Below are positions 1 through 64,000 of a DNA stretch of 64,000 nucleotides, in pieces; positions within the stretch are counted from its first letter, which is position 1, and every line of letters starts with the position of its first letter. The position numbers and the translations under genes are program-made. The stretch covers positions 14,411 to 78,410 of the forward strand of contig JBBSOC010000002.1 of the NCBI GenBank assembly GCA_038260095.1, given 5' to 3'. This DNA comes from Mycobacteriales bacterium. Lineage in GTDB: Bacteria; Actinomycetota; Actinomycetes; Mycobacteriales; QHCE01. The notes below the pieces were generated by a model that was given only the letters and a program-made list of their open reading frames with translations, ran no database searches and had not been told where the DNA came from.

Positions 1-1
1 G

Positions 2-163
2 ATCCAGCATTTTTTCGAGGTATATAAGGACCTCGAGCCAGGCAAGTCTGTGGAGGGCGCTACCTGGGTGGGCCGAGTTGAAGCCGAGGAAGAGATCGAA
101 GTTTCGCGCAGGCGGCTAGCAGATAATCCCGGGCATTCAAGCGCAACGCCGCGTGGCCTTTAA
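2..163 (+). CDS. ppa: inorganic pyrophosphatase, C-terminal fragment (gene runs off the 5' edge)
   Basis: Frame 2 reads IQHFFEVYKDLEPGKSVEGATWVGRVEAEEEIEVSRRRL...* with TAA at 161-163. The HFFxxYKDLEPGK block is the conserved C-terminal signature of soluble family I PPases. Confidence 0.75.
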   Translation: MQHFFEVYKDLEPGKSVEGATWVGRVEAEEEIEVSRRRLADNPGHSSATPRGL

Positions 164-174
164 GTGTTTTAGGC

Positions 175-266
175 CTCAGTCCCTAAAGCACTCTAGGTAC
201 TGAGTCGTGATACTTAACTATCACGACTCGTGTTCTATGATACCTAAAGCGCTTTAGGTATCATAG
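175..266. promoter_or_regulatory. three consecutive palindromes between the ppa stop and the fic start (candidate operator array and/or ppa terminator)
   Basis: P1 175-204 is an imperfect 30-bp palindrome (24/30 self-complementary). P2 has perfect 11-bp arms, gagtcgtgata (202-212) and tatcacgactc (219-229). P3 235-266 is a perfect 32-bp palindrome, ctatgatacctaaagc|gctttaggtatcatag. P1 and P3 share CCTAAAGC; P2 and P3 share TGATAC/GTATCA half-sites. P3 ends 27 bp before the ATG at 293. Confidence 0.45.
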
Positions 267-292
267 ATGCAGTCGATGGATAAGTAGGTCCC

Positions 293-1447
293 ATGCGCCC
301 CGAGGATGTCTCGCCGGCCCAACGCAAGCACATAACCCATGCAGAGCGGGGGTATGGGGCATTCGTGCCGCCGCCGCTGCCGCCACAGGTGATTTTCGAC
401 AACCAGCTGGTAAACGCGCTTTCAGCAGCCGACCGCGCCGTGGGCGCACTTGCCGGCATCGGCAAAACACTTCCCAGTGCTTATCTACTAGCGCATGCCC
501 TCGTTCGCCGAGAAGCTGTGCTATCCAGTCGCATCGAGGGTACCCAAACCACTCTCTCCGAGCTGGCGCTATTTGAGGTTGAACCATATCCCCGAGAAGA
601 TGGATCAGATGTAGCGGAGGTGTTTAACTACGTCGATGCACTCAAGCACGTGCTCGCCGTGGATCGGCGATTGCCTCTAAGCCTGCCTCTGCTTTTGGAG
701 GCCCACAAGATTTTGATGACCGGAGTGCGCGGGGGCCACGCTACTCCCGGCGAGTTCCGCCGATCCCAAAACTGGATTGGACCGCCCGGCGTCTTACTGG
801 ATCAGGCTACCTATGTTCCGCCGCCGCTGGAGCGACTTTGGGAGTGCCTAGACGCATTCGAGAAATATTTACACGCCGATCGCACGCTGCCACCCCTCAT
901 GGCGATTGCCTGCCTGCACTACCAGTTCGAAGCAATTCACCCATTCATCGATGGAAACGGCCGCATAGGCCGCCTATTGATAACGCTGCTACTAGTGGAA
1001 TGGGGCCTGCTGCCAGCGCCGTTGCTAGACCTTTCGGCATACCTAGAACCGCGTCGAGATGAGTACTACACCCGATTACTGGCGGTAAGTATGCACGGCG
1101 ATTGGCCTGGCTGGATAGAGTTTTTTTTGGGTGTGGTCGCGCATCAGGCCGACGACGTGACGCGACGGGCCACAGCGCTTCAAGCTCTGCGCGGGGAGTA
1201 TCGAACCCAGGTGACATCAGCACGTGCGTCCAGTCTGCTTCCACGACTGGTGGACGCGCTGTTTGAAACTCCAGCCATGACCATCGGGCGCGCCGCTGAG
1301 CTGCTCGGGGTCACCCACCGATCGGCAGCACTCAATGTAGGCAAGCTCGTGAACGCAGGTGTTTTAACTGAAGTCAAGCCCAACGGGCGCACCCGACTCT
1401 TTCTTGCCGCAGAGATCCTTCGGGTGCTAAACGGGGAGCTCACGTAG
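293..1447 (+). CDS. Fic/DOC family protein (AMPylase-type) with C-terminal HTH-like domain
   Basis: 384-aa ORF with the canonical Fic motif HPFIDGNGRIGR. An N-terminal SSRIEG matches the (S/T)xxxE(G/N) auto-inhibitory helix motif. The C-terminus, MTIGRAAELLGVTHRSAALNVGKLVNAGVL, looks like a winged HTH. Confidence 0.85.
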   Translation: MRPEDVSPAQRKHITHAERGYGAFVPPPLPPQVIFDNQLVNALSAADRAVGALAGIGKTLPSAYLLAHALVRREAVLSSRIEGTQTTLSELALFEVEPYPREDGSDVAEVFNYVDALKHVLAVDRRLPLSLPLLLEAHKILMTGVRGGHATPGEFRRSQNWIGPPGVLLDQATYVPPPLERLWECLDAFEKYLHADRTLPPLMAIACLHYQFEAIHPFIDGNGRIGRLLITLLLVEWGLLPAPLLDLSAYLEPRRDEYYTRLLAVSMHGDWPGWIEFFLGVVAHQADDVTRRATALQALRGEYRTQVTSARASSLLPRLVDALFETPAMTIGRAAELLGVTHRSAALNVGKLVNAGVLTEVKPNGRTRLFLAAEILRVLNGELT

Positions 1448-1484
1448 CCGAAGGGTTGGGATGAACAAGCCACAGAGTCGAGGG

Positions 1485-1753
1485 CTACGCCCGATCTTCA
1501 TACACCTTGCTACGATGGGCTATCCGCACAACATCAATGGCGAGGCGGTCGTCGTAAATGCCGTAGGCAATACGGTAGTTTGCGCCTACCCGGATACGCC
1601 AGGTGTGTTGCTCTCCGACAAGTTTCTTCACGCCATGCGGTCGGGGCTCGTCAGCGAGCGCGCCGATAGCCGTAACCATCTGTTGCTGCACCTGCAGGGG
1701 AAGCTTTTAAGCTCACGCCTTGCCCTAGAGAGGTATTCAATCTTGTAGGCCAC
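1485..1753 (-). pseudogene. RelE/ParE-family toxin, apparently frameshifted
   Basis: The C-terminal frame (ORF 1485-1691) reads ...KLPLQVQQQMVTAIGALADEPRPHGVKKLVGEQHTWRIRVGANYRIAYGIYDDRLAIDVVRIAHRSKVY. The N-terminus, VAYKIEYLSRARRELK, lies in another frame starting at GTG 1753-1751, which overlaps the antitoxin TAG. The two frames join seamlessly if the coding-strand A4 run (plus-strand T run 1705-1708) were A5. Confidence 0.7.
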
Positions 1754-2037
1754 TAGATCAAACCAAGCTCTGCCTTGATGGACTCATGCGAGTAGCGCGG
1801 CCCACCCTCGGCTTTAGCCTCCTTTGCCGCGGCTATATCCTCAGCATCTTCTAGGGCCTCAATCGCTGCTGTAACAGCCGCCGCACCGGCGGCAGCCACC
1901 TCAAGGGGTACAACCGCGGCAAATTTGACGCCCGCATGGGTCAGGTACACCACCTTGCCATGCTCGGCGTCGGCCATAGCATCCCTAATCGGCTCGGGCA
2001 GCTCAGCCCTGGCGGGGGACTCATAGGTAGTGGTCAT
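1753..2037 (-). CDS. Phd/YefM-type antitoxin
   Basis: 94-aa ORF with N-terminal GKVVYLTHAGVKFAAVVPLE and an Ala/acidic-rich C-terminus. Its stop overlaps the start of the downstream toxin frame (TAGTG). Confidence 0.7.
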   Translation of the reverse strand: MTTTYESPARAELPEPIRDAMADAEHGKVVYLTHAGVKFAAVVPLEVAAAGAAAVTAAIEALEDAEDIAAAKEAKAEGGPRYSHESIKAELGLI

Positions 2038-2202
2038 GACTTTAACTCTACGCGCTCAGGCGGCGGAAATTTCATCGTTGCCACCATTAGGCAAACAATC
2101 ACGAGTAACAGCATCCACCTTCTACCCGATTACCTGTCGCATGTCGCCGACATTCGTGCCGAGCAGTGGGTCTGACCAAATACTCTAGAAAGGAGGTAAC
2201 GG

Positions 2203-2424
2203 GTGAGCTTTTGGATCGTCGTTAGCCTACTGATTGTCTTATACCTGATCGCTTCTAATCGGTGGCCATTCATCGCATGCGGCTGCTGTAGCGGCACCGG
2301 CAAACACAATAGTCCCACAGGTAGGGCGTGGCGAAAATGTCGACGGTGCAAAGGCAACGGATCACAGCTCAGAGCCGGACGCAAGTTTTGGCTGCGGACA
2401 CGAGGAGTACCCAGTAAAAAGTAA
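2203..2424 (+). CDS. small membrane-anchored protein with a DnaJ-type CxxCxGxG zinc-finger pair
   Basis: A strong SD (gaaaggagg) lies 6 nt before the GTG. The 73-aa product has an N-terminal hydrophobic helix (FWIVVSLLIVLYLIA), then CGCCSGTG and CRRCKGNG (two CxxCxGxG motifs) and a basic tail. Confidence 0.6.
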   Translation: MSFWIVVSLLIVLYLIASNRWPFIACGCCSGTGKHNSPTGRAWRKCRRCKGNGSQLRAGRKFWLRTRGVPSKK

Positions 2425-2476
2425 TTAAGTCGAAGATCGAGCCTCAGCCAGGCAAGCTCGGAACGTAAGGCCATGC

Positions 2477-2776
2477 CTACGGTCGGCGGAAGATGTCGTG
2501 GCTGCCCACGCGGCGCCAGATGACGTGTGGCTCACCGATTTTCTGCTGCTCGCCATAGGCGAAAGTAGCCCTGCCATCCGGTGCCCATGTCAGCTCCTAC
2601 GCTCCTTCGTGCCCGGCTACAGGCTTAAGGCGTAATCCTTTAGGCAGATCCCCACCTCGTCGCAGCGCTTCGACAAATTTAGAAACACTTCGACGGAAAG
2701 CCGCCCGCTGGGAAGGGGTCAGCTTGCCCATGTCCCGCCGAAAGTGAGGCGCACGCCCATCATATGTCGGCGTCAC
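2477..2776 (-). pseudogene. RelE/ParE-superfamily toxin with an in-frame TAG
   Basis: The minus strand from GTG 2776-2774 reads VTPTYDGRAPHFRRDMGKLTPSQRAAFRRSVSKFVEALRRGGDLPKGLRLKPVAGHEGA*ELTWAPDGRATFAYGEQQKIGEPHVIWRRVGSHDIFRRP*. The internal TAG is at 2597-2599, and TGG would give the expected ...GAWELTWAPDGRATF. The GTG overlaps the antitoxin TGA (GTGA). Confidence 0.65.
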
Positions 2777-3087
2777 CTAGACTGTCGATTCTTCTCGCAG
2801 TTCAGCTCATCAATCAAAGCGTCCAGCGACGCTAGGAACTCCTCGCCGGTCATGGCCACCGATTTCCGATTAGGGTCGGCGAGCTCGGCGTCTACTTCGC
2901 GTTCGCCTTCCTGCCACTCTGGAGTCCAAAACCACCACTGCTCGGGATCGATAGGGGTCACTACCGCCACGGGGCGACCATCACGCGACAGCGGAACCAC
3001 CTGACCGGCGACCACAGCGTCGTCGTCTGCGGCCGGGATAACCAGCTGCGCACCCGAAGGTAGCTCATAAGCGTGGGCGGTAGTCAT
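2773..3087 (-). CDS. antitoxin partner of the 2477-2776 toxin relic
   Basis: The frame is open over 2773-3144; the likely start is the ATG at 3087 (MTTAHAYELPSGAQLVIPA...). The C-terminal WFWTPEWQEGEREVDAELA motif recalls antitoxins paired with this toxin type (recognised from memory, not searched). It is translationally coupled to the toxin frame. Confidence 0.5.
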   Translation of the reverse strand: MTTAHAYELPSGAQLVIPAADDDAVVAGQVVPLSRDGRPVAVVTPIDPEQWWFWTPEWQEGEREVDAELADPNRKSVAMTGEEFLASLDALIDELNCEKNRQSR

Positions 3088-3204
3088 AGCTTCTACTGTA
3101 CGTGCCGCTCTATGCCGTGTCACCAGAACTGCAGACAATGCCATGCGAGCGCCGCCGGATCAGTCTGTTTGGGGCCGAAGGTGACTGCATTTTTCGGTCA
3201 AAGA

Positions 3205-3280
3205 TGGAGCCGCCTGTCGGAATCGAACCGACGACCTGCTCATTACGAATGAGCTGCTCTGCCGACTGAGCTAAGGCGGC
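3205..3280 (-). tRNA. tRNA-Thr (anticodon CGU), CCA encoded
   Basis: The reverse complement is gccgccttagctcagtcggcagagcagctcattcgtaatgagcaggtcgtcggttcgattccgacaggcggctcca. The acceptor stem is GCCGCCT/AGGCGGC, the anticodon loop is ttCGTaa, and the T-arm is GGTTCGATTCC. Confidence 0.9.
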
Positions 3281-3345
3281 GGGGATGATGCTGGTGCGCA
3301 GATGAGTGTAGCGCGCTACACCGCCGCCGGCGGATTGCCGGTCAA

Positions 3346-4515
3346 CTACCCTTCATGCAGTGTGAGCATCATCGCCTCCACCGCGATCCGCGGCTTGACA
3401 TTTTCGGCGATCGCGTCGCGACAGGCCAGCACCGCGTCGATCCGCCGCACGATCGACTCCGCCGACCAGCGCGCCGCGGCGGCCTGAGAAACCTCAGCGA
3501 CATCGGGATGCACCAATTCGCTTCCCGCGCCAACGCACACCATCAACACATCACGGTAAAAGGCTGCCAAGTCCACCAACGCGCGATCCAAGCAGTCTCG
3601 GCGGGTGCGCGTAGCGCGCGACTTCTGTTTTCGTGCGAGCTCTTTTTGCGCGGCAGAAGCCCCCCGTGCAGCTGCCTGTGAGCCCTTACCGGAGCCGCCA
3701 GCACCCAGTGCCCGGGTAAGCTGCTCGGACTCGTATTCATCCGATTCGCCGATGAGCGCGCTGGCCTGAGCATCAGTTTGTTTAATCAGCTCATCGGCCG
3801 CGGCAAAACATGCGCCCACACCAGACAAGGAACGAGGCAGCCCTAAAACCGCGGCACGATGCTGCTGGGCCGCGGCGTCTACAGCAAGCCGACGCGCCCG
3901 TCCTACATGGCCTTGCGCCGCCGCGGCCGCCCACTGCGCCGTTCGCGGCGACACCCCGTCTCGCCGCACCAATACACTGGCCACCGCATCCGAGGATGGC
4001 GAGCGCAACATCACTAGGCGGCATCGCGAGCGCAATGTCACACTCACATCCTCTGGATGGATAGAAGGGGCGCACAGCAAAAATATTGTGCGCGCGGCGG
4101 GTTCTTCCACGGCTTTCAGTAGGGCATTCGCCGCGGCCTCGGTGAGCCGGTCGGCATCTTCGATCAACAGAATTTGCCATCTGCCGACCGTGGGCGAACT
4201 TGCTGCGCGCAACACTAGCGCCCGCATGTCATCCACACCGATGGTCAGGCCTTCCGGTATCACGCGGCGCACATCGGCATGGCTGCCCGCCAACGTTGTA
4301 TGGCACGCGTGGCACGCACCGCAACCGCCCTGTTCACATTGCAGTGCCGCGGCGAACGCCAGCGCCGCCACCGAACGACCAGAACCGGCTGGACCAGTGA
4401 ACAACCACGCATGAGTCATGGCCGCATTGGCGGCTCCGGTTGAGGAACGCCGTGCCGCGGCCTGCAGCATGACCAACGCGTCCTGTTGACCGACAAGCGC
4501 CTCAAATACACTCAC
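3346..4515 (-). CDS. holB: DNA polymerase III subunit delta'
   Basis: 389 aa with HAWLFTGPAGSGRSVAALAFAAALQC and a Cys-rich zinc module (CGACHACH), followed by SRC-like RSRC. The position next to tmk is typical of holB. Confidence 0.85.
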   Translation of the reverse strand: MSVFEALVGQQDALVMLQAAARRSSTGAANAAMTHAWLFTGPAGSGRSVAALAFAAALQCEQGGCGACHACHTTLAGSHADVRRVIPEGLTIGVDDMRALVLRAASSPTVGRWQILLIEDADRLTEAAANALLKAVEEPAARTIFLLCAPSIHPEDVSVTLRSRCRLVMLRSPSSDAVASVLVRRDGVSPRTAQWAAAAAQGHVGRARRLAVDAAAQQHRAAVLGLPRSLSGVGACFAAADELIKQTDAQASALIGESDEYESEQLTRALGAGGSGKGSQAAARGASAAQKELARKQKSRATRTRRDCLDRALVDLAAFYRDVLMVCVGAGSELVHPDVAEVSQAAAARWSAESIVRRIDAVLACRDAIAENVKPRIAVEAMMLTLHEG

Positions 4516-6638
4516 CAGGGCGCGTCCGTCGGAGCCGTTGCTGAATCTGCCGCAAGGGGAGCCGCCGGACCTAAGTTGCTGGGGGGAGCGGCGTCACCAC
4601 TAACCGGTACGCTCCCAGCTGACCGCGGCCCAACCATCTGGTCGGGAAGCATAGCTAGCAGCTTGCTGCGGATCTGCTCAGCGAGCTCTTCGAGATTACT
4701 GGCGCCGTCGAGCACCAAATACCGCGAAGGGCAAGCGTTGGCTCGGTCTAAAAACGCCTCACGCACTCGTTGGTGGAACGCCAATGCTTGCCCTTCAATC
4801 CGGTCATGCGCTCCGCGCTCACCAACCCGAGCCAGCCCCACCCGAGGGTCAATATCCAGCAGCACTACTAGGTCCGGTTTCAACGTCTGACTGGCCCAAT
4901 CTGACAACCAGGCCACTTCTGCCAGCGGCAAGCCTCGACCAGCACCCTGATAGGCCAGCGACGAATCGACATAGCGGTCGCTGACCACAACGCACCCGCG
5001 GCGCAGCGCGGGCCGGATCACCGTCTCCACATGCTGGGCTCGATCAGCGGCGTACAGCAATGCCTCAGTCCGCGGCGTCGGGGCTTGTGCTTCCACACCC
5101 AATACCAACGTGCGAACCCGTCCACCTAGCTGCGTGCCGCCGGGTTCCCGCGTAAGCACAGCGCTGCAGCCCACTTCCAGTAGCCAATCAGCCAACCGCT
5201 GCGCCTGCACGGATTTACCCGCGCCCTCACCACCTTCGAGTACCACGAAGACCCCACCTGGCTCGCTGCCGGGAATAGACAACGGTCGACCTCGCATACA
5301 GGCCCATAAGTCCGCCAGCACCGGCACGCCTGGCTTGTCGTCCATGCGGCGAAACGCCACTACACCGGTGATGATGCCCAGCGCGCCGCCCACAGCCAGC
5401 AGTACTCGTGCGGCGCTGATCGAAATATCCAACGACCCCAACGAAAAATGTCTAGATCCGACTAAACCCCCCAACACTGACGCACCAGCGATAGCCAGCA
5501 TCAGTACAACACGCACCATCGACTGCACGAACGCGAAAATCCGACCCCGCAGGGCATCGGCAACCTCCACACCCAGCAGAGTCATTCCGGATAGGTATGC
5601 CATTCCCGCGCCCATACCCACGAATAACACCAACGGCATAGCGGCCGCCAGATGCGGCGCGATAGCAAGCAGCGCCACGGAGGCACCCGCGAACACAATG
5701 CTGATTCCAAACCAGCGCCGACGAGATAGATCTCGTACCAACGCGGGACCAGAAGCCATTCCCAGGCCCAGGCCAACAAAGATGGTGCCAAATAGCAGAC
5801 CAAATGCGGCGTTACCGCCAGAAAGGCTGGCCGCGTAAAACTTGGCGACGCCAATCACAACCCCACCAGCCGCGAACGCTCCCAAGATTCCATACACCAG
5901 GCCCCGCACCATGGGAGTGCGTCGAACAAAGTTCCAGCCGTCAGCCAATGACCGAAACAAGCTTGGCGCACGTGTAGCCGAGCCAGGTTCACTGGTGCGC
6001 CGACCAGAGAGCTGCGGAATGAAGAACAGCACCACCGTGGCCGCTGTAAGAAATGTTACGGCGTTGATGTATAACGCCCAATCCAACGGTGAAATCCAGA
6101 GGCGGGATGGGTGGTCGTCGACCAACAGCAGCAGACCTCGCGACAGCGCGGCAATGATCAACGCCGCCAGCACAGGAGTTACACCGAAGGTAGTAATTAA
6201 GCTGAGCTGATTAGCGGCCTCGAGCCGTTGCTGCGGAACGAGGTTAGGCACCGAGGCTTCTTTGGCTGGAATCCAAAACATCCCCACTACCTCAGTGAGG
6301 AATGTTGCCACCAGCGCCCACGTCACTGCCACCGGCGCGGAATCAGCCAGCAGCGCTACGGTGGGAATCGAGGCGAATAGCGCGAAACGCAGCAGATCAC
6401 AGAACGCCATAGTCCGACGGCGATCAAATCGGTCAGCGAAAACCCCAGCCAGCGGACCAAGTAGTAGCGCCGGCAGCAAGCGGACCACGATAACGCCACC
6501 AAAAGCCGCCCCTTGAGCGGTAGAACCCTGCACCTGCGCGGCCGCGAACAAACTTGTCGCGAGCAGTCCCAACCAGTCACCGAAGCTCGACAACCCCAGA
6601 ACGAGCCAGAGCCGGCGGAAAGGAGCGATTCGGAGCAC
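4512..6638 (-). CDS. tmk: MFS-type membrane domain fused to thymidylate kinase
   Basis: Single 708-aa ORF. Roughly the first 450 aa are polytopic and hydrophobic (MFS/EntS-like). The C-terminus carries the Tmk P-loop, VFVVLEGGEGAGKSVQAQRLADWL, then TREPGGT and DRYVDSSLAYQG. Confidence 0.8.
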   Translation of the reverse strand: MLRIAPFRRLWLVLGLSSFGDWLGLLATSLFAAAQVQGSTAQGAAFGGVIVVRLLPALLLGPLAGVFADRFDRRRTMAFCDLLRFALFASIPTVALLADSAPVAVTWALVATFLTEVVGMFWIPAKEASVPNLVPQQRLEAANQLSLITTFGVTPVLAALIIAALSRGLLLLVDDHPSRLWISPLDWALYINAVTFLTAATVVLFFIPQLSGRRTSEPGSATRAPSLFRSLADGWNFVRRTPMVRGLVYGILGAFAAGGVVIGVAKFYAASLSGGNAAFGLLFGTIFVGLGLGMASGPALVRDLSRRRWFGISIVFAGASVALLAIAPHLAAAMPLVLFVGMGAGMAYLSGMTLLGVEVADALRGRIFAFVQSMVRVVLMLAIAGASVLGGLVGSRHFSLGSLDISISAARVLLAVGGALGIITGVVAFRRMDDKPGVPVLADLWACMRGRPLSIPGSEPGGVFVVLEGGEGAGKSVQAQRLADWLLEVGCSAVLTREPGGTQLGGRVRTLVLGVEAQAPTPRTEALLYAADRAQHVETVIRPALRRGCVVVSDRYVDSSLAYQGAGRGLPLAEVAWLSDWASQTLKPDLVVLLDIDPRVGLARVGERGAHDRIEGQALAFHQRVREAFLDRANACPSRYLVLDGASNLEELAEQIRSKLLAMLPDQMVGPRSAGSVPVSGDAAPPSNLGPAAPLAADSATAPTDAPW

Positions 6639-6970
6639 CGCCCGTACACTGGCGAAATCAGCAGCGGAGCTTGAGGGCTTTAATTCAGTGCTGATGAGGA
6701 ATCTCCTTACCTGGGGGCGTCAAGACCGCGGGCGGATAGCACCGTAAACCTGAGTAAAGGTGACAACCGCGCAGGCACATGACGAACTTGCCTCCACACT
6801 CTAACCTGAGCGGCGTTCCCTAGCGGGTGGCTATGGCAAATTACGAGCGCTACCTCACATGAAAAACCCGAGTGCACCTTGCAGCCATCAGATAACTGGG
6901 ATGCCGCGCTGAAAACCCTCAGCCAACTCTCCAACAAACAAATCCTGCAGCTCTCTCGCAGTAAATCGGC

Positions 6971-7939
6971 CTATACCAGCGGACCGTCGTCGTTGCGGAG
7001 TGTGGTTACCCAGTACGAGTACAGACCGACCTCACCCGTGAGCGCCGCCAGATATGCAGTCGCCGCATTGGCAACCAGCAATCGAGGCAACAGAGCGATA
7101 AGGGCCTTTGCTAGCCGCTGGTGCCGAAAGAAGCGCTCACCCAATTCGACTATTCGCCGCACCGAAGGCAGCACCATGAGGCTGACGTCCTCATCCCCGA
7201 CAACCGTGAATCTCTGGCCTCGGGCGTGCTCGACGACTGCGGGATAGCTTTCCATCCCACCCAGCGCCATGCCGCCTTCAAAGAACAATCGCCCGACTCG
7301 CTCGGTTTCGTTAACCGGCTCCCGTGCGCGGTAACCGTCTGACATCATAAACAGCCCACCAGGCTCGAGGACTCGACGGAGCTGAGCAAAAAACAGGGCC
7401 TTTGTACTGCTATGACACAGGCCCTCGACTATAAAGGCCACACCAAACTCAGCCACACCAAACTGGCTAAGATCGTGATAGTTCCCTTCCACCAGCCGGA
7501 CATTTGGCATACGGACCAGCCGCTTGCGGGCTTGATCGATCTGGCCGTTGGGTAAGTCCAACCCCACAAACTGAACGTCGGGAAACCTCTCGGCGAGGTA
7601 ACGCAGGTTAGCGCCCTGGCCGGTTGCGAGCTCGAGCACCTTTTTTGTACCGGTGTCTCGGATGAGCTGTCCAACTATGCGAACGACCTCTTCGTAGTCG
7701 GTCGGTTTGAGCTGACCATCACGACTGATACCGAAATGGACATAACCGTTACGGTTGTGAAACCAGCGGTATGCGAGTTTGCATACTCGATAATAGCGGG
7801 CCGTAATCTTGGAATCGGTGAAGTCGGGGCGCTCGAAGCTGTTGACATCAAACCAATCCGTCAGCTGTGCCACCCGCGCCGCGTATTCTCGTGCAGCCGC
7901 TGAGGAGTGCTCCGCAGCTTCGTCTCGGCAACTTGTCAT
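6971..7939 (-). CDS. class I SAM-dependent methyltransferase
   Basis: 322 aa with a motif I-like VLELATGQGANLRYL followed by FVGLDL. No specific substrate family was recognised. Confidence 0.6.
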   Translation of the reverse strand: MTSCRDEAAEHSSAAAREYAARVAQLTDWFDVNSFERPDFTDSKITARYYRVCKLAYRWFHNRNGYVHFGISRDGQLKPTDYEEVVRIVGQLIRDTGTKKVLELATGQGANLRYLAERFPDVQFVGLDLPNGQIDQARKRLVRMPNVRLVEGNYHDLSQFGVAEFGVAFIVEGLCHSSTKALFFAQLRRVLEPGGLFMMSDGYRAREPVNETERVGRLFFEGGMALGGMESYPAVVEHARGQRFTVVGDEDVSLMVLPSVRRIVELGERFFRHQRLAKALIALLPRLLVANAATAYLAALTGEVGLYSYWVTTLRNDDGPLV

Positions 7940-8020
7940 GGAAATCAGGTTAATGCAGCATTGCCCTGAACGTCGCTCTAGCCTACGGCAAGCATCAGTG
8001 CGCTATGGCGTGTGCCTTAC

Positions 8021-10792
8021 CTACGCCTTGGCGGCTACTTTTTTCTTTGTCTTAGTGGTGCGTCGAGTCCCTGCCGCTCGTGTCACTGGACCGCGTTCGC
8101 GGCGGTCGGCTAGTAGCTCGGCGGCGCGCTCGGTGGTAATTTCTTCAACGGCGTCGCCTTTTCGCAAGCTAGCGTTAGTCTCACCATCGGTCACGTAAGG
8201 TCCGAATCGGCCATCTTTAACCACAATGGGGCTCTTGCTCACCGGATCCTCACCCAGCTCACGCAGCGGAGCCGCGGCAGCCTTTCGGGAGCGAGTCTTT
8301 GGCTGCGCGAACAGCTGCTCTGCCTGCTCCAATGTCACCGTGAACAGCTGATCCTCATTCTCCAGTGAACGGGAGTCGGTGCCTTTCTTTACATACGGTC
8401 CGTAACGACCGTTCTGCGCCGTGATTTCTTGCCCATCTACCGCACCGATCGGTCGCGGCAGCGACAACAGCCGCAGCGCATCCACCAACGTCAGCTCCGC
8501 TGGCTCCATCGCCGAGAACAGGCTCGAGGTACGTTCCCCGCTATTAACGTATGGTCCGTAGCGCCCGGCTTTGAGCACCACCGGCTCGCCAGTCTCTGGG
8601 TGCTGACCAAGTTCCCGATCACCCTGCGGTGCGTCAAACAGCTCGACTACGCGCTCCCGGCTGAGCTCATCGGGAACCACATCATCGGGCAGGCTCACCC
8701 GCTCGCTCGCGTCTGCCTCAGCATCGCCGTTGGAGGGCGCGGCACCCTTTTGAAGGTAGGGGCCGTAGCGGCCAACGCGGACCACTACATCATCAAAAAG
8801 CGGAATGGAGTTGACCCCACGCGCGTCAATCTCGCCCAGGTTCTCCGCCACGAGTTTTTTCAAACCACCCGCGCGTGCGATCCCAGTCTCATGGCGTTGC
8901 GTGGAATCCTTGCCCTGTTCAGCGCCGGTAGCACCACCAGTATCACCAAAGTAGAACTGCGTCAGCCACTCGATCCGGCTTCGATCACCGGAAGCTATTT
9001 CGTCTAAATCTTCTTCCACGCTAGCGGTGAAGTTGTAGTCCACTAGCCGCGCGAAGTGAGACTCCAACAGCTGCACCACCGCAAACGCGACAAAGGATGG
9101 GATGAGTGCCTGTCCCTTTTTCCATACGTAACCACGATCTTGAATAGTCTGCATGATCGAGGCGTACGTACTGGGGCGGCCGATTCCCAGCTCTTCTAGG
9201 GCCTTCACCAGGCTTGCTTCGGTGTAACGAGCGGGTGGCTGCGTGGAATGCCCGGCGGCCTGTAGCTCTCGCGCTCCGAGCTCATCCCCAGTTTCCAGCT
9301 TCGGAAGCCGGCGCTGCGCATCGTCGGCCCCGTCATGTACATCATCAGCCGCGGAGCCGGTGGGTTCCTCATCACGGCTCTCTACATACGCCCGCAAGAA
9401 ACCCGGTTCGGTGATCGTCTTTCCGGTAGCGGAAAAGTCAGCCACCTCACCGGAGCTAGAGGTGCCAGACAACCGCACCGAGACGCTCTGGCCTACCGCG
9501 TCGGTCATCTGTGAGGCTACCGTGCGCTGCCAGATCAGCTCGTACAATTTGAACTCATCAGTGGACAACGTCGAGGCAAGCTCACCGGGAGTGCGGAACT
9601 GGTCTCCGGAGGGGCGGATCGCCTCGTGAGCCTCTTGGGCGTTTTTGATCTTACGTGAATAGCGGCGAGGTTGCGGCGGAACGAAAGCGTCTCCAAACAG
9701 CTGCTGCACCTGCGATCGCGCCGCCGTCAAGGCGGCCTCCGACAAGTTCGTCGAGTCGGTACGCATATAGGTGATGTGGCCGTTTTCATACAACCGCTGC
9801 GCCACTCGCATGGTCTGCTGGCTGGAGAAACGCAGTTTGCGGCCCGCTTCCTGCTGCAAAGTCGAGGTCATGAATGGTGGATAAGGTTTGCGACGGTATG
9901 GCTTGTCCTCAACCCGAGTAACTCTGAAATTGGCAGCGAGCAGCCGAGTGGCCAGGCCGCGAGCACCTGCCTCGTCCAACGTCACAACGTCGCCGCGCAC
10001 ACCATCACGCAGCGCCCCGGTAGTGGGCTCGAAGTCTTTACCGACGGCAATCCGATCACCGTCCAGCGACACCAGACGGGCTTGGAAGCTGCTCGGCTCG
10101 CCTTCAGGACGCTGTTTGCCCAAACTTGTGCCCGCGAGCTCGAATTCGGCTTCAATGTCCCAGTAGCCAGCTGCCCGAAATCGCATGCGAGCCCGCTCGC
10201 GTTCCACCACAATGCGAGTTGCCACCGATTGCACGCGGCCCGCCGACAACTTCGGCATGACCTTCTTCCACAGCACCGGGCTGACTTCGTAGCCGTACAA
10301 GCGGTCCAGGATGCGGCGCGTCTCCTGCGCATCCACCAATGCGGCGTCGAGCTCCCGTGGATGGGCTACCGCATGCTCGATCGCGGTTCGGGTGATCTCG
10401 TGAAACACCATTCGCCGCACGGGAACAGTGGGCTTAAGTGTCTGCACCAAATGCCAGGCGATCGCTTCGCCTTCGCGGTCCTCGTCTGTGGCCAGGTACA
10501 GCTCGTCGGCCTCTTTGAGTAGCGACTTAAGCTTGGTGACCTGAGCCTTGCGATCTGGGCTCACTACGTACAGCGGGGCGAAGTCATGCTCAGTATCCAC
10601 ACCCAGCCGCGCCCAGGGCTCACCTTTGTGTTTGGCGGGAACATCAGCGGCGTTACGTGGTAAGTCTCGAATATGACCGATGCTGGCTTCCACAGTGAAT
10701 CCCGTGCCAAGATAGCCCGCAATGGTACGGGCTTTGGCGGGCGACTCTACGATCACCAGCTTGTGTTGCGGTTTCTTGGGCTTGGAAGCCAC
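8021..10792 (-). CDS. topA: DNA topoisomerase I
   Basis: 923 aa with an N-terminal Toprim (KLVIVESPAKARTIAGYLG...), ITYMRTDS around the active-site Tyr, repeated GRYGPY C-terminal modules and a Lys-rich tail. Confidence 0.95.
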   Translation of the reverse strand: MASKPKKPQHKLVIVESPAKARTIAGYLGTGFTVEASIGHIRDLPRNAADVPAKHKGEPWARLGVDTEHDFAPLYVVSPDRKAQVTKLKSLLKEADELYLATDEDREGEAIAWHLVQTLKPTVPVRRMVFHEITRTAIEHAVAHPRELDAALVDAQETRRILDRLYGYEVSPVLWKKVMPKLSAGRVQSVATRIVVERERARMRFRAAGYWDIEAEFELAGTSLGKQRPEGEPSSFQARLVSLDGDRIAVGKDFEPTTGALRDGVRGDVVTLDEAGARGLATRLLAANFRVTRVEDKPYRRKPYPPFMTSTLQQEAGRKLRFSSQQTMRVAQRLYENGHITYMRTDSTNLSEAALTAARSQVQQLFGDAFVPPQPRRYSRKIKNAQEAHEAIRPSGDQFRTPGELASTLSTDEFKLYELIWQRTVASQMTDAVGQSVSVRLSGTSSSGEVADFSATGKTITEPGFLRAYVESRDEEPTGSAADDVHDGADDAQRRLPKLETGDELGARELQAAGHSTQPPARYTEASLVKALEELGIGRPSTYASIMQTIQDRGYVWKKGQALIPSFVAFAVVQLLESHFARLVDYNFTASVEEDLDEIASGDRSRIEWLTQFYFGDTGGATGAEQGKDSTQRHETGIARAGGLKKLVAENLGEIDARGVNSIPLFDDVVVRVGRYGPYLQKGAAPSNGDAEADASERVSLPDDVVPDELSRERVVELFDAPQGDRELGQHPETGEPVVLKAGRYGPYVNSGERTSSLFSAMEPAELTLVDALRLLSLPRPIGAVDGQEITAQNGRYGPYVKKGTDSRSLENEDQLFTVTLEQAEQLFAQPKTRSRKAAAAPLRELGEDPVSKSPIVVKDGRFGPYVTDGETNASLRKGDAVEEITTERAAELLADRRERGPVTRAAGTRRTTKTKKKVAAKA

Positions 10793-10795
10793 CCG

Positions 10796-13150
10796 TTAAA
10801 CCTCTACCTTCTCGAAGGTGGAGGCTATAGGCACATCCGCACCCACCACAATGCTGCGTCGCTTAGAAACCACGATCGCTACCACTACCACAGCCGCGGC
10901 CCCTAGCGCTACGGCAACACGCAGCACAGTGTTCTCCGAACTACCCACCGACCACGTCACTATCGCTGGTGCAATCAGCAGAGACACCAGGTTCATCACC
11001 TTGATTAGCGGGTTGATGGCCGGGCCGGCCGTGTCCTTGAATGGGTCACCGACTGTGTCACCAATGACGGTAGCGGCATGCGCGGGTGAACCCTTACCAC
11101 CATGTGCACCATCCTCGACCATCTTCTTCGCGTTGTCCCAGGCACCGCCAGAGTTGGCGAGAAAGACTGCCATCAAGACACCTGTACCGATTGCTCCAGC
11201 CAGGTAGGAACCTAGCGCTCCGACTCCGAGGCCAAATCCGACCGCAACTGGTCCGAGGATAGCCAGCAAACCAGGCGTAGCCAGCTCACGCAGTGAATCC
11301 TTCGTGCAGATGTCGACGACTCTGCCGTACTCCGGCTTCACGGCACCGGTCATGATGCCCGGATTGTCGGCGAACTGACGGCGCACCTCGAACACGATGG
11401 CACCAGCCGCCCGCGTCACCGCGTTGATAGCCAAGCCGGAGAACAAGAACACTACGGAAGCACCGATGATGAGACCGACCAGGTTTTTGGGGTCGGCCAC
11501 GTTGAGCACACCGGAAAAGTTCAACTGATCGGCGACGGAAAGACTGCTCAGCGTAGTCCCACCAGCATCCCGGAAAGCCTGTTGCACCGCGTCAGTGAAC
11601 GAACCAAACAACGCGGTCGCCGCCAACACAGCGGTGGCGATCGCGATGCCTTTAGTAATGGCCTTGGTGGTGTTACCTACAGCGTCTAGATCCGTCAGCA
11701 CCCGGGCACCAGCCGGGCTGACGTCGCCCGACATCTCGGCAATACCTTGCGCGTTGTCACTGATCGGTCCGAACGTATCCATGGCAACGATGACACCCAC
11801 GGTGGTCAGCAAACCAGTGCCGGCCAGCGCAATCGCAAAAAGTGACACAACGATTGAGCCGCCGCCGAGCAGGAACGCACCGTAGACAGCCGCAGCAATC
11901 ACCAGAGCGGTATACACCGCCGACTCCATGCCCACAGTGATGCCGGCGAGCACTACAGTCGCCGGACCAGTCAACGCGGTCTTGCCGATATCACGCACCG
12001 GGCGCCTGTTGGTCTCAGTAAAGTACCCCGTGAGCAGCTGAATCGCCGCCGCCAGCACGATGCCGATCGCAACCGCGCCAATAGCGATCACCCGCGGATC
12101 CCCGTCGTGCCCGGCCAAAGGCTTGCTGATATCGGACAACGCCGCAAACGAGCTGGGCAGATACGCGAAGGCGGCCACGCCGCACAGCACTACAGAGATC
12201 GCCGCCGACGTGAAAAACGCTCGGTTGATTGCGGTCATGCCGCTTTTATCGGTGGCGCGTAGCCGGATCAGGAAGACACCGATGATTGCCGTGATGACCC
12301 CGATGGCTGGCACGATCAGTGGGAAGACAAGACCCGCCTCACCGAAGGCCACCTTGCCCAAAATGAGCGCCGCGACCAACGTCACCGCATAGGACTCGAA
12401 CAAGTCGGCCGCCATGCCGGCACAGTCACCGACGTTGTCGCCAACATTGTCGGCAATGGTGGCGGCATTACGCGGGTCGTCTTCGGGAATGTTGTGTTCA
12501 ACTTTGCCCACCAGGTCCGCGCCCACGTCAGCGGCCTTAGTGAAGATACCTCCGCCAACTCGCATGAACATGGCCAGCAGTGCCGCACCGAAACCAAATC
12601 CTTCTAGCACCGTCGGAGCGTCAGAGCGGTAGATCAAAACCACGGTCGCCGCGCCCAGTAGGCCAAGCCCAACCGTGAAGAATCCGACCACGCCACCAGT
12701 GCGAAACGCGATACGCATCGCGGACGCGCCGCCGCTTTCATTCGCCGCGGCGGCTACTCGAACGTTTGCGCGGGTAGCAAGCCACATGCCGACATAGCCA
12801 ATGAATGCGGAGAATAACGCGCCGACGAGAAAGAATGCTGAACGACCAATCCGCACACCGGCATCATCATTGGGTACGGGCAGCAGGAATAGCAGTACGA
12901 CCGCGAGGACCACAAAAACGCTCAGCGTCTTGAACTGCCGATTCAGATACGCCGAAGCGCCTTCCTGCACGGCTTCAGCGATGCGCTGCATCGCGGAGGT
13001 ACCCTGGCCTGCCGCAAGGACGGTCTGGATCAGCTTGCCAGCGATGGCTAGCGCTATCAGCGCAATAACCGCCACTATGGCAACGTAGGTGACATTGCTA
13101 GCGGAAAGCTCTACCGGCCCGCTACTTGCCGCGAGCGATGCGTCTCGCAT
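10796..13150 (-). CDS. hppA: membrane-bound proton-translocating pyrophosphatase
   Basis: 784-aa polytopic protein with the H+-PPase signatures GGIFTKAADVGADLVGKVE, DNVGDNVGDCAGMAADLFESY and GDTVGDPFKDTAGPAINPLIKVMN. Confidence 0.95.
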   Translation of the reverse strand: MRDASLAASSGPVELSASNVTYVAIVAVIALIALAIAGKLIQTVLAAGQGTSAMQRIAEAVQEGASAYLNRQFKTLSVFVVLAVVLLFLLPVPNDDAGVRIGRSAFFLVGALFSAFIGYVGMWLATRANVRVAAAANESGGASAMRIAFRTGGVVGFFTVGLGLLGAATVVLIYRSDAPTVLEGFGFGAALLAMFMRVGGGIFTKAADVGADLVGKVEHNIPEDDPRNAATIADNVGDNVGDCAGMAADLFESYAVTLVAALILGKVAFGEAGLVFPLIVPAIGVITAIIGVFLIRLRATDKSGMTAINRAFFTSAAISVVLCGVAAFAYLPSSFAALSDISKPLAGHDGDPRVIAIGAVAIGIVLAAAIQLLTGYFTETNRRPVRDIGKTALTGPATVVLAGITVGMESAVYTALVIAAAVYGAFLLGGGSIVVSLFAIALAGTGLLTTVGVIVAMDTFGPISDNAQGIAEMSGDVSPAGARVLTDLDAVGNTTKAITKGIAIATAVLAATALFGSFTDAVQQAFRDAGGTTLSSLSVADQLNFSGVLNVADPKNLVGLIIGASVVFLFSGLAINAVTRAAGAIVFEVRRQFADNPGIMTGAVKPEYGRVVDICTKDSLRELATPGLLAILGPVAVGFGLGVGALGSYLAGAIGTGVLMAVFLANSGGAWDNAKKMVEDGAHGGKGSPAHAATVIGDTVGDPFKDTAGPAINPLIKVMNLVSLLIAPAIVTWSVGSSENTVLRVAVALGAAAVVVVAIVVSKRRSIVVGADVPIASTFEKVEV

Positions 13151-13377
13151 GTATCCTCCTGGTCATGCTGAATGAATCACCGCGTGATCGAATCCAGCCA
13201 GTCCGCGCCCGCTTCTGTGCAGGTTGGTCCAGCTACACGTTTCGAGTACACGACGGTGCGTTGCACCTCGGGGTGATTTGGGGAGTGTAGGCGAGACCAG
13301 GTCAGGCCTGCACCACCGGATGCCACTCCAGACCACATTCCCCCAGACAAACAGCGCCAGAAGCACGCATTATGCGT

Positions 13378-13896
13378 TCAAGGTCCCGCATTCGGGCCCA
13401 ACTTTACTGGCCAACTGGCGCGCACCAGCGTGCCTATGCCATCCGGTGCTGGACCGATCTCGATCTCATCGATCATTCCGGTCAGGAGCAGCGGCGCGTT
13501 CGCCAGTTCTTCCGACACCTCGGTGGAGACAGCGGTCGCCATCTGCTGCCATGCGGAAACCGTATCGGTATCGGTATCGCGGTAGGGCGCGTAATCACGA
13601 ACGACCAGAACAATCTGTTCTTCCCCTGCGCTCGTGCGCTGACGTGAAATAGACAACTCCACGGCATCAGTGAGTTCGCAGCGTATCGCTGCGGCGATTG
13701 CCCGATTACACGCCTCAGAGACGGCGAGTTTGACGTCGTCGAGCGCTTCCAGCTGCGCACCGAGCTTTCGTGCTGCCGCAACCGCCACCAGCCGTGCCGT
13801 CGGAACGTGCGCGGGGGTAGGGCTGATCCTCAACGAAATCACCGGATCTCGCTCGGCAGCCGCTACACCGTACTGCGCGCCGACCCATGCGGTCAT
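13378..13896 (-). CDS. RsbW-like anti-sigma regulatory factor with a degenerate HATPase domain
   Basis: 172 aa with an N-box-like VSEACNRAI. DYAPY sits where DxGxG is expected and no clear G2 box is visible. It lies immediately downstream of a STAS antagonist gene. Confidence 0.45.
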   Translation of the reverse strand: MTAWVGAQYGVAAAERDPVISLRISPTPAHVPTARLVAVAAARKLGAQLEALDDVKLAVSEACNRAIAAAIRCELTDAVELSISRQRTSAGEEQIVLVVRDYAPYRDTDTDTVSAWQQMATAVSTEVSEELANAPLLLTGMIDEIEIGPAPDGIGTLVRASWPVKLGPNAGP

Positions 13897-13908
13897 CGTG
13901 GGTCCACC

Positions 13909-14280
13909 CTACTGTGTAGAGCTCGGCCGACCTGCGTCGCCGAGTGCAACGTCGATGGCGTCTTCTACCGAGGAAGCGATGGTGAACACTCGTTCCAAAC
14001 CGGTGATACGAAAAATTTTCACAATGCGCTCTTGCGTACAGACCAGCGCGAGGCTGCCGTTAGCGGCCTTCACCCGTTTGAGCGTGCCTACCAACACGCC
14101 AAGCCCGGTTGAATCTAGAAAATCCACATCTCGCATGTCCACTACCAGATGACGGTCCCCCGCATCCACAAGATCGACCAGCTTGACTCGAAGCTGCGGC
14201 GCGGTGTAGACATCGATCTCTCCCGCCACCGATACCACCGTATGGTCGTCAACCGAACGTGTGGTGATCGTGAGTTCCAT
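13909..14280 (-). CDS. STAS-domain anti-sigma-factor antagonist (RsfB/SpoIIAA-like)
   Basis: 123 aa, including [20 protein letters not shown] and [18 protein letters not shown] (the conserved DSTG phospho-serine region). Confidence 0.8.
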
Positions 14281-14464
14281 TAAGATCCTCCATACGGTAG
14301 TAGTGCGATAGCAAGTGGCACCACATAGCGTGTAACTACGTTGCCCATTGTTGCCGATCTAACCACTAGTGTCGTGCATTGTGAGCTGGCGCCGCACCGG
14401 ACATGCAGCTAGTGCGACTTAAGTGCGCCATCGACAACGCTATTCACGCGGTCTCTTACTCGGT

Positions 14465-14574
14465 GTGCACGATAAAAATTTTTGCACAAGTTCTCTTAAC
14501 TTGGCAAAACACGCTGCCACTGACCTGGTTGCTTCATCGACGATGGGTGATGGCCGTAGCTTGCAATCGTGCAC
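14465..14574. repeat. structured intergenic repeat with terminal inverted repeats, copy A (MITE/REP/MIRU-like)
   Basis: The ends are gtgcacgat (14465-14473) and atcgtgcac (14566-14574). The block 14465-14509 is the exact reverse complement of 38880-38924 (45 nt). Weaker homology extends to about 14453-14589. Confidence 0.8.
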
Positions 14575-14611
14575 CATGTCGTTAGCCCAAGGCGTGAGTA
14601 GCGAACGGCTG

Positions 14612-14971
14612 TCAGTCTTCCACCGGTCCAGCTCTGGCTGTTGCTACCGATGAGCGCGGCAGCTTTAATCGCAGGTTTGTTGCGGCAACCTGCACTGAAA
14701 CGACAGCGTCGAGACCGTCCAGGCGACAACTGAGTAGCGTTGCATGATTGGCCAGGGCTACACTGCGAGCAGCTCGACAGGCCCGGCCCTGATCAACCAA
14801 ACTGCGTTGAGCGGCGGCAACCGCAGCTAAGTCCGCGACGTTGCTCGCCCGATGGACTGCGAGCATATAGGAACCAGCGGTAGCAATCGTCGCGGCGATC
14901 AACACGATAGCTGTACCCAGCGCCATGACCATTACCGATGCGCTGCCAGCGTCACGCCCTCGGCTACTCAT
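14612..14971 (-). CDS. Rv3654c-type TadE-like pilus protein
   Basis: 119 aa with an N-terminal hydrophobic segment (GSASVMVMALGTAIVLIAATIA). It is the last gene of the Tad-like operon and overlaps the upstream gene by 4 nt. Confidence 0.6.
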   Translation of the reverse strand: MSSRGRDAGSASVMVMALGTAIVLIAATIATAGSYMLAVHRASNVADLAAVAAAQRSLVDQGRACRAARSVALANHATLLSCRLDGLDAVVSVQVAATNLRLKLPRSSVATARAGPVED

Positions 14972-15360
14972 GGCGGTGCCTTGTCTTCTTTGCTTTGTTC
15001 ACCCTCTTCAGCCGCTGCGACGCAGACCGCTGAAATCTGTACCGCAGGTAACGCGGCGCCCCCAAGTCGCATATGCGCCTGAACCGTAGCCCGCACCATC
15101 CCTGCCTCAGTGACAACCGCAAGCTGCGCTGCCTGGGGCATGTTCGCCATAGCAGGGCGTTCTCCTCGAGCCACCGCGCGTGCCGCCAAGCATGCCGCAT
15201 GCTCACTGCGAAGCTGGGTAGTGACGGCGCCCACAGCGCCTAGGGCAATCGTGAGCATCAGCACCAGCGCTGGCATCGTGGCAGCCAGCTCCGCGGTCAC
15301 CATCCCCGAGTCACGGCTATTATGCCGTTCCCGGGAATTCGTCTCACCAGTCGGCGTCAC
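14968..15360 (-). CDS. TadE-like minor pilin
   Basis: 130 aa with a GMVTAELAATMPALVLML prepilin-like segment. Its GTG overlaps the stop of the flp-like gene (GTGA). Confidence 0.6.
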   Translation of the reverse strand: MTPTGETNSRERHNSRDSGMVTAELAATMPALVLMLTIALGAVGAVTTQLRSEHAACLAARAVARGERPAMANMPQAAQLAVVTEAGMVRATVQAHMRLGGAALPAVQISAVCVAAAEEGEQSKEDKAPP

Positions 15361-15530
15361 TTCAACGCTCGCGTCACGATGGCAGTGAGCGCTTGCTGCA
15401 CGGTGGGACTTGTCAACACTTTGAGCAGAATCCCGGCAAACGCCACCGCTGCCACGATGCCAACGGCATACTCGGCAGTCGTCATTCCTGTCTCACCGTG
15501 CCGACGCAGCCATCGTCGAATATTCTCCAT
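15357..15530 (-). CDS. Flp-type pilin (DUF4244-like); absent from the ORF track because it is under 60 aa
   Basis: The minus-strand ATG at 15530 gives MENIRRWLRRHGETGMTTAEYAVGIVAAVAFAGILLKVLTSPTVQQALTAIVTRALK* (57 aa). It contains the G/xxxxEY Flp processing motif. Confidence 0.7.
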   Translation of the reverse strand: MENIRRWLRRHGETGMTTAEYAVGIVAAVAFAGILLKVLTSPTVQQALTAIVTRALK

Positions 15531-15588
15531 TACTGTCTCCTAATCTTTAGTTGTGTTATCTATTGGGTTGCCCAGACCAAACTGCGCC

Positions 15589-17262
15589 TCATATAGCCGT
15601 TTTTAGGGCTTGTTGCAGCACACTGACCACTACGGGAACGACGCCCAGCAGCACAAAGGACGGCAGAAAGCAGCACATCAACGGCGCGACCATGAGCACA
15701 CCGCGGCGCTGTGCGGCTGCTTCCTGTGCGGCCTGCGTTGACTCGCGAAGTTGGGCAGCCATGCGTACGAGGCTGTCGGCTAGTGCGGCTCCACTGTGAC
15801 CGCTGCGGGCAAGCGCCCGTAGGAGCGGCGCGGCGTCAGGGGCTTCACAGATGCCGCGCCGCCATGCGGCTGGGATAGGCTCACCAAGTGCCGCGGCAGC
15901 ACCTACAGCTCGCAGGCTTGCGCCTAGGCGGCCGCTCAACGCTGTGCCCACCTGGCATAGCGCCTGTGAGGTAGGGGAACCGGACCGCAGTGCGGCTGAC
16001 AGCAGCACTAGGGCGTAGGGAAGCTGCTCCAGCCAGCCTGGGTCAGGTCGGCGGGCCTGCCTCCTACGCAGCCAGGCCATACTCGCAACTGAACCCAGTG
16101 CTACCCCCACTCCGATCGGTAAAGCCCATACAGCACGTCCGATAAACCAGGCAGCCGCCACGCCCGCGAGTGCCCCCACAAACCACCGGACAGCGGGTCC
16201 CGTGGTCCCAGTGCTGGTGCTTTCGGAGTCGGCAGCGAAAGGATCGCAGCCATTGCTATCCACTTTCAGCACCGCTGCCAAACCCCGTAACCGTTGTCTG
16301 CTCACACATCTGTCACGACGCCACGTGAGTGCTGACAGCACACCGCGAACCGCTGAAATCATCCGCGGCGTTCCCGCATCGGCAGCAGCGATCCGGTCTG
16401 CCCAGATCCATCCAGCGCAGTGCAACACCACCGCTGTTAGCGCACAACACGCTCCCAAGAAGCTGTGCAGCAGCACTGCGGCCGGGTCCGCGCCCATGGT
16501 GCAACCGACCGCTATTCCTAGCGCGGGCAACAATGACAGCACCATGACCGTGGCGCGAGCACTCGCCGTGTGTACTGCCGCCGCCTGCTCGCGTCGGCGC
16601 TGCGCTGCTAGCTCGTCGTCTAGGCCGTCGAGCACACCTGCAAGTGCCGAGCCGGATTCTTGGAGCTTCCAAGCGGCGGCAAGGCGATCGCACCACGCTG
16701 CCTGTGGCACAGGGACCGCGCGCAGCGCAGCCACCACTCCTACCCCGTCCCCACTAGCGGCGTTTCGTACCTGTTGCCATGCCACAAGCATGCGCAGTAC
16801 CGCGGCACATAGAGTGCAGGCGGTGTCTGACTGCGCGCAGCTAGGGTGGCGTGAACGCAGGCCCGCGCAGACCATGTCGGTTGCTGCTACTAGCGCTAGA
16901 TGCGGAGACTGGCCAGCGCGGATTTCGTCGGCAATCGTCATGCATGCTTCAGAGCACAGCGATAAGGAGATGCGGCGCAACGCACGCCAGCGACGCGCAC
17001 GTAGCGCTCGCCGCAGCAACCAGAAATAACAACAGCTCGCCACAGCCAGAACTGGACCGCTCACTACGTATGCGGCGCCGACCATACCGAGATAGCCCGG
17101 CAGGCACCACCCATGCCACCATCGCCTGAGCCTGACAAACCTAAGCCTCCGCAGCTGAGCTGTGTCACCGTCGGCGTACTTGTCCGGCGCGGACTGAGTC
17201 GCAGCCAGCAGCCGTAAACGCGTCCGCGAGCTCAACCGACTAGACGTCAAAGCGGCGATCAT
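15589..17262 (-). CDS. TadB-TadC (two T2SS-F-like modules) in one continuous reading frame
   Basis: 557-aa ORF with no in-frame stop. The N-terminal half resembles TadB (ADEIRAGQSP..., LAGVLDGLDDELAAQRR). The C-terminal half resembles TadC (SAALRSGSPTSQAL..., LADSLVRMAAQLRE). Confidence 0.6.
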   Translation of the reverse strand: MIAALTSSRLSSRTRLRLLAATQSAPDKYADGDTAQLRRLRFVRLRRWWHGWCLPGYLGMVGAAYVVSGPVLAVASCCYFWLLRRALRARRWRALRRISLSLCSEACMTIADEIRAGQSPHLALVAATDMVCAGLRSRHPSCAQSDTACTLCAAVLRMLVAWQQVRNAASGDGVGVVAALRAVPVPQAAWCDRLAAAWKLQESGSALAGVLDGLDDELAAQRRREQAAAVHTASARATVMVLSLLPALGIAVGCTMGADPAAVLLHSFLGACCALTAVVLHCAGWIWADRIAAADAGTPRMISAVRGVLSALTWRRDRCVSRQRLRGLAAVLKVDSNGCDPFAADSESTSTGTTGPAVRWFVGALAGVAAAWFIGRAVWALPIGVGVALGSVASMAWLRRRQARRPDPGWLEQLPYALVLLSAALRSGSPTSQALCQVGTALSGRLGASLRAVGAAAALGEPIPAAWRRGICEAPDAAPLLRALARSGHSGAALADSLVRMAAQLRESTQAAQEAAAQRRGVLMVAPLMCCFLPSFVLLGVVPVVVSVLQQALKTAI

Positions 17263-18416
17263 CGCGGTTCCATTTCAACAGCGATGAAATCTTCCAGAGC
17301 CTGGATTCCTGGCGCTGGACGCCCATCTCTGGCCCAAGCAGTGACGGCCCGCACTGTGCCAACGGAGTCCACGCACAACAGCGCGATCTCCTCCAGCACA
17401 CGCAACCGACCGCGACGTCCCATATGCAAAATGCATGGCAGGGATGCGGCAAGCTGAGAATGCACCGCATGTCGATCTAGGCCGCCTAGCGAGCCGAGGG
17501 CCTCTAGCCGTGCGGGCACATCGGCGGGACTATTAGCATGCATAGTTCCCGCACAGCCCGAGTGCCCGGTGTTTAGTGCGCACAGCAACTCAACCACTTC
17601 CGCGCCCCGGCATTCGCCAACTACTATGCGATCAGGGCGCATCCGCAATGCTTGCCGCACTAGCTCACGCAACGAGACCGTCCCCGCACCGTCAGTGTTA
17701 TGCCCGCGGGATTGCAGCGACACCACGTGTGGGTGATGACATCGCAGCTCTTGAGAGTCTTCAACGACTACTACTCGTTCACATGTGGGCAGCTCACTAA
17801 GCAGGCTCGCCAGGAATGTCGTCTTTCCCGATGTCGTGCCACCCGTGACGAGAAATGCGCGCTTGGCGACAAGCAGCGCGCGCAGGATGCTCGCTGCACG
17901 AGACGGCAGGGCTCCCTGCTCCACGAGCTCAGCGAGGGAGAACACCCGTGGACGGAATGTGCGCAGCGACACGCAAACGCCGTTGACCGCAATCGGCGCG
18001 ATGACAACATGTAGTCGCGTGCCATCTGGCAGGCGCGCATCTACCCAAGGCTTGGCCGCGTCAAGCCGCTGCCCGCAGGCCACAGCCAACCGCTGGGCCA
18101 TGCACTGCAGCTGAGCCTCGCTTTGTTGCGGCAACACAACGCGTTGCAGCCCACCCCCACGATCAACCCAGGTACTTTGCGTGCCATTTATCAATACATC
18201 CGTGACATCGACGTCATCGAGCAGTGCATTGAGGGCCGCTAAACCAATCAGTTCGGTGCGCAGCGCCCGTGTCAGGTGATGCACCACCAAGTCGTTACCC
18301 GCGGTGTCACCGCAGATGGCGCGAGCGGCCGCGGTCACCCGATCATGTGTCAGCGGGGCGCCGGCATCAGTAAGCCAGCGACGCACCTGGGTTGCGAGAC
18401 TGAGTTGCCCGGTCAC
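17259..18416 (-). CDS. TadA/CpaF-family secretion ATPase
   Basis: 385 aa with Walker A (VTGGTTSGKTTFL), Walker B (VVVVEDSQE) and a His box region (NTGHSGCAGTMHAN). Confidence 0.85.
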   Translation of the reverse strand: MTGQLSLATQVRRWLTDAGAPLTHDRVTAAARAICGDTAGNDLVVHHLTRALRTELIGLAALNALLDDVDVTDVLINGTQSTWVDRGGGLQRVVLPQQSEAQLQCMAQRLAVACGQRLDAAKPWVDARLPDGTRLHVVIAPIAVNGVCVSLRTFRPRVFSLAELVEQGALPSRAASILRALLVAKRAFLVTGGTTSGKTTFLASLLSELPTCERVVVVEDSQELRCHHPHVVSLQSRGHNTDGAGTVSLRELVRQALRMRPDRIVVGECRGAEVVELLCALNTGHSGCAGTMHANSPADVPARLEALGSLGGLDRHAVHSQLAASLPCILHMGRRGRLRVLEEIALLCVDSVGTVRAVTAWARDGRPAPGIQALEDFIAVEMEPR

Positions 18417-19600
18417 TGGCAGATCCCACTCGGCCCGCTGAGTAACTGCTCGAGCAGCGCTCTGCTGAGCGCGCTGAGCGCACCCCTTTTCCCGCTACCC
18501 GGAGCGACACCCTTTTCTACCGCCGCCGCCAAGGAAGGTTCCCATTGCATTGTTCCCAGTAGCGGTAGCTGTAGTGCCGCAGCCACCTCGGCTGAATTGA
18601 TACCAGCTGGAGCGGGTGTACGCACCACTATTCGCAGTTGCTCGCAATGTGGGCGAATCACCGAAATTACCCGGCTGGCTGCCGCTACGGCACGAACCTC
18701 TGCTGGGACGACAAGAACGACAACGTCAGTAGCGTCCAGCGCTGCCTTGGCTGCCTCATCCGGAGCACGAGGCAGGTCCACGACTACCAGGTCACTACCG
18801 CGTCTGGCAATGTCGAGTAGCTGGCGGAGAGTGCGCGGAGCAATAGCAAGCTGCTCACCTCGATCCCATGAGAGCAGGGACAACTCACCTACTCGAGGTA
18901 GCGTGTCTATGACTTCGCCACTCACCCCGCCGGTGGGAGTAGTGGATAGATCGGGCCAGCGCGCCCCCGCATAGCTTTCTCGTCCCAGTAAGAGATCCAG
19001 TCCGCCACCCAGCGGGTCTGCGTCTACCAGCATGGTTCGGCGCCCAGAGTGGGCTGCGGTGACCGCTAAAGCACTGGCCAGGACGCTTGCACCCGCGCCA
19101 CCACGGCCGCCTACCACTCCGACCACCACACCGGCCGGCCCGTGCGTCGCGCTGGCTAAACGCTCGCCTAGCCACGATGCGCCGGCTGGTAACTCGACTA
19201 CGTGGTCAACGTCGAGCTCGGCGGCAAGCTGCCAGGTCGTCTCACCAGGCGGCGCTGAGCCGCGGGTAAGACTTGAAGCTGCGCTCAGCAGCACAACTCG
19301 GCCACGCCTCGGCGGGTGCATCCGGACGCACTGCGCTCCAGCTGCTTCATCTAGTACCACGAGTGACGCTTTTGACCACGCCCGCAGGGCGCCTGCCGCA
19401 TCCGGGGCGAGCTCAGGTTCAACGCCCACGGAAGCGGCAATATGCAGTAGTTGGTCCAGTAGCACCGGGTCTGTTATCAAAAACAGCGGGCGCGGTGATG
19501 TTTCGAGCACGAAAACCTCTCCAGTGGTATCAGGGGCAAGCTCACCCTGACGCCGTGGAAACGGGTTTAGTTGATGCAGCGCAGATATGTGCAGCCGCAC
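18413..19600 (-). CDS. ssd: Ssd/CpaE-like ParA-MinD family ATPase
   Basis: 395 aa with a deviant Walker A region (VVGGRGGAGASVLASALA). Its position upstream of tadA matches Rv3660c. Confidence 0.65.
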   Translation of the reverse strand: MRLHISALHQLNPFPRRQGELAPDTTGEVFVLETSPRPLFLITDPVLLDQLLHIAASVGVEPELAPDAAGALRAWSKASLVVLDEAAGAQCVRMHPPRRGRVVLLSAASSLTRGSAPPGETTWQLAAELDVDHVVELPAGASWLGERLASATHGPAGVVVGVVGGRGGAGASVLASALAVTAAHSGRRTMLVDADPLGGGLDLLLGRESYAGARWPDLSTTPTGGVSGEVIDTLPRVGELSLLSWDRGEQLAIAPRTLRQLLDIARRGSDLVVVDLPRAPDEAAKAALDATDVVVLVVPAEVRAVAAASRVISVIRPHCEQLRIVVRTPAPAGINSAEVAAALQLPLLGTMQWEPSLAAAVEKGVAPGSGKRGALSALSRALLEQLLSGPSGICQ

Positions 19601-19699
19601 TCAAGCTGTGGAAACTCGCTGCGGATTCGTTGCTAAGAGTACCGAAGTGGCCGATTGCGGCGGCTCATCCGGAATCGATACACAAAAATCAATCGGGAC

Positions 19700-19950
19700 A
19701 ATCTTCGTACGCCCTCTTGTCCTCGCCTGATTAGAGCGGTAGAACGTTAGATACGGAGATCTGATGGGCAGGTCAGCTGAACATCTGATCTCCGCGCATA
19801 GCCACCAGGAACCCACGCTCGGCCAGCCGCGGGAGGCATGTCGGAACGGAGCACCCAGGTGATCTGTTCTCGAGACGAAAAGGTGAGCGCTTGGTAACCT
19901 GATCTGGACTATGCATGACGGCGCCTCGCCAGAGGCGCCGTCTCTTTGTA
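19700..19950 (+). ncRNA. candidate small RNA (possibly Ms1/6S-like); the 5' end is unknown
   Basis: No ORF over 20 codons on the plus strand. A long hairpin has 8-bp outer arms, cggagatc and gatctccg (about 19753-19795). The segment ends at an orphan intrinsic terminator (19917-19950). It is divergent from ssd, as MTS2823 (ncRv13661) is in M. tuberculosis. Confidence 0.3.
19917..19950 (+). terminator. intrinsic terminator with no upstream plus-strand gene
   Basis: Perfect 11-bp GC-rich stem, gacggcgcctc (19917-19927) and gaggcgccgtc (19932-19942), with loop gcca and tail tctttgtat. The minus-strand tail is not U-rich. Confidence 0.6.
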
Positions 19951-20322
19951 TACACGGATCTTTGTCAACACTGGAGCCAAGCAATGTACTTAAATTCACC
20001 GCTGCGCCATGCAGCGATTAGAGGCCGCGCGGATAAGACCAGGCTCATGTCAGACGAAAATTAACGAAAGCGGAACCTTCTGCGCCGTCAAGCAGCTAGA
20101 CTGGTCCGGCTAACCTCTCAGGTGGATCGGCCGCACGTATTCGAGCTCGCTACATCCACTGGGCTTACCCGGTGTGCATGCTCAGCAGCAGGATGTAGGC
20201 AGCCTGCACCGAGAAAATCGTCACCAAGTCATATTTAACCCGAGCCTAGTCATCCTAGACCGTCACGATTCGAACGCATAAACCTTAATTATGCGCTGCC
20301 ACTAACGAAAGGACCTGGCGCG

Positions 20323-21009
20323 TTGAGTTCCCACGATGTTCCGTTTGGCGCCGAAACAGCCGTCCCGGAGTCGGCCCCTCCCTCCAATGCGCCACCAGTA
20401 GCTAAGGCCGTGATATCCCCACAGTTGCACGCTGGATCAATGCCAACGAACCCGCGCTTCAACGTCTCAGACGCACTCACTGTCGGCGGGGGGCTGATGG
20501 TGCTGCTATTTTCCTTCTTTCCTTTCGTCTCCTACAGTGATTCACTGCGGGGCCCCATTGAGCGCAGCGGGTACGACACGTGGTTTAACGCATGGCAGGC
20601 TCAAACGTTTATGGCGCCACTCACGTGGTTCGTCGTTCTAGGAGCCGTAACAGCCAGTGGGTTGAGTGCAGCTGGCTACCTGACAGGGCATCAGCTGAAG
20701 CTATTGCGTTTTTCAGCGCCACAGCTACAAGTGATGTGCTCGGCGTTCGCCTTTCTAGTATTGCTAGGGTATGCGACTTCATCTAGATCAGTAGTCTTTG
20801 GCAGTGATTACGCCCGCTATCTTGGAGACGCTACATTCGCGCATGGAATCAACTTCTCCGCCGGTGGGTACCTCATGCTTACCTTCGCGCTAGTAACGGT
20901 GGTGGGCGCGCTACTCACGCTTTACAACGTGGGTCCTGCCTTGTTACCGCGACCGAAGCTTACTGACGCCAAGCCCGTAGATACCCAGACACCAAGTCCG
21001 CTTGGCTAG
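20323..21009 (+). CDS. conserved polytopic membrane protein (position equivalent to Rv3669)
   Basis: 228 aa with a Pro-rich N-terminus followed by about 5 hydrophobic segments. The start is uncertain: TTG at 20323 or an internal ATG. Confidence 0.55.
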   Translation: MSSHDVPFGAETAVPESAPPSNAPPVAKAVISPQLHAGSMPTNPRFNVSDALTVGGGLMVLLFSFFPFVSYSDSLRGPIERSGYDTWFNAWQAQTFMAPLTWFVVLGAVTASGLSAAGYLTGHQLKLLRFSAPQLQVMCSAFAFLVLLGYATSSRSVVFGSDYARYLGDATFAHGINFSAGGYLMLTFALVTVVGALLTLYNVGPALLPRPKLTDAKPVDTQTPSPLG

Positions 21010-21033
21010 GCAGATGGTTACCTACCATCACCG

Positions 21034-21075
21034 CCTCTCAGCTCACCTCGGGCGAGCGCGCGGTGAGCTGAGAGG
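21034..21075 (+). terminator. stem-loop downstream of the 20323-21009 gene
   Basis: Perfect 14-bp arms, cctctcagctcacc (21034-21047) and ggtgagctgagagg (21062-21075), with a 14-nt loop and no U-tract. Confidence 0.4.
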
Positions 21076-21150
21076 CAAACAAGATAAACGTAGTCTTATC
21101 TGTACCAGCTCATCCTGTCCTGCCTCGCTAATGTCGTCTCCGCGGCCAAC

Positions 21151-22071
21151 GTGAAAGCTCCAACCAATATCAAGGCGCTACTGGTACCGGGACCTTGGTC
21201 TCACCGCTTCATCAGTGCCAACGGTAACCGTTTCCACCTTGCTGAATGTGGGAGCGGGAAGCTAGTGCTGTTTCTGCATGGTTTCCCTGATTACTGGTGG
21301 ACTTGGCGAGAGCAGCTTCCAGTTTTCGCCGCAGCTGGATACCACGCAGTAGCCATGGACCTTCGGGGTTATGGGGCTTCAGACAAACCGCCCCGTGGGT
21401 ATGACGCCTACACCCTCGCAGCCGATGTGGCAGGCGTGATCCGAGCGTTAGGGCAGCGCGACGCAATACTCGTCGGGCACGACTGGGGTGGGCTACTGGG
21501 GTGGAGTGCGGCCGCGTTCCACCCACGTCTGGTCAGTAAGCTGGCCGTGATTGCGGCTGCCCATCCGCTACTGATACGTCGAGCGATGCTCGCCGACCAT
21601 AAGCAACGCAGCGCACTGGCCCACATGTTTGCGTTCCAGCTTCCGCGTTTTGAATATGTGCTCACTCGCAACAATGGTGCCTACGTCAACGCGCTGGTTC
21701 ACAGGTGGGCCGGACCCCAATGGCGCACGACGAGCGCATGCGCCGAACACGCCGCCGCGTGTGTAGTGGGCATGCGCACCAATCACGTGGCATTCTGCGC
21801 GCTGGAGTACTACCGTTGGGCGGTTCGTTCGTTGACTCGGCGGAGCGGGTGGCGGTATGCCGCTCTTATGAACCAGCACATTCCTCAGTCGGTACTGCAG
21901 TTACATGGCAACGTCGACAGCTGCATTCTGCCTAGCACAGTGGCGGGAGCAGCGCGATACGTTCGAAATGAATACAACTATCAAGAGCTAAGTGGAGTGG
22001 GGCATTTCCCTCACTTAGAGGACCCCAGCCGTACAAATCGGGCGCTGCTTTCCTGGGCTGCGACACCGTAG
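21151..22071 (+). CDS. alpha/beta hydrolase, epoxide-hydrolase-like (EphE position)
   Basis: 306 aa with FLHGFPDYWWTWR and the nucleophile elbow GHDWGG. It ends with the His region GHFPHLE. Confidence 0.75.
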   Translation: MKAPTNIKALLVPGPWSHRFISANGNRFHLAECGSGKLVLFLHGFPDYWWTWREQLPVFAAAGYHAVAMDLRGYGASDKPPRGYDAYTLAADVAGVIRALGQRDAILVGHDWGGLLGWSAAAFHPRLVSKLAVIAAAHPLLIRRAMLADHKQRSALAHMFAFQLPRFEYVLTRNNGAYVNALVHRWAGPQWRTTSACAEHAAACVVGMRTNHVAFCALEYYRWAVRSLTRRSGWRYAALMNQHIPQSVLQLHGNVDSCILPSTVAGAARYVRNEYNYQELSGVGHFPHLEDPSRTNRALLSWAATP

Positions 22072-22129
22072 ACTTGCAGGCAGACAGCATTTCGCCGGCC
22101 GTACCGCCTTTGATCGCGGCACGCGACGA

Positions 22130-23323
22130 CTAATCACAGCCTTGGGTACCCACCTCACGGGTAGCGCTGCGACCAGCATCAGCAACTGGCGCTGCTTCGC
22201 GCATGCTCAGCGCATAACCGGTACTGGGATCGTCGACTGCCGCCGCGAAAATGACTCCGATAGCCGAGCCATCGGGTGAGAGCAGGGGGCCGCCCGAGTT
22301 CCCTGGCCGCACCGTGCTTCGGATCGAATAGATCTCTCGAGTTACCTGGTCACCGTAAATATCTGGGCCCCGTAGGTCGCGGTGCCCTCGAACCCGAGCA
22401 GCGACCACAGTGTATGGGTTATCGAGTGGGAAACCAATCACAATAGCGTCCGCGCCAGCAGCGACGAGACCATGCGAACTAATTGTCGGCGCAGTTAAAC
22501 CCGGCGCGTACAGCACGGCAAGGTCGCGGTGCGGGTCGTAGCTCACCACACGGGCCGAATAGCGCCTACCCAGCAGCTCAACCCGAACGCTATCGGTACC
22601 GGCGACTACGTGAGCGTTGGTGAGGATGTGGTTAGGCGCGTAAACGAAACCCGTGCCCGAGAGCTGACGATCGCAGCTAGGCGCCTGGCCAACCACTTTC
22701 ACCACTGAACGACGCGCCTGCCGTGCTACCGCGGACTGCGCCAATGCCGGATCTGGTGAGGCAATGGGCGGAACGTCGCTGGGGGCGAGCCCGTCGAAAA
22801 TCTCGGGGAAATCTTGTTGGCGCACGGCGTCGCTGAACGAGCTGTAGGCCTTGCGCAGACCGTCGGGCATAGCCGAGTCGACAACCGACAGCACCCTTGA
22901 GTTGCGAATTTGAGCTGCCAGCCACGGTTCGGGTACGGAGGCCAGCGGCGCGGCAAGCATCCACGCCACAAGCAACATGGTGAGCGCCGACACCACCGAA
23001 CCGCCAGAGCTGTCCAGCGTTTGCAGCTGGGGGTGTTTGAGTCGTTCTCGGATTCGTGAACCAAGTGCCAGCGCTAAGCTCTGTCCGACCACCGCAATAC
23101 CGAAAGCCACCAGTAGTGCCACAAAAAGCCGCGTCGACGATGTCGCGAATCGATTAGCGACAATAGGCGCAAGCTGTAGACCTACCAACGCGCCTCCGAG
23201 GAATCCGATGAAGGAAAGCGCGCCGACGACAAAACCTTGCCGGTACCCCATCACGCCGAATGCCACCGCGGCAGCCAACAGCATGATGTCCATCAAGTCA
23301 AAGCTAAACAAGTCGCCGTTCAT
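22130..23323 (-). CDS. marP: MarP-type membrane serine protease (CvpA membrane domain plus trypsin-like domain)
   Basis: 397 aa with 4 N-terminal TM segments. The C-terminal protease domain has TNAHVVAG (His) and PGNSGGPLL (Ser). Confidence 0.85.
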   Translation of the reverse strand: MNGDLFSFDLMDIMLLAAAVAFGVMGYRQGFVVGALSFIGFLGGALVGLQLAPIVANRFATSSTRLFVALLVAFGIAVVGQSLALALGSRIRERLKHPQLQTLDSSGGSVVSALTMLLVAWMLAAPLASVPEPWLAAQIRNSRVLSVVDSAMPDGLRKAYSSFSDAVRQQDFPEIFDGLAPSDVPPIASPDPALAQSAVARQARRSVVKVVGQAPSCDRQLSGTGFVYAPNHILTNAHVVAGTDSVRVELLGRRYSARVVSYDPHRDLAVLYAPGLTAPTISSHGLVAAGADAIVIGFPLDNPYTVVAARVRGHRDLRGPDIYGDQVTREIYSIRSTVRPGNSGGPLLSPDGSAIGVIFAAAVDDPSTGYALSMREAAPVADAGRSATREVGTQGCD

Positions 23324-23328
23324 AACCG

Positions 23329-23922
23329 CTATCGTTCCCTATCCATGGTGACGTCAAGATAGCGCCCGATGGCTTCGCGCAGACTGGTTTCGGTGAAAAT
23401 CGGACCGGAGTACACCTTGCGCAACCCTCCTGCTCTGTCGACGAATAACGTCACTGGTAGTGCGCTTACACCAAGCGCACGACGAAGCTGCCCGGAGTGG
23501 TCATACAGGTTCGGAAAGCCCATGCCCAGCTCTGCGGCTGATTCTCGGGCACGGGTGGCGGAATCTTCGGTCACCACGCCCATCACCTGTAGTGAGCCAG
23601 CCGCACTTGCGTTAACGTTCACGAACGCTGGAAGCTCCTTGCCGCAGGGGGGGCACCACGAGCCCCATAAATTAAGCACCATTGGTTTGCCGATGCTTGA
23701 GCGCAACGCAAAGCGACGCCCACTACCGTCCATGCACGGCAGCGATAGCTTCGGTAGCGGATTAGGTTCGGTGGAGATTGATGTGGTCGACGTGGTGGGG
23801 CAGGCGGCAAAGCCTGTCAGAGACTGCCGTGCGGCTTCTGGTCGGTCAGCCTCGGCGGTGCAACCGGCTACCAAGGCTAGCGTTATCGCGACAGCCAAGA
23901 CGGCCGCGCGAAAATGACTCAC
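23329..23922 (-). CDS. TlpA/ResA-like thioredoxin-fold lipoprotein
   Basis: 197 aa with a signal peptide and lipobox (LALVAGC) and the redox motif [11 protein letters not shown]. Confidence 0.8.
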
Positions 23923-24725
23923 CGCGTTACGGCTTTCTGAGCTCGCCCTACAACGGGGTTGCCCGCAACGTCGTCGAGTTCAGCCAATACAGCGAGCTCA
24001 GCGACCCGATTTCCTCGAAGTAGCGCCCGTGCCTCCAAGGGATCGGTGGGACCCGTTCCGTAGGAGGGGCAGTACCGCGCCAGCGCGCAAGCGCCGCAAG
24101 CCGGCTTACGCGCATGACAGATCCGACGGCCGTGAAAGATCGCACGGTGTGAAAAAAGCGTCCATTCCGACTCCGGTAGCAACGCTCCGACGGCGTGCTC
24201 AATCTTGACTGGATCGTCATGGCGGGTCCAGCGCCATCGACGTACCAATCGGGACACGTGAGTATCAACCGTGATGCCGGGCGTGTCAAACGCGTTACCC
24301 AAAACGACGTTAGCTGTCTTGCGGCCCACTCCAGGTAGTTGCACCAGCTCAGCCATGGTGCGCGGCAACTCACCATGGTGGCGCTCAACAAGCGCCTGGC
24401 CAAGCCCGATCAGCGAGCTGGCCTTGTTGCGAAAGAACCCAGTTGAACGGATCAGCTCCTCTAATTCCGCGCGCGCAGCGCTGGCATATGCCAGCGCATC
24501 CGGATAGCGGGCAAACAAGGTTGGAGTGACCGCGTTGACCCGAACGTCTGTACATTGCGCTGAAAGAATGGTCGCTACTGTCAGCTCCAGTGGAGTGGAG
24601 AACGCTAGTTCGCAGTGCGCATCAGGATGGAGGCGAGCAAGCTCTGCGTTTATGTCATGTGCCCGTTGGACCAGCGTTGGAGTAGGTCGCAAGCGGCGTG
24701 GGCCAGTTGCTCGCGCAGCAATCAC
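23919..24725 (-). CDS. nth: endonuclease III
   Basis: 268 aa with HhH-GPD ([14 protein letters not shown]) and a C-terminal 4Fe-4S Cys ligand set ([17 protein letters not shown]). Confidence 0.9.
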
Positions 24726-24909
24726 TCGATCAGTTTAGAGGGCCAGCTGTCGACATCACCGGGCCGCGTCGGGCGAAAGCGTACTGAGTAGCGGTAAGTT
24801 AACGCTGCATAAGAGAGACTGGCTGGCGTGGGCCATCAAAAGCACCCCTGGTCAGGGGCGCCAATTGGCGAAAGCTCTCAATCTTGGTGTTGACGAAAGG
24901 TGTTCAGTG

Positions 24910-25584
24910 ATGGACGAGGTACTTGCTCGGTGTGGTCTATTTCAGGGCATTGCCGAGGCTGACGCGGAGGAACTTGCCAAACAGCTGGAGTTCATTGAGG
25001 TCAGCAAAGGCCACGCGATCTTCACTCAAGGCGAGTTTGGAGACAGCTTATTCATTGTGCTGCGCGGAAAAGTGAAGGTAGGGCGTCGAACACCAGACGG
25101 TCGCGAAAACCTGCTAGCCGTGGTAGGGCCTTCCGACATTTGCGGCGAACTATCGGTATTCGACCCAGGCCCGCGCACTGCCAACGCCATCGCGCTTACC
25201 GACTGTCGGTTGGGCCGGTTGCGACAGGATGCGCTGCGCCCTTGGGCTGCCGCGCGACCGCAGATCACCGAACAGCTGCTTCGAGTTCTGGCCAGGCGAC
25301 TGCGACGCACTAACGACATGCTTGCCGACTTGATCTTCACCGACGTGCCTGGACGAGTGGCCAAGCATTTACTTCTCCTGGCCAAGCGCTTCGGTGCCCG
25401 AGAGGGAATCGCGCTACGCGTTACTCACGACCTGACCCAGGAAGAACTCGCGCAGCTGGTTGGTGCTTCGCGTGAAACCGTGAATAAAGCCCTAGCGGAT
25501 TTCGCATCGCGCGGTTGGCTTCGACTAGAAGGCAAGAGTGTAGTCATCCTGGATCCAGAGCGACTAGCCCGCCGGTCCCGCTAA
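24910..25584 (+). CDS. crp: cAMP receptor protein (CRP/FNR family)
   Basis: [14 protein letters not shown]...[11 protein letters not shown]...[24 protein letters not shown] is near-collinear with mycobacterial Crp (Rv3676). The track ORF starts earlier, at the TTG at 24865. Confidence 0.9.
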
Positions 25585-25707
25585 TATCGTTCGCCAATAG
25601 GTCCCTGCCGGCGTTCTCGACTCCTTGCGTACCCATTCCGCTTCGCTCCATTGTCGTACGCGGCGTCGTCTGCGGCCTTGGCAGATGCCCTCTTGGCGAA
25701 CGATTTT
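25583..25707. other. long inverted repeat filling the crp/ridA convergent intergenic region
   Basis: A 19-nt left arm (25583-25601) pairs with 25689-25707 at 17/19 positions. The perfect 12-bp core is atcgttcgccaa (25586-25597) and ttggcgaacgat (25693-25704). An 87-nt interior contains further pairing (ctgcc/ggcag). TTTTATT follows on the plus strand. Confidence 0.4.
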
Positions 25708-25717
25708 ATTAGCTGGC

Positions 25718-26173
25718 TTATACCTCGACGATCATCTCTATTTCGACTGGAACGCCTAACGGCAGCTCCGCTACGCCAACGGCGCTACGCGCGTGACGAC
25801 CAGCCTCACCAAATACTTCACCCAGCAGTTCGCTTGCCCCATTGATCACCATCGGCTGCTCGGTAAAACCAGGCGCAGAAGCAACGAATCCAACAACCTT
25901 TACGACTTTGCGCACGTGATCGATACCAACAAGACTGTCAATAGCAGCCAGCGCATTGAGTGCGCACTGCTTTGCCAGCGCGACGCCCTGAGCTACGGAG
26001 ATTTGCGCTCCTAACTTCCCGGTCGCCAGCACAACGCCATCAGCCATAGGTATTTGCCCCGACACGTACACATAGTTTCCGGTACGCACGGCCGGAGCGT
26101 AAGCCGCCACTGGCGACACTACCGGAGGCAGCGTGATGTTTCGTTCGGCAAGTCGTACAGAAGGCAAGCTCAC
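25718..26173 (-). CDS. RidA/YjgF-family protein
   Basis: The likely GTG start at 26173 overlaps the upstream TGA (GTGA). The 151-aa product contains ...YVYVSGQIPM...GVAELPLGVPVEIEMIVEV. The longer track ORF (to 26401) runs through the upstream gene. Confidence 0.8.
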   Translation of the reverse strand: MSLPSVRLAERNITLPPVVSPVAAYAPAVRTGNYVYVSGQIPMADGVVLATGKLGAQISVAQGVALAKQCALNALAAIDSLVGIDHVRKVVKVVGFVASAPGFTEQPMVINGASELLGEVFGEAGRHARSAVGVAELPLGVPVEIEMIVEV

Positions 26174-26343
26174 GAGTGGTCCTTGGGTCGTTTGAGGTAA
26201 GCAACGAGTTGATCCGCTGAAGGGCCCGGTACTACTGTCACCAGCTCCCAGCCGTCTTGTCCCCAGGTGTCGAGAATGTGTTTCGTGGCATGAATGAGCA
26301 GGGGGACCGTGACATATTCCCATTGTGTTACTGATGTCTGCAT
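26170..26343 (-). CDS. DUF4177-like small protein (Rv3678A position)
   Basis: MQTSVTQWEYVTVPLLIHATKHILDTWGQDGWELVTVVPGPSADQLVAYLKRPK. Confidence 0.6.
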   Translation of the reverse strand: MQTSVTQWEYVTVPLLIHATKHILDTWGQDGWELVTVVPGPSADQLVAYLKRPKDHS

Positions 26344-26501
26344 ATCTAAACCATACCGTTGGCTCGAGTGCATGTACGTGAGAGCTGTGCTGAACTAGCA
26401 CGGCCGTGTCTCCTCAACGAGTGAGAAGTATGATGTGCTTTCGTAAGACTTAGCACAGCAAGAACTGCGCCAGCCAAGTCCCGAAATCGATGGTTCATCA
26501 T

Positions 26502-26612
26502 CGGCGGATCTCGCCCCAACTCCTTCGCGATCATCCGCCCCGACAGCTCCGCAGCAATACCACGCGAAATCTCTTCCCGTTCTTCACCATTCAACACAAC
26601 ACCACGCGACAT
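26502..26612 (-). mobile_element. relic of an IS30-family transposase 5' end
   Basis: MSRGVVLNGEEREEISRGIAAELSGRMIAKELGRDP matches the N-terminal HTH region of IS30 transposases (LSxEEREEISRGLAAGxSxRxIAxxLGRxP). Similarity stops after about 37 codons, and there is no catalytic domain. Confidence 0.5.
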
Positions 26613-26649
26613 ACCCAAACCCTGCCAGACAACCACACCCTCGCAACGC

Positions 26650-26865
26650 ACTGACCACCTGACGCCGCCCAGCTTCAGCAAGTTCGATTACACAGTAGGC
26701 GCACCTCAAAAAATTTCCGCTACCAAGTACCTTGTAAGGGTCGATGTCGACGCGATCGTTTCAAGCAACGGCGAGAGTACGAAGCAAAAAAATACGAAGG
26801 AATACCCAGTGGTCAAACAAGACGGTGACTGGAAAGTCTGCCCGCAGGTTACTAAAAACAGCTAG
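26650..26865 (+). pseudogene. 3' fragment of a paralogue of the extracellular domain of the 26984-28090 protein
   Basis: The frame reads ...SFSKFDYTVGAPQKISATKYLVRVDVDAIVSSNGESTKQKNTKEYPVVKQDGDWKVCPQVTKNS* (TAG at 26863-26865). Compare ...[20 protein letters not shown] in the next gene. There is no start or signal sequence, and the 5' side abuts the IS30 relic. Confidence 0.4.
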
Positions 26866-26983
26866 ACAGGCCGTCAGTCTTCGGCGATTCTACGAAACGC
26901 GGGTGTCCTACGCCGAGAACCTCGGTACTGTACGGGACAGCCAGTTTACCGGCTAAGCAGATGCGAGCAAGGAGACCAGCGTC

Positions 26984-28090
26984 ATGACACAACCACCAAG
27001 CGGTGGCCCAGAGCAATCCCCTTCCGGTAGCGGGGATCAAGGCCGCAGTTCAGGTCCGCCGTCCTCCGAACAGCAGCCGGCGGACGCAGGTGGCTATGGC
27101 GTTCCCGCAAATCCGTATGCCCATGATCAACCTCAAGCACCGTATTCAGCGCCCGGAGCTCCAGCGCCCAGTTACCCAGCTCCGAGTTATCCAGCTCCGG
27201 GGGGAGTAAGCTCCGAAGGTGCAAGTGGGCCGCCTGCGCCTTACAGCGGGGCCACAGGCGGGACGATTCCTGGACCCTATGCTTCCTATCCTGGGCCGCA
27301 GAATCCCAACCTTGCCGCGGGCTACGGTTACGCGCCGGGACAGCCGCCCCAAGGCCAACAGGGCTACGGTCAGCAACCGTATGAACAGCAAGGTTACGGT
27401 CAAAACCCGTATGCACAACAGGCTTACGGCCAAAATTCTTACGGGCAGCAGCCATACGGCGCATACCCTCCAGCCAAGAAAAAAACCGGCTTGATCATAG
27501 GAATCGTGGTGGGTGTACTTGTACTACTGCTGCTCGTCGGAGGTGGCGCATTTTTGCTGCTAGGCAAGGACAAAGAGTCCAATTCCCCCGACAAGGCATC
27601 CAAGCAGGCCGTAGAAAACTTCGTGAACGCGCTCAAAAGCAACGATCTAGATAAATCAGCCAGCTATACGTGCCAAAAGCTCAGCGCCGATATAAAAGCT
27701 CAATCAAGTCTGCTGAACAAAAATAGTCGCTCGAGTTTGCTGGGCAAAGATACCAAGGTTGACGTCGGAGACGCCAAGAAAGTTTCCGACACGTCCTACG
27801 ACGTTGATGTTTCGATTACACGTCAAAGCGGTCTTAAGAGAAATGCCCAAATCGAGGTAGTCAAAGAAAAAGATAAGTGGCTGGTCTGCCGCTTTAAGTC
27901 CGGCGCTTCCAGCTCGAGTGGGGCAGAAGTCCCAGAGGCTCCTGGTATCTCACCCGGCGGGGGTTACCCTGCTCTACCACCACCCAGTGGGGGCTACTCC
28001 GGGGGGAGTTACCCTGCTACTCCCCCCGGCGGGAGCTACCCGAGCGTGGCGCCGCTTTCTTCATCCGGCGGAACTGACTACCAGTACTAG
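26984..28090 (+). CDS. single-pass membrane protein with a P/Q/G/Y-rich N-terminus and a DUF4878-like ectodomain
   Basis: 368 aa with [38 protein letters not shown] repeats and a TM segment ([25 protein letters not shown]). A small folded domain and a PGG/YP-rich tail follow. Confidence 0.6.
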
Positions 28091-28140
28091 CTGGGTCAAG
28101 GGTAAGCGAAATTGGGGGCTAAGTCCCGTGACTATACGGA

Positions 28141-28476
28141 CTATTCTGGAAGACTGCTGGGCGGGAGTAGCTCATGCTGAGCACGTGCAGTTGATAGCAG
28201 ATTCCACCATGATGTGACTTTAGGGCTTCGCCGCAGCAGGGAGCGCCTCTCGCGCTCAGTCATCCCACCCCACACGCCAAACTCGATTCGGTTGTCTAAC
28301 GCATCGGCTAAACACTCGCTGCGAACCGGACAGCCAAGGCAAACTGCCTTTGCGCGATTTTGTGCCGAGCCTTGAACAAACAACGCGTCTGGGTCAGATG
28401 AGCGACATGCTCCCTTCGATGCCCAGTCCACAATCATGCCCACGGATTCACCGTGCGTGGCACGTGTTTTGTACAT
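28141..28476 (-). CDS. whiB4: WhiB-family Fe-S transcription factor, WhiB4-like
   Basis: CRSSDPDALFV...CLGCPVRSECLADALDNRIEFGVWGGMTERERR shows the four Cys and the GVWGG turn. It is divergent from ponA2, as Rv3681c is from Rv3682. The start is uncertain (28476 or 28515). Confidence 0.8.
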   Translation of the reverse strand: MYKTRATHGESVGMIVDWASKGACRSSDPDALFVQGSAQNRAKAVCLGCPVRSECLADALDNRIEFGVWGGMTERERRSLLRRSPKVTSWWNLLSTARAQHELLPPSSLPE

Positions 28477-28850
28477 TAGGTCCCCCCCGTCCCAGCGCAA
28501 CCCGTAGATTTGCAACGGGAAGGCACTTCCAGGTCTCAGACGCTACAAAGAGGACATCCCAAACGGCAGCAGCCGATCGCACAGAACTTACCTAGCCGTC
28601 TGCGGAGATCGTCATCCGAACGGAGGAAGCGATGCAGCTCAGGGCATAAATGTGGCGCCGCACACAGCGGTACGCGTTTTGCACAGTTTCAGCGACTCGT
28701 TGGCCAATCTGCGCTCGGCCTGCTATCTCGACTGCGGACGTGCACAGTGAAGTTCAGCTACGATTGCGGCGTACAGTTTTCCGCAAAGGACTAGCTAGGA
28801 CCGACTCAACAGCCTGACGGCTAGAGATCAAAGCAGAGACGAGTGACCAC

Positions 28851-31373
28851 GTGGCCGAGCAGTACGAATCAGGCACCCAGACCAAAGCGCCGCCCCCATC
28901 GTCTGGGCGCAGCCGCCCCAAACTTGACACCAGAAAATTTGGCCCACTGGTCACCCTGGCAATGTGCGGATTAATTGCCGGATTACTTGCTGCCGCAGCC
29001 GCCTTTCCCGTGGTGGGAGTGACCGGCCTCACCGCCAAGGCGGCCTCAGACGCTTTCCAAGCCTTACCCAGTAAGCTTAAATCAGCGCCGATTCCACTGA
29101 CTTCCATGCTGTACGCCGCCGATGGCTCATACATCACCTCGTTCTATGAACAGAATCGAGTGTATGTAAAATTAGCTGACGTCCCCCCAATAATGCGTAA
29201 TGCAATAATTGCCACTGAAGATCAGCGGTTCTTTCAACACGGCGCCTTCGATGGCCCAGGTGTAATTCGGGCCTTATTGGCTAACCAAAGCGCGGGAAAG
29301 ATTCAACAAGGAGCTTCAACGCTCACCCAACAGCTCGTAAAAAACATCCTTCGATACACGGCTGAAAACGAAAAAGAGGATAAAGCGGCCGTCGCCGACA
29401 CTCCCGCCCGTAAAGTGCGAGAGCTGCGCTATGCCATAGCACTGGAAAAGCAGCTGAAGAAAGAAGAAATCCTCGAGCGTTACCTCAACATTGCGTACTT
29501 TGGCAACGGTGCCTACGGTGTTTACGCGGCAGCGCAGACTTACTTTTCTAAGGAGCCTAAAGATCTCACCCTCGGAGAAGCGTCACTTATTGCTGGAACG
29601 ATAAAAAACCCAACCCTATATAACCCATTAAACGAAGAAAATACTAAAGCCAAGGAACGCCGAGACTACGTATTAGATCGAATGGGAAGCCTGAATTACG
29701 CCACCCAGACTGATGTAAACGCCGCTAAAGCCGACGCGATAAAACTCAATCCGAAGACTATGCCGAGACAGTGCGAAAATGCCCAGAACCGAGAGTCTTT
29801 TGGCTTTTACTGCGGATGGTTTGTGGAATGGTTCAAGCAAAATAAAGCATTCGGTAAAACTCGACAGGAGCGCGAGACCCAGTTGCAACGGGGAGGATAC
29901 CACATAACCCTAGCGCTAGATCCTAGAATTCAGGAGGCCGCAAGGAAGTCGATAGACAACCAGGTCTCCCCCAACAATCCTCAGGCGCTCGGCGAGGTTG
30001 TTGTTGAGCCTAATACTGGCCGAGTAAAAGCCATGGCGATCAACCGAACCTACAGTATAGCGCCCAATCCCGGCGGCAGAAAATACCCTAATTCTACTAT
30101 TGCGCTGCTATCTGGCACGTCCGCGTCGGCGGGATACCAAGCGGGATCGACGTTCAAGATGTTCACCATGGTCGCCGCGCTGGAAAAGGGTATACCCCTG
30201 AGCATTAGGATCCATGCGCCATACCAATATGTATCGAAATACATCGATTCGCCAGGCCCGGCTACGTGTTTACAAGGAGGCATACCTCACTATTGTCCGA
30301 ACAACGAAAATCATTTCATGACAGGCACACATACCATGTGGTCGGGTTTTGGTGAATCGGTCAACACATTTTTCGTGCAGTTGGAAGAAGACGTCGGAGT
30401 CAAAGCCGCGGTAGATGCGGCCGAGAAGCTGGGCGTGACATTCAGGGCTGACGAGGACCTAAGAAACAAGGCACACCCCGAAAATTGGGGCTCATTCACG
30501 CTGGGCACCCCGCAGGTGAGCCCGCTGGACATGGCTAACTCCTATGCTACGTTGGCCGCTCGCGGCAAGCGCTGTGAGCCAACTCCGTTGCTGAAAATCA
30601 CTGATTCAGCTGGGAAGGAGCTTCCCTATGCTCAAAGCACCTGCTCGCAAGTGATTCCACCAGAAGTGGCTGACGCGGCCAACGACGCGGCAAAATGCCC
30701 AGTCGGAGGCACCGCTACCGGCAAGTGCGTAAACTCCCAAAGCGGCGTGACCGCGAGGGACATTACTGGCGCCCTGAAGCGTCAGGTGGCTGGCAAGACC
30801 GGTACCACCGATAACGAAAAATCCGCATGGTTCATTGGATATACGCCGAATATGGCGGCCGCGGTTTTCCAGGCCAATCCGGATGAGCCCAACACCAGCG
30901 TCGGGCATACACGCAGCCCGCAAGAGGTATTCAAAAGCACTATGCCGGTCGCACTGCAAGGTCTTCCGAACGAAAACTTCACGCCGCCGGAAGCTAGCCT
31001 TGTACAAGGAGAGTCCGAAACCGTTCCTCGGGTGGTGGGCTCAGAGCTGGAAAGCGCTAAAGCGACTATCGTGCGGGCCGGTTTCACTGCGAACGTCAGT
31101 CCAGATCGAGTCGCCTCCGATGCCCCGGAAGGGCGCGTTGCCCGCACCGATCCAGACGGGGGAGAATCCGCTCCAAAGGGCTCGCCGATAACCATTTACC
31201 TCAGCAATGGTGAGCAATCGGCGCCCACACAGGCCGCACCGTCAGACTCCGTCCAGCCGGGTGAGCCCGACATTCCTAATTTCCCCAACGATGCTGGGGG
31301 CCCCCAGATATCACACCCACCTGGTCGTCAAGGGCGGGGTCATCATGGACCACGCTTTGGGCCAGGGAACTGA
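28851..31373 (+). CDS. ponA2: class A penicillin-binding protein with a C-terminal PASTA domain
   Basis: 840 aa. Glycosyltransferase motifs are ATEDQRFFQHGAFD and GASTLTQQLVKN. Transpeptidase motifs are STFK and KTGTTDN. The PASTA-like segment is VPRVVGSELESAKATIVRAGF...ITIYLSNG. Confidence 0.9.
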   Translation: MAEQYESGTQTKAPPPSSGRSRPKLDTRKFGPLVTLAMCGLIAGLLAAAAAFPVVGVTGLTAKAASDAFQALPSKLKSAPIPLTSMLYAADGSYITSFYEQNRVYVKLADVPPIMRNAIIATEDQRFFQHGAFDGPGVIRALLANQSAGKIQQGASTLTQQLVKNILRYTAENEKEDKAAVADTPARKVRELRYAIALEKQLKKEEILERYLNIAYFGNGAYGVYAAAQTYFSKEPKDLTLGEASLIAGTIKNPTLYNPLNEENTKAKERRDYVLDRMGSLNYATQTDVNAAKADAIKLNPKTMPRQCENAQNRESFGFYCGWFVEWFKQNKAFGKTRQERETQLQRGGYHITLALDPRIQEAARKSIDNQVSPNNPQALGEVVVEPNTGRVKAMAINRTYSIAPNPGGRKYPNSTIALLSGTSASAGYQAGSTFKMFTMVAALEKGIPLSIRIHAPYQYVSKYIDSPGPATCLQGGIPHYCPNNENHFMTGTHTMWSGFGESVNTFFVQLEEDVGVKAAVDAAEKLGVTFRADEDLRNKAHPENWGSFTLGTPQVSPLDMANSYATLAARGKRCEPTPLLKITDSAGKELPYAQSTCSQVIPPEVADAANDAAKCPVGGTATGKCVNSQSGVTARDITGALKRQVAGKTGTTDNEKSAWFIGYTPNMAAAVFQANPDEPNTSVGHTRSPQEVFKSTMPVALQGLPNENFTPPEASLVQGESETVPRVVGSELESAKATIVRAGFTANVSPDRVASDAPEGRVARTDPDGGESAPKGSPITIYLSNGEQSAPTQAAPSDSVQPGEPDIPNFPNDAGGPQISHPPGRQGRGHHGPRFGPGN

Positions 31374-31374
31374 A

Positions 31375-32331
31375 ATGGCGATGAGGTCTCGTCGCGGCCG
31401 CGTCGCGCTGTGGTTGGCCGAAGGTCTAGTTGGTGTGGCCGCAGTGGGGACCGCGTATTACGCCACAGTGATTGAACCGCGGTCCTGGCTGCTGCGCAGA
31501 CTAGACGTACCGGTGCTGCCGCCAGACAGCGAACCGTTTCGGATCCTGCACATTTCTGATTTACACATGCTCGCGCGCCAGCACGGCAAGCAGGCATGGC
31601 TCCGAGGCCTAGCTGCACTGGATCCGGATCTAGTTGTGCTGACAGGCGATAATCTAGCGTCTGAAGACGCGGTGGATAGCGTGCTACACGCGCTGTCGCC
31701 GCTAGCTGAACGCCCTGGTGCATTTGTGTTAGGTAACAGCGATTATTACGGACCCGTCCCTAAAGGGCCATGGCAGTATTCTTCTACCGCCTCCACAAGC
31801 TCGGCTGCTTTAGGCGGCCGCGGGGGCACTCCTATGCCGACTCAGGAACTCTGTAAGGCGCTGAGGTCACTAGGTTGGTCGGAGCTAACAAACCAACGCA
31901 CCGTCATCGATGCGGGTGGCCGCCGAGTCGAACTATCCGGCGTAGACGATCCGAGCCTGGGGCGCGATGATTACGCCGCTGTGGCCGGCAGGATTGATGC
32001 TTCAGCTGATCTGCACATCGGGCTCACCCATTCGCCGGAACCGGATGTGGTGACGAGTTTTGTTGCAGACGGTTTCGAGTTAGTACTGGCCGGTCATACT
32101 CACGGTGGTCAGGTGCGAATTCCTGGTTATGGAGCCGTGGTCACCAGCTGCGGCATTGACCGTCAGAGGGCGCGCGGCTTGCATCGTTGGCGCGGGAACA
32201 GTTTCCTACACGTAAGTGCCGGCATTGGAACCTCACCGTATGCGCCCGTTCGATTTGGCTGCCCTCCCGAGGCGGTCATGCTGACCTTGGTGTCGGCTGC
32301 CTCGATCGTTACTAAAACGGCCCTGCAGTAG
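31375..32331 (+). CDS. metallophosphoesterase (Rv3683-like)
   Basis: Motifs ILHISDLHM, LTGDN, LGNSDYY and AGHTHGGQ follow an N-terminal TM segment. The track ORF start at 31207 overlaps ponA2 and is unlikely; the ATG at 31375 follows the ponA2 TGA directly. Confidence 0.8.
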   Translation: MAMRSRRGRVALWLAEGLVGVAAVGTAYYATVIEPRSWLLRRLDVPVLPPDSEPFRILHISDLHMLARQHGKQAWLRGLAALDPDLVVLTGDNLASEDAVDSVLHALSPLAERPGAFVLGNSDYYGPVPKGPWQYSSTASTSSAALGGRGGTPMPTQELCKALRSLGWSELTNQRTVIDAGGRRVELSGVDDPSLGRDDYAAVAGRIDASADLHIGLTHSPEPDVVTSFVADGFELVLAGHTHGGQVRIPGYGAVVTSCGIDRQRARGLHRWRGNSFLHVSAGIGTSPYAPVRFGCPPEAVMLTLVSAASIVTKTALQ

Positions 32332-32475
32332 CCCCGGTTAGTTTCACCCAGCAGTTGCATCTGGGGGCCGGACTCATGGGCTAGACTCAGCGGTACTGGC
32401 AGGCAGTTGTATTGTCGGCAACACGCGCAGCGTGAGGGACGTCGAGTCCCGAACAAAGTGTGCATAACTCAACAA

Positions 32476-32549
<74 letters not shown>

Positions 32550-32554
32550 CACTG

Positions 32555-32600
32555 TGATGTCTCGGGACATGGTTCATTGATGTGTCGGGTCATGGTTCAT
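32555..32600. repeat. tandem 23-bp duplication immediately 3' of tRNA-Pro
   Basis: tgatgtctcgggacatggttcat (32555-32577) and tgatgtgtcgggtcatggttcat (32578-32600) are identical at 21/23 positions. The first unit contains the short inverted repeat atgtc..gacat. Confidence 0.7.
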
Positions 32601-32611
32601 AGCTTCCTGCG

Positions 32612-34204
32612 TTAGCGCGGGGGGCTATGGCTGTTTTTGGGGTTGGTCGTCGCGGGTGGGTCGTCGGTGCAACGGGTTCCGCGCGGCGGCAGGGTCCGGT
32701 CGATGAGGTATGCGACCTCCGCAGCCAGTGAGCAGGGGCTGTGAGCAGCAGCGGGGTGACCCTCACCGGCGAAGGTGAGCAGGTGGCCGTTTTCCAGAGT
32801 GGCGGCAAGGGTGACGGCGTCCTGGTATGGGGTGTCCGGGTCGCCGGTGGTGCCGACCACGAGAATTGGATCCGAGCCGTGCGCATTCCAGGGCCCGGCG
32901 TAGCGGCTGGCTCGTTTTGCCGGCCATTGCTGGCAAGCGTTAGCGTGGGAGTGGTCGTAGCCAGGTGGGCCATATGCGGCCATCGGCCCCATCCGAGGTG
33001 CCGCAGCGGCCGAGAGCGCCAGACGGTGACGCAAGAGCGGTTTGCTGGGCGGGTAAACTCGGTCGGCGCACTCTACCGAAACGTTGGCGGCGAAGAAATC
33101 CGACTTGGAACCGATGGAGTCGACGTACGATCCGCCGCGCTGCTCCGCAGCACTCAAGTTCTTGGCGATTCCTGGCCAGCCGGATCTGCCACCATCAAGG
33201 GCGGACATGACGCGGTAGGCCAGCGTTGCTCCGTTCGTGACCACTTTACCGTGGGCGTCACGCACTGGGTTGTTATCTAAACCCGACACCAACGTGTCGT
33301 AGGCAGCCACTGGATCGCCGTGCCCGAACGGGCAACCCGAGCTATCCGCACACCAGTGGAGGAAGCGGCGCAACGCCCCTTCTAGCGCGACGTACTGCCC
33401 ATAATCGTATTCGTACGGATTGTTGGCGTATGCCTCGGGATCGTAGGCACCGTCAAGGGCCATCACTCGAATCCGAGTGGGAAAGAGGTTGGCGTAAACG
33501 GTGCCGATGAACGTCCCGAATGATACTCCGAAGTAATTAAGCTTCCTGTCGCCGACAGCAGCTCGTAATAGATCCATATCGCGGGCGACATACTCGGTTC
33601 CGATATAAGGCAGGAGATCACCACTGCGCTTCTGGCAGGCGGCGTTGAACCGCTCGGCGGCCCGCTGCCCGCGCTCGAAGGCTCCCGGCTGGACGCTCGC
33701 GGATACTCCCGCCCACGCCTGCTGGGTCTCCTCCGCGGTCATGCACGTGACATGCCCGCTGTCGGCGACACCTCGGGGGTCGAAGCCGACGATATCGAAG
33801 CGGCTAGCCAACTCCGCCGGAAATTTACTGACCACGATGTTGACAAATTCGGCGGCAGAGTCGCCCGGCCCACCGGGGTTGACGAATAACGAACCGATCC
33901 GGTGCTTGGAGTCGGTGGCGAGGTGGCGTTTGAGGTTCAACGAAAGAGAGCCTCGGCCCAGATTCCGGTAGTCGCGGGGAACCTGTGCGGTCGCGCACTG
34001 GAATCCCTTATCTCTATTAGTACAGTCCTTCCATGGCAAGGAGGGAACCTGCACACCATGCAGGCCGCCGGGAGGTGAGGCCTCCTCTGCCGCGCTCACC
34101 GGGACGGTAACTGCGGCCGACAAGAGTGCCGCGGCAAGTATTACGCCCGCTGCAGCGGTTCGGCAGTGGCCCCGGAGTCTGATCATGCGTGCCTCTCTCG
34201 ACAC
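32612..34204 (-). CDS. secreted alpha/beta hydrolase, tripeptidyl-aminopeptidase (TAP/Hip1-like) family
   Basis: 530 aa with a signal peptide (AAGVILAAALLSAAVTVPVSA), the nucleophile elbow FGVSFGT and a C-terminal TAP-like region with conserved Cys. Confidence 0.7.
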   Translation of the reverse strand: MSREARMIRLRGHCRTAAAGVILAAALLSAAVTVPVSAAEEASPPGGLHGVQVPSLPWKDCTNRDKGFQCATAQVPRDYRNLGRGSLSLNLKRHLATDSKHRIGSLFVNPGGPGDSAAEFVNIVVSKFPAELASRFDIVGFDPRGVADSGHVTCMTAEETQQAWAGVSASVQPGAFERGQRAAERFNAACQKRSGDLLPYIGTEYVARDMDLLRAAVGDRKLNYFGVSFGTFIGTVYANLFPTRIRVMALDGAYDPEAYANNPYEYDYGQYVALEGALRRFLHWCADSSGCPFGHGDPVAAYDTLVSGLDNNPVRDAHGKVVTNGATLAYRVMSALDGGRSGWPGIAKNLSAAEQRGGSYVDSIGSKSDFFAANVSVECADRVYPPSKPLLRHRLALSAAAAPRMGPMAAYGPPGYDHSHANACQQWPAKRASRYAGPWNAHGSDPILVVGTTGDPDTPYQDAVTLAATLENGHLLTFAGEGHPAAAHSPCSLAAEVAYLIDRTLPPRGTRCTDDPPATTNPKNSHSPPR

Positions 34205-34730
34205 TAGTCAATAGCCTTGTGCCGCATACACAGTGTTTGACCTGATTTTCAGTGGGAAGCCGACCTCTCCCTCATGCTGCGGCAAGAGCGGCTCGTGGTC
34301 GTCCCAACGTTGCGCACACCACTGCTGGTGGCACCGCACACCATTGGTAATGGAACCAATGCGCCCTCCTGACGACCTTCCCAGGAGCTACTCCTGTCAA
34401 GGGGATGCCAAAAGAGCCCAGCACGCAAGATCATACCTGCTCATCAGGCCCTACTCCGGCAACTTTCAGGTACTGGCACAGAACTATTATCCCGAACTTT
34501 GAAATCGGAAGGATGAGGTAGACGAGTGCCGTGGTGACCCTCTGTCGAACAGGCCGCAAGAATGTAGAGCGTAAGCGAGTCCCTGACCTGAAGGGAAATG
34601 GCCCGTCTTTAAGCACTGATGGCAGCTGAGTATAGAGAATGGGATGTCACGGTCACAACCTACGCCGCGCCTGTGGGGCAGCTGATCCTCCGCAAGAACA
34701 AATCGACGTGAAGGATGAGAGAATAGATTC

Positions 34731-35272
34731 ATGTATTCAGAATTAGAGTCGGGGAGGATTTTGCGAGGCGCTTTCTCAGAGGCGGATTTCGATGATCCGG
34801 TTTCTTATTTTGGTCGCACAGGTGACGTCTTCCACGCTCTTAGCTTTGCATGGCTTTTTGGCCTAAGCTTGTAGAGTTACAGGGAGCGGTGTTCTTCGCA
34901 CTGGATGGAAATGATGAGCAGGAGATCCGCAAGCGCTTATACACACCATTCGGTGATGCTCATCCTGAGTGGCCCGCTATGACTTGGCAGAATGCGGTAA
35001 ACAGTTACAATAGATTCGAAGTTTCGCAGCTATTTTATGTTTGGCGTGAGCCGAGTGATCTGGTTTCTAGCGCATCGAAAGAACTGAGTCATTTTTTGGT
35101 TCAAACGTGGCAAGCTCGGCTACGTCGAGAATATCCCGACCTTGAGGTGCCGGACGGCTGGAACGAACAACGTCGATGTAGCCGGGATGGCTCGTCGGCC
35201 TCGATCATGACCATGCGGCGCCAAACCATCGACGCCCTCACTAATCGGTTGGGCAAGATCACCACAAGTTGA
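34731..35272 (+). pseudogene. hypothetical protein, possibly frameshifted near its 5' end
   Basis: ATG 34731 opens MYSELESGRILRGAFSEADFDDPVSYFGRTGDVFHALSFAWLF, which stops at 34872. The track ORF (34850-35272) continues as (M)AFWPKLVELQGAVFF... in another frame. One extra T in the T5 run 34855-34859 would join them (AWLFWPKLVE). No homologue was recognised. Confidence 0.35.
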
Positions 35273-35307
35273 GAGCTCCACAGCAGGGCGCGGAATGGAG
35301 ACAGCCA

Positions 35308-35934
35308 ATGAGCACATCGGGTGTGTGGGTTGTAGTGGCCCTGGAAGGGCAGGACGTAACCCGCCTCACATCACGGTTTCATGCCGCGCTGACAGCTCAC
35401 ACCAGCGACCCCGAAGTCCGGGAACGTTGGCAGCGGTGGGCGGATGCACCTGAGCTGGTGACGGGTTATCGGCCAGAATCGCCCAATTCTCTACATCAAG
35501 TGCTGGACGAGGCGTCACTGTCGTTCCTCAAGCTAGACGACATACCCATCGCGCAGGCCGGGAGCCTGATCCACGACTGCTGGAACAGCGCCTACCAACA
35601 GGTAGATCCGGCTTGCATCACGGCCCGTAAAGCCAGCCCCGTGCTGGCGCTCTTCCACGGCCTTGGCCCTGAACGCGCCGCCAAAATTCCAGGCTGGTGC
35701 GGCAATTTTCTCCTCACACCGGCCGAATGTCAGGCAGCACTTGCCGATATCGAAACCATCCTCGCGCCCTATCAACCGCAATGGTCGCAGACGCTAGCTC
35801 GAATAAACTTCTGGCTGACCAAGGTTGGCGACGCCAACAGCGATGCCGATCAGATGACGAGCAAGGTGCTGGAATGCTGGCGTGCCGCCGCGGCCAAGGG
35901 ATTAGGGTTGTGCGGCACCACTGACATGGTTTAA
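35308..35934 (+). CDS. hypothetical protein
   Basis: ATG preceded by ggagac; the product begins MSTSGVWVVVALEGQDVTRL... and is 208 aa, Trp-rich and soluble. No motif was recognised. The track ORF begins at TTG 35269, overlapping the upstream stop. Confidence 0.5.
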   Translation: MSTSGVWVVVALEGQDVTRLTSRFHAALTAHTSDPEVRERWQRWADAPELVTGYRPESPNSLHQVLDEASLSFLKLDDIPIAQAGSLIHDCWNSAYQQVDPACITARKASPVLALFHGLGPERAAKIPGWCGNFLLTPAECQAALADIETILAPYQPQWSQTLARINFWLTKVGDANSDADQMTSKVLECWRAAAAKGLGLCGTTDMV

Positions 35935-35950
35935 TCGCGGCGTTTTTCAG

Positions 35951-36844
35951 TCAGGTCAGGGCCTGGCCTCTAACCGAGAGGTTGAGGGCAGGTGCGATAG
36001 CGAGGAGCTGGCGAGGAGCGACGGATCGCCAGTAGGAGGCGTCATGAAAACCGCGGCCGTAGAACACCTGATGCGGCGCGGACAACTGGCTGGCGAGGCG
36101 TTTGGTCGCCGTGTAAAACGGGTCGTCATTGCCGCAAGCAGCAGCGACCGTCAGAGGACTGAGAGCCGATAGCCGGCTGAAGATGTTGTTGGCCTGGAAG
36201 TCCTCGGGGTTGTCAAATGCCCCCGGAGCGCTCTGACCAGAGGTTAACCACAGAGCTGGGCTCGCTGGAGCGACAGCCTTGAAGAGAGAAGGAGCGCGCT
36301 CGGCGGCCAGCAGCGCACCATAACCACCCATTGACCAGCCCATGACGGCTCGGGGCAAGTCCCCGACTTTATCCTTGACCAACGGTAGAAATTCTTGAAG
36401 CAACATAGCCATCGCGTCGGTCCCGTCTGCGCGCCGGTGCCAATAGCTGTCATGTCCGCCATCGACGGCGGCCACTGCCAGCGGCAGACCCACGCTCGCA
36501 GCAATGTCAGGCAGTTGGAGGGTGTCGAACGCGTATCGATGATCCTCGTCTTTCCCGTGCAGGCATATTAATAACGCCTGGGGAGCGCGACCGTGAGCGG
36601 GGGTACTAAGCGTCCAGCCGACAGGGCCTTTCATGAAGCGGCTGGTCAAACCCCCCGCGACTTCCTGGGCCCCGCTCCGTGCGACGTGATGATCAGGACT
36701 GCTCACGAGTCCCAGCCAATGGAGCGCTCTACGTCCGAGGCCCGAGTGGTATGCGACCTCACCGGCCACGACCGCTCCGCCTGCCAACCCCGCTCCCAGG
36801 AGAACACCACGTCGCGTCAGCATGATCGAATGAATACTACGCAT
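35951..36844 (-). CDS. Tat-exported esterase (esterase D / antigen-85-fold family)
   Basis: 297 aa with a twin-arginine signal (LTRRGVLLGAGLAGG) and the nucleophile elbow GWSMGGYGAL. Confidence 0.7.
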   Translation of the reverse strand: MRSIHSIMLTRRGVLLGAGLAGGAVVAGEVAYHSGLGRRALHWLGLVSSPDHHVARSGAQEVAGGLTSRFMKGPVGWTLSTPAHGRAPQALLICLHGKDEDHRYAFDTLQLPDIAASVGLPLAVAAVDGGHDSYWHRRADGTDAMAMLLQEFLPLVKDKVGDLPRAVMGWSMGGYGALLAAERAPSLFKAVAPASPALWLTSGQSAPGAFDNPEDFQANNIFSRLSALSPLTVAAACGNDDPFYTATKRLASQLSAPHQVFYGRGFHDASYWRSVAPRQLLAIAPALNLSVRGQALT

Positions 36845-36857
36845 CGCCAGAGCTAAA

Positions 36858-37556
36858 CTACCTACTGGTGTTCTCGAAGCCTACGTTAACAACGTTCGGA
36901 TCAGTAGCCGCGTCAAGGCAGTTCAGCAGTTGGTCGAGGCCGGCTTTCATCTGGGTGGTACTGAGGCGGAGTTCCCGGCGCTGGTGCAGAAAAAGCCCAG
37001 CGCCGACAACGGCCAGTAGTGCGTCAGCCAGGTAATTCGCGTGAATGTTCGGGCGAGCCTGAGTGAGCAGCAAGGCAAGATGTGCACGATGCGTTTGATA
37101 CGCACCGCTGTGAAAACGGGCCTTGGGAGCATGGCATTCAGCGAAAAGATGCAGCTCGGCCTGGGTGTCGAGCCGATCAATGTAGGCGTGCAAAAAAGCC
37201 CGGATCCGTGCGATCGGCGGAGCTCCAGGGCCTAACGGGGGTGACCCAAAGAGAAACTCCTGCTGAAAACTCCGCTCCCCATGGTCGAGAAGGGCGTAGG
37301 CGAGACCAGCGCGGTCTTTGAAGCGCCGATACACCGTGCCGACGCCGACGCCCGCCTGTGCGGCAAGTCCGTCCATGGACAGGGCAGCTACACCCCCGGA
37401 GGCCACGATCGTCTGAGCTACTGCGAGAAGAGCATGTCGATTGCGCGTCGCATCCGATCGCTCAACAACCGGCTGCCCGAGAACAGGCAGCATCACCCGA
37501 CCTGAAAGCTGATCGTTACGAATTTCCACGGCTGTCGCACCTCCTGCGGCCGCCAT
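36858..37556 (-). CDS. TetR-family transcriptional regulator
   Basis: 232 aa with the HTH LAAQAGVGVGTVYRRFKDRAGL. It is divergent from the yceI-like gene. Confidence 0.85.
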   Translation of the reverse strand: MAAAGGATAVEIRNDQLSGRVMLPVLGQPVVERSDATRNRHALLAVAQTIVASGGVAALSMDGLAAQAGVGVGTVYRRFKDRAGLAYALLDHGERSFQQEFLFGSPPLGPGAPPIARIRAFLHAYIDRLDTQAELHLFAECHAPKARFHSGAYQTHRAHLALLLTQARPNIHANYLADALLAVVGAGLFLHQRRELRLSTTQMKAGLDQLLNCLDAATDPNVVNVGFENTSR

Positions 37557-37600
37557 TGTAGATGTTGAAACTATCAGAAAAATACCACAATCACTGTTGC

Positions 37601-37650
37601 AAACGGAGATTCTTCCGGTTAATCTAAACGGAGATAGTTCCGCTTAGACT
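37601..37650. promoter_or_regulatory. tandem 25-bp repeat in the TetR/yceI divergent promoter region (candidate TetR operators)
   Basis: aaacggagattcttccggttaatct (37601-37625) and aaacggagatagttccgcttagact (37626-37650) are identical at 20/25 positions. Each has an imperfect AACGGA..TCCG dyad. Confidence 0.45.
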
Positions 37651-37672
37651 AAATCAGGGAAAGGGTACTCAG

Positions 37673-38219
37673 ATGCCTGTTGCCACACAACCGTTCACCG
37701 GCGTGTTCGTCGCCGATCCGGTGCATTCGTCGTTTGTATTCACCGTTAAGCACATGAAGGTCTCCCTTCCGTGCTTCATTCGAGGACGTCAGCGCTCGCG
37801 CTGTCGCCGATGAGCAGGGGATTCGATTCGAAGGGGCGGCTCGAGTGGAATCAATCTCGATCAAGAACCCGCCAGAATTCCGCCAGCACGTCCTTTACGG
37901 CGCCGACTTCTTGGATGCAACTAACTACCCCGAGATCACCTTCCGTTCCAACGATGTACAGCTGAACGAGGATGGCACCGCAACTCTGCAGGGCGAGTTG
38001 ACTATCAAGGGGATCACCAAGCCGGTCTCGACTACTGGTACCTACCAACCACTAGTCGAGGACCCTTTCGGAGGAACACGCACCGCCCTCGAGTTCAGCG
38101 CGGCCGTCGACCGCCGCGATTGGGACATGAGCTGGCAAGCGCCGCTACCCAAAGGTGGAGACGCGCTCGGCTATAACGTGCAGCTGAGTGCACACGTTGA
38201 GCTGGTTAAGGAAGGCTAG
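37673..38219 (+). pseudogene. YceI-like protein, apparently frameshifted
   Basis: ATG 37673 gives MPVATQPFTGVFVADPVHSSFVFTVKHMKVS, then runs to a TGA at 37811-37813. The YceI sequence continues in another frame as FRASFEDVSARAVADEQGIRFEGAARVESISIKNPPEFRQHVL... to 38219. Removing one C from the C3 run 37764-37766 restores ...HMKVSFRASFEDV. Confidence 0.7.
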
Positions 38220-38221
38220 CC

Positions 38222-38782
38222 ATGGTCATCTTAGGTCTGTGCGGAAGCCTTCGGCAGGGCTCCTACAACCGGCGGCTACTCAAAGTGGCTGAAGCAAAGC
38301 TGCCCGTGGGTGAGACTCTCGATATCTTCGAGGGTCTCACCCAGATCCCACCGTATAACGCGGACAATGTGGCACCCCAAGCCGTGAAGGCGCTGCGTGA
38401 CGCGATCATCGCAGCCGACGCGGTCTTGATTGCCACCCCGGAGTACAACTCCTCCGTTCCTGGACAACTCAAGAATGTCCTGGATTGGGCATCACGGCCC
38501 TTCCCGGACAACTCGCTGCGCAACAAGCCGGTAGCGGTGATAGGTGCCTCTACAGGCTTGTTTGGCGCGGTGTGGGCACAGGCCGAACTGCGCAAAATAC
38601 TCACTACTATCGGAGCGGATGTAGTCGAGGGAGAGCTCCCCGTTGGCCAAGCTCACGATGCCTTCAACGAGGATGGAGACCTGGCCGATCCCGACCTAGC
38701 TTCAGCGCTGAGCGACCTCATCAACCAGCTGTTGCATAAAGTACCTGTCAAAGCCGACGCAGCTGCAGCTGCTCGTAGCTGA
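38222..38782 (+). CDS. NAD(P)H-dependent FMN reductase
   Basis: 186 aa: LGLCGSLRQGSYNRRLL...ATPEYNSSVPGQLKNVLDWASRP (FMN_red family). Confidence 0.8.
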   Translation: MVILGLCGSLRQGSYNRRLLKVAEAKLPVGETLDIFEGLTQIPPYNADNVAPQAVKALRDAIIAADAVLIATPEYNSSVPGQLKNVLDWASRPFPDNSLRNKPVAVIGASTGLFGAVWAQAELRKILTTIGADVVEGELPVGQAHDAFNEDGDLADPDLASALSDLINQLLHKVPVKADAAAAARS

Positions 38783-38816
38783 CGTGAAGATTCCGAACCG
38801 CGAGCGCTTACGGCAT

Positions 38817-38925
38817 GGTGCACGATTGCAAGTTACTGCCATCATCGTCGATGAAACGACCAGATCAGCGGCAGCGCGTTTTTGCCAAGTTAAGAGAACT
38901 TGTGCAAAAATTTTTATCGTGCACC
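38817..38925. repeat. structured intergenic repeat with terminal inverted repeats, copy B (inverted relative to copy A)
   Basis: The ends are ggtgcacgat (38817-38826) and atcgtgcacc (38916-38925). The block 38880-38924 is the exact reverse complement of 14465-14509. Homology extends to about 38803-38937. Confidence 0.8.
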
Positions 38926-38931
38926 ACCTCG

Positions 38932-39327
38932 TTAATCAATCGAAAAATGCGGATTATGAATCACACCCAGCGGACTTCCCGACGGGGTGCGCACCACCGC
39001 GACGCGGATGCCGCCCCCAACGTCTTTGGCCGCTGTGTGTTCGGTAGCACCGTCGGTAAGTAGCTGGGTCACAGCGGCGTCCACATCCGCTACGCCCCAA
39101 TACGTGATGGGACCGTCCTCGGGTAAGCCGTTGGGGTCGAGCGCAAGCTCATATCCGGCGACATTGAAGCCCACGTAGAAAGGCTCGTCGAAATACGGTT
39201 CCTGTCCAAGCACTTGCGTCCACCAACGCTTGGCTATCTCCAGGTCAGGTGCCGGGTAAATTACGCTCCGCAAGCCCAAAAAAGCCGCTGCTCCACCTGT
39301 CATAGGCACAGCCTGCCATAAGAACAA
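38932..39327 (-). CDS. VOC/glyoxalase-family protein
   Basis: About 125-131 aa: LRSVIYPAPDLEIAKRWWTQVLGQEPYFDEPFYVGFNVAGYELALDP...GVIHNPHF. Confidence 0.65.
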   Translation of the reverse strand: MFLWQAVPMTGGAAAFLGLRSVIYPAPDLEIAKRWWTQVLGQEPYFDEPFYVGFNVAGYELALDPNGLPEDGPITYWGVADVDAAVTQLLTDGATEHTAAKDVGGGIRVAVVRTPSGSPLGVIHNPHFSID

Positions 39328-39468
39328 CTGGCCCGGTGCCTAGTGTCGTGTAATCGATATCGTCGTTCGTCTGCTGGCGCTCAGGCGGATTTTGATCTTT
39401 TGGTAGCGTGATGGGGCAGTGTGGGGTGGAGACTGACGGTGCATCTGGACTGACTTCCCTGTTCACGA

Positions 39469-41295
39469 ATGCCGGCCCACCACCTCACACACATTGTTGA
39501 GGCTTACGGTAGCTACGTGCTGATTAGCGCCAACTTTGTACGAAGCGCGGCCTACGCCGTTCGATGTGTGCTCGCCGAACGCAACTCGAAGCTGGCCCTT
39601 GACTACGCCGGCTACCTCATCGCAGCACAACGGGACATAGAGCGCAGGCTTGGCGTCGCTATGCGTCACGAATCGGTAGCGATCACCGAACTCAGACAGC
39701 GTGCCCAACTCCAGCTGGCTGACTGCGTAGCCAACCATGCACTCGCGCTCCTCGGTGCACGCCACCGCGAGATCGCGCTGCGGCGGCAGGCCGCACATCG
39801 CGGCATCACCACGCTGATCGAGTGGGCTCAGCAGCGCAACGATCCGACGCAGAGCATGCTGGCGCTGTTTGAACAATGGATCATCAACGGCCATCCACTG
39901 CATCCGGCCGCAAAAGTCCGGTTAGGCATGAGCCCCGTCGAAGTTCTAGCGACGTGCCCGGAATGGGGCAACACTGTCGAGCTCCGCGTTGTGGCATTGC
40001 ATCACACTGCCGCGCAGGAGTACGGCAGCGCTATAACGCGATCACCCGCGCAACAGCGACCGTTGACCAACCTACTGTTGCGCGAACACCCGCAACTGCG
40101 AGCTGCCGTTGTTGCCGAGTGCGGGGCCCAACAAAGTTTCCAAGACAGCGTTACGCTCCTACCGGTGCATCCTTGGCAGGCCGACCATGTGTTGCCGGGG
40201 CGCTTCGGTCGCGAACTCAATGACGGCACGCTACGGTTCCTACCGGTGCACATTCCAGCGCGGCCGTTGGTGTCCTATCGGACCGTCATCCCGTTGGCCA
40301 CGCCGACCGCGCCTCATCCGAGCCATCTCAAGACCGCGTTGAGCGTTCAACTCACCAACGCACTGCGGGGTGTCTCACCGTCCGCCGCCCACAACGGGCC
40401 GCAGGTCTCACGGCTACTCGAGGAGATCCTGCGCCGCGAGCACCATTTCGGCGGTCGCTTAGAGGTACTGGCCGAACCAGCGGCAGCACACTTTCAGTCA
40501 GCTGAACCGCAGACAGCAACCAACGCACAGGCCTTGCAGCGTGCTAGCTCCGAGCTGGCGGCGCTAGCACGGAGCAATCCCGAGCTCGACCTTGGCGAGG
40601 GTGAGCTGCTACTTCCCGCCGGTGCGTTCACCGCGCGCTCGCCGCTGTCGAACCAGCCAGTTCTGGCAGAGCTGCTCGACACCCTGTGTGCCGCAAACCC
40701 GAACGCGGTTGTGCTCAGCAACCGCGCAGATGCGGCCAGGTACTTCACTTACTGCTATGCCAACGTCTGCGTTCCACCACTCCTGACGCTGCTCACTCGC
40801 TACGGTGTGGCGCTAGAAGCACACGGAGAGAACATGCTGCTGGTAATCCGGGCTGGAGAACCGCAGCGCTGCGTTGTACGCGATTTTGGCGGCGTGCGAA
40901 TTCATTCCCAGCGGCTGGCCGAACAGCAGCTACACATACAGCTATTGGCCGGCAGCGTGATCGCCACCAGCGACGACCACGAACTGCGCCATAAGCTGTA
41001 TTTCGCACTGTTCGTCAACGAACTCAGTCAACTGATTACCTGCCTATCTAGGCTTTCCGGGCTGTCTATCGCGCGGCTATGGCAGCCCTTTCGTGCCGCG
41101 GCTACACGCACCTTCGATGAGCTCGCGGCCGAACCGCGGACCCGGCGCGCCGCTCAGGAAGATGCCCGGGCGTTGCTGGAACAACCATGGCCATACAAGG
41201 CCATGCTCTCGATGTGGCTGCGCGGCGACGTCACCGATTACAGCTACCTGCCTACCCATAATCCGTTTGCCGTCACCTCAAGGGGGAACGCGTGA
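39469..41295 (+). CDS. IucA/IucC-family NRPS-independent siderophore (NIS) synthetase 1
   Basis: 608 aa with EQWIINGHPLHPAAKVRLGMS, LLPVHPWQADHVL and the C-terminal EAHGENMLLV...RDFGGVRI. Confidence 0.85.
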   Translation: MPAHHLTHIVEAYGSYVLISANFVRSAAYAVRCVLAERNSKLALDYAGYLIAAQRDIERRLGVAMRHESVAITELRQRAQLQLADCVANHALALLGARHREIALRRQAAHRGITTLIEWAQQRNDPTQSMLALFEQWIINGHPLHPAAKVRLGMSPVEVLATCPEWGNTVELRVVALHHTAAQEYGSAITRSPAQQRPLTNLLLREHPQLRAAVVAECGAQQSFQDSVTLLPVHPWQADHVLPGRFGRELNDGTLRFLPVHIPARPLVSYRTVIPLATPTAPHPSHLKTALSVQLTNALRGVSPSAAHNGPQVSRLLEEILRREHHFGGRLEVLAEPAAAHFQSAEPQTATNAQALQRASSELAALARSNPELDLGEGELLLPAGAFTARSPLSNQPVLAELLDTLCAANPNAVVLSNRADAARYFTYCYANVCVPPLLTLLTRYGVALEAHGENMLLVIRAGEPQRCVVRDFGGVRIHSQRLAEQQLHIQLLAGSVIATSDDHELRHKLYFALFVNELSQLITCLSRLSGLSIARLWQPFRAAATRTFDELAAEPRTRRAAQEDARALLEQPWPYKAMLSMWLRGDVTDYSYLPTHNPFAVTSRGNA

Positions 41296-43169
41296 CCCAA
41301 CAACGCGCAGCCCACCCGCCAAGCGCAACAACCGACGAATCCGCAGAGCTGCTCTCGTGGGCCACGCAGCACGCGCCGCCACTGGCAGCAGCATTACCAA
41401 CAGCGCTGACCCAGGCGCGGCTCATCGTTGCCAACAATCTAGCCGCGGCACTACAGCGGGAGGGATTTGGCGGTGACGTATCGCTCACCACAGCACACGA
41501 CGTTGGATTTGCCAGAGCTGTGCTACTTCAGGCCCACTGGCGCGGAGAGCCACTCATCGACCCAGGCTCATTGCTGGCTGAACATCCCGCGCTGCGGGGA
41601 GCGTCTGACTATCACGCGGACGTCTCCAATGCCGTCGCCCATCTCGGGCTCACTTTGGCTCGGCACGCTTCGTTGGGCGGCCCCCCGCACCTCGAACTCG
41701 CTGACTACCTGGCGACGGGGGCATCAGTGGCGAATCTGCTAGCCGACCAAGCGAACCTGCTCGGCCACAACATCCATCCACTAGGACGGTTACGACGTGG
41801 TTGTAGTCCTAGCGACGCACTGGCCTATGCGGCGGAATGTCAGCCATCGGCTCCGGTGATGCTTCGCGTGGTAGCTGTCCGAAAAGACTGCGTTTTACGA
41901 AGCCGAGCAGCCGGAAACAACGTGCAGCTCGACGAGCTACTACTCGCCGATTTCCCCGCGATTGCTAACGAGTTGGTGCAACTACGCGCACCGCACAAGT
42001 ACGCATTAATTCCCGTTCACCCGTGGCAGTACGACAACGTACTGCGGCACAGCTTCGCTGAAGAGCTGAGCTCGGGGACGATCGTTGTGTTCACGTTGCG
42101 GCTAGCCGCAACGCCCACCACATCCATGCGCACTCTCGTGACCACGCCCGGGGCAACCGGCAGATGCTGGGCGATCAAAACCGCGCTCAACATGCGCCTC
42201 ACCTCGACCCGCCGCGATATCTCGGCGGCGACCATCGCCAACGGACCCCGCGTCAGTAGCGCGCTCGCTGCCATCGTGACAGCCGACCCGTGGTTGCGAA
42301 GCCGAGTCAGCGTCGTTCGTGAAGTCGCCGGAAGTTGCTGGCATCCAGCGCGTCCCGAGACAGATCCAGCTCGGGCTCGCGGACTCGCGGCGCTACTGCG
42401 CGAGGATCTAGGCCGTTACGTACAGCCTGGGCAGCTAGCGATCAGGTGTTCCTCGCTAATGTCGGGTCCACCGAGCTCGCCGCACCAGCTGCTGGCTAGC
42501 ATCATCGACCGTTTGGCGCAACGCCGAAACTGTACAATCAGAGCAGCTGCGAGGATATTTCTGACCCAATACGCGGACTACTTCGCGACCAGCGCGCTGG
42601 TGCTGCTGTCAAGTTACGGGGTAGGACTGGAAGGTCATCTACAAAACACCGTGTTAGTACTTGACGGCGATGGAGCACCCGCACGGGTACTGTTGAGCGA
42701 CTTCGGCGGCATACGGCTGCACCTGCCCCGGCTAGCAGCCGCTGGCTATCAGTTGCACCTGCATCCCGACTCGATTACCGCGCACAGCCAGATCGATATA
42801 GTGCGCACCAAGGCCTACTACGCGTGCCTGCAAGCGAACCTGGCACAGTTGGTTCTTGGTTTGGCCACCGACTGTCAACTGCCGCCCGACGAGAGCTGGC
42901 AGTTGATCTGGCATCAACTAGAACAAGCTTTCGATTATTTGGCTCATATCCCCTTGAGCGCAAAAAACGCAGCATCTGACCGCGCCGCACTGCTTACTCC
43001 TACCGCCGCGCAGCGCGCATTTGTGACTCCTGTGCTAACGCCGACGCGGTTCTCAACCGGCAGCTCAGCCGGCGGCGAACCGTATATAGAAGTACCCAAC
43101 CCGCTACACGACACGGCTCGAGTACGCAATAAGCTGCATAGCCATGATGAACAGCGACAGGATCCGTAA
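41292..43169 (+). CDS. IucA/IucC-family NIS synthetase 2
   Basis: 625 aa with LLGHNIHPLGRLRRG, LIPVHPWQYDNVL and LEGHLQNTVLVL...SDFGGIRL. The GTGA overlap with synthetase 1 indicates co-translation. Confidence 0.85.
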   Translation: MTQQRAAHPPSATTDESAELLSWATQHAPPLAAALPTALTQARLIVANNLAAALQREGFGGDVSLTTAHDVGFARAVLLQAHWRGEPLIDPGSLLAEHPALRGASDYHADVSNAVAHLGLTLARHASLGGPPHLELADYLATGASVANLLADQANLLGHNIHPLGRLRRGCSPSDALAYAAECQPSAPVMLRVVAVRKDCVLRSRAAGNNVQLDELLLADFPAIANELVQLRAPHKYALIPVHPWQYDNVLRHSFAEELSSGTIVVFTLRLAATPTTSMRTLVTTPGATGRCWAIKTALNMRLTSTRRDISAATIANGPRVSSALAAIVTADPWLRSRVSVVREVAGSCWHPARPETDPARARGLAALLREDLGRYVQPGQLAIRCSSLMSGPPSSPHQLLASIIDRLAQRRNCTIRAAARIFLTQYADYFATSALVLLSSYGVGLEGHLQNTVLVLDGDGAPARVLLSDFGGIRLHLPRLAAAGYQLHLHPDSITAHSQIDIVRTKAYYACLQANLAQLVLGLATDCQLPPDESWQLIWHQLEQAFDYLAHIPLSAKNAASDRAALLTPTAAQRAFVTPVLTPTRFSTGSSAGGEPYIEVPNPLHDTARVRNKLHSHDEQRQDP

Positions 43170-43287
43170 AATCGGTGTGGTGGTCTTAGTGGTCGCCTTG
43201 GCTGCCGGAGGCGCAGCCACAGCTATCGGCGGCTGCTCGAAAGCACAGGCCGCCCCTCGGGAGTCAACGGTTAAGGTCCAACACTAG
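43144..43287 (+). CDS. possible 47-aa lipoprotein (not in the ORF track)
   Basis: [47 protein letters not shown] has a basic n-region, a hydrophobic core and a lipobox-like IGGC. It overlaps the end of synthetase 2 in another frame. Its TAG shares the ctag tetranucleotide with the asd stop on the other strand. The SD is weak. Confidence 0.3.
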
Positions 43288-44348
43288 CCAAGCTCTTCGG
43301 CCACCAGCTCAGCGATCTGAGCGGTGTTCAAAGCTGCCCCCTTACGCAGATTGTCTCCGCACACGAACATCTCCAACCCATGCGGGTCATCAAGGTGTCT
43401 CCGCAACCGACCTACCCATGTCGGATCGGTGCCCACTACGTCTGCTGGAGTCGGGAAATCCCCCAGCGCGGGATCGTCGTAGAGCACCACCCCGGATGCG
43501 TCAGCAAGCACCTGTTGGGCTTGGGCCTGGCTTACCTCACGGTCGAACACCGCATGTATTGCTAACGAGTGACCGGTCACCACGGGCACTCGCACGCAAG
43601 TGGCGGTCACTTTCAGTTCTGGAAGCTGCAAGATTTTCCGAGTCTCATTACGTACTTTGAGCTCTTCGCTGGACCACCCATTCTCTTGTAAAGAGCCGGC
43701 CCAGGGCACTACGTTAAGCGCCAGTGGGGCCGGGAACGGCCCGTCGGTGTCTCCGATAGTTGCCCGCAGATCTCCAGCTCGAGTACCAAGTTCGAGGTTA
43801 CCCGCGACCTTGACCAACTGATCCCGCAGCGCGTCCACGCCCGCTTTTCCAGCTCCTGAGGCCGCTTGATACGACGCCAACACCAGCTCCTGTAACCCAA
43901 ACTCTCGATGCAGGGCACCCACCACCACGATCATCGACAGTGTGGTGCAGTTGGGGTTAGCGATGATGCCGCGTGGCCGGTTGCGCGCCTGTTCCGGATT
44001 GATCTCAGGTACGACGAGCGGCACATCCGGCTCCATACGGAATGCCGCCGAGTTGTCCACCACCACGGCCCCGGCCGCGACAGCAACCGGTGCCCACTTC
44101 GCGGCAAGCTCGTCAGGAACATCGAACATCGCCACATCGACACCGTCAAAAACCGCTGACTCTAGTAACTGCCCTTCTACCTGCTTGCCGCGAAGTGTGA
44201 GATTACGACCGGCCGAACGACGTGATGCGATCAGACGAATCTCACCCCAGCAGTCTTGCCGTGACGAGAGCACCTGAAGCATCACCGCACCCACGGCACC
44301 AGTAGCACCCACTAATGCCAACGTCGGTTTGCGCGTAGTCATGCTCAT
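43284..44348 (-). CDS. asd: aspartate-semialdehyde dehydrogenase
   Basis: 354 aa with [11 protein letters not shown] (NAD-binding) and the active-site Cys in [10 protein letters not shown]. It overlaps the ask stop. Confidence 0.95.
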
Positions 44349-45610
44349 CTCCCCGTTCCGGCATACACTGGCGCTTCTTCGGCCGCACCCAGTTCAAATG
44401 CCTCGTGCAGCGCACGCACAGCCACATCGAGATCGCTTTCTCGACACACCACTGAGATGCGGATCTCAGAGGTGGAGATGATCTCAATGTTCACACCCGC
44501 GCCAGCTAACGCTTCACAAAAAGTAGCTGTCACGCCGGGATCAGCCCGCATTCCGGCGCCTATCAGAGACAGCTTGCCAATCCGCTCATCGAAAGTCAGC
44601 TGGGTGAACCCGACCGTGTCTTGCGCTCGCTGCAGTGCTTGTAAGGCTGCGGGACCGTCGGCAATCGGCAGCGTGAATGAGATATCGGTGCGAGCAGCCT
44701 CAGGTGCAGCGACATTCTGCACAACCATGTCGATGTTGATATCGGCAGCAGCAACGGCACGAAAAATTACCGCTGCCGCACCTGGTGAATCCGGCACTCC
44801 GCCGACGGTAATCTTGGCTTCGCTGCGGTCATGGGCGACCCCGACAATAATTGCTTGTTCCACAGCAAGCTCCTCAATAGAGCCAGTCACAAGAGTGCCC
44901 GGCTTATTAGAATAGGACGATCTGACGCGAATTGGCATACTGTTGCGACGGGCATATTCCACTGACCGCAGGTGGAGCACCTTAGCCCCGCACGCGGCAA
45001 ACTCCAGCATTTCCTCATACGTCACCGTGTTCAGCCGTCGCGCGCGCGGCACAATACGTGGGTCTGCGCTGTATACCCCATCTACGTCGGTGTAGATCTC
45101 GCATACGTCGGCCGCAAGCGCGGTAGCCAGCGCGACAGCGGTGGTGTCGGAGCCGCCACGCCCTAACGTCGTAATGTCCTTAGTGTCTTGCGCCACTCCT
45201 TGGAAGCCCGCCACGATCGCGACAGCGCCTTCATCCAAAGCTCCTCGGATCCGACCGGGAGTTACATCGATAATGCGCGCCTTACCATGCGAAGAAGTAG
45301 TGATCATCCCAGCCTGAGAACCGGTAAATGATCGGGCGTCAAATCCGAGCGTGTGGATAGCCATCGCTAGCAGCGCCATGGAAATACGCTCGCCAGCAGT
45401 AAGCAGCATGTCGAGCTCGCGACCCGGTGGAAACGGTGTGATCTGCCTAGCAAGCTCGGCGAGGGAATCTGTAGTGTCACCCATCGCCGAGACCACGACC
45501 GCAACGTCGTCGCCGTTTTTTCGCGTTGTAACAATCCGCTCGGCCACTGCCTTAATCCGTTCGGCATCAGCTACTGATGAGCCGCCGTACTTTTGAACTA
45601 TTAACCCCAC
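44345..45610 (-). CDS. lysC: aspartate kinase
   Basis: 421 aa with [17 protein letters not shown] and [13 protein letters not shown], plus two C-terminal ACT domains. Confidence 0.95.
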
Positions 45611-45829
45611 CGTCTTACTCCCGTGCAGACGTGCCGAAACTGAATCATCATGTAAAGATTCCCGACACCGCGTGAACCCCAGCTGAGCTGATTGTTTACT
45701 AAGTAGACTAAAAGTAACCTATTTTCCCAGACCAAAGGCTTTACTGGCCTGATTACTTTTCGATCTCCTTATTAACCTGCCGAATACATAGAGGTGTGAA
45801 ACATCGTTACTGCTCTAAGCTTTGATGGT

Positions 45830-48800
45830 GTGACCGTGCCTCAGATGCCTCACACTACAACCGATGCGGGTAATCGTAACGACGCTGATAGCGAACTCGC
45901 CAGCTACGCCGCGGCGACCAGCGGCAAGCTGGGGGCTTACAGCGCGCCCACAAACACTGCCGAGCTCGGCTCACACCGACGCAGCTGGGGGCCCCGCCAA
46001 CCTAAGAACAAGCTACGGTTGCGGCGGTCCATCCGAGCCAAGATGATGCTGATCCTGCTGCTGCCCATACTTGCCATCGCGCTACTAGGCGGTGGTCACA
46101 TCGTGCAACTGTGGTTGGGGGCCGCTTCAGCTGCGCAGGTGAACCAAGTTGCCGCATTAAGCGCGCGCGCCAACGAACTCGTCGGCGCGCTACAAGCCGA
46201 GCGCGCCGCGGCGGCAACGATACTTGCCGGAAACCTCACGGCTTCCGACGCTGATTTCACTACTCGGCGCAACACCACAGGTACTGCGGCGCGCAAGTTC
46301 TCTAGCTCTGCTGCTGACCTGAGCAACACGGCACTCTTTTCAGGAGCTATAACCAGAGCGCAGCGAGCGGTCGACTCCGTGACTTCGCTCGCCCGAGAGG
46401 TCGAGCATCGCAGCCTGAACAGCAGCCAAGCGGCCACGCGCTACAGCAGCGCAATCAGCGCAGTGCTGGCCGTTACCGATCGTGTGGCGCGCAGCGCCGC
46501 TACTCCTGAGCTCGCTAACCGGCTACGCAGCGCCGCCTTGTTCTCTCATTACGGCGAAGCCAGCTCGGCCGAGGGCTATCTGCTCTACACCGCCGCTGTT
46601 GGTAGCGGCTTCGACCCAGAGACTTACCGGAACTTTCTTGCAAGTTTGCGTGATCAACAGGCGTATCTAGAGCAGTTCGAACAGATTAGCAATCCAACAG
46701 ACCAACGTCTGGTAGAACAGCAACTGAACCGATCTCAGCTAAGCGGCCTAATCGCCACCCAAACAGCCGCCGTCGGCAGTGGGCCATCCGGCGAGCTAAA
46801 CATCAACTCTGACGAGTGGCTAAGTGCTGCCAGCACCAAGGCCAAAATCGTTAACACTGTGCAACGACGCCTAGCTGATCGGTTATCCGATAGCAGCTCG
46901 GCCGAGAGAATCCGGCAGCTGCTCTACATGGCTGGCGTTGCGCTGCTAACACTAGGGCTGATCGCACTCAGCGCACTGATCTCACTCCGGGTTGCCCGCT
47001 ACCTGGCGCATTCGCTAGGTGCACTACACAGCTCCGCCCTCAATGTGGCTCAGCAAAGCCTACCGGCGTTGGTCGAGCAGCTTCACGATATTGACGGCGC
47101 GCGGGGCAGCGCGCCCAGGATCGCGCAGGTGCATGCGGCAGCGATCGCGACGTTAGATCAACAGCTGACTGCTCGTGCAGGAGACGAGATAGGCGATGTG
47201 GCATGTGCGTTAAACCTGGTGCATCGCGAGACTATCGACATCGCTGTGCAACAGGCGCAGCTGCGGCTCTCAGTTGCGGCTACTTTCATTAACCTTGCGC
47301 GCCGGAGCCAGCTGCTGGTGGATCGGCTTATCGGCCTGATTGACAAACTAGAACACAGCGAGCGTAATCCCGACCGCTTGGCCGAGCTGTTTCAACTAGA
47401 CCATTTGATCACCCGCATGCGACGCAACGACGAAAACCTGTTGGTGCTCGTCGGAGCCGAGGGAGGCCGTCGATGGACGCACACAGCATCGTTGCAGGAC
47501 GTGCTGCACGCCGCTACCGCTGAGATCGAGCAATGCACCCGAGTGAAGATTGGCAACGTGGTGCCGGTTGCCGTCTGCGCCCACGCGGTGAGCGACGTCG
47601 TGCACCTGGTGGCAGAACTGGCCGAAAATGCCACTACATTTTCCCCGCCTCAGACTGACGTCATCCTGCAAACCCGCATCTCGCGCGGCGTTGTCGTCCT
47701 CGAGCTCACCGATAGAGGAATTGGCATGTCGCCCCAGCAGCTTGAGGAGCTCAACGAGCGTCTACGTTCACCGGGCGCAATGGATGCAGGCGCCTCTCGC
47801 ATGATGGGTTTGCATGTGGTAGCCAAGCTAGCGGCCCGACACGAGATAGCGGTGACTCTGAAGCCAACCAATCCTGTTGGCACCGTTGCCGCAGTGACAC
47901 TTCCAGCGACGTTACTTCAGGCCCCAGACGTTGGAGGTACAGACGTTGGAGGTACAGACGTTGGAGGTACAGACGTTGGAGGTACAGACGTTGGAGGTAC
48001 AGACGTTGGTGAGGCAAAAGTTGGTGGTACAGAAATTGGCGGGACAAGCGAAGCTGCGGAGCCACATGAAATGACAATGCCTGCGGCTGACGCATTCGAC
48101 TCGGCCGCTTGGGCCCCAGCGGAACTCTTCATCCCGCCACCGCCCAGTGCTATTCAAGAGAAAGTAGCTCCATGGAAAGTGCCCCTTGAGGACGAACAGT
48201 CCACCGAACTGGTGAGAGTGACTAGTAACGACGAACAGTCCACGCAATTTGTTTCGCCAGCTACGGTCGACGACGAACAGTCCACTGAATTTGTTTCACC
48301 AGCTACCGTTAGTCGAAGTCAGTACCACGATCATAAACATTGGCGGTACGGCGAGCTTGCCAATCACGAAACCCCGGTCGACGTCACGCTGTCAATTTTT
48401 GAATCTATCGAGTCCAAATGGTTCCGCGAAGTACCAGCCGAGAGTGAAGCTGCCTATAGAACAGCTAACCCTGAGCGGGCTGAGCAGCCGCTCAACCCAA
48501 GCTCGACAACAGCATCCGGGGTATTGGAGCAATCGATAATCACCACCAGGCCCTCTGTCAACCCTGACGTCAAACCCGCTGCTGGTGATCGTCAGTTACC
48601 CAAAGCGCCCAGTGCTACTACAACAGAAATCGCCAACGCCGCTTCACCGCTGGCTTCGGCAAATTCGCCAGTACGGGCGCGTTTTCCTATGTCTAAACTC
48701 AGCTCACCGACGGTGGGAAATTCCAGCTTGCCAACACAGATGCGGCCAGAATGGCAGTCGGCGGCCGACGTGGGATGGCAACGCGCGATCGTGGCAGTTA

Positions 48801-49048
48801 CACCCCGCGCTGGGGGTTTAACAGCGGCGGGTCTACCTAAACGTGTACCCATGGCCAACTATGTGCCGGGCAGTGTTTGGACCCCGGAGCAGATTGCTGC
48901 GGCCGGAGCGCCGCTAGAACGCTCGCCCGAAGCCATCGGCGCAGGACTTGCCCGCTACCACAGCGGTGTAGAGCACGGCCGGCAGCTAGCACGTACCGGA
49001 AATCTAGGTAGCCCCGCCACAAACAACTCCTCGGAGGAGTACATATGA
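45830..49048 (+). CDS. conservon CvnA-like sensor kinase (NIT-like sensing domain, HAMP, HATPase) with a long repetitive disordered tail
   Basis: 1072 aa with a TM segment (MMLILLLPILAIALLGG). The HATPase N-box is VAELAENATTFSP and the G1 box is LTDRGIGMS. The C-terminal roughly 400 aa are low complexity. Confidence 0.75.
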   Translation: MTVPQMPHTTTDAGNRNDADSELASYAAATSGKLGAYSAPTNTAELGSHRRSWGPRQPKNKLRLRRSIRAKMMLILLLPILAIALLGGGHIVQLWLGAASAAQVNQVAALSARANELVGALQAERAAAATILAGNLTASDADFTTRRNTTGTAARKFSSSAADLSNTALFSGAITRAQRAVDSVTSLAREVEHRSLNSSQAATRYSSAISAVLAVTDRVARSAATPELANRLRSAALFSHYGEASSAEGYLLYTAAVGSGFDPETYRNFLASLRDQQAYLEQFEQISNPTDQRLVEQQLNRSQLSGLIATQTAAVGSGPSGELNINSDEWLSAASTKAKIVNTVQRRLADRLSDSSSAERIRQLLYMAGVALLTLGLIALSALISLRVARYLAHSLGALHSSALNVAQQSLPALVEQLHDIDGARGSAPRIAQVHAAAIATLDQQLTARAGDEIGDVACALNLVHRETIDIAVQQAQLRLSVAATFINLARRSQLLVDRLIGLIDKLEHSERNPDRLAELFQLDHLITRMRRNDENLLVLVGAEGGRRWTHTASLQDVLHAATAEIEQCTRVKIGNVVPVAVCAHAVSDVVHLVAELAENATTFSPPQTDVILQTRISRGVVVLELTDRGIGMSPQQLEELNERLRSPGAMDAGASRMMGLHVVAKLAARHEIAVTLKPTNPVGTVAAVTLPATLLQAPDVGGTDVGGTDVGGTDVGGTDVGGTDVGEAKVGGTEIGGTSEAAEPHEMTMPAADAFDSAAWAPAELFIPPPPSAIQEKVAPWKVPLEDEQSTELVRVTSNDEQSTQFVSPATVDDEQSTEFVSPATVSRSQYHDHKHWRYGELANHETPVDVTLSIFESIESKWFREVPAESEAAYRTANPERAEQPLNPSSTTASGVLEQSIITTRPSVNPDVKPAAGDRQLPKAPSATTTEIANAASPLASANSPVRARFPMSKLSSPTVGNSSLPTQMRPEWQSAADVGWQRAIVAVTPRAGGLTAAGLPKRVPMANYVPGSVWTPEQIAAAGAPLERSPEAIGAGLARYHSGVEHGRQLARTGNLGSPATNNSSEEYI
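47927..48046. repeat. 15-bp in-frame tandem repeat (DVGGT)n inside the CvnA-like gene
   Basis: gacgttggaggtaca occurs as 5 perfect copies (47927-48001), followed by 3 degenerate units (48002-48046). It encodes DVGGTDVGGTDVGGTDVGGTDVGGTDVGEAKVGGTEIGGT. Confidence 0.95.
48191..48313. repeat. three imperfect tandem units of about 39-42 bp (DEQST..FVSPATV) in the same gene
   Basis: Units start at 48191, 48230 and 48272. They encode DEQSTELVRVTSN, DEQSTQFVSPATVD and DEQSTEFVSPATVS. Confidence 0.85.
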
Positions 49049-49473
49049 GCGCACCCATTACCCAGCCGTTACCCGGAGGCAACGGCTCCGATGTCAGTTG
49101 GTTAATCGAAAATTTTGTACAGCAGGTTCCCGGCATTGCGCATTCGGTTGTTGCCTCCGCCGACGGCCTCCTCATGGCCTCATCAGCGGCACTGCCGAGG
49201 GATCGAGCCGACCAGTTAGCTGCTATCGCCACTGGGGTGGCAAGTCTCACTCAGGGTGCGGCAACGGTATTTGAGGGTGGCAGAGTCAGCCAAACCGTTG
49301 TGGAGATGGAAAGTGGGTTCCTGATTGTCATGGCAGCTAGCGGCGGTTCATGTCTGGCGGCTTTAGCGTCGCAAAGTTGCGACATAGGCCAGGTTGGTTA
49401 TGAGATGGCACTTTTGGTAGAGCGTGTCGGCGAGGTGCTCACCCCGCAGTTGCGCGCGCAAGCCGGTGCCTGA
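49045..49473 (+). CDS. roadblock/LC7-domain protein (CvnB-like)
   Basis: 142 aa: VSWLIENFVQQVPGIAHSVVASADGLLMA...GFLIVMAASGGSCLAALAS. ATGA overlap with the kinase gene. Confidence 0.8.
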   Translation: MSAPITQPLPGGNGSDVSWLIENFVQQVPGIAHSVVASADGLLMASSAALPRDRADQLAAIATGVASLTQGAATVFEGGRVSQTVVEMESGFLIVMAASGGSCLAALASQSCDIGQVGYEMALLVERVGEVLTPQLRAQAGA

Positions 49474-49515
49474 AGTGCCAAGTACCGCTTCCCCATACGG
49501 CTCGCGGCAGGACTG

Positions 49516-50280
49516 GTGACAGTGCGTTCGTCGATGAACATCGACGGTAGAATCGACACTTATTCTGTTGGAGAGTGCTCAGTGGAATCCGAAAGCTTTA
49601 GCTCAGACGCCTTTGATGCGCCTATCAGCAGCACGACAGCTGTCGGTACATCCGATGCGGCCAAAATCGTGATTGCTGGCGGCTTTGGCGCGGGCAAAAC
49701 CACTTTCGTGGGTGCGATTTCAGAGATCCGACCTCTCACCACCGAGGGTCCGATGACAGCAGTAGCCAGTGGCGCCGATGACTCTGCAGCCACTCCAAAC
49801 AAACACTTCACCACCGTGGCACTGGATTTTGGGCGGGTCACGCTAGACTCCGATGTTGTACTGTACTTGTTCGGCACGCCCGGCCAGTTTCGATTTTGGT
49901 TCATGTGGGATCAGCTCGCGCGTAACGCGTTCGGGGGCATCGTAATACTCGACACCCGCCGACTGGCTAATTGCTTCGCTGCGATTGACTTCTTCGAAAA
50001 TAAAAATCTGCCGTACGTTGTCGCTATAAATTCCTTCGACAGTGTTCGATCACATAGAACAGATGAGGTGCGTGAGGCACTCACCATTGGTCCAAATGTT
50101 CCAGTGCTGAACTGCGATGCGCGGGATCGCGGCTCGGTGAAAGCAGTCCTTAATGCGTTGGTCGAGCACGTACTGCGGCTTCATAGCGGCGCACGCGTTG
50201 GAGCTTTGCGCGACCACACACTCGACGGAGCCGCCCACGTAGAGCGTCCACGTGCACCCCAACGCTGGTCAACGGCATGA
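49516..50280 (+). CDS. small Ras-like GTPase (CvnD-like) with an N-terminal extension of about 45 aa
   Basis: P-loop KIVIAGGFGAGKTTFVGAISE; switch II and the following region LFGTPGQFRFWFMWD; VAINSFD in place of NKxD. The start is uncertain. Confidence 0.8.
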   Translation: MTVRSSMNIDGRIDTYSVGECSVESESFSSDAFDAPISSTTAVGTSDAAKIVIAGGFGAGKTTFVGAISEIRPLTTEGPMTAVASGADDSAATPNKHFTTVALDFGRVTLDSDVVLYLFGTPGQFRFWFMWDQLARNAFGGIVILDTRRLANCFAAIDFFENKNLPYVVAINSFDSVRSHRTDEVREALTIGPNVPVLNCDARDRGSVKAVLNALVEHVLRLHSGARVGALRDHTLDGAAHVERPRAPQRWSTA

Positions 50281-50374
50281 ACTCTTATCAATACCTCGAT
50301 CCTTCATGGCTGCGGAGCAGTATTCACTGAACGTAGCCCCTGAGACGCCGTGCTTTCTAGACGGCCGGGGGCCG

Positions 50375-51544
50375 CTAAACGAAGTGCCGAACGGTGTCCC
50401 AACCAGGGTCGGAAGTCCAGACAACGTGTATGGGGCGCTGCTGTTGCTTACTCCACACCTCTACCTGGTCAGGTACCACGCCTTGGGCATAGGTGTAAAA
50501 ATGCAACGTCATGCGATCAGGCAACATGGCTGAAGCCACCAGTACCGCCGAAGCTCCCAACAGCGCTACCAACCCCCGGGTCAGACCCTCCAGCTCGATC
50601 AGCTCGCCAGTATCGGGTTCAACTGGTACGAATGGATCGCCTGAGTCAGCGACGCTCGCGGACTGCTGGTACGGAAATTCAATCGTGCCGAGAAAATCAA
50701 ACAGCGGATAGTCCAGCCGAGGCAGCGGAACCCGAACGTGAAGCCGAGCGCTACGGCCCTGCTCATCCACGCCTTCTAGCTGCGCCCAATGGACACCGTT
50801 GAACTCTTTAGCCAACGCCGCCACTGCGCCGCGTAGACCTGCCCCGTCGAGATCCTGCATAGCGTCACTGAAACGCACCTCGCCAATCCAGCGCTCGGTG
50901 TCATCCTCGCCGAGAATCCAATCAAGCAGCAAGAATGCTAACCGCAGCCGCTCGGCGTCCTCTAAATACGGCAGCGCAGCATGTGACACCGCGACGTGCA
51001 GGCGCCCACGGTCGGGGTCGACTTCAACGCCGAATCGTGCTTGCTGGGGGGAGATGGACCGATTGCCCCAAACGATCTCGCGACGCAGCGCGCCAGGGTT
51101 GGGCGGTCGAGCTGAGTAATACTCCCAGAATTCGTCATCGCCAGGTCCCGCCCGACGCCAACGCTCAGTAAGCGGACGCAGCTCCGGGGAACCCTCTGAG
51201 GTAAGCACTAAAGCGTGGCGGGCCAAAATTCCGTCCAGCAGCTCCCAGGTCAGATCGGGATGGATTGCGGCGAGTTTCTCCGAAAGCGCGCGCACCATTC
51301 GATTCGACAACGCGCGGCGACCACGTTTCGTACCATCGGCAGCAACGTTCGCTCCCTCGGTTTGAGCATCCTCGGTCGATAGCCCCTCGGCGATTTGCCC
51401 ACACACACTTGGCCACCAAGCCCAAAACTCCTTGACCGCGGCCTCGGGGTCCCGTCGCCATCGCGCGAAGTTCACCACACGGTCGAGTCTGACGTATGAC
51501 TGGCTCAGGTACCACACCAGGATCCTGGTCGAAACATCAAACAC
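50375..51544 (-). CDS. hypothetical protein (the C-terminal third is weakly DUF695/RraB-like)
   Basis: 389-aa ORF whose GTG lies 3 nt after the clpB TGA. The C-terminus, ...MTLHFYTYAQG...VVWTSDPGWDTVRHF, recalls DUF695-type domains (from memory only). Confidence 0.45.
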   Translation of the reverse strand: MFDVSTRILVWYLSQSYVRLDRVVNFARWRRDPEAAVKEFWAWWPSVCGQIAEGLSTEDAQTEGANVAADGTKRGRRALSNRMVRALSEKLAAIHPDLTWELLDGILARHALVLTSEGSPELRPLTERWRRAGPGDDEFWEYYSARPPNPGALRREIVWGNRSISPQQARFGVEVDPDRGRLHVAVSHAALPYLEDAERLRLAFLLLDWILGEDDTERWIGEVRFSDAMQDLDGAGLRGAVAALAKEFNGVHWAQLEGVDEQGRSARLHVRVPLPRLDYPLFDFLGTIEFPYQQSASVADSGDPFVPVEPDTGELIELEGLTRGLVALLGASAVLVASAMLPDRMTLHFYTYAQGVVPDQVEVWSKQQQRPIHVVWTSDPGWDTVRHFV

Positions 51545-51547
51545 CCG

Positions 51548-54160
51548 TCACGTTCTATCCGCACGGCGGACCGTAAGCAGCAGAGGGTCGTCGCCGACAT
51601 CAACTAGTACTTCATCACCGTCGCGAATATTTCCTGCCAGCAGCTCGCGTGCCAGTGGGTCCCCAATCGCCGATTGCACCAGGCGTCGCAGCGGCCGAGC
51701 CCCGTATGTAGGGTCGTACCCGTTGATCGCCAGCCATTCCCGAGCCGCTGGACTTACACGCAGCGCGAGCCGTCGCTGAGCGAGCCGCCGAGTCAACCCA
51801 GCGACCGCGATATCAACAATCCGTTCCAGTTGTTGCCCGCTCAGTTTGTTGAAGATGACGATGTCATCGAGCCGGTTCAAAAACTCCGGCTTGAAGTGCG
51901 CCCGCACCACTGACATCACGGTCTCCTTCTGTGCTCGACGCACAGCCGTCTCATCGGCGTCGACGAAGTCGTCGGCGAAGGCGGCGGAAGCGAGGTTGGA
52001 GGTGAGGATCACTATGGTGTTGCGAAAGTCGACGGTGCGTCCCTGACCATCAGTGAGCCGGCCGTCATCTAGGACCTGCAGCAACACGTCGAAAGTGTCG
52101 GGGTGGGCTTTTTCCACCTCGTCGAGCAGCACGACACTGTAGGGCCGGCGACGCACAAGCTCAGTGAGCTGGCCGCCCTCTTCGTATCCCACGTATCCAG
52201 GCGGCGCCCCGACCAAGCGTGCAACTGAATGCTTCTCGCTGTACTCGCTCATGTCGATACGGAGCATGGCACGCTCGTCATCGAACAGGAACTCCGCAAG
52301 CGTTTTAGCCAGCTCGGTCTTTCCCACCCCGGTAGGACCGAGGAACAGGAACGACCCAACAGGGCGATCGGGATCGGCCACGCCAGAACGAGCTCGACGT
52401 ACCGCATCGGCTACCGCGATTACGGCTTCAGGTTGCCCGACCACCCGTTTTTCCAGCTCGGCCTCCATCCGCAGCAGTTTCGCGGTCTCACCTTCCATCA
52501 ATCGTCCAGCCGGAATACCGGTCCAGGAAGCGACCACGTCCGCTACATCCTCGGGGCCGACCTCTTCTTTGACCATCGGTTCGAGGGACTCGGCGGCCGC
52601 TACAGCACCGGCCAGCTCTTTTTCCAAGGTGGGAATTGCGCCGTACAGCAGCTCAGAAGCCCGTTCAAGGTCATCTTCACGTTGCGCCCGCTCAGCCTGA
52701 ATGCGCAGCTCGTCGAGTTCTTTCTTTACCTCGCCCACGCGGTTTAGGCCAGTTTTTTCGCGCTCCCAACGCGAGTTCAATACGGTGAGCTTTTCGCCTA
52801 CGTCGGCGAGCTCCCGACGTAACGCGCCAAGCCGTTCCTTGCTGGCTGGATCACTTTCCTTTGCCAAGGCCAGCTCTTCCATCCGAAGACGATCAACCGC
52901 GCGCTGCAGCTCGTCGACTTCTACCGGTCGGGAGTCGATCTCCATGCGTTGGCTAGAGGCCGCTTCATCCATCAAATCTATGGCTTTGTCCGGCAGGAAA
53001 CGCTGAGTGAGATAGCGATCAGACAGTGTCGCGGCCGCCACCAGGGCAGCATCGGAAATACGCACACCATGGTGAGCTTCATACCGTTCTTTGAGTCCAC
53101 GCAGGATCGCGATGGTGTCTTCCACGCTCGGCTCACCCACAAAGACTTGTTGGAACCGGCGCTCCAGCGCGGCATCTTTTTCAATCCGCTCACGGTACTC
53201 ATCCAAGGTAGTGGCGCCAACCATCCGAAGCTCACCTCGAGCCAGCATGGGCTTAAGTAGATTGCCGGCGTCCATGCTGGACTCTCCAGTCGCACCAGCC
53301 CCGACCAAAGTGTGCAGCTCATCGATGAATGTCACGATTTGACCGTTGGAGGCTTTGATCTCATTGAGTACCGAGGTGAGACGCTCCTCAAACTCACCGC
53401 GGTACTTGGCTCCGGCCACCATGGCACCCAGGTCCAACGCGACTAACCGCTTGTTACGCAGCGATTCAGGTACGTCGCCGGCGGCAATGCGCTGCGCCAA
53501 GCCCTCCACTACCGCGGTCTTGCCTACGCCGGGTTCACCAATGAGCACTGGGTTGTTCTTGGTTCGCCGAGAAAGTACTTGAATGACCCGGCGGATCTCA
53601 ACGTCCCGACCGATCACGGGGTCGAGCTTTCCATCTCGAGCCTGTTCGGTGAGATCAAGACCATATTTCTTTAGCGCCTGGTATGTACTTTCGGGATCGG
53701 CAGAAGTGACACGAGCGTTGCTACCCCGAATAGTAGAAAAAGCATCAACCAGTGCGTCTGAGCTTGCGCCCACAGCGCGTAGCCACTCTGCGACCGGCCC
53801 ACCAGCCCTAGCTAATCCAGCGAGGAGATGCTCGGTGGAGACGTATTCGTCTCCGAGCGGGCGAGCCACCTGCTCAGCCGCCACAAATGTGTTGTCCAGC
53901 GCCCGAGACAACTGCGGCTGCGCCACTGTGTCACCGGCTACCCGCGGCAGCTGGTCGAGCCAGCGTTGTGCACGCTCACGCAGCGTTGCGGGTTCGGCGC
54001 CAATAGCCCGCAGCAGGTCAGCGGCGGTGCTACCTCCGGTGTCGAGTAACGCCACTAGTAAGTGCGCTGGTTCCACGGTGGCATGGTTAGCTCCGGTAGC
54101 CGAGGCTATCGCTGCCTTAGCTACATCGCGACTCTTCGTGGTAAGAAGCTCTGGATTCAT
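51548..54160 (-). CDS. clpB: ATP-dependent chaperone ClpB
   Basis: 870 aa with two AAA+ modules ([15 protein letters not shown] and [15 protein letters not shown]) and a coiled-coil middle domain. Confidence 0.97.
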
Positions 54161-54163
54161 ATA

Positions 54164-54184
54164 CTTGAGTCTACCTCGCTCAAC
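54164..54184. promoter_or_regulatory. HAIR-like HspR operator abutting the clpB start codon
   Basis: On the clpB strand it reads GTTGAGC-GAGGTAG-ACTCAAG, against the HAIR consensus CTTGAGT-N7-ACTCAAG (5/7 and 7/7). It ends 3 nt before the ATG. Confidence 0.45.
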
Positions 54185-54278
54185 CTGGCCGGCTCTGCAT
54201 GCTGTGTGGTGCGCCTACCCTATGGCTATTCTTCCCAATTCAGCTGCACAGATTTGGCAGATGCGATAAATTCGCCCC

Positions 54279-55025
54279 ATGTCTATGCCGCCCTCCGGAT
54301 ATCCCCCCTACGGTAACCCGGAGCAGCCACCCGGCTTTCCCCAGCAGCAGCACCCTCAACAGCAACATCCTCCACAGTCATACCCTCCGTCACAGGGGTA
54401 TACGCAGCAGTCGGCCCATCCTCCTGCTGGATATCCGCAACCGATGGCCTCCGGTTATCCCCCGCCGGTTCGACCATCAGAAGTCACACCTAGCCGCTGG
54501 TGGTACGCAGCAGCCGCGCTGGTCGCGGTCGTCAGCACCGTGGCCGGTATTGTGCTGGGAATTGTCGGGCTGGCGACAAACGCCCCTGATTTCAGCTCCA
54601 CCTTTGCATCCAACGAAACCCGAACATTCTCGCTGAGCGCCGGAGACACAGCCGCGCTATACGCGGGTCAGACCGACGATAGCTCCTACCTTGGTCTTGA
54701 GTGCAGCCCCAGCAGTGATATCAAGCTCACTAAACCTGACTCTGCCTTCCATTTCAGTAAAGACGGCAAGGACTGGCGCCGTGTCTTCACAATTGAGGCT
54801 CGCAGCAGCGGCGAACACCAAATCCTATGTACGTCCAAGAAAGACCTCACACTCGCTATTGGTCATGAGCCGAACACGGGTGTTTTAGCCGGCAGCTTTA
54901 TCGTGCTGCTGGGCGCGCCGTGCCTGGGCATAGTGGTCGGTATCGTGATCGCAATTATTGTTGCGGTTAAGCGAAAATCGAACCGAGAACGCCTTCAACG
55001 AGAACGTGGGCAGCGGTTTCCGTAG
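54279..55025 (+). CDS. P/Q-rich N-terminus, two-TM membrane protein
   Basis: 248 aa beginning MSMPPSGYPPYGNPEQPPGFPQQQHPQQQHPPQSYPP..., with two hydrophobic segments. Confidence 0.55.
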   Translation: MSMPPSGYPPYGNPEQPPGFPQQQHPQQQHPPQSYPPSQGYTQQSAHPPAGYPQPMASGYPPPVRPSEVTPSRWWYAAAALVAVVSTVAGIVLGIVGLATNAPDFSSTFASNETRTFSLSAGDTAALYAGQTDDSSYLGLECSPSSDIKLTKPDSAFHFSKDGKDWRRVFTIEARSSGEHQILCTSKKDLTLAIGHEPNTGVLAGSFIVLLGAPCLGIVVGIVIAIIVAVKRKSNRERLQRERGQRFP

Positions 55026-55076
55026 CGGGTAAATGCCGTGGCCGAGGCAGCCACTTAGGATCCACCGGTCGCATGC

Positions 55077-55490
55077 TCAGCGAGGCTGTGGCCGCCATAC
55101 CACCAGCGCTGTACGGTTCAAGCGATCGTGCGCGTGCTCTAACTCGACTAGCAGCGCGGCTCTGTGCTCACGCAACTGGCCCACTTCTTGTTCCAGTTCC
55201 ATGATGCGTTTGATACCTGCTAAATTGACGCCTTCGTCATGGGAAAGCCGGGCAATTTCGCGAAGCAACACGACATCGCGTGCGCTATAGCGGCGCCCGC
55301 CGCCTGGAGAGCGACCCGGCTGCACCAAACCAAGCCGGTCATATTGCCGCAATGTCTGCGGATGCATGCCGGCAAGCTCGGCCGCAATGGAGATCACGAA
55401 CACTGGGCCGTCGAATGAACCACTCCCCAGCAGGTGCTCGGCGGTTGAGCCAAGGTCGCTGATGCCGCTACCAAAAACCTCGTCACCCAT
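55077..55490 (-). CDS. hspR: heat-shock repressor HspR (MerR family)
   Basis: The start ATG at 55490 lies inside the end of dnaJ. The HTH is [28 protein letters not shown]. It is the last gene of the dnaK operon. Confidence 0.9.
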
Positions 55491-56658
55491 GGTGCGCCCC
55501 TCCGGTTTGTCGCGTACGTGGATTCTCCGGAGCAACTGCCGCGTAAGCCTGCAACGCCTCACGGGCCTCGCGACTGAGCTTTTCGGGCACAGCGACATCA
55601 ATGGTGACCAGTAGATCACCGACACGACCATCAGGGCGGATGATGCCCTTGCCTCGCACTCGAAGTGTGCGTCCACTCGGTGTTCCCGGAGGGACTCGTA
55701 GCGTCACCGAACCGTTCAACGTAGGCACCTCTATTTCGGTACCTAGCGCCACCTCGGGAAACGTGAGTGGCACTGTGATCACTAAGTTGTCGCCTTGCCG
55801 GTCGAATACCTGGTCTTGGGCAACATGGGCAATTACATATAAGTCTCCAGGTGGCCCGCCACGTTGGCCGGGTTGACCTTTGCCTTTGATCCGGATCCGC
55901 TGCCCGTCGCTGACTCCCGCTGGGATTCGAACCTTGAGTGTCCTGGTTTTGGTAACGCCGCCAGAGCCTCGGCAGTCTGGACATGGATCGCTAATCAGGG
56001 TTCCGGTGCCCTGGCACTGTCGGCATGGCTCACTAAAAGCGAATGCTCCTTGGTTCTGGCTGACGAAACCGCTGCCGTGGCATATTCCGCAGGTAGTGGG
56101 AACGGTGCCAGGTTTCGCCCCACTGCCATGACACGTTTCGCACACACCCGGAGCACGTAGCCGTAGCGGTAGCGTCACACCCAGTGCCGCCTCGGAGAAA
56201 TCCAGCTTCGCCTCGGTCTCGATGTCTCCGCCCCGGCGAGGTCCCGGGGCAGCTCGAGAAGCCTGCCCAAACATGGCGCCAAAAATGTCCCCAAATTCAC
56301 CAGGCGCCGCACCGGGAGCGGCACCAGATGTGGTTCGACCTCCTGGAGCGCCAAATAAATCCGATAAGTCAAACGTGGCATCAGGGCCGCCGTGCCGGCT
56401 CTGCCGGCGAAACGCACTGCTGCTAAACAGTGCACGCGCCTCGTCGTACTCGCGACGTTTCTCTTCACTGGAGATAACGTCATAGGCCTCAGCTACCTGC
56501 TTGAAGCGCTCTTCGGCGCTTTTGTTGTCCGGATTCTTGTCCGGATGTAGCTCACGCGCCAACCTACGATAAGACTTTTTGATCTGCTCGGCGCTGGCAT
56601 CTTTAGCTACCTCGAGTACCGCGTAGTAGTCCTTTTCGAGCCAATCTTTCGTACTCAT
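55483..56658 (-). CDS. dnaJ: chaperone DnaJ
   Basis: J-domain DYYAVLEV...LHPDKNP, a G-rich linker and four CxxCxGxG motifs ([32 protein letters not shown]). Confidence 0.95.
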
Positions 56659-56745
56659 GCCAGCGCCTCCTCTCCGTTACTCGACTCCGCCGTAACGCCA
56701 TCCTGGGAATCAAGTGACCACTGCCCTACAAACTGCTCTACAACC

Positions 56746-57453
56746 TCAGGACTGTCCTGGTTCGCTAGCGGTCTCGAGAGGCTGAGCTACCGGAGGTGAA
56801 TCATCGCCAGAACCAGCAGTCGGCTCAGTGACCGCAACCAGCGCGGTCCGCAGCAGCAGCTCGCCCAGGGCATATCCCCGGCGCGGCACTTGAGTACAGG
56901 TGGGTTCGGCCACGTCTTCGCTGAAGTTATGCGTTACAGCTTCGTGCTGCGAAGGATTAAACGGCTCGCCCACCTCACCAAACGCACGAAGACCACTCTT
57001 GTGCAGCGCCGTCAACAGCTGCTCAGCTACTGAACCGAAAGCGCCCTCGAGGTCACCGTGGGAGCGTGCACGTTCAATGTCATCGAGCACCGGAAGCAAG
57101 GTCGTAAGCAGCGTGGCAGTGGCGTGCTCAACCACCGCGACCCGCTCTCGCTCCATCCGTTTGCGATAGTTGGCGTACTCGGCCGTAATGCGCTGCAGGT
57201 CATTGGTGCGCTCAGCAAGCTGGGTATGCAGCGCGGTGAGCTCAGGATTGGTGACTGAGCTTGAACCCGATCCTGCCGTAGAGGCCGCACCAGATTGAGC
57301 GGGTTCAGCGCTGCCGCTACCGGAACCGCCCGAAGAACCCGCTCGCGGTGAGCCTGTCGCTGGATCAACCCGGCGACGATCCCGTACTACGATCTTTGGC
57401 TCCCGCTCCGGATCCGGAGCGGGAGGACGTTCTGGATTTCCTACAGCACTCAC
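56746..57453 (-). CDS. grpE: nucleotide exchange factor GrpE
   Basis: 235 aa: [18 protein letters not shown]...[11 protein letters not shown]...FNPSQHEAV. Confidence 0.9.
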
Positions 57454-59321
57454 TTCTTTTTACCCTCAGTCGCATCGTTATCCACAATTTCAGCATCGAC
57501 TACATCATCGCTGGAGCTCGCACCTGCCGAGCCGGTTTGTTCACCGGTAGGCTGCGCGGATGACGCTTCGGCAGCAGTCTGCGATTCTGCATACATTGCG
57601 GTGCCGGCCTCTTGCGAGATTTTGGCTACCTTTTCGTGCGCCGCGGAGATGGCGGCAATGTCCGAGCCACCCAGCGCGGTCTTGAGCTCGGTGAGCGCAT
57701 CGGAGATCTCGGTCTTCTTTTCCGTCGGAATCTTTTCCTCGTTGTCGCTGAGGAACTTTTCGGTGTGATAGAGCACGCTATCTCCGCTGTTGCGAACTTC
57801 GGCCTCTTCCCGGCGACGACGATCTTCTTCGGCATGTGACTCCGCGTCGGCCATCATGCGTTCAATCTCGTCGCCGGGCAGCGCAGATCCACCGGTGATG
57901 GTCATGGACTGCTCGCGATTGGTGGCTAGATCTTTAGCGAAGACATTCACGATGCCGTTAGCGTCGATGTCGAACGCCACTTCGACCTGCGGCACGCCAC
58001 GCGGTGCAGGTGGCAGACCGGTGAGCTCAAACATGCCCAAGCGCTTGTTGTACGCAGCAATGTCCCGCTCGCCTTGGTACACCTGAATCTGCACCGATGG
58101 CTGGTTGTCGTCAGCGGTGGAGAAGATCTCGGAGCGCTTGGTCGGTATCGTGGTATTGCGCTCGATGAGCTTAGTCATGATGCCGCCTTTGGTCTCAATA
58201 CCCAGCGACAGCGGAGTGACGTCAAGGAGCAAAACATCTTTGACCTCGCCCCGGAGTACACCCGCTTGTAGCGCCGCGCCCACGGCGACTACTTCGTCAG
58301 GGTTGACCCCTTTGTTTGGATCCTTGCCTTTGGTCAGCTCCTTAACCAGTTCAGTCACCGCGGGCATGCGGGTGGAACCACCCACCAAGATGACGTGGTC
58401 TATGTCGCCTACCTTGATGCCGGCGTCCTTGACGGCTTGATGGAACGGCTTCTTGCACCGCTCGAGCAGGTCAACGGTGAGCCGTTGGAACTCTGAGCGG
58501 GTGAGCGTCTCATCTAAAAACAGTGGATTGTTTTCGGAGTCTGCCGTGATGTATGGCAGGTTGATTGAGGCCTGCGAGGTTTGCGAAAGCTCGATCTTGG
58601 CTTTTTCGGCCGCCTCTCTGAGTCGCTGCATCGCCATCTTGTTCTTAGACAAGTCGATGCTGTTGGCTGACTTGAACTTCTCGGCCAACCAGTCGACGAT
58701 ACGCTGATCCCAATCGTCGCCACCTAATTTAGTGTCGCCAGAGGTGGCCTTGACTTCCACAACGCCGTCGCCAATTTCTAGCAGCGACACGTCGAAGGTG
58801 CCGCCGCCGAGGTCAAAGACCAGAATCGTTTGCTCTTTTTCGCCCTTGTCCAGGCCATAAGCCAGAGCGGCAGCCGTGGGCTCGTTAATGATCCGGAGCA
58901 CATTGAGACCGGCAATTTGACCCGCCTCTTTGGTTGCTTGCCGCTGATGATCGGAGAAGTACGCCGGCACAGTAACCACCGCGTCCGCAACGGTATCGCC
59001 TAGATAAGCTTCGGCGTCTCGCTTAAGTTTTTGCAGCACACGGGCGCTGATTTCCTGCGGAGTGTAAGACTTCTCATCAATTTTAGTAGACCAGTCGGTA
59101 CCCATATGGCGCTTCACCGAACGAATCGTCCGGTCAGGGTTGGTGACTGCCTGGTTTTTAGCTGGTTGGCCTACCAATACCTCGCCGTTTTTAGCAAACG
59201 CCACGACAGAGGGTGTGGTCCGAGCTCCCTCGGAGTTGGCGATCACCGTGGGCTCGCCACCCTCTAGAACGCAGACCACGGAATTGGTAGTGCCTAGGTC
59301 GATACCGACCGCTCGAGCCAT
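57450..59321 (-). CDS. dnaK: chaperone DnaK (Hsp70)
   Basis: 623 aa: [16 protein letters not shown]...[14 protein letters not shown]...[12 protein letters not shown]. Confidence 0.98.
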
Positions 59322-59402
59322 GTGATGCCTCCGAATACTCGTTGAGGGAAACGACCGTCAGCCGCATGTCGCCGACGCTATGAGTCCGATAGTACCTCAG
59401 AA

Positions 59403-59423
59403 CTTGAGCCTCGTCCACGCAAC
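59403..59423. promoter_or_regulatory. HAIR-like HspR operator upstream of dnaK
   Basis: On the dnaK strand it reads GTTGCGT-GGACGAG-GCTCAAG (5/7 and 6/7 to CTTGAGT-N7-ACTCAAG). It lies about 80-100 nt upstream of the dnaK ATG. Confidence 0.4.
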
Positions 59424-59490
59424 TTTTTTGCCTAGCGTCGTGTAGGCCAAACGGTCCTCGCACGCCGGTTGTGAGCGGTAGCCTCTATGC

Positions 59491-60621
59491 ATGCCCGTTG
59501 TTGCTGATCAAAGACGCATTATCGCCCAAAGGTATCGCATCGATGACAAACTGGGTTCAGGTGGAATGGGCACAGTCTGGCGTGGCTGGGACACGGCGTT
59601 GCAGCGTCCAGTAGCCATTAAGGAAGTTGTCATCCCTGCCGGGGTGCCCGCTGCCGATGCGCAACTGCTTCGGGATCGCTATGTTCGAGAAGCTCGAGCG
59701 GCGGCCCGACTGCGTCACGCCAACGTGGTGGCGGTGTACGACATGATCGCCGCGCCTCCAGACGTTAACGAAACTAATGGCGGCATCGTTTGGACGGTGA
59801 TGGAGTTGGTCGCTGCCCGTGACCTCGCGGCGATCATTAGCCAGCACCGACGACTCGCGCCTAGAGTTGTGGCCCAGCTCGGGCTGCAACTAGCCACAGC
59901 GCTATCGGCAGCACATGAAGCCGGTGTGCTGCATCGTGACGTCAAACCGGCAAATGTCCTGGTCTGTTTGCCGGGCGTCGCCGACTCAGATGTAGACGTC
60001 GCCACGCAGGTTGCACAAACACGCGTGGTGCTCACCGATTTCGGAATCGCTTCGATCGCGGGAGATCCTTCCCTGACCCGTACTGGGCAACTGGTGGGGT
60101 CGCCTTCTTACCTCGCACCGGAGCGGCTAGCAACAGGCAGCAGCTGTGACGCTGCCGCGGACCTTTGGGCGCTGGGTTGCACGTTATATGCCGCCACCGA
60201 AGGCCACCCACCGTTTTACGGTGACGATCCTTTCGTAGTGATCTCCGCCATCACGTCGACGCCTATTCCGCAGCCACGACACGCTGGAGCGCTAACCGCC
60301 TTACTGCGAGGGTTACTGGACAAAGACCCGGTCCGGCGCTGGGACATAGATCGCGCTATAGCATCCCTGCAGCGGGCGGCCGAAGGTGGTCCCGCGTCCC
60401 ACGTTTTCACTCCTGCCGCAGCTAACCACTCGAGCGTTTCGGCGGCCTCTCCCACGCAGCGTGCACCAGAGCAAGGCGAGTCAAGTTTTCGTCCCCGCCA
60501 CAGCGCAACAGGCCGCAGCGTACGAACTCAACGATCACGCCGGATGCGCCTGCGTGTCGCTGCGATAATTGTTGCGGCCGCGTTACTCGCCGCAGGCGCT
60601 ATATGGCAGCTTATGAGCTAG
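59491..60621 (+). CDS. Ser/Thr protein kinase with a C-terminal TM anchor
   Basis: 376 aa with LGSGGMGTVW, VAIKEV, HRDVKPANVL, DFGIA and SPSYLAPE. The C-terminal hydrophobic segment is VAAIIVAAALLAAGAIW. Confidence 0.9.
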   Translation: MPVVADQRRIIAQRYRIDDKLGSGGMGTVWRGWDTALQRPVAIKEVVIPAGVPAADAQLLRDRYVREARAAARLRHANVVAVYDMIAAPPDVNETNGGIVWTVMELVAARDLAAIISQHRRLAPRVVAQLGLQLATALSAAHEAGVLHRDVKPANVLVCLPGVADSDVDVATQVAQTRVVLTDFGIASIAGDPSLTRTGQLVGSPSYLAPERLATGSSCDAAADLWALGCTLYAATEGHPPFYGDDPFVVISAITSTPIPQPRHAGALTALLRGLLDKDPVRRWDIDRAIASLQRAAEGGPASHVFTPAAANHSSVSAASPTQRAPEQGESSFRPRHSATGRSVRTQRSRRMRLRVAAIIVAAALLAAGAIWQLMS

Positions 60622-60720
60622 CGCGGTGAAAATAGACGCTGCGGTATCGATGGAACACGCAGTGACGTGTCCATCACACAAAACGCGCCACGACGACGCA
60701 TCTGCTCGTAAGCTTGCCCA

Positions 60721-62865
60721 ATGACGGGCGTAGAAATTATCGCGGCTTGCGTGTCCTTAGCAGCGACCGCGGTGGCGATTATCTGGGTGGCGTGGACTGC
60801 GCGCCGGATGGTGCGAATTATTTCAGCCGGCGCGATAGACCCCACTCGGCGAAACAATCCCGCCATGCGCTGGGCAACGATGCTGCGCGAAACGTTTGGA
60901 CACACCCGCATGCTGCGCTCAAAGCTTGCCGGCGCCGCACACTGGTTCGTTTTCGCTGCTTTTGGCGCGCTGTTATTCACTCTCGCCGAGGCATACGGCG
61001 AGCTTTTCGATCCAGACTTCGAGCTGCCGCTGCTGGGCGGCTGGGCGGGGTATGGCCTCCTCACCGAGATAGCGGCTGCCGCCGGCGGTCTAGGAATATT
61101 GGTGCTAATCGGTATTCGACTGGTCAATCGACCAAGGCGAACGGTTCGACGCTCCCGCTTTGCCGGTTCTTCTATGTGGCAGGGCTACTACGTGGAATGG
61201 ACCATCGTCGGCGTCATTGCATGCGTGTTCGCGATCAGGGCCACCAAAATCAACCTGGGCGCTTTCCCCTATCCACAGTGGGCAACGCCGATTAGCCACG
61301 CGTTAGCCGGAGCCGCGCCCAGCACGCCAGCTGCGGTAACCGTATTGGCTACGCTGAAAGTGCTGATATCCATGGCGTGGTTTGCTGTAATTGCCAAAAA
61401 CATCACGATGGGCGTTGCCTGGCATCGGTTCAGCGCGTTCTTCAACATCTGGTTCAAACGCAATGCCGATGGTAAACCCGCGCTAGGAGCACTACCGCGT
61501 TTGCGCGCCGCCGACGGCGCTCCACTTGATTTCGAGCGCGCTGATCCAGAATCCGACGCCTTCGGTGTAGGCACGGTTGAACAGTTCAGCTGGAAGAACC
61601 TACTGGATTTCAGTACGTGTACTGAATGCGGTCGCTGTCAGGATGTGTGCCCGGCATGGCAGACCGGCAAGCCGCTATCGCCGAAACTGCTCATCACTGG
61701 CCTGCGCGATCACGTCTATACCACTTCGACCACTTCTGCTATTTCGGCCGCCGCGGTGCACACGGATGTGCTCGCCGCGGCGGGGCGCCCGCTAGTCGGC
61801 GACGAGGCCGCCGGCGGAGTGATCGACCCCGACGTATTGTGGTCCTGCACCACCTGCGGCGCGTGCGTGCAGGAGTGTCCAGTAGACATCGAACACGTAG
61901 ATCACATCGTCAATCTGCGCCGCCACAAAGTGATGGTCGATTCGGAGTTTCCCAGCGAGGCTGGATCCATGCTGCGCAACCTGGAGAGCAAAGGCAATCC
62001 ATGGGGCGCCCCGCCAGATAGCCGAGAGGATTGGACGACAGGTCTGGGTTTTGAGGTGCCGCGGATCGCACCCGGCCAGCCCCTTAGCAAAGACGTGGAG
62101 TTTCTGTTCTGGGTGGGTTGCGCTGGGGCGCTAGACGCCTCCGCCAAGCAGACCACTCGCGCTATCGCGCAGTTACTGCACGCCGCGCATGTGAGTTTCG
62201 CAATCCTGGGTAAACGGGAAACGTGTACCGGAGATCCGGCGCGTAGAATCGGCAACGAGTTCGTGTACGAGGGTCTGGCGCGGCGCAACATCGCCACGCT
62301 AGAGGAAGTTTTTGTCAACCGCCCCGACCGGACTCAACGCACAGTGATCGCGAGCTGTGCGCACTGCTTCAACACGATTGCCAACGAGTATCCGCAGCTG
62401 GGCGGGGAATTTAGCGTGGTGCATCACACGCAGTTACTGGCCGATCTGATCAAACAACGCAAGCTTGTTCCACAGCAGCCGCTTGACCACAATATTACTT
62501 ATCATGACCCTTGTTATCTGGGTAGACACAACCAGGTTTTCGATGCGCCACGCGAGATCTTGCAGTCGATGCCCGGCGCGCACTTCACCGAGATGCCGCG
62601 CAACTCTGAGCGCTCGTTCTGCTGTGGCGCCGGGGGTGCGCGGATGTGGATGGAGGAGACCATTGGCAAGCGCATCAACACCGAGCGTGTCGATGAGGCG
62701 CTGACTCAACAGCCAGACGCGATTGTCACCGGTTGCCCGTTCTGTCGAACCATGCTCGGTGATGGGGTGGGCTCTAGAGCCGCCGAGGGGGTCGCCAACG
62801 GAGTTGAAGTACTCGATGTGGCTCAGCTGCTGCGGCGCAGCGTGCTTCCAGGAAGCGACGAGTAG
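60721..62865 (+). CDS. membrane-anchored Fe-S oxidoreductase (heterodisulfide-reductase-like, Rv0338c-like)
   Basis: 714 aa with an N-terminal polytopic domain. Two 4Fe-4S motifs (CTECGRCQDVCP, CTTCGACVQECP) and CCG-type Cys-rich domains (CCGAGGARMW). Confidence 0.8.
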   Translation: MTGVEIIAACVSLAATAVAIIWVAWTARRMVRIISAGAIDPTRRNNPAMRWATMLRETFGHTRMLRSKLAGAAHWFVFAAFGALLFTLAEAYGELFDPDFELPLLGGWAGYGLLTEIAAAAGGLGILVLIGIRLVNRPRRTVRRSRFAGSSMWQGYYVEWTIVGVIACVFAIRATKINLGAFPYPQWATPISHALAGAAPSTPAAVTVLATLKVLISMAWFAVIAKNITMGVAWHRFSAFFNIWFKRNADGKPALGALPRLRAADGAPLDFERADPESDAFGVGTVEQFSWKNLLDFSTCTECGRCQDVCPAWQTGKPLSPKLLITGLRDHVYTTSTTSAISAAAVHTDVLAAAGRPLVGDEAAGGVIDPDVLWSCTTCGACVQECPVDIEHVDHIVNLRRHKVMVDSEFPSEAGSMLRNLESKGNPWGAPPDSREDWTTGLGFEVPRIAPGQPLSKDVEFLFWVGCAGALDASAKQTTRAIAQLLHAAHVSFAILGKRETCTGDPARRIGNEFVYEGLARRNIATLEEVFVNRPDRTQRTVIASCAHCFNTIANEYPQLGGEFSVVHHTQLLADLIKQRKLVPQQPLDHNITYHDPCYLGRHNQVFDAPREILQSMPGAHFTEMPRNSERSFCCGAGGARMWMEETIGKRINTERVDEALTQQPDAIVTGCPFCRTMLGDGVGSRAAEGVANGVEVLDVAQLLRRSVLPGSDE

Positions 62866-62900
62866 CCTCGTTCACGCCTCGCGCATCCTCATCTGTCGGG

Positions 62901-63491
62901 CTAGCTGGTGGGCCAGATTTTCCAGTTTTTCCATGATCGACTGGGCGTGGGACCGCGCTGATCTTGGTATCGCGATCCGTAGATCTGCGAACCGTAGGGG
63001 TGCGTGGCGGGCGCGGAGAGCCTAAACAGGCAGAGCTGCCCAATCCGCATCCCTGGCCAGAGCGTGATTGGCAGGTTCGCCACGTTAGATAGCTCCAGCG
63101 TGACATGACCGGAAAAACCTGGGTCTATGAAGCCCGCGGTGGAGTGCGTGAGCAGGCCAAGCCGACCTAGGGACGACTTCCCTTCCAGCCGGCCAGCTAA
63201 GTCGGTGGGGAGGGTGAGCAGCTCCAACGTGGAACCCAGCACGAATTCGCCCGGGTGCAGCACGAACGGTTCGCCGTCCTTGGCCTCGATAGGAACTGTG
63301 AGGTCGTCTTGCTGGAGCGAGGGATCGATGTGTGTGTAGCGAGAGTTGTTGAACACCCGAAACCACCGGTCGAGGCGCACATCAATGCTGGAAGGCTGGA
63401 TAAGGCTGGGTTCGTAGGGTTCAATGCGTAACCGGTCGGCTTGAATTTCGGCGGTTAAATCGCCGTCGCTGAGCAACATGGCTGCCGACAC
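62901..63491 (-). CDS. dcd: dCTP deaminase
   Basis: 196 aa: MLLSDGDL...[11 protein letters not shown]...[17 protein letters not shown]. Confidence 0.9.
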
Positions 63492-63559
63492 TAGTAGAGT
63501 GGGCCAGCGTTAGGTAGACCGCGTGGGCTAAACGCATCGCGCCGCGGCGGCCCTAACAT

Positions 63560-63633
63560 GCGGGTGTAGTTCAATGGCAGAACATCAGCTTCCCAAGCTG
63601 ATAGTGCGAGTTCGATTCTCGTCACCCGCTCCA
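63560..63633 (+). tRNA. tRNA-Gly (anticodon CCC), CCA encoded
   Basis: gcgggtgtagttcaatggcagaacatcagcttcccaagctgatagtgcgagttcgattctcgtcacccgctcca. The acceptor stem is GCGGGTG/CACCCGC and the anticodon loop is ttCCCaa. Confidence 0.9.
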
Positions 63634-64000
63634 CATAGGTCAAGCTAACCGAGCACGCGCGCCGGTGTAACGCGGTGGCTGCGCTGAGAACGACCGCGTT
63701 GGGCGAGGTGTTGGTCTTGACGGAAGCGTGCAGCAACTAAACACCTGATAAGCGCCACCCACACTGAAGTGAATGCGCTAATGGAACCGATGGTCGGTGG
63801 GACCCGAGCGTGGAAGGAAAGCGCGGAGGAGGCGGCGCCCGGCTGGCTCGCAGCCGTAGACGCAGCCGAACGCGCACTTCTGTGACTCAACCGAATGCGG
63901 CCCGCCCGACGTCACGGGAGCCGCCGGGGGCCTAGCGGGCCACTAAGGACTCTATTAAATCAGTCCTGTGTAGCCGAACCGATTCCTTCTACAGTGTAGC

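Follow-up and report, generated by a model that had tools for sequence, protein, structure and literature searches.

The window, meaning the whole 64-kb stretch of DNA analysed here (G+C ~60%), carries two copies of a short repeat, A and B, each located between genes. Copy A sits within the 331-nt spacer separating a TadE-like pilus gene from a STAS anti-sigma-antagonist gene, 178 nt upstream of the latter, and copy B has an FMN reductase gene on one side and a convergent glyoxalase-family gene on the other. The window also encodes an H+-pyrophosphatase that is 99% identical to its homologue in a Mycobacteriales-labelled metagenome-assembled genome (MAG) and ~80% identical to those of Cryptosporangium species, which identifies the source of the DNA as an actinomycete that has not been cultured. 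The features at the copy A locus are as follows.

13909-14280, - strand: STAS anti-sigma-antagonist gene, on one side of copy A
14456-14458, + strand: left TTA beside copy A; putative target-site duplication, read from the sequence
14459-14581, + strand: body of copy A, probable MITE, 123 bp; nhmmer with the family profile, E=4e-40; boundaries from the family alignment
14459-14473, + strand: left terminal inverted repeat, CTCGGT-GTGCACGAT; family consensus CGAGGTGGTGCACGAT
14474-14478, + strand: A5 tract directly before hairpin 1
14479-14509, + strand: internal hairpin 1, T5-GCACAAGTT-CTCTT-AACTTGGC-A4; predicted fold, consensus structure
14507 to 14478, - strand: promoter-like match TTGCCA-18-AAAAAT within hairpin 1, from a promoter scan
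14513-14560, + strand: internal hairpin 2; predicted from the fold and the consensus structure
14566-14581, + strand: right terminal inverted repeat, ATCGTGCACCATGTCG; its minus strand fits the end motif CGASNTSGTGCACGRTW
14582-14584, + strand: right TTA beside copy A, followed by G; putative target-site duplication
14612-14971, - strand: TadE-like pilus gene, on the other side of copy A

The corresponding features at the copy B locus are listed below.

38222-38782, + strand: FMN reductase gene, on one side of copy B
38808-38810, - strand: right TAA beside copy B, followed by G
38811-38931, - strand: body of copy B, probable MITE, 121 bp; nhmmer E=5e-46
38811-38826, - strand: right terminal inverted repeat, ATCGTGCACCATGCCG
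38916-38931, - strand: left terminal inverted repeat, CGAGGTGGTGCACGAT
38932-38934, - strand: left TAA beside copy B, doubling as the stop codon of the glyoxalase-family gene
38932-39327, - strand: glyoxalase-family gene, convergent, on the other side of copy B

Alignment of the element bodies revealed that the two copies are reverse complements with 87% identity, that positions 14465-14509 are the exact reverse complement of 38880-38924 (45 nt), and that a 4-nt and a 1-nt indel separate the copies. Together with the gene map, these results confirmed an earlier, sequence-only reading of this DNA, which had described two intergenic, reverse-complementary segments at these places with a 45-nt perfect block and indels of +4 and -1 nt. 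The unit of about 110 bp proposed there was too short, the actual unit being 121-123 bp. Its 10-bp termini, GGTGCACGAT...ATCGTGCACC, are exact in copy B alone, copy A reading TGTGCACGAT with 9 perfect bp, and the true length of the inverted termini is ~16 bp, with imperfect pairing. The direct trinucleotides that flank the copies (TTA for copy A, TAA for copy B) were absent from that reading. In a scan of the window that tolerated up to three mismatches, a 29-nt and a 19-nt sub-pattern of the element each occurred exactly twice, compared with 0.00 and 0.02 occurrences expected from shuffled sequences.

Copy A is decayed, having lost 1 nt from its left inverted repeat and gained 4 nt in hairpin 2, the part of the family with the most variation. 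Copy B is close to the family consensus and shares 95% identity with one copy from a sister species. Short-read contigs with identical flanking genes, obtained from two sequencing runs, terminated inside each of the two copies, which is explained by the repetitive nature of the element, given that de Bruijn assemblies end at repeats.

Family members and their dispersal

Scanning one genome per species with a pattern made of both ends and TTTTGC recovered six copies, distributed over five contigs, from a single MAG that carries the label Acidimicrobiales and comes from an Antarctic sample (QHCE01), as well as one match in a Streptomyces genome (L010). Another match, in a Sedimentisphaerales MAG (L007), was discarded as an apparent chance match, its similarity being limited to the scan pattern itself. 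A family profile built from eight clear copies then uncovered a seventh QHCE01 copy, 1.8 kb from another one, and gave no spurious match in the 677 kb searched, roughly half of which consisted of unrelated metagenome contigs. The QHCE01 MAG represents a sister species of the window organism, based on an FMN reductase that is 92% identical at the protein level and on 87-91% identity of the DNA near shared genes. Apart from the element, the QHCE01 loci share no DNA with the window, indicating that the MAG copies occupy unrelated places, and the genes near them encode an MFS transporter, a methyltransferase, an AbiEii toxin, a UbiA prenyltransferase, a RibD_C protein, and a GNAT fragment. A search of relatives for further copies, as the sequence-only reading had recommended, has thus yielded at least seven in the sister-species MAG, in addition to the two in the window. 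The copy number is low: the entire MAG holds six exact-pattern copies, a modest figure for a MITE.

Every copy found in the profile search was a single unit. MIRU elements lie within operons as tandem arrays of direct repeats, each 40-100 bp long and joined head to tail, and this candidate was rejected because Tandem Repeats Finder detected nothing at either site; the REP/MIRU-like option raised earlier found no tandem units to stand on. Integron attC sites, which form same-orientation arrays separating single cassettes beside an integrase, were likewise rejected as judged by arrangement, the two window copies being separated by 24 kb, oppositely oriented, and located between housekeeping genes.

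BLAST comparison of the element with plasmid and phage collections gave no match, and neither the conserved left-end 22-mer in JGI metagenomes nor a 21-mer in viral contigs was found. When the three open frames of the element were compared with a set of 5.8 billion proteins, the one match came from the QHCE01 MAG, and one database protein has a 39-residue tail that is encoded by the element. A protein-coding reading was rejected: three of six reading frames run through the consensus without a stop, but indels between copies (4 nt and 1 nt in copy A, 1 nt each in L006 and L012) break them and leave no common reading frame. The element is therefore small and non-coding (bodies of 121-123 bp, compared with less than ~300 bp for MITEs). 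MITEs are non-coding remnants of DNA transposons that have kept the ends, plus palindromic filler.

Ends, flanking trinucleotides and insertion polymorphism

In the family alignment, homology among the copies starts and stops sharply at TWA/CGAGGTGGTGCACGAT...ATCGTGCACCATGTCG/TWA, with the alignment edges reading TWA/CGAGG...GTCG/TWA. The two terminal sequences pair with each other through a perfect core of 9-10 bp within a full, imperfect length of ~16 bp, and the repeats are conserved in all copies. Target-site duplications, another recommended check, were sought in the flanks, and at each of the seven informative loci the two sides carried the same trinucleotide (exact permutation probability of the concordance 1/21, n=7 loci), with TTA/TTA at five (copy A with its ortholog, L008, two L009 copies, and L011) and TAA/TAA at two (copy B and L012). 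Outside these seven are L005, with a degraded right flank, and L006, with a truncated right end. The two TAA copies are not mutual closest relatives, since L012 is 95% identical to L006, whose left flank is TTA, so that the flank pattern is not inherited subfamily sequence. Moreover, G invariably follows the right repeat and C most often precedes the left one, so that the target looks like (C)TWA(G).

The TWA repeats probably represent a 3-bp target-site duplication. This reading is preferred over a 2-bp TA duplication with one terminal base owned by the element, because one element structure then explains all copies. Virtual excision fits a TTA (3-bp) and a TA (2-bp) duplication alike, with the same predicted empty site; terminal inverted repeats and a target-site duplication were thus both found, with the 2-bp and 3-bp lengths not strictly separable.

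The flanks also bear on the idea that the copies are REPs or REPINs spread by a RAYT (an IS200/IS605-like Y1 transposase), or an IS200/IS605-derived element inserting 3' of a TTAC-like site. The copies are indeed palindromic and intergenic, and most have a left flank of TTAC, resembling the TTAC-like target of IS608. REPs and REPINs, however, are palindromic units of 20-40 nt that lack a target duplication and depend on a Y1 (RAYT) transposase, whereas the present unit is 121-123 bp long with flanking direct repeats. To our knowledge, REPs, REPINs, and IS200/IS605 derivatives do not have terminal inverted repeats plus a target duplication, and here the same trinucleotide stands on both sides at seven of seven loci. 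Furthermore, TAAC left flanks also occur (copy B and L012), no Y1 transposase adjoins any copy, and the ends agree with those of an IS encoding a DDE transposase (see below), making this explanation scarcely probable.

Presence and absence of the copies varied among relatives. An ortholog of copy A stands at the corresponding position in two sister-species assemblies (L017 and L018), and no copy was found upstream of the STAS gene in L019 and L020, whose H+-pyrophosphatases are 90-91% identical. In the relatives without the element, the spacer was too diverged to align, and a different, invariant motif was present upstream of the STAS gene. Copy B occurs in L025, a 96%-identical contig, and is absent in L021-L024 (sister species), where the IucA/IucC gene starts 5 nt after the FMN reductase gene; at this place the window has 750 additional nt (38767-39516), comprising copy B and the glyoxalase gene. 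An exact empty site was found for neither window copy, the A locus being unalignable and the B locus lying inside the 750-nt indel, and the search for one via the MFS transporter beside a MAG copy returned only paralogs of 31-39% identity. Being near the consensus and lineage-specific, copy B is the younger of the two; copy A is older than the species split and decaying.

The upstream region of the STAS gene is also the ground for regarding the repeat as a non-mobile protein-binding or regulatory site (an operator or a nucleoid-protein site, with GTGCAC palindromes and A5T5) duplicated at two promoters, whether through chance or through selection. The position of copy A upstream of an anti-sigma-antagonist gene and its sigma-70-like match TTGCCA-18-AAAAAT, which is on the strand leading out of the left end and aims at that gene, would suit such a role. 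Copy B, however, is placed where two genes converge and no promoter is available to regulate, and the relatives that lack the element keep their own invariant motif upstream of the STAS gene. The genes neighbouring the copies are functionally unrelated, and one copy interrupts a gene (L011). A duplicated regulatory site is thus exceedingly improbable.

The interrupted gene provides the clearest test that the copies are insertions. In the MAG, the element at L011 interrupts a fragment of a GNAT acetyltransferase gene, and removal of the element plus one TTA gives ...SIANRRLYERLGY..., joining ...FTLFTGHLSIA to NRRLYERLGYVEV... and restoring the C-terminal motif typical of GNAT proteins. Upon this virtual excision, the Pfam Acetyltransf_1 score rose from 33.7 bits (positions 57-98 of 116) to 46.8 bits (57-116 of 116). 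With both TTA retained it was 42.9 bits, and frame-shifting parses failed to recover the match.

Predicted folding of the element

The predicted fold consists of a closing stem enclosing two internal hairpins, instead of the one long hairpin envisaged from the sequence. Compared with shuffled sequences, copy B folded better (z -3.5 and -4.6) and copy A did not (z -1.4 and -0.6). A structured RNA module, carried by the transcripts of upstream genes and working via the stem and the two hairpins as a small RNA, a terminator, or a stabiliser of the 3'-UTR, would account for the strong fold of copy B, and both window copies are entered from the same end by their upstream gene (TadE-like and FMN reductase, respectively), with a T5 run following hairpin 1 on that strand. 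The poor fold of copy A already speaks against such a module, as do the database comparisons. Rfam models at gathering thresholds matched only three tRNAs in the whole window, and at E<=10 the element region gave a single 13.5-bit match to a 21-nt viral pseudoknot model (E=8.2, chance-level). Among ten copies, none of the 36 predicted consensus pairs showed a compensatory change, with a covariation term of +0.08 kcal/mol, and a terminator scan detected no intrinsic terminator. In addition, the ten copies occur in both orientations relative to neighbouring genes, including one inside a coding sequence and one abutting a start codon, which speaks against the earlier proposal of a 3'-UTR or sRNA module. 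Copy A and its ortholog are 83% identical, where the intergenic DNA around them reaches 80-85% and the genes on either side 88-91%, implying that copy A diverges like the surrounding spacer and behaves neutrally. The palindromic build of a MITE accounts for the fold without selection, and an RNA function is very unlikely.

Common ends with an IS5-family transposon and comparison with known elements

The Streptomyces match (L010) has both termini in common with the window family, plus GATAARAATTTTTGCA beside the left repeat, and the family profile matched it end to end (E=1.5e-4). Related elements of ~115-130 bp with the same ends were found on Streptomyces linear plasmids. A search with the 37-nt left end as query led to a 1,046-bp IS in Streptomyces sp. 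NBC_00015, with the following location.

NZ_CP108307.1, 79305-80350 (L110 2507-3552): Streptomyces plasmid IS

This IS is bounded by 26-bp perfect inverted repeats, CGACCTCGTGCACGGTAGGCCGTGGC, and contains one ORF of 311 aa with HTH_Tnp_4 and DDE_Tnp_4/DDE_Tnp_1 domains, whose best NCBIfam matches are IS5-family models, under their cut-offs. Copies of the IS are present on at least 20 plasmids. A 17-nt degenerate end motif, CGASNTSGTGCACGRTW, occurred 34 times in 679 kb, all 34 at element ends, and the left end of the window element agrees with an L113-type IS end at 14 of the 17 motif positions. The ends of the family are thus homologous to those of an IS with a DDE transposase, as expected for the IS5/PHIS type. 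Bacterial relatives of Harbinger are classed in the IS5 family.

The flanks of the Streptomyces IS mostly read C-TAA...TTA-G and not as a 3-bp direct repeat. One IS copy is located at the end of an IS630 element, of which uninterrupted copies read ...GGACAC-TAG, so that the most fitting account of the event is a duplication of TA at CTAG, the IS itself having A and T as its putative terminal bases. Both groups would accordingly share a TA-centred duplication of 2-3 bp, TWA for the MITE and TA at CTAG for the IS. A difference in duplication length between the two lineages is plausible, as duplications of 0, 2, or 3 bp have been reported among Harbinger relatives (PMC12730594); alternatively, the length may have been mis-read in the MITE family or in the Streptomyces IS. 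The combination of matching ends and a DDE transposase was found in Streptomyces only, and no transposase related to the Streptomyces one was detected in the window or in the lineage loci examined. An IS112-like transposase beside the Streptomyces locus L014 was considered as a partner and rejected, its ends (GGGCTGTCCCG...) being unrelated to the element ends.

Taken together, the repeat is very probably a MITE moved in trans by a transposase of the IS5 family. Of the roles proposed earlier, the MITE is the one that held up, on the dispersed copies, the terminal inverted repeats, the TWA flanks, the presence/absence variation, the gene mended by virtual excision, and the ends held in common with a transposase-encoding Streptomyces IS. 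An IS5/PIF-Harbinger (PHIS) DDE transposase, encoded elsewhere or formerly present, would bind the ~16-bp repeats CGAGGTGGTGCACGAT, excise or copy the element, and insert it at short A/T-containing (C)TWA(G) targets, the identical TTA or TAA seen on both sides being the presumed 3-bp target duplication. In a genome of ~60% G+C, TWA targets would mostly be stop codons and spacers, which would explain the position of the copies at gene ends. The TTA beside one MAG copy is the stop codon of the AbiEii toxin gene, and another copy abuts the first ATG of the MFS gene. This mechanism requires no cellular function, and any effects on neighbouring genes, through start or stop codons or the promoter-like site, would be incidental. 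Which transposase mobilises the family in the window lineage, like the present mobility of any copy, is something that we infer.

A broader and rather doubtful reading is that the 1.05-kb IS belongs together with the window element and the Streptomyces elements of ~115-130 bp in one unnamed IS5/PHIS subgroup across distant Actinomycetota, in which related ends may be combined with a 2-bp duplication at CTAG or a 3-bp duplication at CTWAG according to lineage. Under it, some copies might also have been co-opted for start codons, stop codons, or a promoter, with the hairpin 1 loop flipping. If it were true, the two bacterial lineages would supply a natural pair in which to examine how the cut stagger of a Harbinger-type transposase is set.

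The MITE interpretation explains the two intergenic repeats as well as the contig breaks in short-read assemblies, adds a MITE family to the Actinomycetota, and connects this family with a type of transposase. The element is a marker of recent insertions and deletions, with copy B at the edge of a gene gain of 750 nt; it can mislead gene callers, as in the database protein with the 39-residue tail, and it may serve as a strain-typing marker for an uncultured, apparently Antarctic or desert-soil lineage. It raises no new biological question, being useful for annotation and unsurprising to a specialist. No description of the window family was found in Rfam, in the plasmid and phage collections, or in the open-access literature, and on that comparison the repeat is newly seen as a MITE family of a well-known element kind. 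A 2024 review of prokaryotic MITEs lists no actinobacterial MITE family (PMC10969869).

In several respects the window family resembles Correia elements, RUP, and ERIC/IRU, namely in its size, non-coding nature, inverted repeats, A/T duplication, gene-end positions, and hairpin. Correia elements (Neisseria), RUP (Streptococcus pneumoniae), and ERIC/IRU (enterobacteria) are non-coding elements of 100-150 bp with terminal inverted repeats and a short A/T duplication, which are intergenic at gene ends, form hairpins, and can supply promoters or change gene ends. They are tied to IS630 or other transposases, have TA duplications, and reach tens to hundreds of copies, whereas the window family, as compared by description, has IS5/PHIS-type ends, TWA flanks, and ~10 copies per genome. 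Tourist/mPing elements (PIF-Harbinger) are similar to it as non-autonomous derivatives of a DDE_Tnp_4-type transposon with 3-bp TTA/TAA duplications and an insertion preference for gene edges, and 3-bp duplications are characteristic of canonical Harbinger elements (PMC2213677, PMC12730594). Tourist/mPing elements differ in that they are eukaryotic, require a second, Myb-like protein, and have no sequence in common with the window family.

The ~1.05-kb IS5-family IS of Streptomyces resembles the window family in its CGASNTSGTGCACGRTW termini and its TA-centred targets bounded by C...G. It differs in having its own 311-aa transposase, 26-bp perfect repeats, and C-TAA...TTA-G flanks, and in being found in a class-level lineage different from that of the window organism. 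With 28.6% protein identity to the IS112-like element beside L014, it is a distant relative of IS112. The short Streptomyces element L010 forms a bridge between the Streptomyces elements and the window family.

Two forms of hairpin 1 at the copy A locus

Comparison of the first internal hairpin of the MITE (hairpin 1) across copies revealed two forms, namely GCACAAGTT-CTCTT-AACTTGGC (form one) and GCCAAGTT-AGGAG-AACTTGGC (form two), the second of which is the first with its stem-loop inverted. The sites compared were as follows.

Window 14484-14505, hairpin 1 of copy A
Window 38884-38905, hairpin 1 of copy B
L006 4228-4248, hairpin 1 of an element in the sister species (MAG QHCE01)
L012, hairpin 1 of a further element of the same MAG
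L017 ~2635-2660, hairpin 1 of the positional ortholog of copy A in a sister-species assembly

The form in copy A of the window differs from that in its L017 ortholog, indicating that a flip, or gene conversion, occurred at a fixed locus. Moreover, the L017 ortholog (2558-2687) shares 97% identity with its same-species paralog in L012 (7776-7905), but only 83% with copy A (14459-14581), an identity pattern suggestive of gene conversion among copies or of re-insertion at the same TTA.

Surroundings of the two window copies

Whole-window Rfam analysis at gathering thresholds identified three tRNA genes and no other matches. These and the other features considered here are listed below.

3208-3280 (-), tRNA gene (Rfam)
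32476-32549 (+), tRNA gene (Rfam)
63560-63630 (+), tRNA gene (Rfam)
14356-14372, 17-nt motif, minus strand reading ACACTAGTGGTTAGATC
38767-39516, 750-nt segment spanning copy B of the MITE, the glyoxalase-family gene at 38932-39327 (-) and the opening codons of the IucA/IucC ORF

The 17-nt motif lies ~75-90 nt upstream of the start codon of the STAS anti-sigma-antagonist gene and was unchanged across the window and four relatives (L017 and L018 of the sister species, and the more distant L019 and L020), with the remaining spacer unalignable in two of those relatives. The motif is independent of the MITE and probably serves the STAS, anti-sigma kinase and H+-pyrophosphatase gene string as its native promoter or operator. 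On the copy B side, the sister species lacked the 750-nt segment, and its IucA/IucC gene begins 5 nt after the FMN reductase gene. This difference is a gene gain or loss on a small scale, and the MITE lies near one edge of the segment.

Element effects on reading frames and genes

Three of the six reading frames of the family consensus (window 14456-14585) are open over its full length, so flanking ORFs can run through the element and gain about 40 extra residues; the antisense frame starts at an ATG in the right repeat and ends at a stop made by the left TTA. In MAG QHCE01, the element at L011 5706-5826 (contig QHCE01000043.1) splits a GNAT acetyltransferase fragment, and its antisense strand supplies the last 39 residues of P0001, a protein listed as hypothetical in the database; this tail is an artefact of annotation for which the MITE is responsible. 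The L006 copy (4204-4320) lacks the final ~10 nt of its right end, and the ORF of a 449-aa MFS transporter takes its first ATG from the element itself (in CACCATG), suggesting that this copy may now provide the start codon and 5' leader of the gene. Furthermore, two same-orientation copies in L009 (1124-1245 and 2918-3039; 98% identical, 1.8 kb apart) enclose a gene with a RibD_C domain and a 210-aa ORF lacking annotation, a composite-like arrangement that might be mobile as one unit.

Streptomyces elements beside an IS112-like end

At three Streptomyces loci (L010 1024-1050; L014 2616-2640; L016), the short element sharing the end motif of the family is followed by its TAA and, immediately beyond it, by the initial ~20-25 nt of the left terminus (GGGCTGTCCCGTAAGTGAT) of an IS112-like element from the IS5 family; in L014 a transposase gene is still joined to this terminus. 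Evidently, the TAA adjoining the short element was used as a target by a second IS5-family element.

What the first reader, a model, noticed from the sequence alone, without database searches (positions are those of the whole stretch)
19601..20322. 720-bp gene-free gap next to ssd contains an orphan intrinsic terminator, suggesting an Ms1/6S-like sRNA
The gap is unusually long for this compact window and has no credible ORF on either strand. On the plus strand a textbook terminator (perfect 11-bp GC stem 19917-19942, then UCUUUGUAU) has no upstream plus-strand gene to terminate. The only neighbour is ssd, which is divergent. Upstream lies a long hairpin (cggagatc...gatctccg, about 19753-19795). 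In M. tuberculosis the abundant 6S-like RNA MTS2823 (ncRv13661; Ms1 in M. smegmatis) is encoded just past ssd (Rv3660c) and Rv3661, on the strand opposite ssd. Here no Rv3661 homologue is present and the gap directly follows ssd.
Basis: partly seen in the sequence, partly recalled or inferred. Interest (0 to 1): 0.6.

Follow-up and report, generated by a model that had tools for sequence, protein, structure and literature searches.

The report
Short Ms1 RNA gene beside ssd

Summary
The region 19601-20322 has no credible ORF, and an 11-bp terminator (19917-19942 plus a U-tract) and a long hairpin (19754-19794) lie on the + strand. Together they form one RNA gene, about 19753-19950 (+).

Evidence that it is an Ms1 homologue:
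- A covariance model built only from Streptomycetaceae Ms1 cores, including the RACE-validated S. coelicolor scr3559, finds one match in the 64-kb window: 19793-19947 (+), 35.7 bits, E 4e-6, full length.
- The reciprocal model, built without Streptomyces sequences, finds the Streptomycetaceae Ms1 loci full length.
- The founding M. smegmatis Ms1 has the same ACGG 5' end, the same conserved blocks and the same closing helices.
- 89 metagenomic relatives support the fold: 24 of 43 pairs show compensatory changes, and 92.7% of cells are paired against 33-47% in slid controls.
- The window copy keeps 39 of 43 pairs. It also has the family promoter (TTGTCC, 17 nt, TAGAAC) ahead of A19753.

Differences from typical Ms1 loci:
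- The HAD hydrolase gene that usually precedes Ms1, and the 6C RNA upstream of ssd, are both missing.
- At about 198 nt the RNA is short, against 227-228 and 304 nt for the two validated Ms1 RNAs.

Rfam finds nothing here, but it also misses a Streptomyces Ms1 orthologue. Binding to RNA polymerase core and expression are inferred, not shown.

The parts
19717..19722 (+). -35-like hexamer TTGTCC of the predicted Ms1 promoter
   Evidence: It lies 17 nt upstream of the -10-like box. The family consensus at this position is TTnnCA (T 81/84, T 61/84, C 63/84, A 55/84). The same layout precedes the position aligned to the RACE-mapped S. coelicolor 5' end in Streptomycetaceae loci. This is inferred, not mapped.
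19740..19745 (+). -10-like box TAGAAC
   Evidence: 80 of 84 family members have TAGAAA, TACAAA or TAGAAC at the equivalent place, and nine others have exactly TAGAAC. Streptomycetaceae loci have TACAAA or TAGAAA 6 nt before the position aligned to the mapped S. coelicolor +1.
19753..19950 (+). Predicted Ms1 RNA, about 198 nt, from predicted +1 (A19753 of ACGG) to the end of the terminator U-tract
   Evidence: Streptomycetaceae-only model R1: 19793-19947, 35.7 bits, E 4e-6, the only hit in the window. HMM built without the window sequence: E 4.6e-15. Family model R2: 108.5 bits. Fold: -101.2 kcal/mol, z -5.97. The 5' ACGG matches the first bases of M. smegmatis Ms1 (ACGGAAGC) and S. coelicolor Ms1 (AACGGCC).
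19754..19794 (+). 5' hairpin (P1): CGGAGAUC/GAUCUCCG plus GAUG/CAUC and an apical stem
   Evidence: Present in the minimum-free-energy fold. In 61 of 64 distinct family members the segment from predicted +1 to the core folds so that the 5' CGG pairs with its 3' end. Segment length is 16-22 nt in most members and 44 nt here.
19796..19809 (+). 5' strands of the closing helices (GCAUAGCCA, CAGG)
   Evidence: They pair with 19898-19914. Helices 1 and 2 of the family structure have compensatory changes at 4 of 5 and 3 of 6 pairs. The same helices appear in the folds of M. smegmatis and S. coelicolor Ms1.
19810..19837 (+). Conserved core block 1: AACCCACGCUCGGCCAGCCGCGGGAGGC
   Evidence: Nearly invariant across 84 distinct metagenomic and genomic members. 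ACCCACGCG is shared with S. coelicolor and M. smegmatis Ms1. GCCGCGG..AGGC corresponds to M. smegmatis GCCGCGGAAUAGGC, which lies in the segment removed in the Ms1nb mutant. That mutant binds RNA polymerase core much less well (PMC4191392).
19839..19876 (+). Central hairpin (GUC-GAACGG ... CUGUUC-GAC)
   Evidence: Present in the minimum-free-energy fold. In family helix 5 all 10 pairs show changes on both sides. The length varies widely among relatives, with insertions up to about 55 nt in the alignment shown and about 100 nt in M. smegmatis.
19881..19899 (+). Conserved core block 2: AGGUGAGCGCUUGGUAACC
   Evidence: GC(U/A/C)UGGUA is invariant or nearly so in the family. It is shared with S. 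coelicolor (ACGCUUGGUAACC) and M. smegmatis (GCACGCUUGGUCAC).
19898..19914 (+). 3' strands of the closing helices (CCUG ... UGG.CUAUGC)
19917..19950 (+). Intrinsic terminator: 11-bp stem, GCCA loop, then UCUUUGUA
   Evidence: Helix 6 of the family has 7 of 13 pairs with compensatory changes. It is aligned to the terminator hairpins of S. coelicolor and M. smegmatis Ms1.
19601..19752 (.). Divergent promoter region between the ssd start and the Ms1 +1. No 6C RNA and no HAD gene here.
   Evidence: Rfam search at E up to 10 on both strands finds no 6C, whereas relatives carry 6C upstream of ssd. This is the most diverged stretch relative to L001, including a 20-nt indel.
19951..20322 (+). Spacer between the Ms1 terminator and orf228. 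Not part of the RNA; presumably the promoter and 5' UTR of orf228.
   Evidence: No structure signal (z -0.21), no Rfam hit, and no similarity outside L001. A gap estimated and coordinates at about 380 nt separates Ms1 from the orf228 homologue in Cryptosporangium L002.

Best explanation
Window 19753-19950 (+) is an independent gene for a short (about 198 nt) member of the Ms1 family of actinobacterial small RNAs.

Gene layout (inferred). It is transcribed from its own promoter (TTGTCC, 17 nt, TAGAAC, 7 nt, then A19753). It ends at the intrinsic terminator 19917-19950. Transcription runs away from ssd.

Fold (supported by covariation in relatives). The RNA forms a 5' hairpin. Next comes a domain closed by two long-range helices, which bring the two nearly invariant blocks ACCCACGC..CCAGCCGCGGGAGGC and GCGCUUGGUAACC together around a variable central hairpin. 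The terminator hairpin follows.

Function (inferred by homology; nothing about function is shown for this organism). Like M. smegmatis Ms1, M. tuberculosis MTS2823 and S. coelicolor scr3559, it most likely accumulates when growth stops. It would then bind sigma-free RNA polymerase core through the conserved internal-loop region and hold a reserve of polymerase.

Local history (inferred). In this lineage the HAD hydrolase gene that normally precedes Ms1, and the 6C RNA upstream of ssd, have been lost. That leaves Ms1 directly beside ssd.
For: Shown by computation:
- Model R1, built from 26 Streptomycetaceae Ms1 cores including RACE-validated scr3559 and without the window or Cryptosporangium sequences, gives a single full-length hit in 64 kb at 19793-19947 (+): 35.7 bits, E 4e-6.
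- An HMM from 14 relatives without the window sequence gives E 4.6e-15 at the same place.
- Model R2, seeded without Streptomyces sequences, hits 66 Streptomycetaceae loci full length (E 2e-8 to 6e-3). For nearly all of them the coordinates match the S. coelicolor Ms1 nhmmer hits.
- The gap sequence alone hits Cryptosporangium loci just downstream of their HAD gene (E 2e-8). The Ms1 survey lists Cryptosporangium among Ms1-bearing genera (PMC9130861).
- M. smegmatis Ms1 (sequence) aligns colinearly to the family HMM over residues 65-291. Independent folds of the three RNAs share the closing helices and the CCA/UGG and GCG/CGC pairs.
- Covariation on 84 distinct sequences: 92.7% of cells paired against 33-47% in slid controls, 24 of 43 pairs with double changes, and 0 of 500 shuffles reaching the observed values.
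- The window copy keeps 39 of 43 pairs and 49 of 53 highly conserved columns.
- The promoter boxes match the family consensus, including the layout in Streptomycetaceae loci upstream of the position aligned to the mapped S. coelicolor +1.
- Synteny: ssd lies on one side, and an orf228 homologue lies downstream as in Cryptosporangium.

From the literature:
- Ms1 binds RNA polymerase core. Deleting the internal bubble lowers binding (PMC4191392).
- scr3559 binds core in S. coelicolor (PMC9130861).
- Ms1 takes more than 60% of RNA-polymerase-bound reads in stationary phase (PMC11077062).
Against: - There are no expression data. The transcription start is predicted only.
- Rfam gives no Ms1 hit. 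This is weak evidence, because a Streptomyces orthologue also gives none.
- Direct similarity to M. smegmatis Ms1 is weak by sequence alone (14.4 bits). S. coelicolor Ms1 as a single query does not hit the window. The link therefore rests on profiles and shared structure.
- The HAD gene, the most constant neighbour of Ms1 in the published survey, is absent.
- The 100% identity to L001 over this stretch reflects a 1160-nt identical tract that also covers coding sequence, so it says nothing about selection on the RNA.
- The covariation alignment was fitted to the model.
Confidence: 0.88

Rival explanations
1. The element is a decaying relic of Ms1. The deletion that removed the HAD gene and 6C RNA also crippled Ms1 expression, and the sequence is no longer functional.
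For: The region between ssd and the RNA has clearly been rearranged: the HAD gene and 6C RNA are absent. The -10 box is the minority variant TAGAAC. The -35 is TTGTCC rather than TTnnCA. The upstream inverted repeat seen in 59 of 81 relatives is only degenerate here.
Against: 39 of 43 consensus pairs and 49 of 53 highly conserved positions are kept, although the nearest RNA relatives outside L001 are only about 73% identical. The terminator is perfect. Nine other family members use TAGAAC. The fold is strongly stable (z -5.97). L079 and 37 metagenomic loci also carry Ms1 without a HAD gene, so HAD is not needed for its retention.
Confidence: 0.05
2. It is a cis-acting leader or attenuator of the downstream gene orf228 (20323-21009) rather than a free-standing RNA. 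The terminator would act as a regulated stop.
For: It is on the same strand as orf228 and upstream of it. Cryptosporangium also has an orf228 homologue downstream of its Ms1.
Against: A 372-nt unstructured spacer separates the two. Homologues in Streptomyces, M. smegmatis and the helicase-linked metagenomic clade are followed by unrelated genes. S. coelicolor Ms1 has RACE- and Term-seq-mapped ends as a discrete 228-nt RNA (PMC9130861). No riboswitch or leader family matches.
Confidence: 0.04
3. It is a canonical 6S RNA (SsrS) that binds the sigma-A holoenzyme, or an unrelated structured sRNA that only resembles Ms1 by chance.
For: Its length (about 200 nt) is in the 6S range, and it has a structured fold with internal loops.
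Against: No 6S family matched at E up to 10. Specific, reciprocal, full-length matches to Ms1 models are found. The promoter, 5' end and conserved blocks are shared with Ms1. RIP-seq found no 6S RNA in mycobacteria or S. coelicolor, which carry Ms1 instead (PMC11077062).
Confidence: 0.02

Closest known systems
Ms1 of Streptomyces coelicolor (scr3559 / Str13), 227-228 nt, binds RNA polymerase core
   Same: - Full-length covariance-model match in both directions.
- Same promoter layout (TTCCGC, 17 nt, TACAAA, 6 nt, then +1 AACGG).
- Same blocks GGnACCCACGCG, CCAGCCGC and ACGCUUGGUAACC.
- Same closing helices and terminator.
- Transcribed away from ssd.
   Different: - The window RNA is about 30 nt shorter.
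- It lacks the small hairpin CCCGUCGAUUACGGG between ACCCACGCG and CCAGCCGC.
- It has a single long 5' hairpin.
- There is no HAD hydrolase gene (the SCO3558 homologue) upstream.
Ms1 of Mycobacterium smegmatis / MTS2823 (ncRv13661) of M. tuberculosis, about 300 nt
   Same: - The 5' end ACGG.
- The closing helices around GCACCCACGCG and GCACGCUUGGUCAC.
- The GCCGCGGAAUAGGC element, in the segment whose deletion (Ms1nb) lowers core binding.
- A terminator directly after the closing helix.
- Location in the ssd-to-MarP chromosomal neighbourhood.
   Different: - The window RNA lacks about 100 nt of the central domain and has a shorter 5' domain.
- Sequence similarity is weak outside the blocks (14.4 bits).
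- The Rfam search at E up to 10 returned no Ms1 match here.
- In mycobacteria Rv3661 (HAD) and the 6C RNA (B11) lie between ssd and Ms1. The position of 6C in mycobacteria is from my own knowledge; it was seen directly in other relatives.
Short-form Ms1 of Cryptosporangium and uncultured soil Actinomycetes
   Same: - Same core with ACCCACGnnCGnCCAGCCGCGGGAGGC directly contiguous.
- Similar core length, 148-172 nt between the 5' hairpin and the U-tract in the short-form seed sequences.
- 108-145 bits with model R2.
- In Cryptosporangium an orf228 homologue lies downstream.
   Different: - Cryptosporangium keeps HAD and 6C.
- Most soil members have a 16-22 nt 5' hairpin against 44 nt here.
- The window RNA has lower G+C (63% against about 70%).
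- Many soil members carry an upstream GATCACGAATTGATCAC repeat that is degenerate here.
6S RNA (SsrS)
   Same: A structured RNA of about 200 nt thought to sequester RNA polymerase in non-growing cells.
   Different: [quoted passage not shown] Ms1 binds sigma-free core. There is no sequence or model match to 6S here.

Membership tests
Ms1 RNA | Sequence and structure homology to an experimentally validated Ms1 | tested here: met
   R1 (Streptomycetaceae only, including scr3559) hits 19793-19947 at E 4e-6 and is the only hit in the window. The reciprocal model R2 hits the Streptomycetaceae Ms1 loci. There is a colinear alignment to M. smegmatis Ms1 and shared helices.
Ms1 RNA | Conserved secondary structure supported by covariation | tested here: met
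   24 of 43 pairs have compensatory changes. 92.7% of cells are paired against 33-47% in slid controls. 0 of 500 shuffles reach the observed values. The window copy keeps 39 of 43 pairs. Caveat: the alignment was fitted to the model.
Ms1 RNA | Own transcription unit, with promoter and rho-independent terminator, about 200-300 nt | tested here: met
   An in-silico test only. The family promoter boxes lie at 19717-19722 and 19740-19745. The terminator is at 19917-19950. The predicted length of 198 nt is at the short end of the range.
Ms1 RNA | Synteny: downstream of the HAD-IB hydrolase gene (Rv3661 / MSMEG_6173 / SCO3558), near ssd, on the strand opposite ssd | tested here: inconclusive
   The ssd neighbour and the opposite strand are met. 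The HAD gene is absent from the whole window. HAD is also absent next to Ms1 in L079 and in 37 metagenomic loci, so it is a frequent neighbour rather than a defining one.
Ms1 RNA | Match to the Rfam Ms1 model | tested here: not met
   No hit at gathering score or at E up to 10. In the control, a Streptomyces Ms1 orthologue region also gave no hit. The Ms1 survey notes that Rfam covers only close relatives of mycobacteria (PMC9130861). The test is therefore not diagnostic.
Ms1 RNA | Binds RNA polymerase core lacking the primary sigma factor | not testable with these tools
   Needs co-immunoprecipitation or RIP-seq. Indirect support: the element matching the M. smegmatis bubble segment, whose deletion lowers binding, is invariant here.
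Ms1 RNA | Strong accumulation in stationary phase | not testable with these tools
   No transcriptome data are available for this uncultured lineage.
6S RNA | Match to 6S covariance models; open-promoter-like central bubble | tested here: not met
   No 6S family matched at E up to 10 in 19400-20500.
6C RNA | Two hairpins with C-rich loops, upstream of ssd on the ssd strand | tested here: not met
   RF01066 is found in L002, L003, L004, L008, L013, L046 and L079. It is not found in the window or in L001 at gathering score, nor in the gap at E up to 10.

The most novel reading that the evidence does not exclude
This RNA and its more than 100 metagenomic relatives may represent a near-minimal natural Ms1: a 5' hairpin, a closed core and a terminator.
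- Its invariant core (ACCCACG..CCAGCCGCGGGAGGC paired across to GCGCUUGGUAACC) would pinpoint the surface that contacts RNA polymerase core.
- Its occurrence without the HAD gene (here and in L079), or without both HAD and ssd (the helicase-linked soil clade), would mean that synteny-based surveys undercount Ms1.
- A further unexcluded point: the nearest genome is labelled Acidimicrobiales. If that label were right, this would be Ms1 outside the class Actinomycetes.
Probability: 0.3. Interest if true: 0.4.

Novelty: new member of a known kind. Interest (0 to 1): 0.3.

Why it matters
Ms1 is the actinobacterial counterpart of 6S RNA and the main RNA bound to RNA polymerase in stationary-phase mycobacteria.

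- Finding an intact copy in an uncultured, probably Antarctic soil lineage extends the family's known range.
- It shows that the RNA is kept even where its usual HAD hydrolase neighbour and the 6C RNA are gone. This argues against an obligatory functional coupling between Ms1 and the HAD gene.
- The short form, together with the metagenomic alignment made here, gives a compact conserved core that could guide mutagenesis or structural work on the Ms1-polymerase complex.

For annotation of this window, it turns an "empty" 720-bp gap into a named RNA gene.

Tried and rejected
- Rfam at gathering score and at E up to 10 gave nothing relevant. A control on a Streptomyces Ms1 locus showed that this negative result is uninformative.
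- S. coelicolor Ms1 as a single nhmmer query did not reach the window. Profiles and covariance models were needed.
- I first read the 100% identity with the closest genome (L001) across the gap as strong conservation. I rejected that reading. The identical tract runs 1160 nt, into orf228 coding sequence. A second tract of about 1350 nt lies at 23466-24816, against a background divergence of 8.8%.
- RNAalifold on raw MAFFT alignments recovered only part of the structure. I therefore specified the helices by hand and let Infernal realign the sequences.
- Protein-coding readings of the gap were rejected.
- A 6C RNA in the gap was looked for and not found.
- The spacer 19951-20322 was checked for structure and homology, with no signal.
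- A literature search for a cryo-EM structure of Ms1 bound to polymerase found none in the library.
- I did not resolve the organism's taxonomy.

Full report
**1. The observation**

- The ORF at 18413-19600 (-) is Ssd (TIGR03815, 329 bits against a cut-off of 154).
- Upstream of it lies a TadA-type ATPase gene at 17259-18416 (-).
- On the other side are a 228-aa membrane-like ORF with no family match (20323-21009, +), an alpha/beta hydrolase gene (21151-22071, +) and MarP (22130-23323, -).
- As far as I know, this is the M. tuberculosis Rv3659c-Rv3671c neighbourhood with the middle removed. The Rv gene numbers are from my own knowledge; the protein families are tool results.
- The 722-bp gap is real.
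- Its mechanical ORFs have no family hits. Their G+C by codon position is flat. The longest (132 aa, - strand) is truncated in the closest genome.
- The terminator at 19917-19942 has 11 pairs, 9 of them G-C, followed by TCTTTGTATA.
- No homologue of the Rv3661-type HAD hydrolase exists anywhere in the 64 kb.

**2. Relatives**

- One scan of species-representative genomes with Ssd returned a single close relative, L001. It is an Antarctic MAG with 93% amino-acid identity. The next best hits are Cryptosporangium at about 54%, followed by many Streptomycetaceae and several Actinomycetes MAGs.
- In nearly all of these loci a HAD hydrolase gene lies divergent from ssd.
- In several of them Rfam finds a 6C RNA just upstream of ssd on the ssd strand.
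- The window and L001 have neither the HAD gene nor the 6C RNA.
- The window and L001 are 91% identical overall, but 19729-20888 is 100% identical. That tract runs 565 nt into orf228 with no synonymous differences.
- A second tract of about 1350 nt at 23466-24816 behaves the same way, whereas the longest identical run expected by chance is about 80 nt.
- I read this as recombination or chimeric assembly, not as selection on the RNA. I did not use L001 as evidence of conservation.

**3. Identification**

- The gap sequence, used as a single nhmmer query against the 80 loci, hit three Cryptosporangium loci and two MAGs (best E 2e-8). All hits are on the strand opposite ssd. In the Cryptosporangium loci and L046 they lie 100-250 nt past the stop of the HAD gene.
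- That is the place where Ms1 lies in mycobacteria and Streptomyces. The published Ms1 survey lists Cryptosporangium among Ms1-bearing genera (PMC9130861).
- A profile of these sequences then reached about 40 Streptomyces, Kitasatospora, Actinacidiphila and Jiangellales loci at the same relative position.
- The survey's supplement gives the RACE-verified S. coelicolor Ms1 (scr3559) sequence. With nhmmer it hits 65 Streptomycetaceae loci at coordinates that overlap the hits of my profile.
- As an independent test I built covariance model R1 from 26 Streptomycetaceae Ms1 cores only, with no window and no Cryptosporangium sequence. Over the whole window and both strands it gave one match: 19793-19947 (+), 35.7 bits, E 4e-6, model positions 1-163 of 163.
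- An HMM built from 14 relatives without the window sequence gave E 4.6e-15 at the same place.

**4. The wider family and its structure**

None is closer than about 73% identity to the window RNA.
- Model R2 was seeded with 36 short-form sequences and a hand-specified structure. It found 89 members in the first 100 sources searched, with the window scoring 108.5 bits.
- R2 contains no Streptomyces sequence. It nevertheless hit 66 Streptomycetaceae Ms1 loci full length (E 2e-8 to 6e-3), which makes the relation reciprocal.
- Pair counts on the model-fitted alignment of 84 distinct sequences:
  - 92.7% of cells form standard pairs, against 33-47% when the 3' partners are slid.
  - 24 of 43 pairs show changes on both sides.
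  - The covariation score is 0.183, against 0.095 in shuffles (0 of 500 reach it) and 0.02-0.06 in slid controls.
- The central hairpin covaries at 10 of 10 pairs. The two closing helices covary at 7 of 11 pairs and the terminator at 7 of 13.
- The two short helices inside the conserved blocks never vary, so they are neither supported nor contradicted.
- The window copy forms 39 of 43 consensus pairs and keeps 49 of 53 columns that are at least 95% conserved.
- Its own fold is -101.2 kcal/mol, z -5.97. The reverse strand folds almost as well (z -5.70).
- Strand assignment therefore rests on the U-tract, the promoter and the model hits, all of which are on the + strand.

**5. Link to the founding member**

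- The supplement of the original Ms1 paper gives the 304-nt M. smegmatis Ms1 sequence and the Ms1nb mutant (PMC4191392).
- M. smegmatis Ms1 starts ACGGAAGC; the window RNA starts ACGGAGAUC.
- It has GCACGGAUACCGAGCACCCACGCG where the window has GCAUAGCCACCAGGAACCCACGCU.
- It has GCACGCUUGGUCACUCGGGGUCCGUGCUAGCGGGCGGCG where the window has GAGCGCUUGGUAACCUGAUCUGGACUAUGCAUGACGGCGCC.
- The family HMM aligns to M. smegmatis residues 65-291 colinearly, with a central insertion of about 100 nt (14.4 bits).
- Independent minimum-free-energy folds of the M. smegmatis, S. coelicolor and window RNAs share three features: the long-range closing helices immediately 5' of ACCCACG and 3' of GCUUGGU; the CCA/UGG and GCG/CGC pairs between the two blocks; and a terminator right after the closing helix.
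- The invariant window element CCAGCCGCGGGAGGC (19823-19837) corresponds to M. smegmatis GCCGCGGAAUAGGC. That element lies in the segment removed in Ms1nb, a mutant that binds RNA polymerase core much less well in vitro.
- This is the basis for my inference about which part of the RNA contacts the polymerase.

**6. Ends of the RNA**

- In 80 of 84 family members with upstream sequence, a box TAGAAA, TACAAA or TAGAAC sits 6-7 nt before an ACGG. A TTnnCA hexamer lies 17 nt further upstream.
- Streptomycetaceae loci show the same layout directly upstream of the position aligned to the RACE-mapped S. coelicolor +1.
- The window has TTGTCC (19717-19722), a 17-nt spacer, TAGAAC (19740-19745), 7 nt, and then A19753.
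- From predicted +1 to the core, 61 of 64 distinct members fold into a hairpin that pairs the 5' CGG.
- The predicted RNA is therefore about 19753-19950, or 198 nt, against 227-228 nt in S. coelicolor and 304 nt in M. smegmatis.

**7. What is unusual here**

- The HAD gene and the 6C RNA are absent, so Ms1 abuts ssd with only 152 nt between them.
- The downstream neighbour is conserved: an orf228 homologue follows Ms1 in Cryptosporangium.
- The HAD-less state is not unique. MAG L079 has ssd, 6C and then Ms1 with no HAD gene.
- In addition, 37 metagenomic Ms1 loci have neither a HAD gene nor ssd upstream. In five of five inspected, the upstream gene is a DEAD-box helicase with an MrfA zinc-binding domain.
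- The rest of the gap (19951-20322) shows no structure signal, no Rfam match and no homology outside L001. I take it to be the promoter and 5' UTR of orf228.

**8. Verdict**

- The element is an Ms1 family RNA gene. It is a new member of a known and widespread kind; 824 species were predicted to carry Ms1 in PMC9130861.
- It has a short architecture and a reduced synteny.
- Binding to RNA polymerase core and stationary-phase accumulation are inferred from homology and remain untested.
- Interest is modest. The result is useful for annotation and for defining a minimal conserved Ms1 core, but it would not surprise a specialist.

Noticed in passing
window 19729-20888 and 23466-24816 (against L001): There are two tracts of perfect or near-perfect identity (1160 nt; 1351 nt with one difference) between the window and the Antarctic MAG contig QHCE01000047.1. 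The background divergence is 8.8%, and the longest identical run expected by chance is about 80 nt. This suggests recent recombination between two populations or a chimeric metagenome assembly.
   Followed up: partly
L002 6740-6814, L003 6655-6729, L004 6682-6756, L008 6838-6915, L013 6744-6818, L046 6573-6647, L079 6756-6831 (all +, the ssd strand): A 6C RNA (RF01066) lies upstream of ssd in many relatives, ending about 90-350 nt before the Ssd match. It is absent from the window and from L001.
   Followed up: yes
upstream of Ms1 in loci L081-L179 and in Streptomycetaceae loci; window 19717-19745: The family-wide Ms1 promoter has a -10-like box TA(G/C)AA(A/C) whose last base is A or C rather than the usual T. 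It is conserved from Streptomyces to the soil clade. Which sigma factor reads it is unclear.
   Followed up: partly
about 45-46 nt upstream of the -10 box in 59 of 81 distinct short-form Ms1 loci (e.g. L104, L159, L195); window 19676-19695 carries only a degenerate copy: A conserved inverted repeat GAT(C/A)ACGAAT(T/C)G(A/G)T(C/T)AC sits at a fixed distance from the Ms1 promoter. It could be a binding site for a regulator.
   Followed up: no
L104, L106, L133, L134, L152, L159 and about 30 further metagenomic loci: Here Ms1 follows a DEAD-box helicase gene with an MrfA zinc-binding domain, and no HAD hydrolase or ssd gene is nearby. A synteny search keyed on the HAD gene would miss this context.
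   Followed up: partly
L013 5845-6743: This Antarctic Mycobacteriales MAG has a gap of about 900 nt between an acetyl-CoA synthetase gene and the 6C RNA upstream of ssd. It has no HAD gene and no Ms1 hit with model R2. The content of the gap is unknown.
   Followed up: no
L001 (record title): The closest genome is titled 'Acidimicrobiales bacterium'. However, the best Ssd matches are all from the class Actinomycetes, and the Ssd, MarP and Ms1 arrangement fits that class. The label may be wrong.
   Followed up: no
window 1448-3345, 13897-15588, 31374-32611, 34205-35268, 28091-28850: These other stretches lack any ORF of at least 150 aa and are longer than the gap studied here. At least two contain tRNA genes (3208-3280 and 32476-32549). 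The others were not examined.
   Followed up: no
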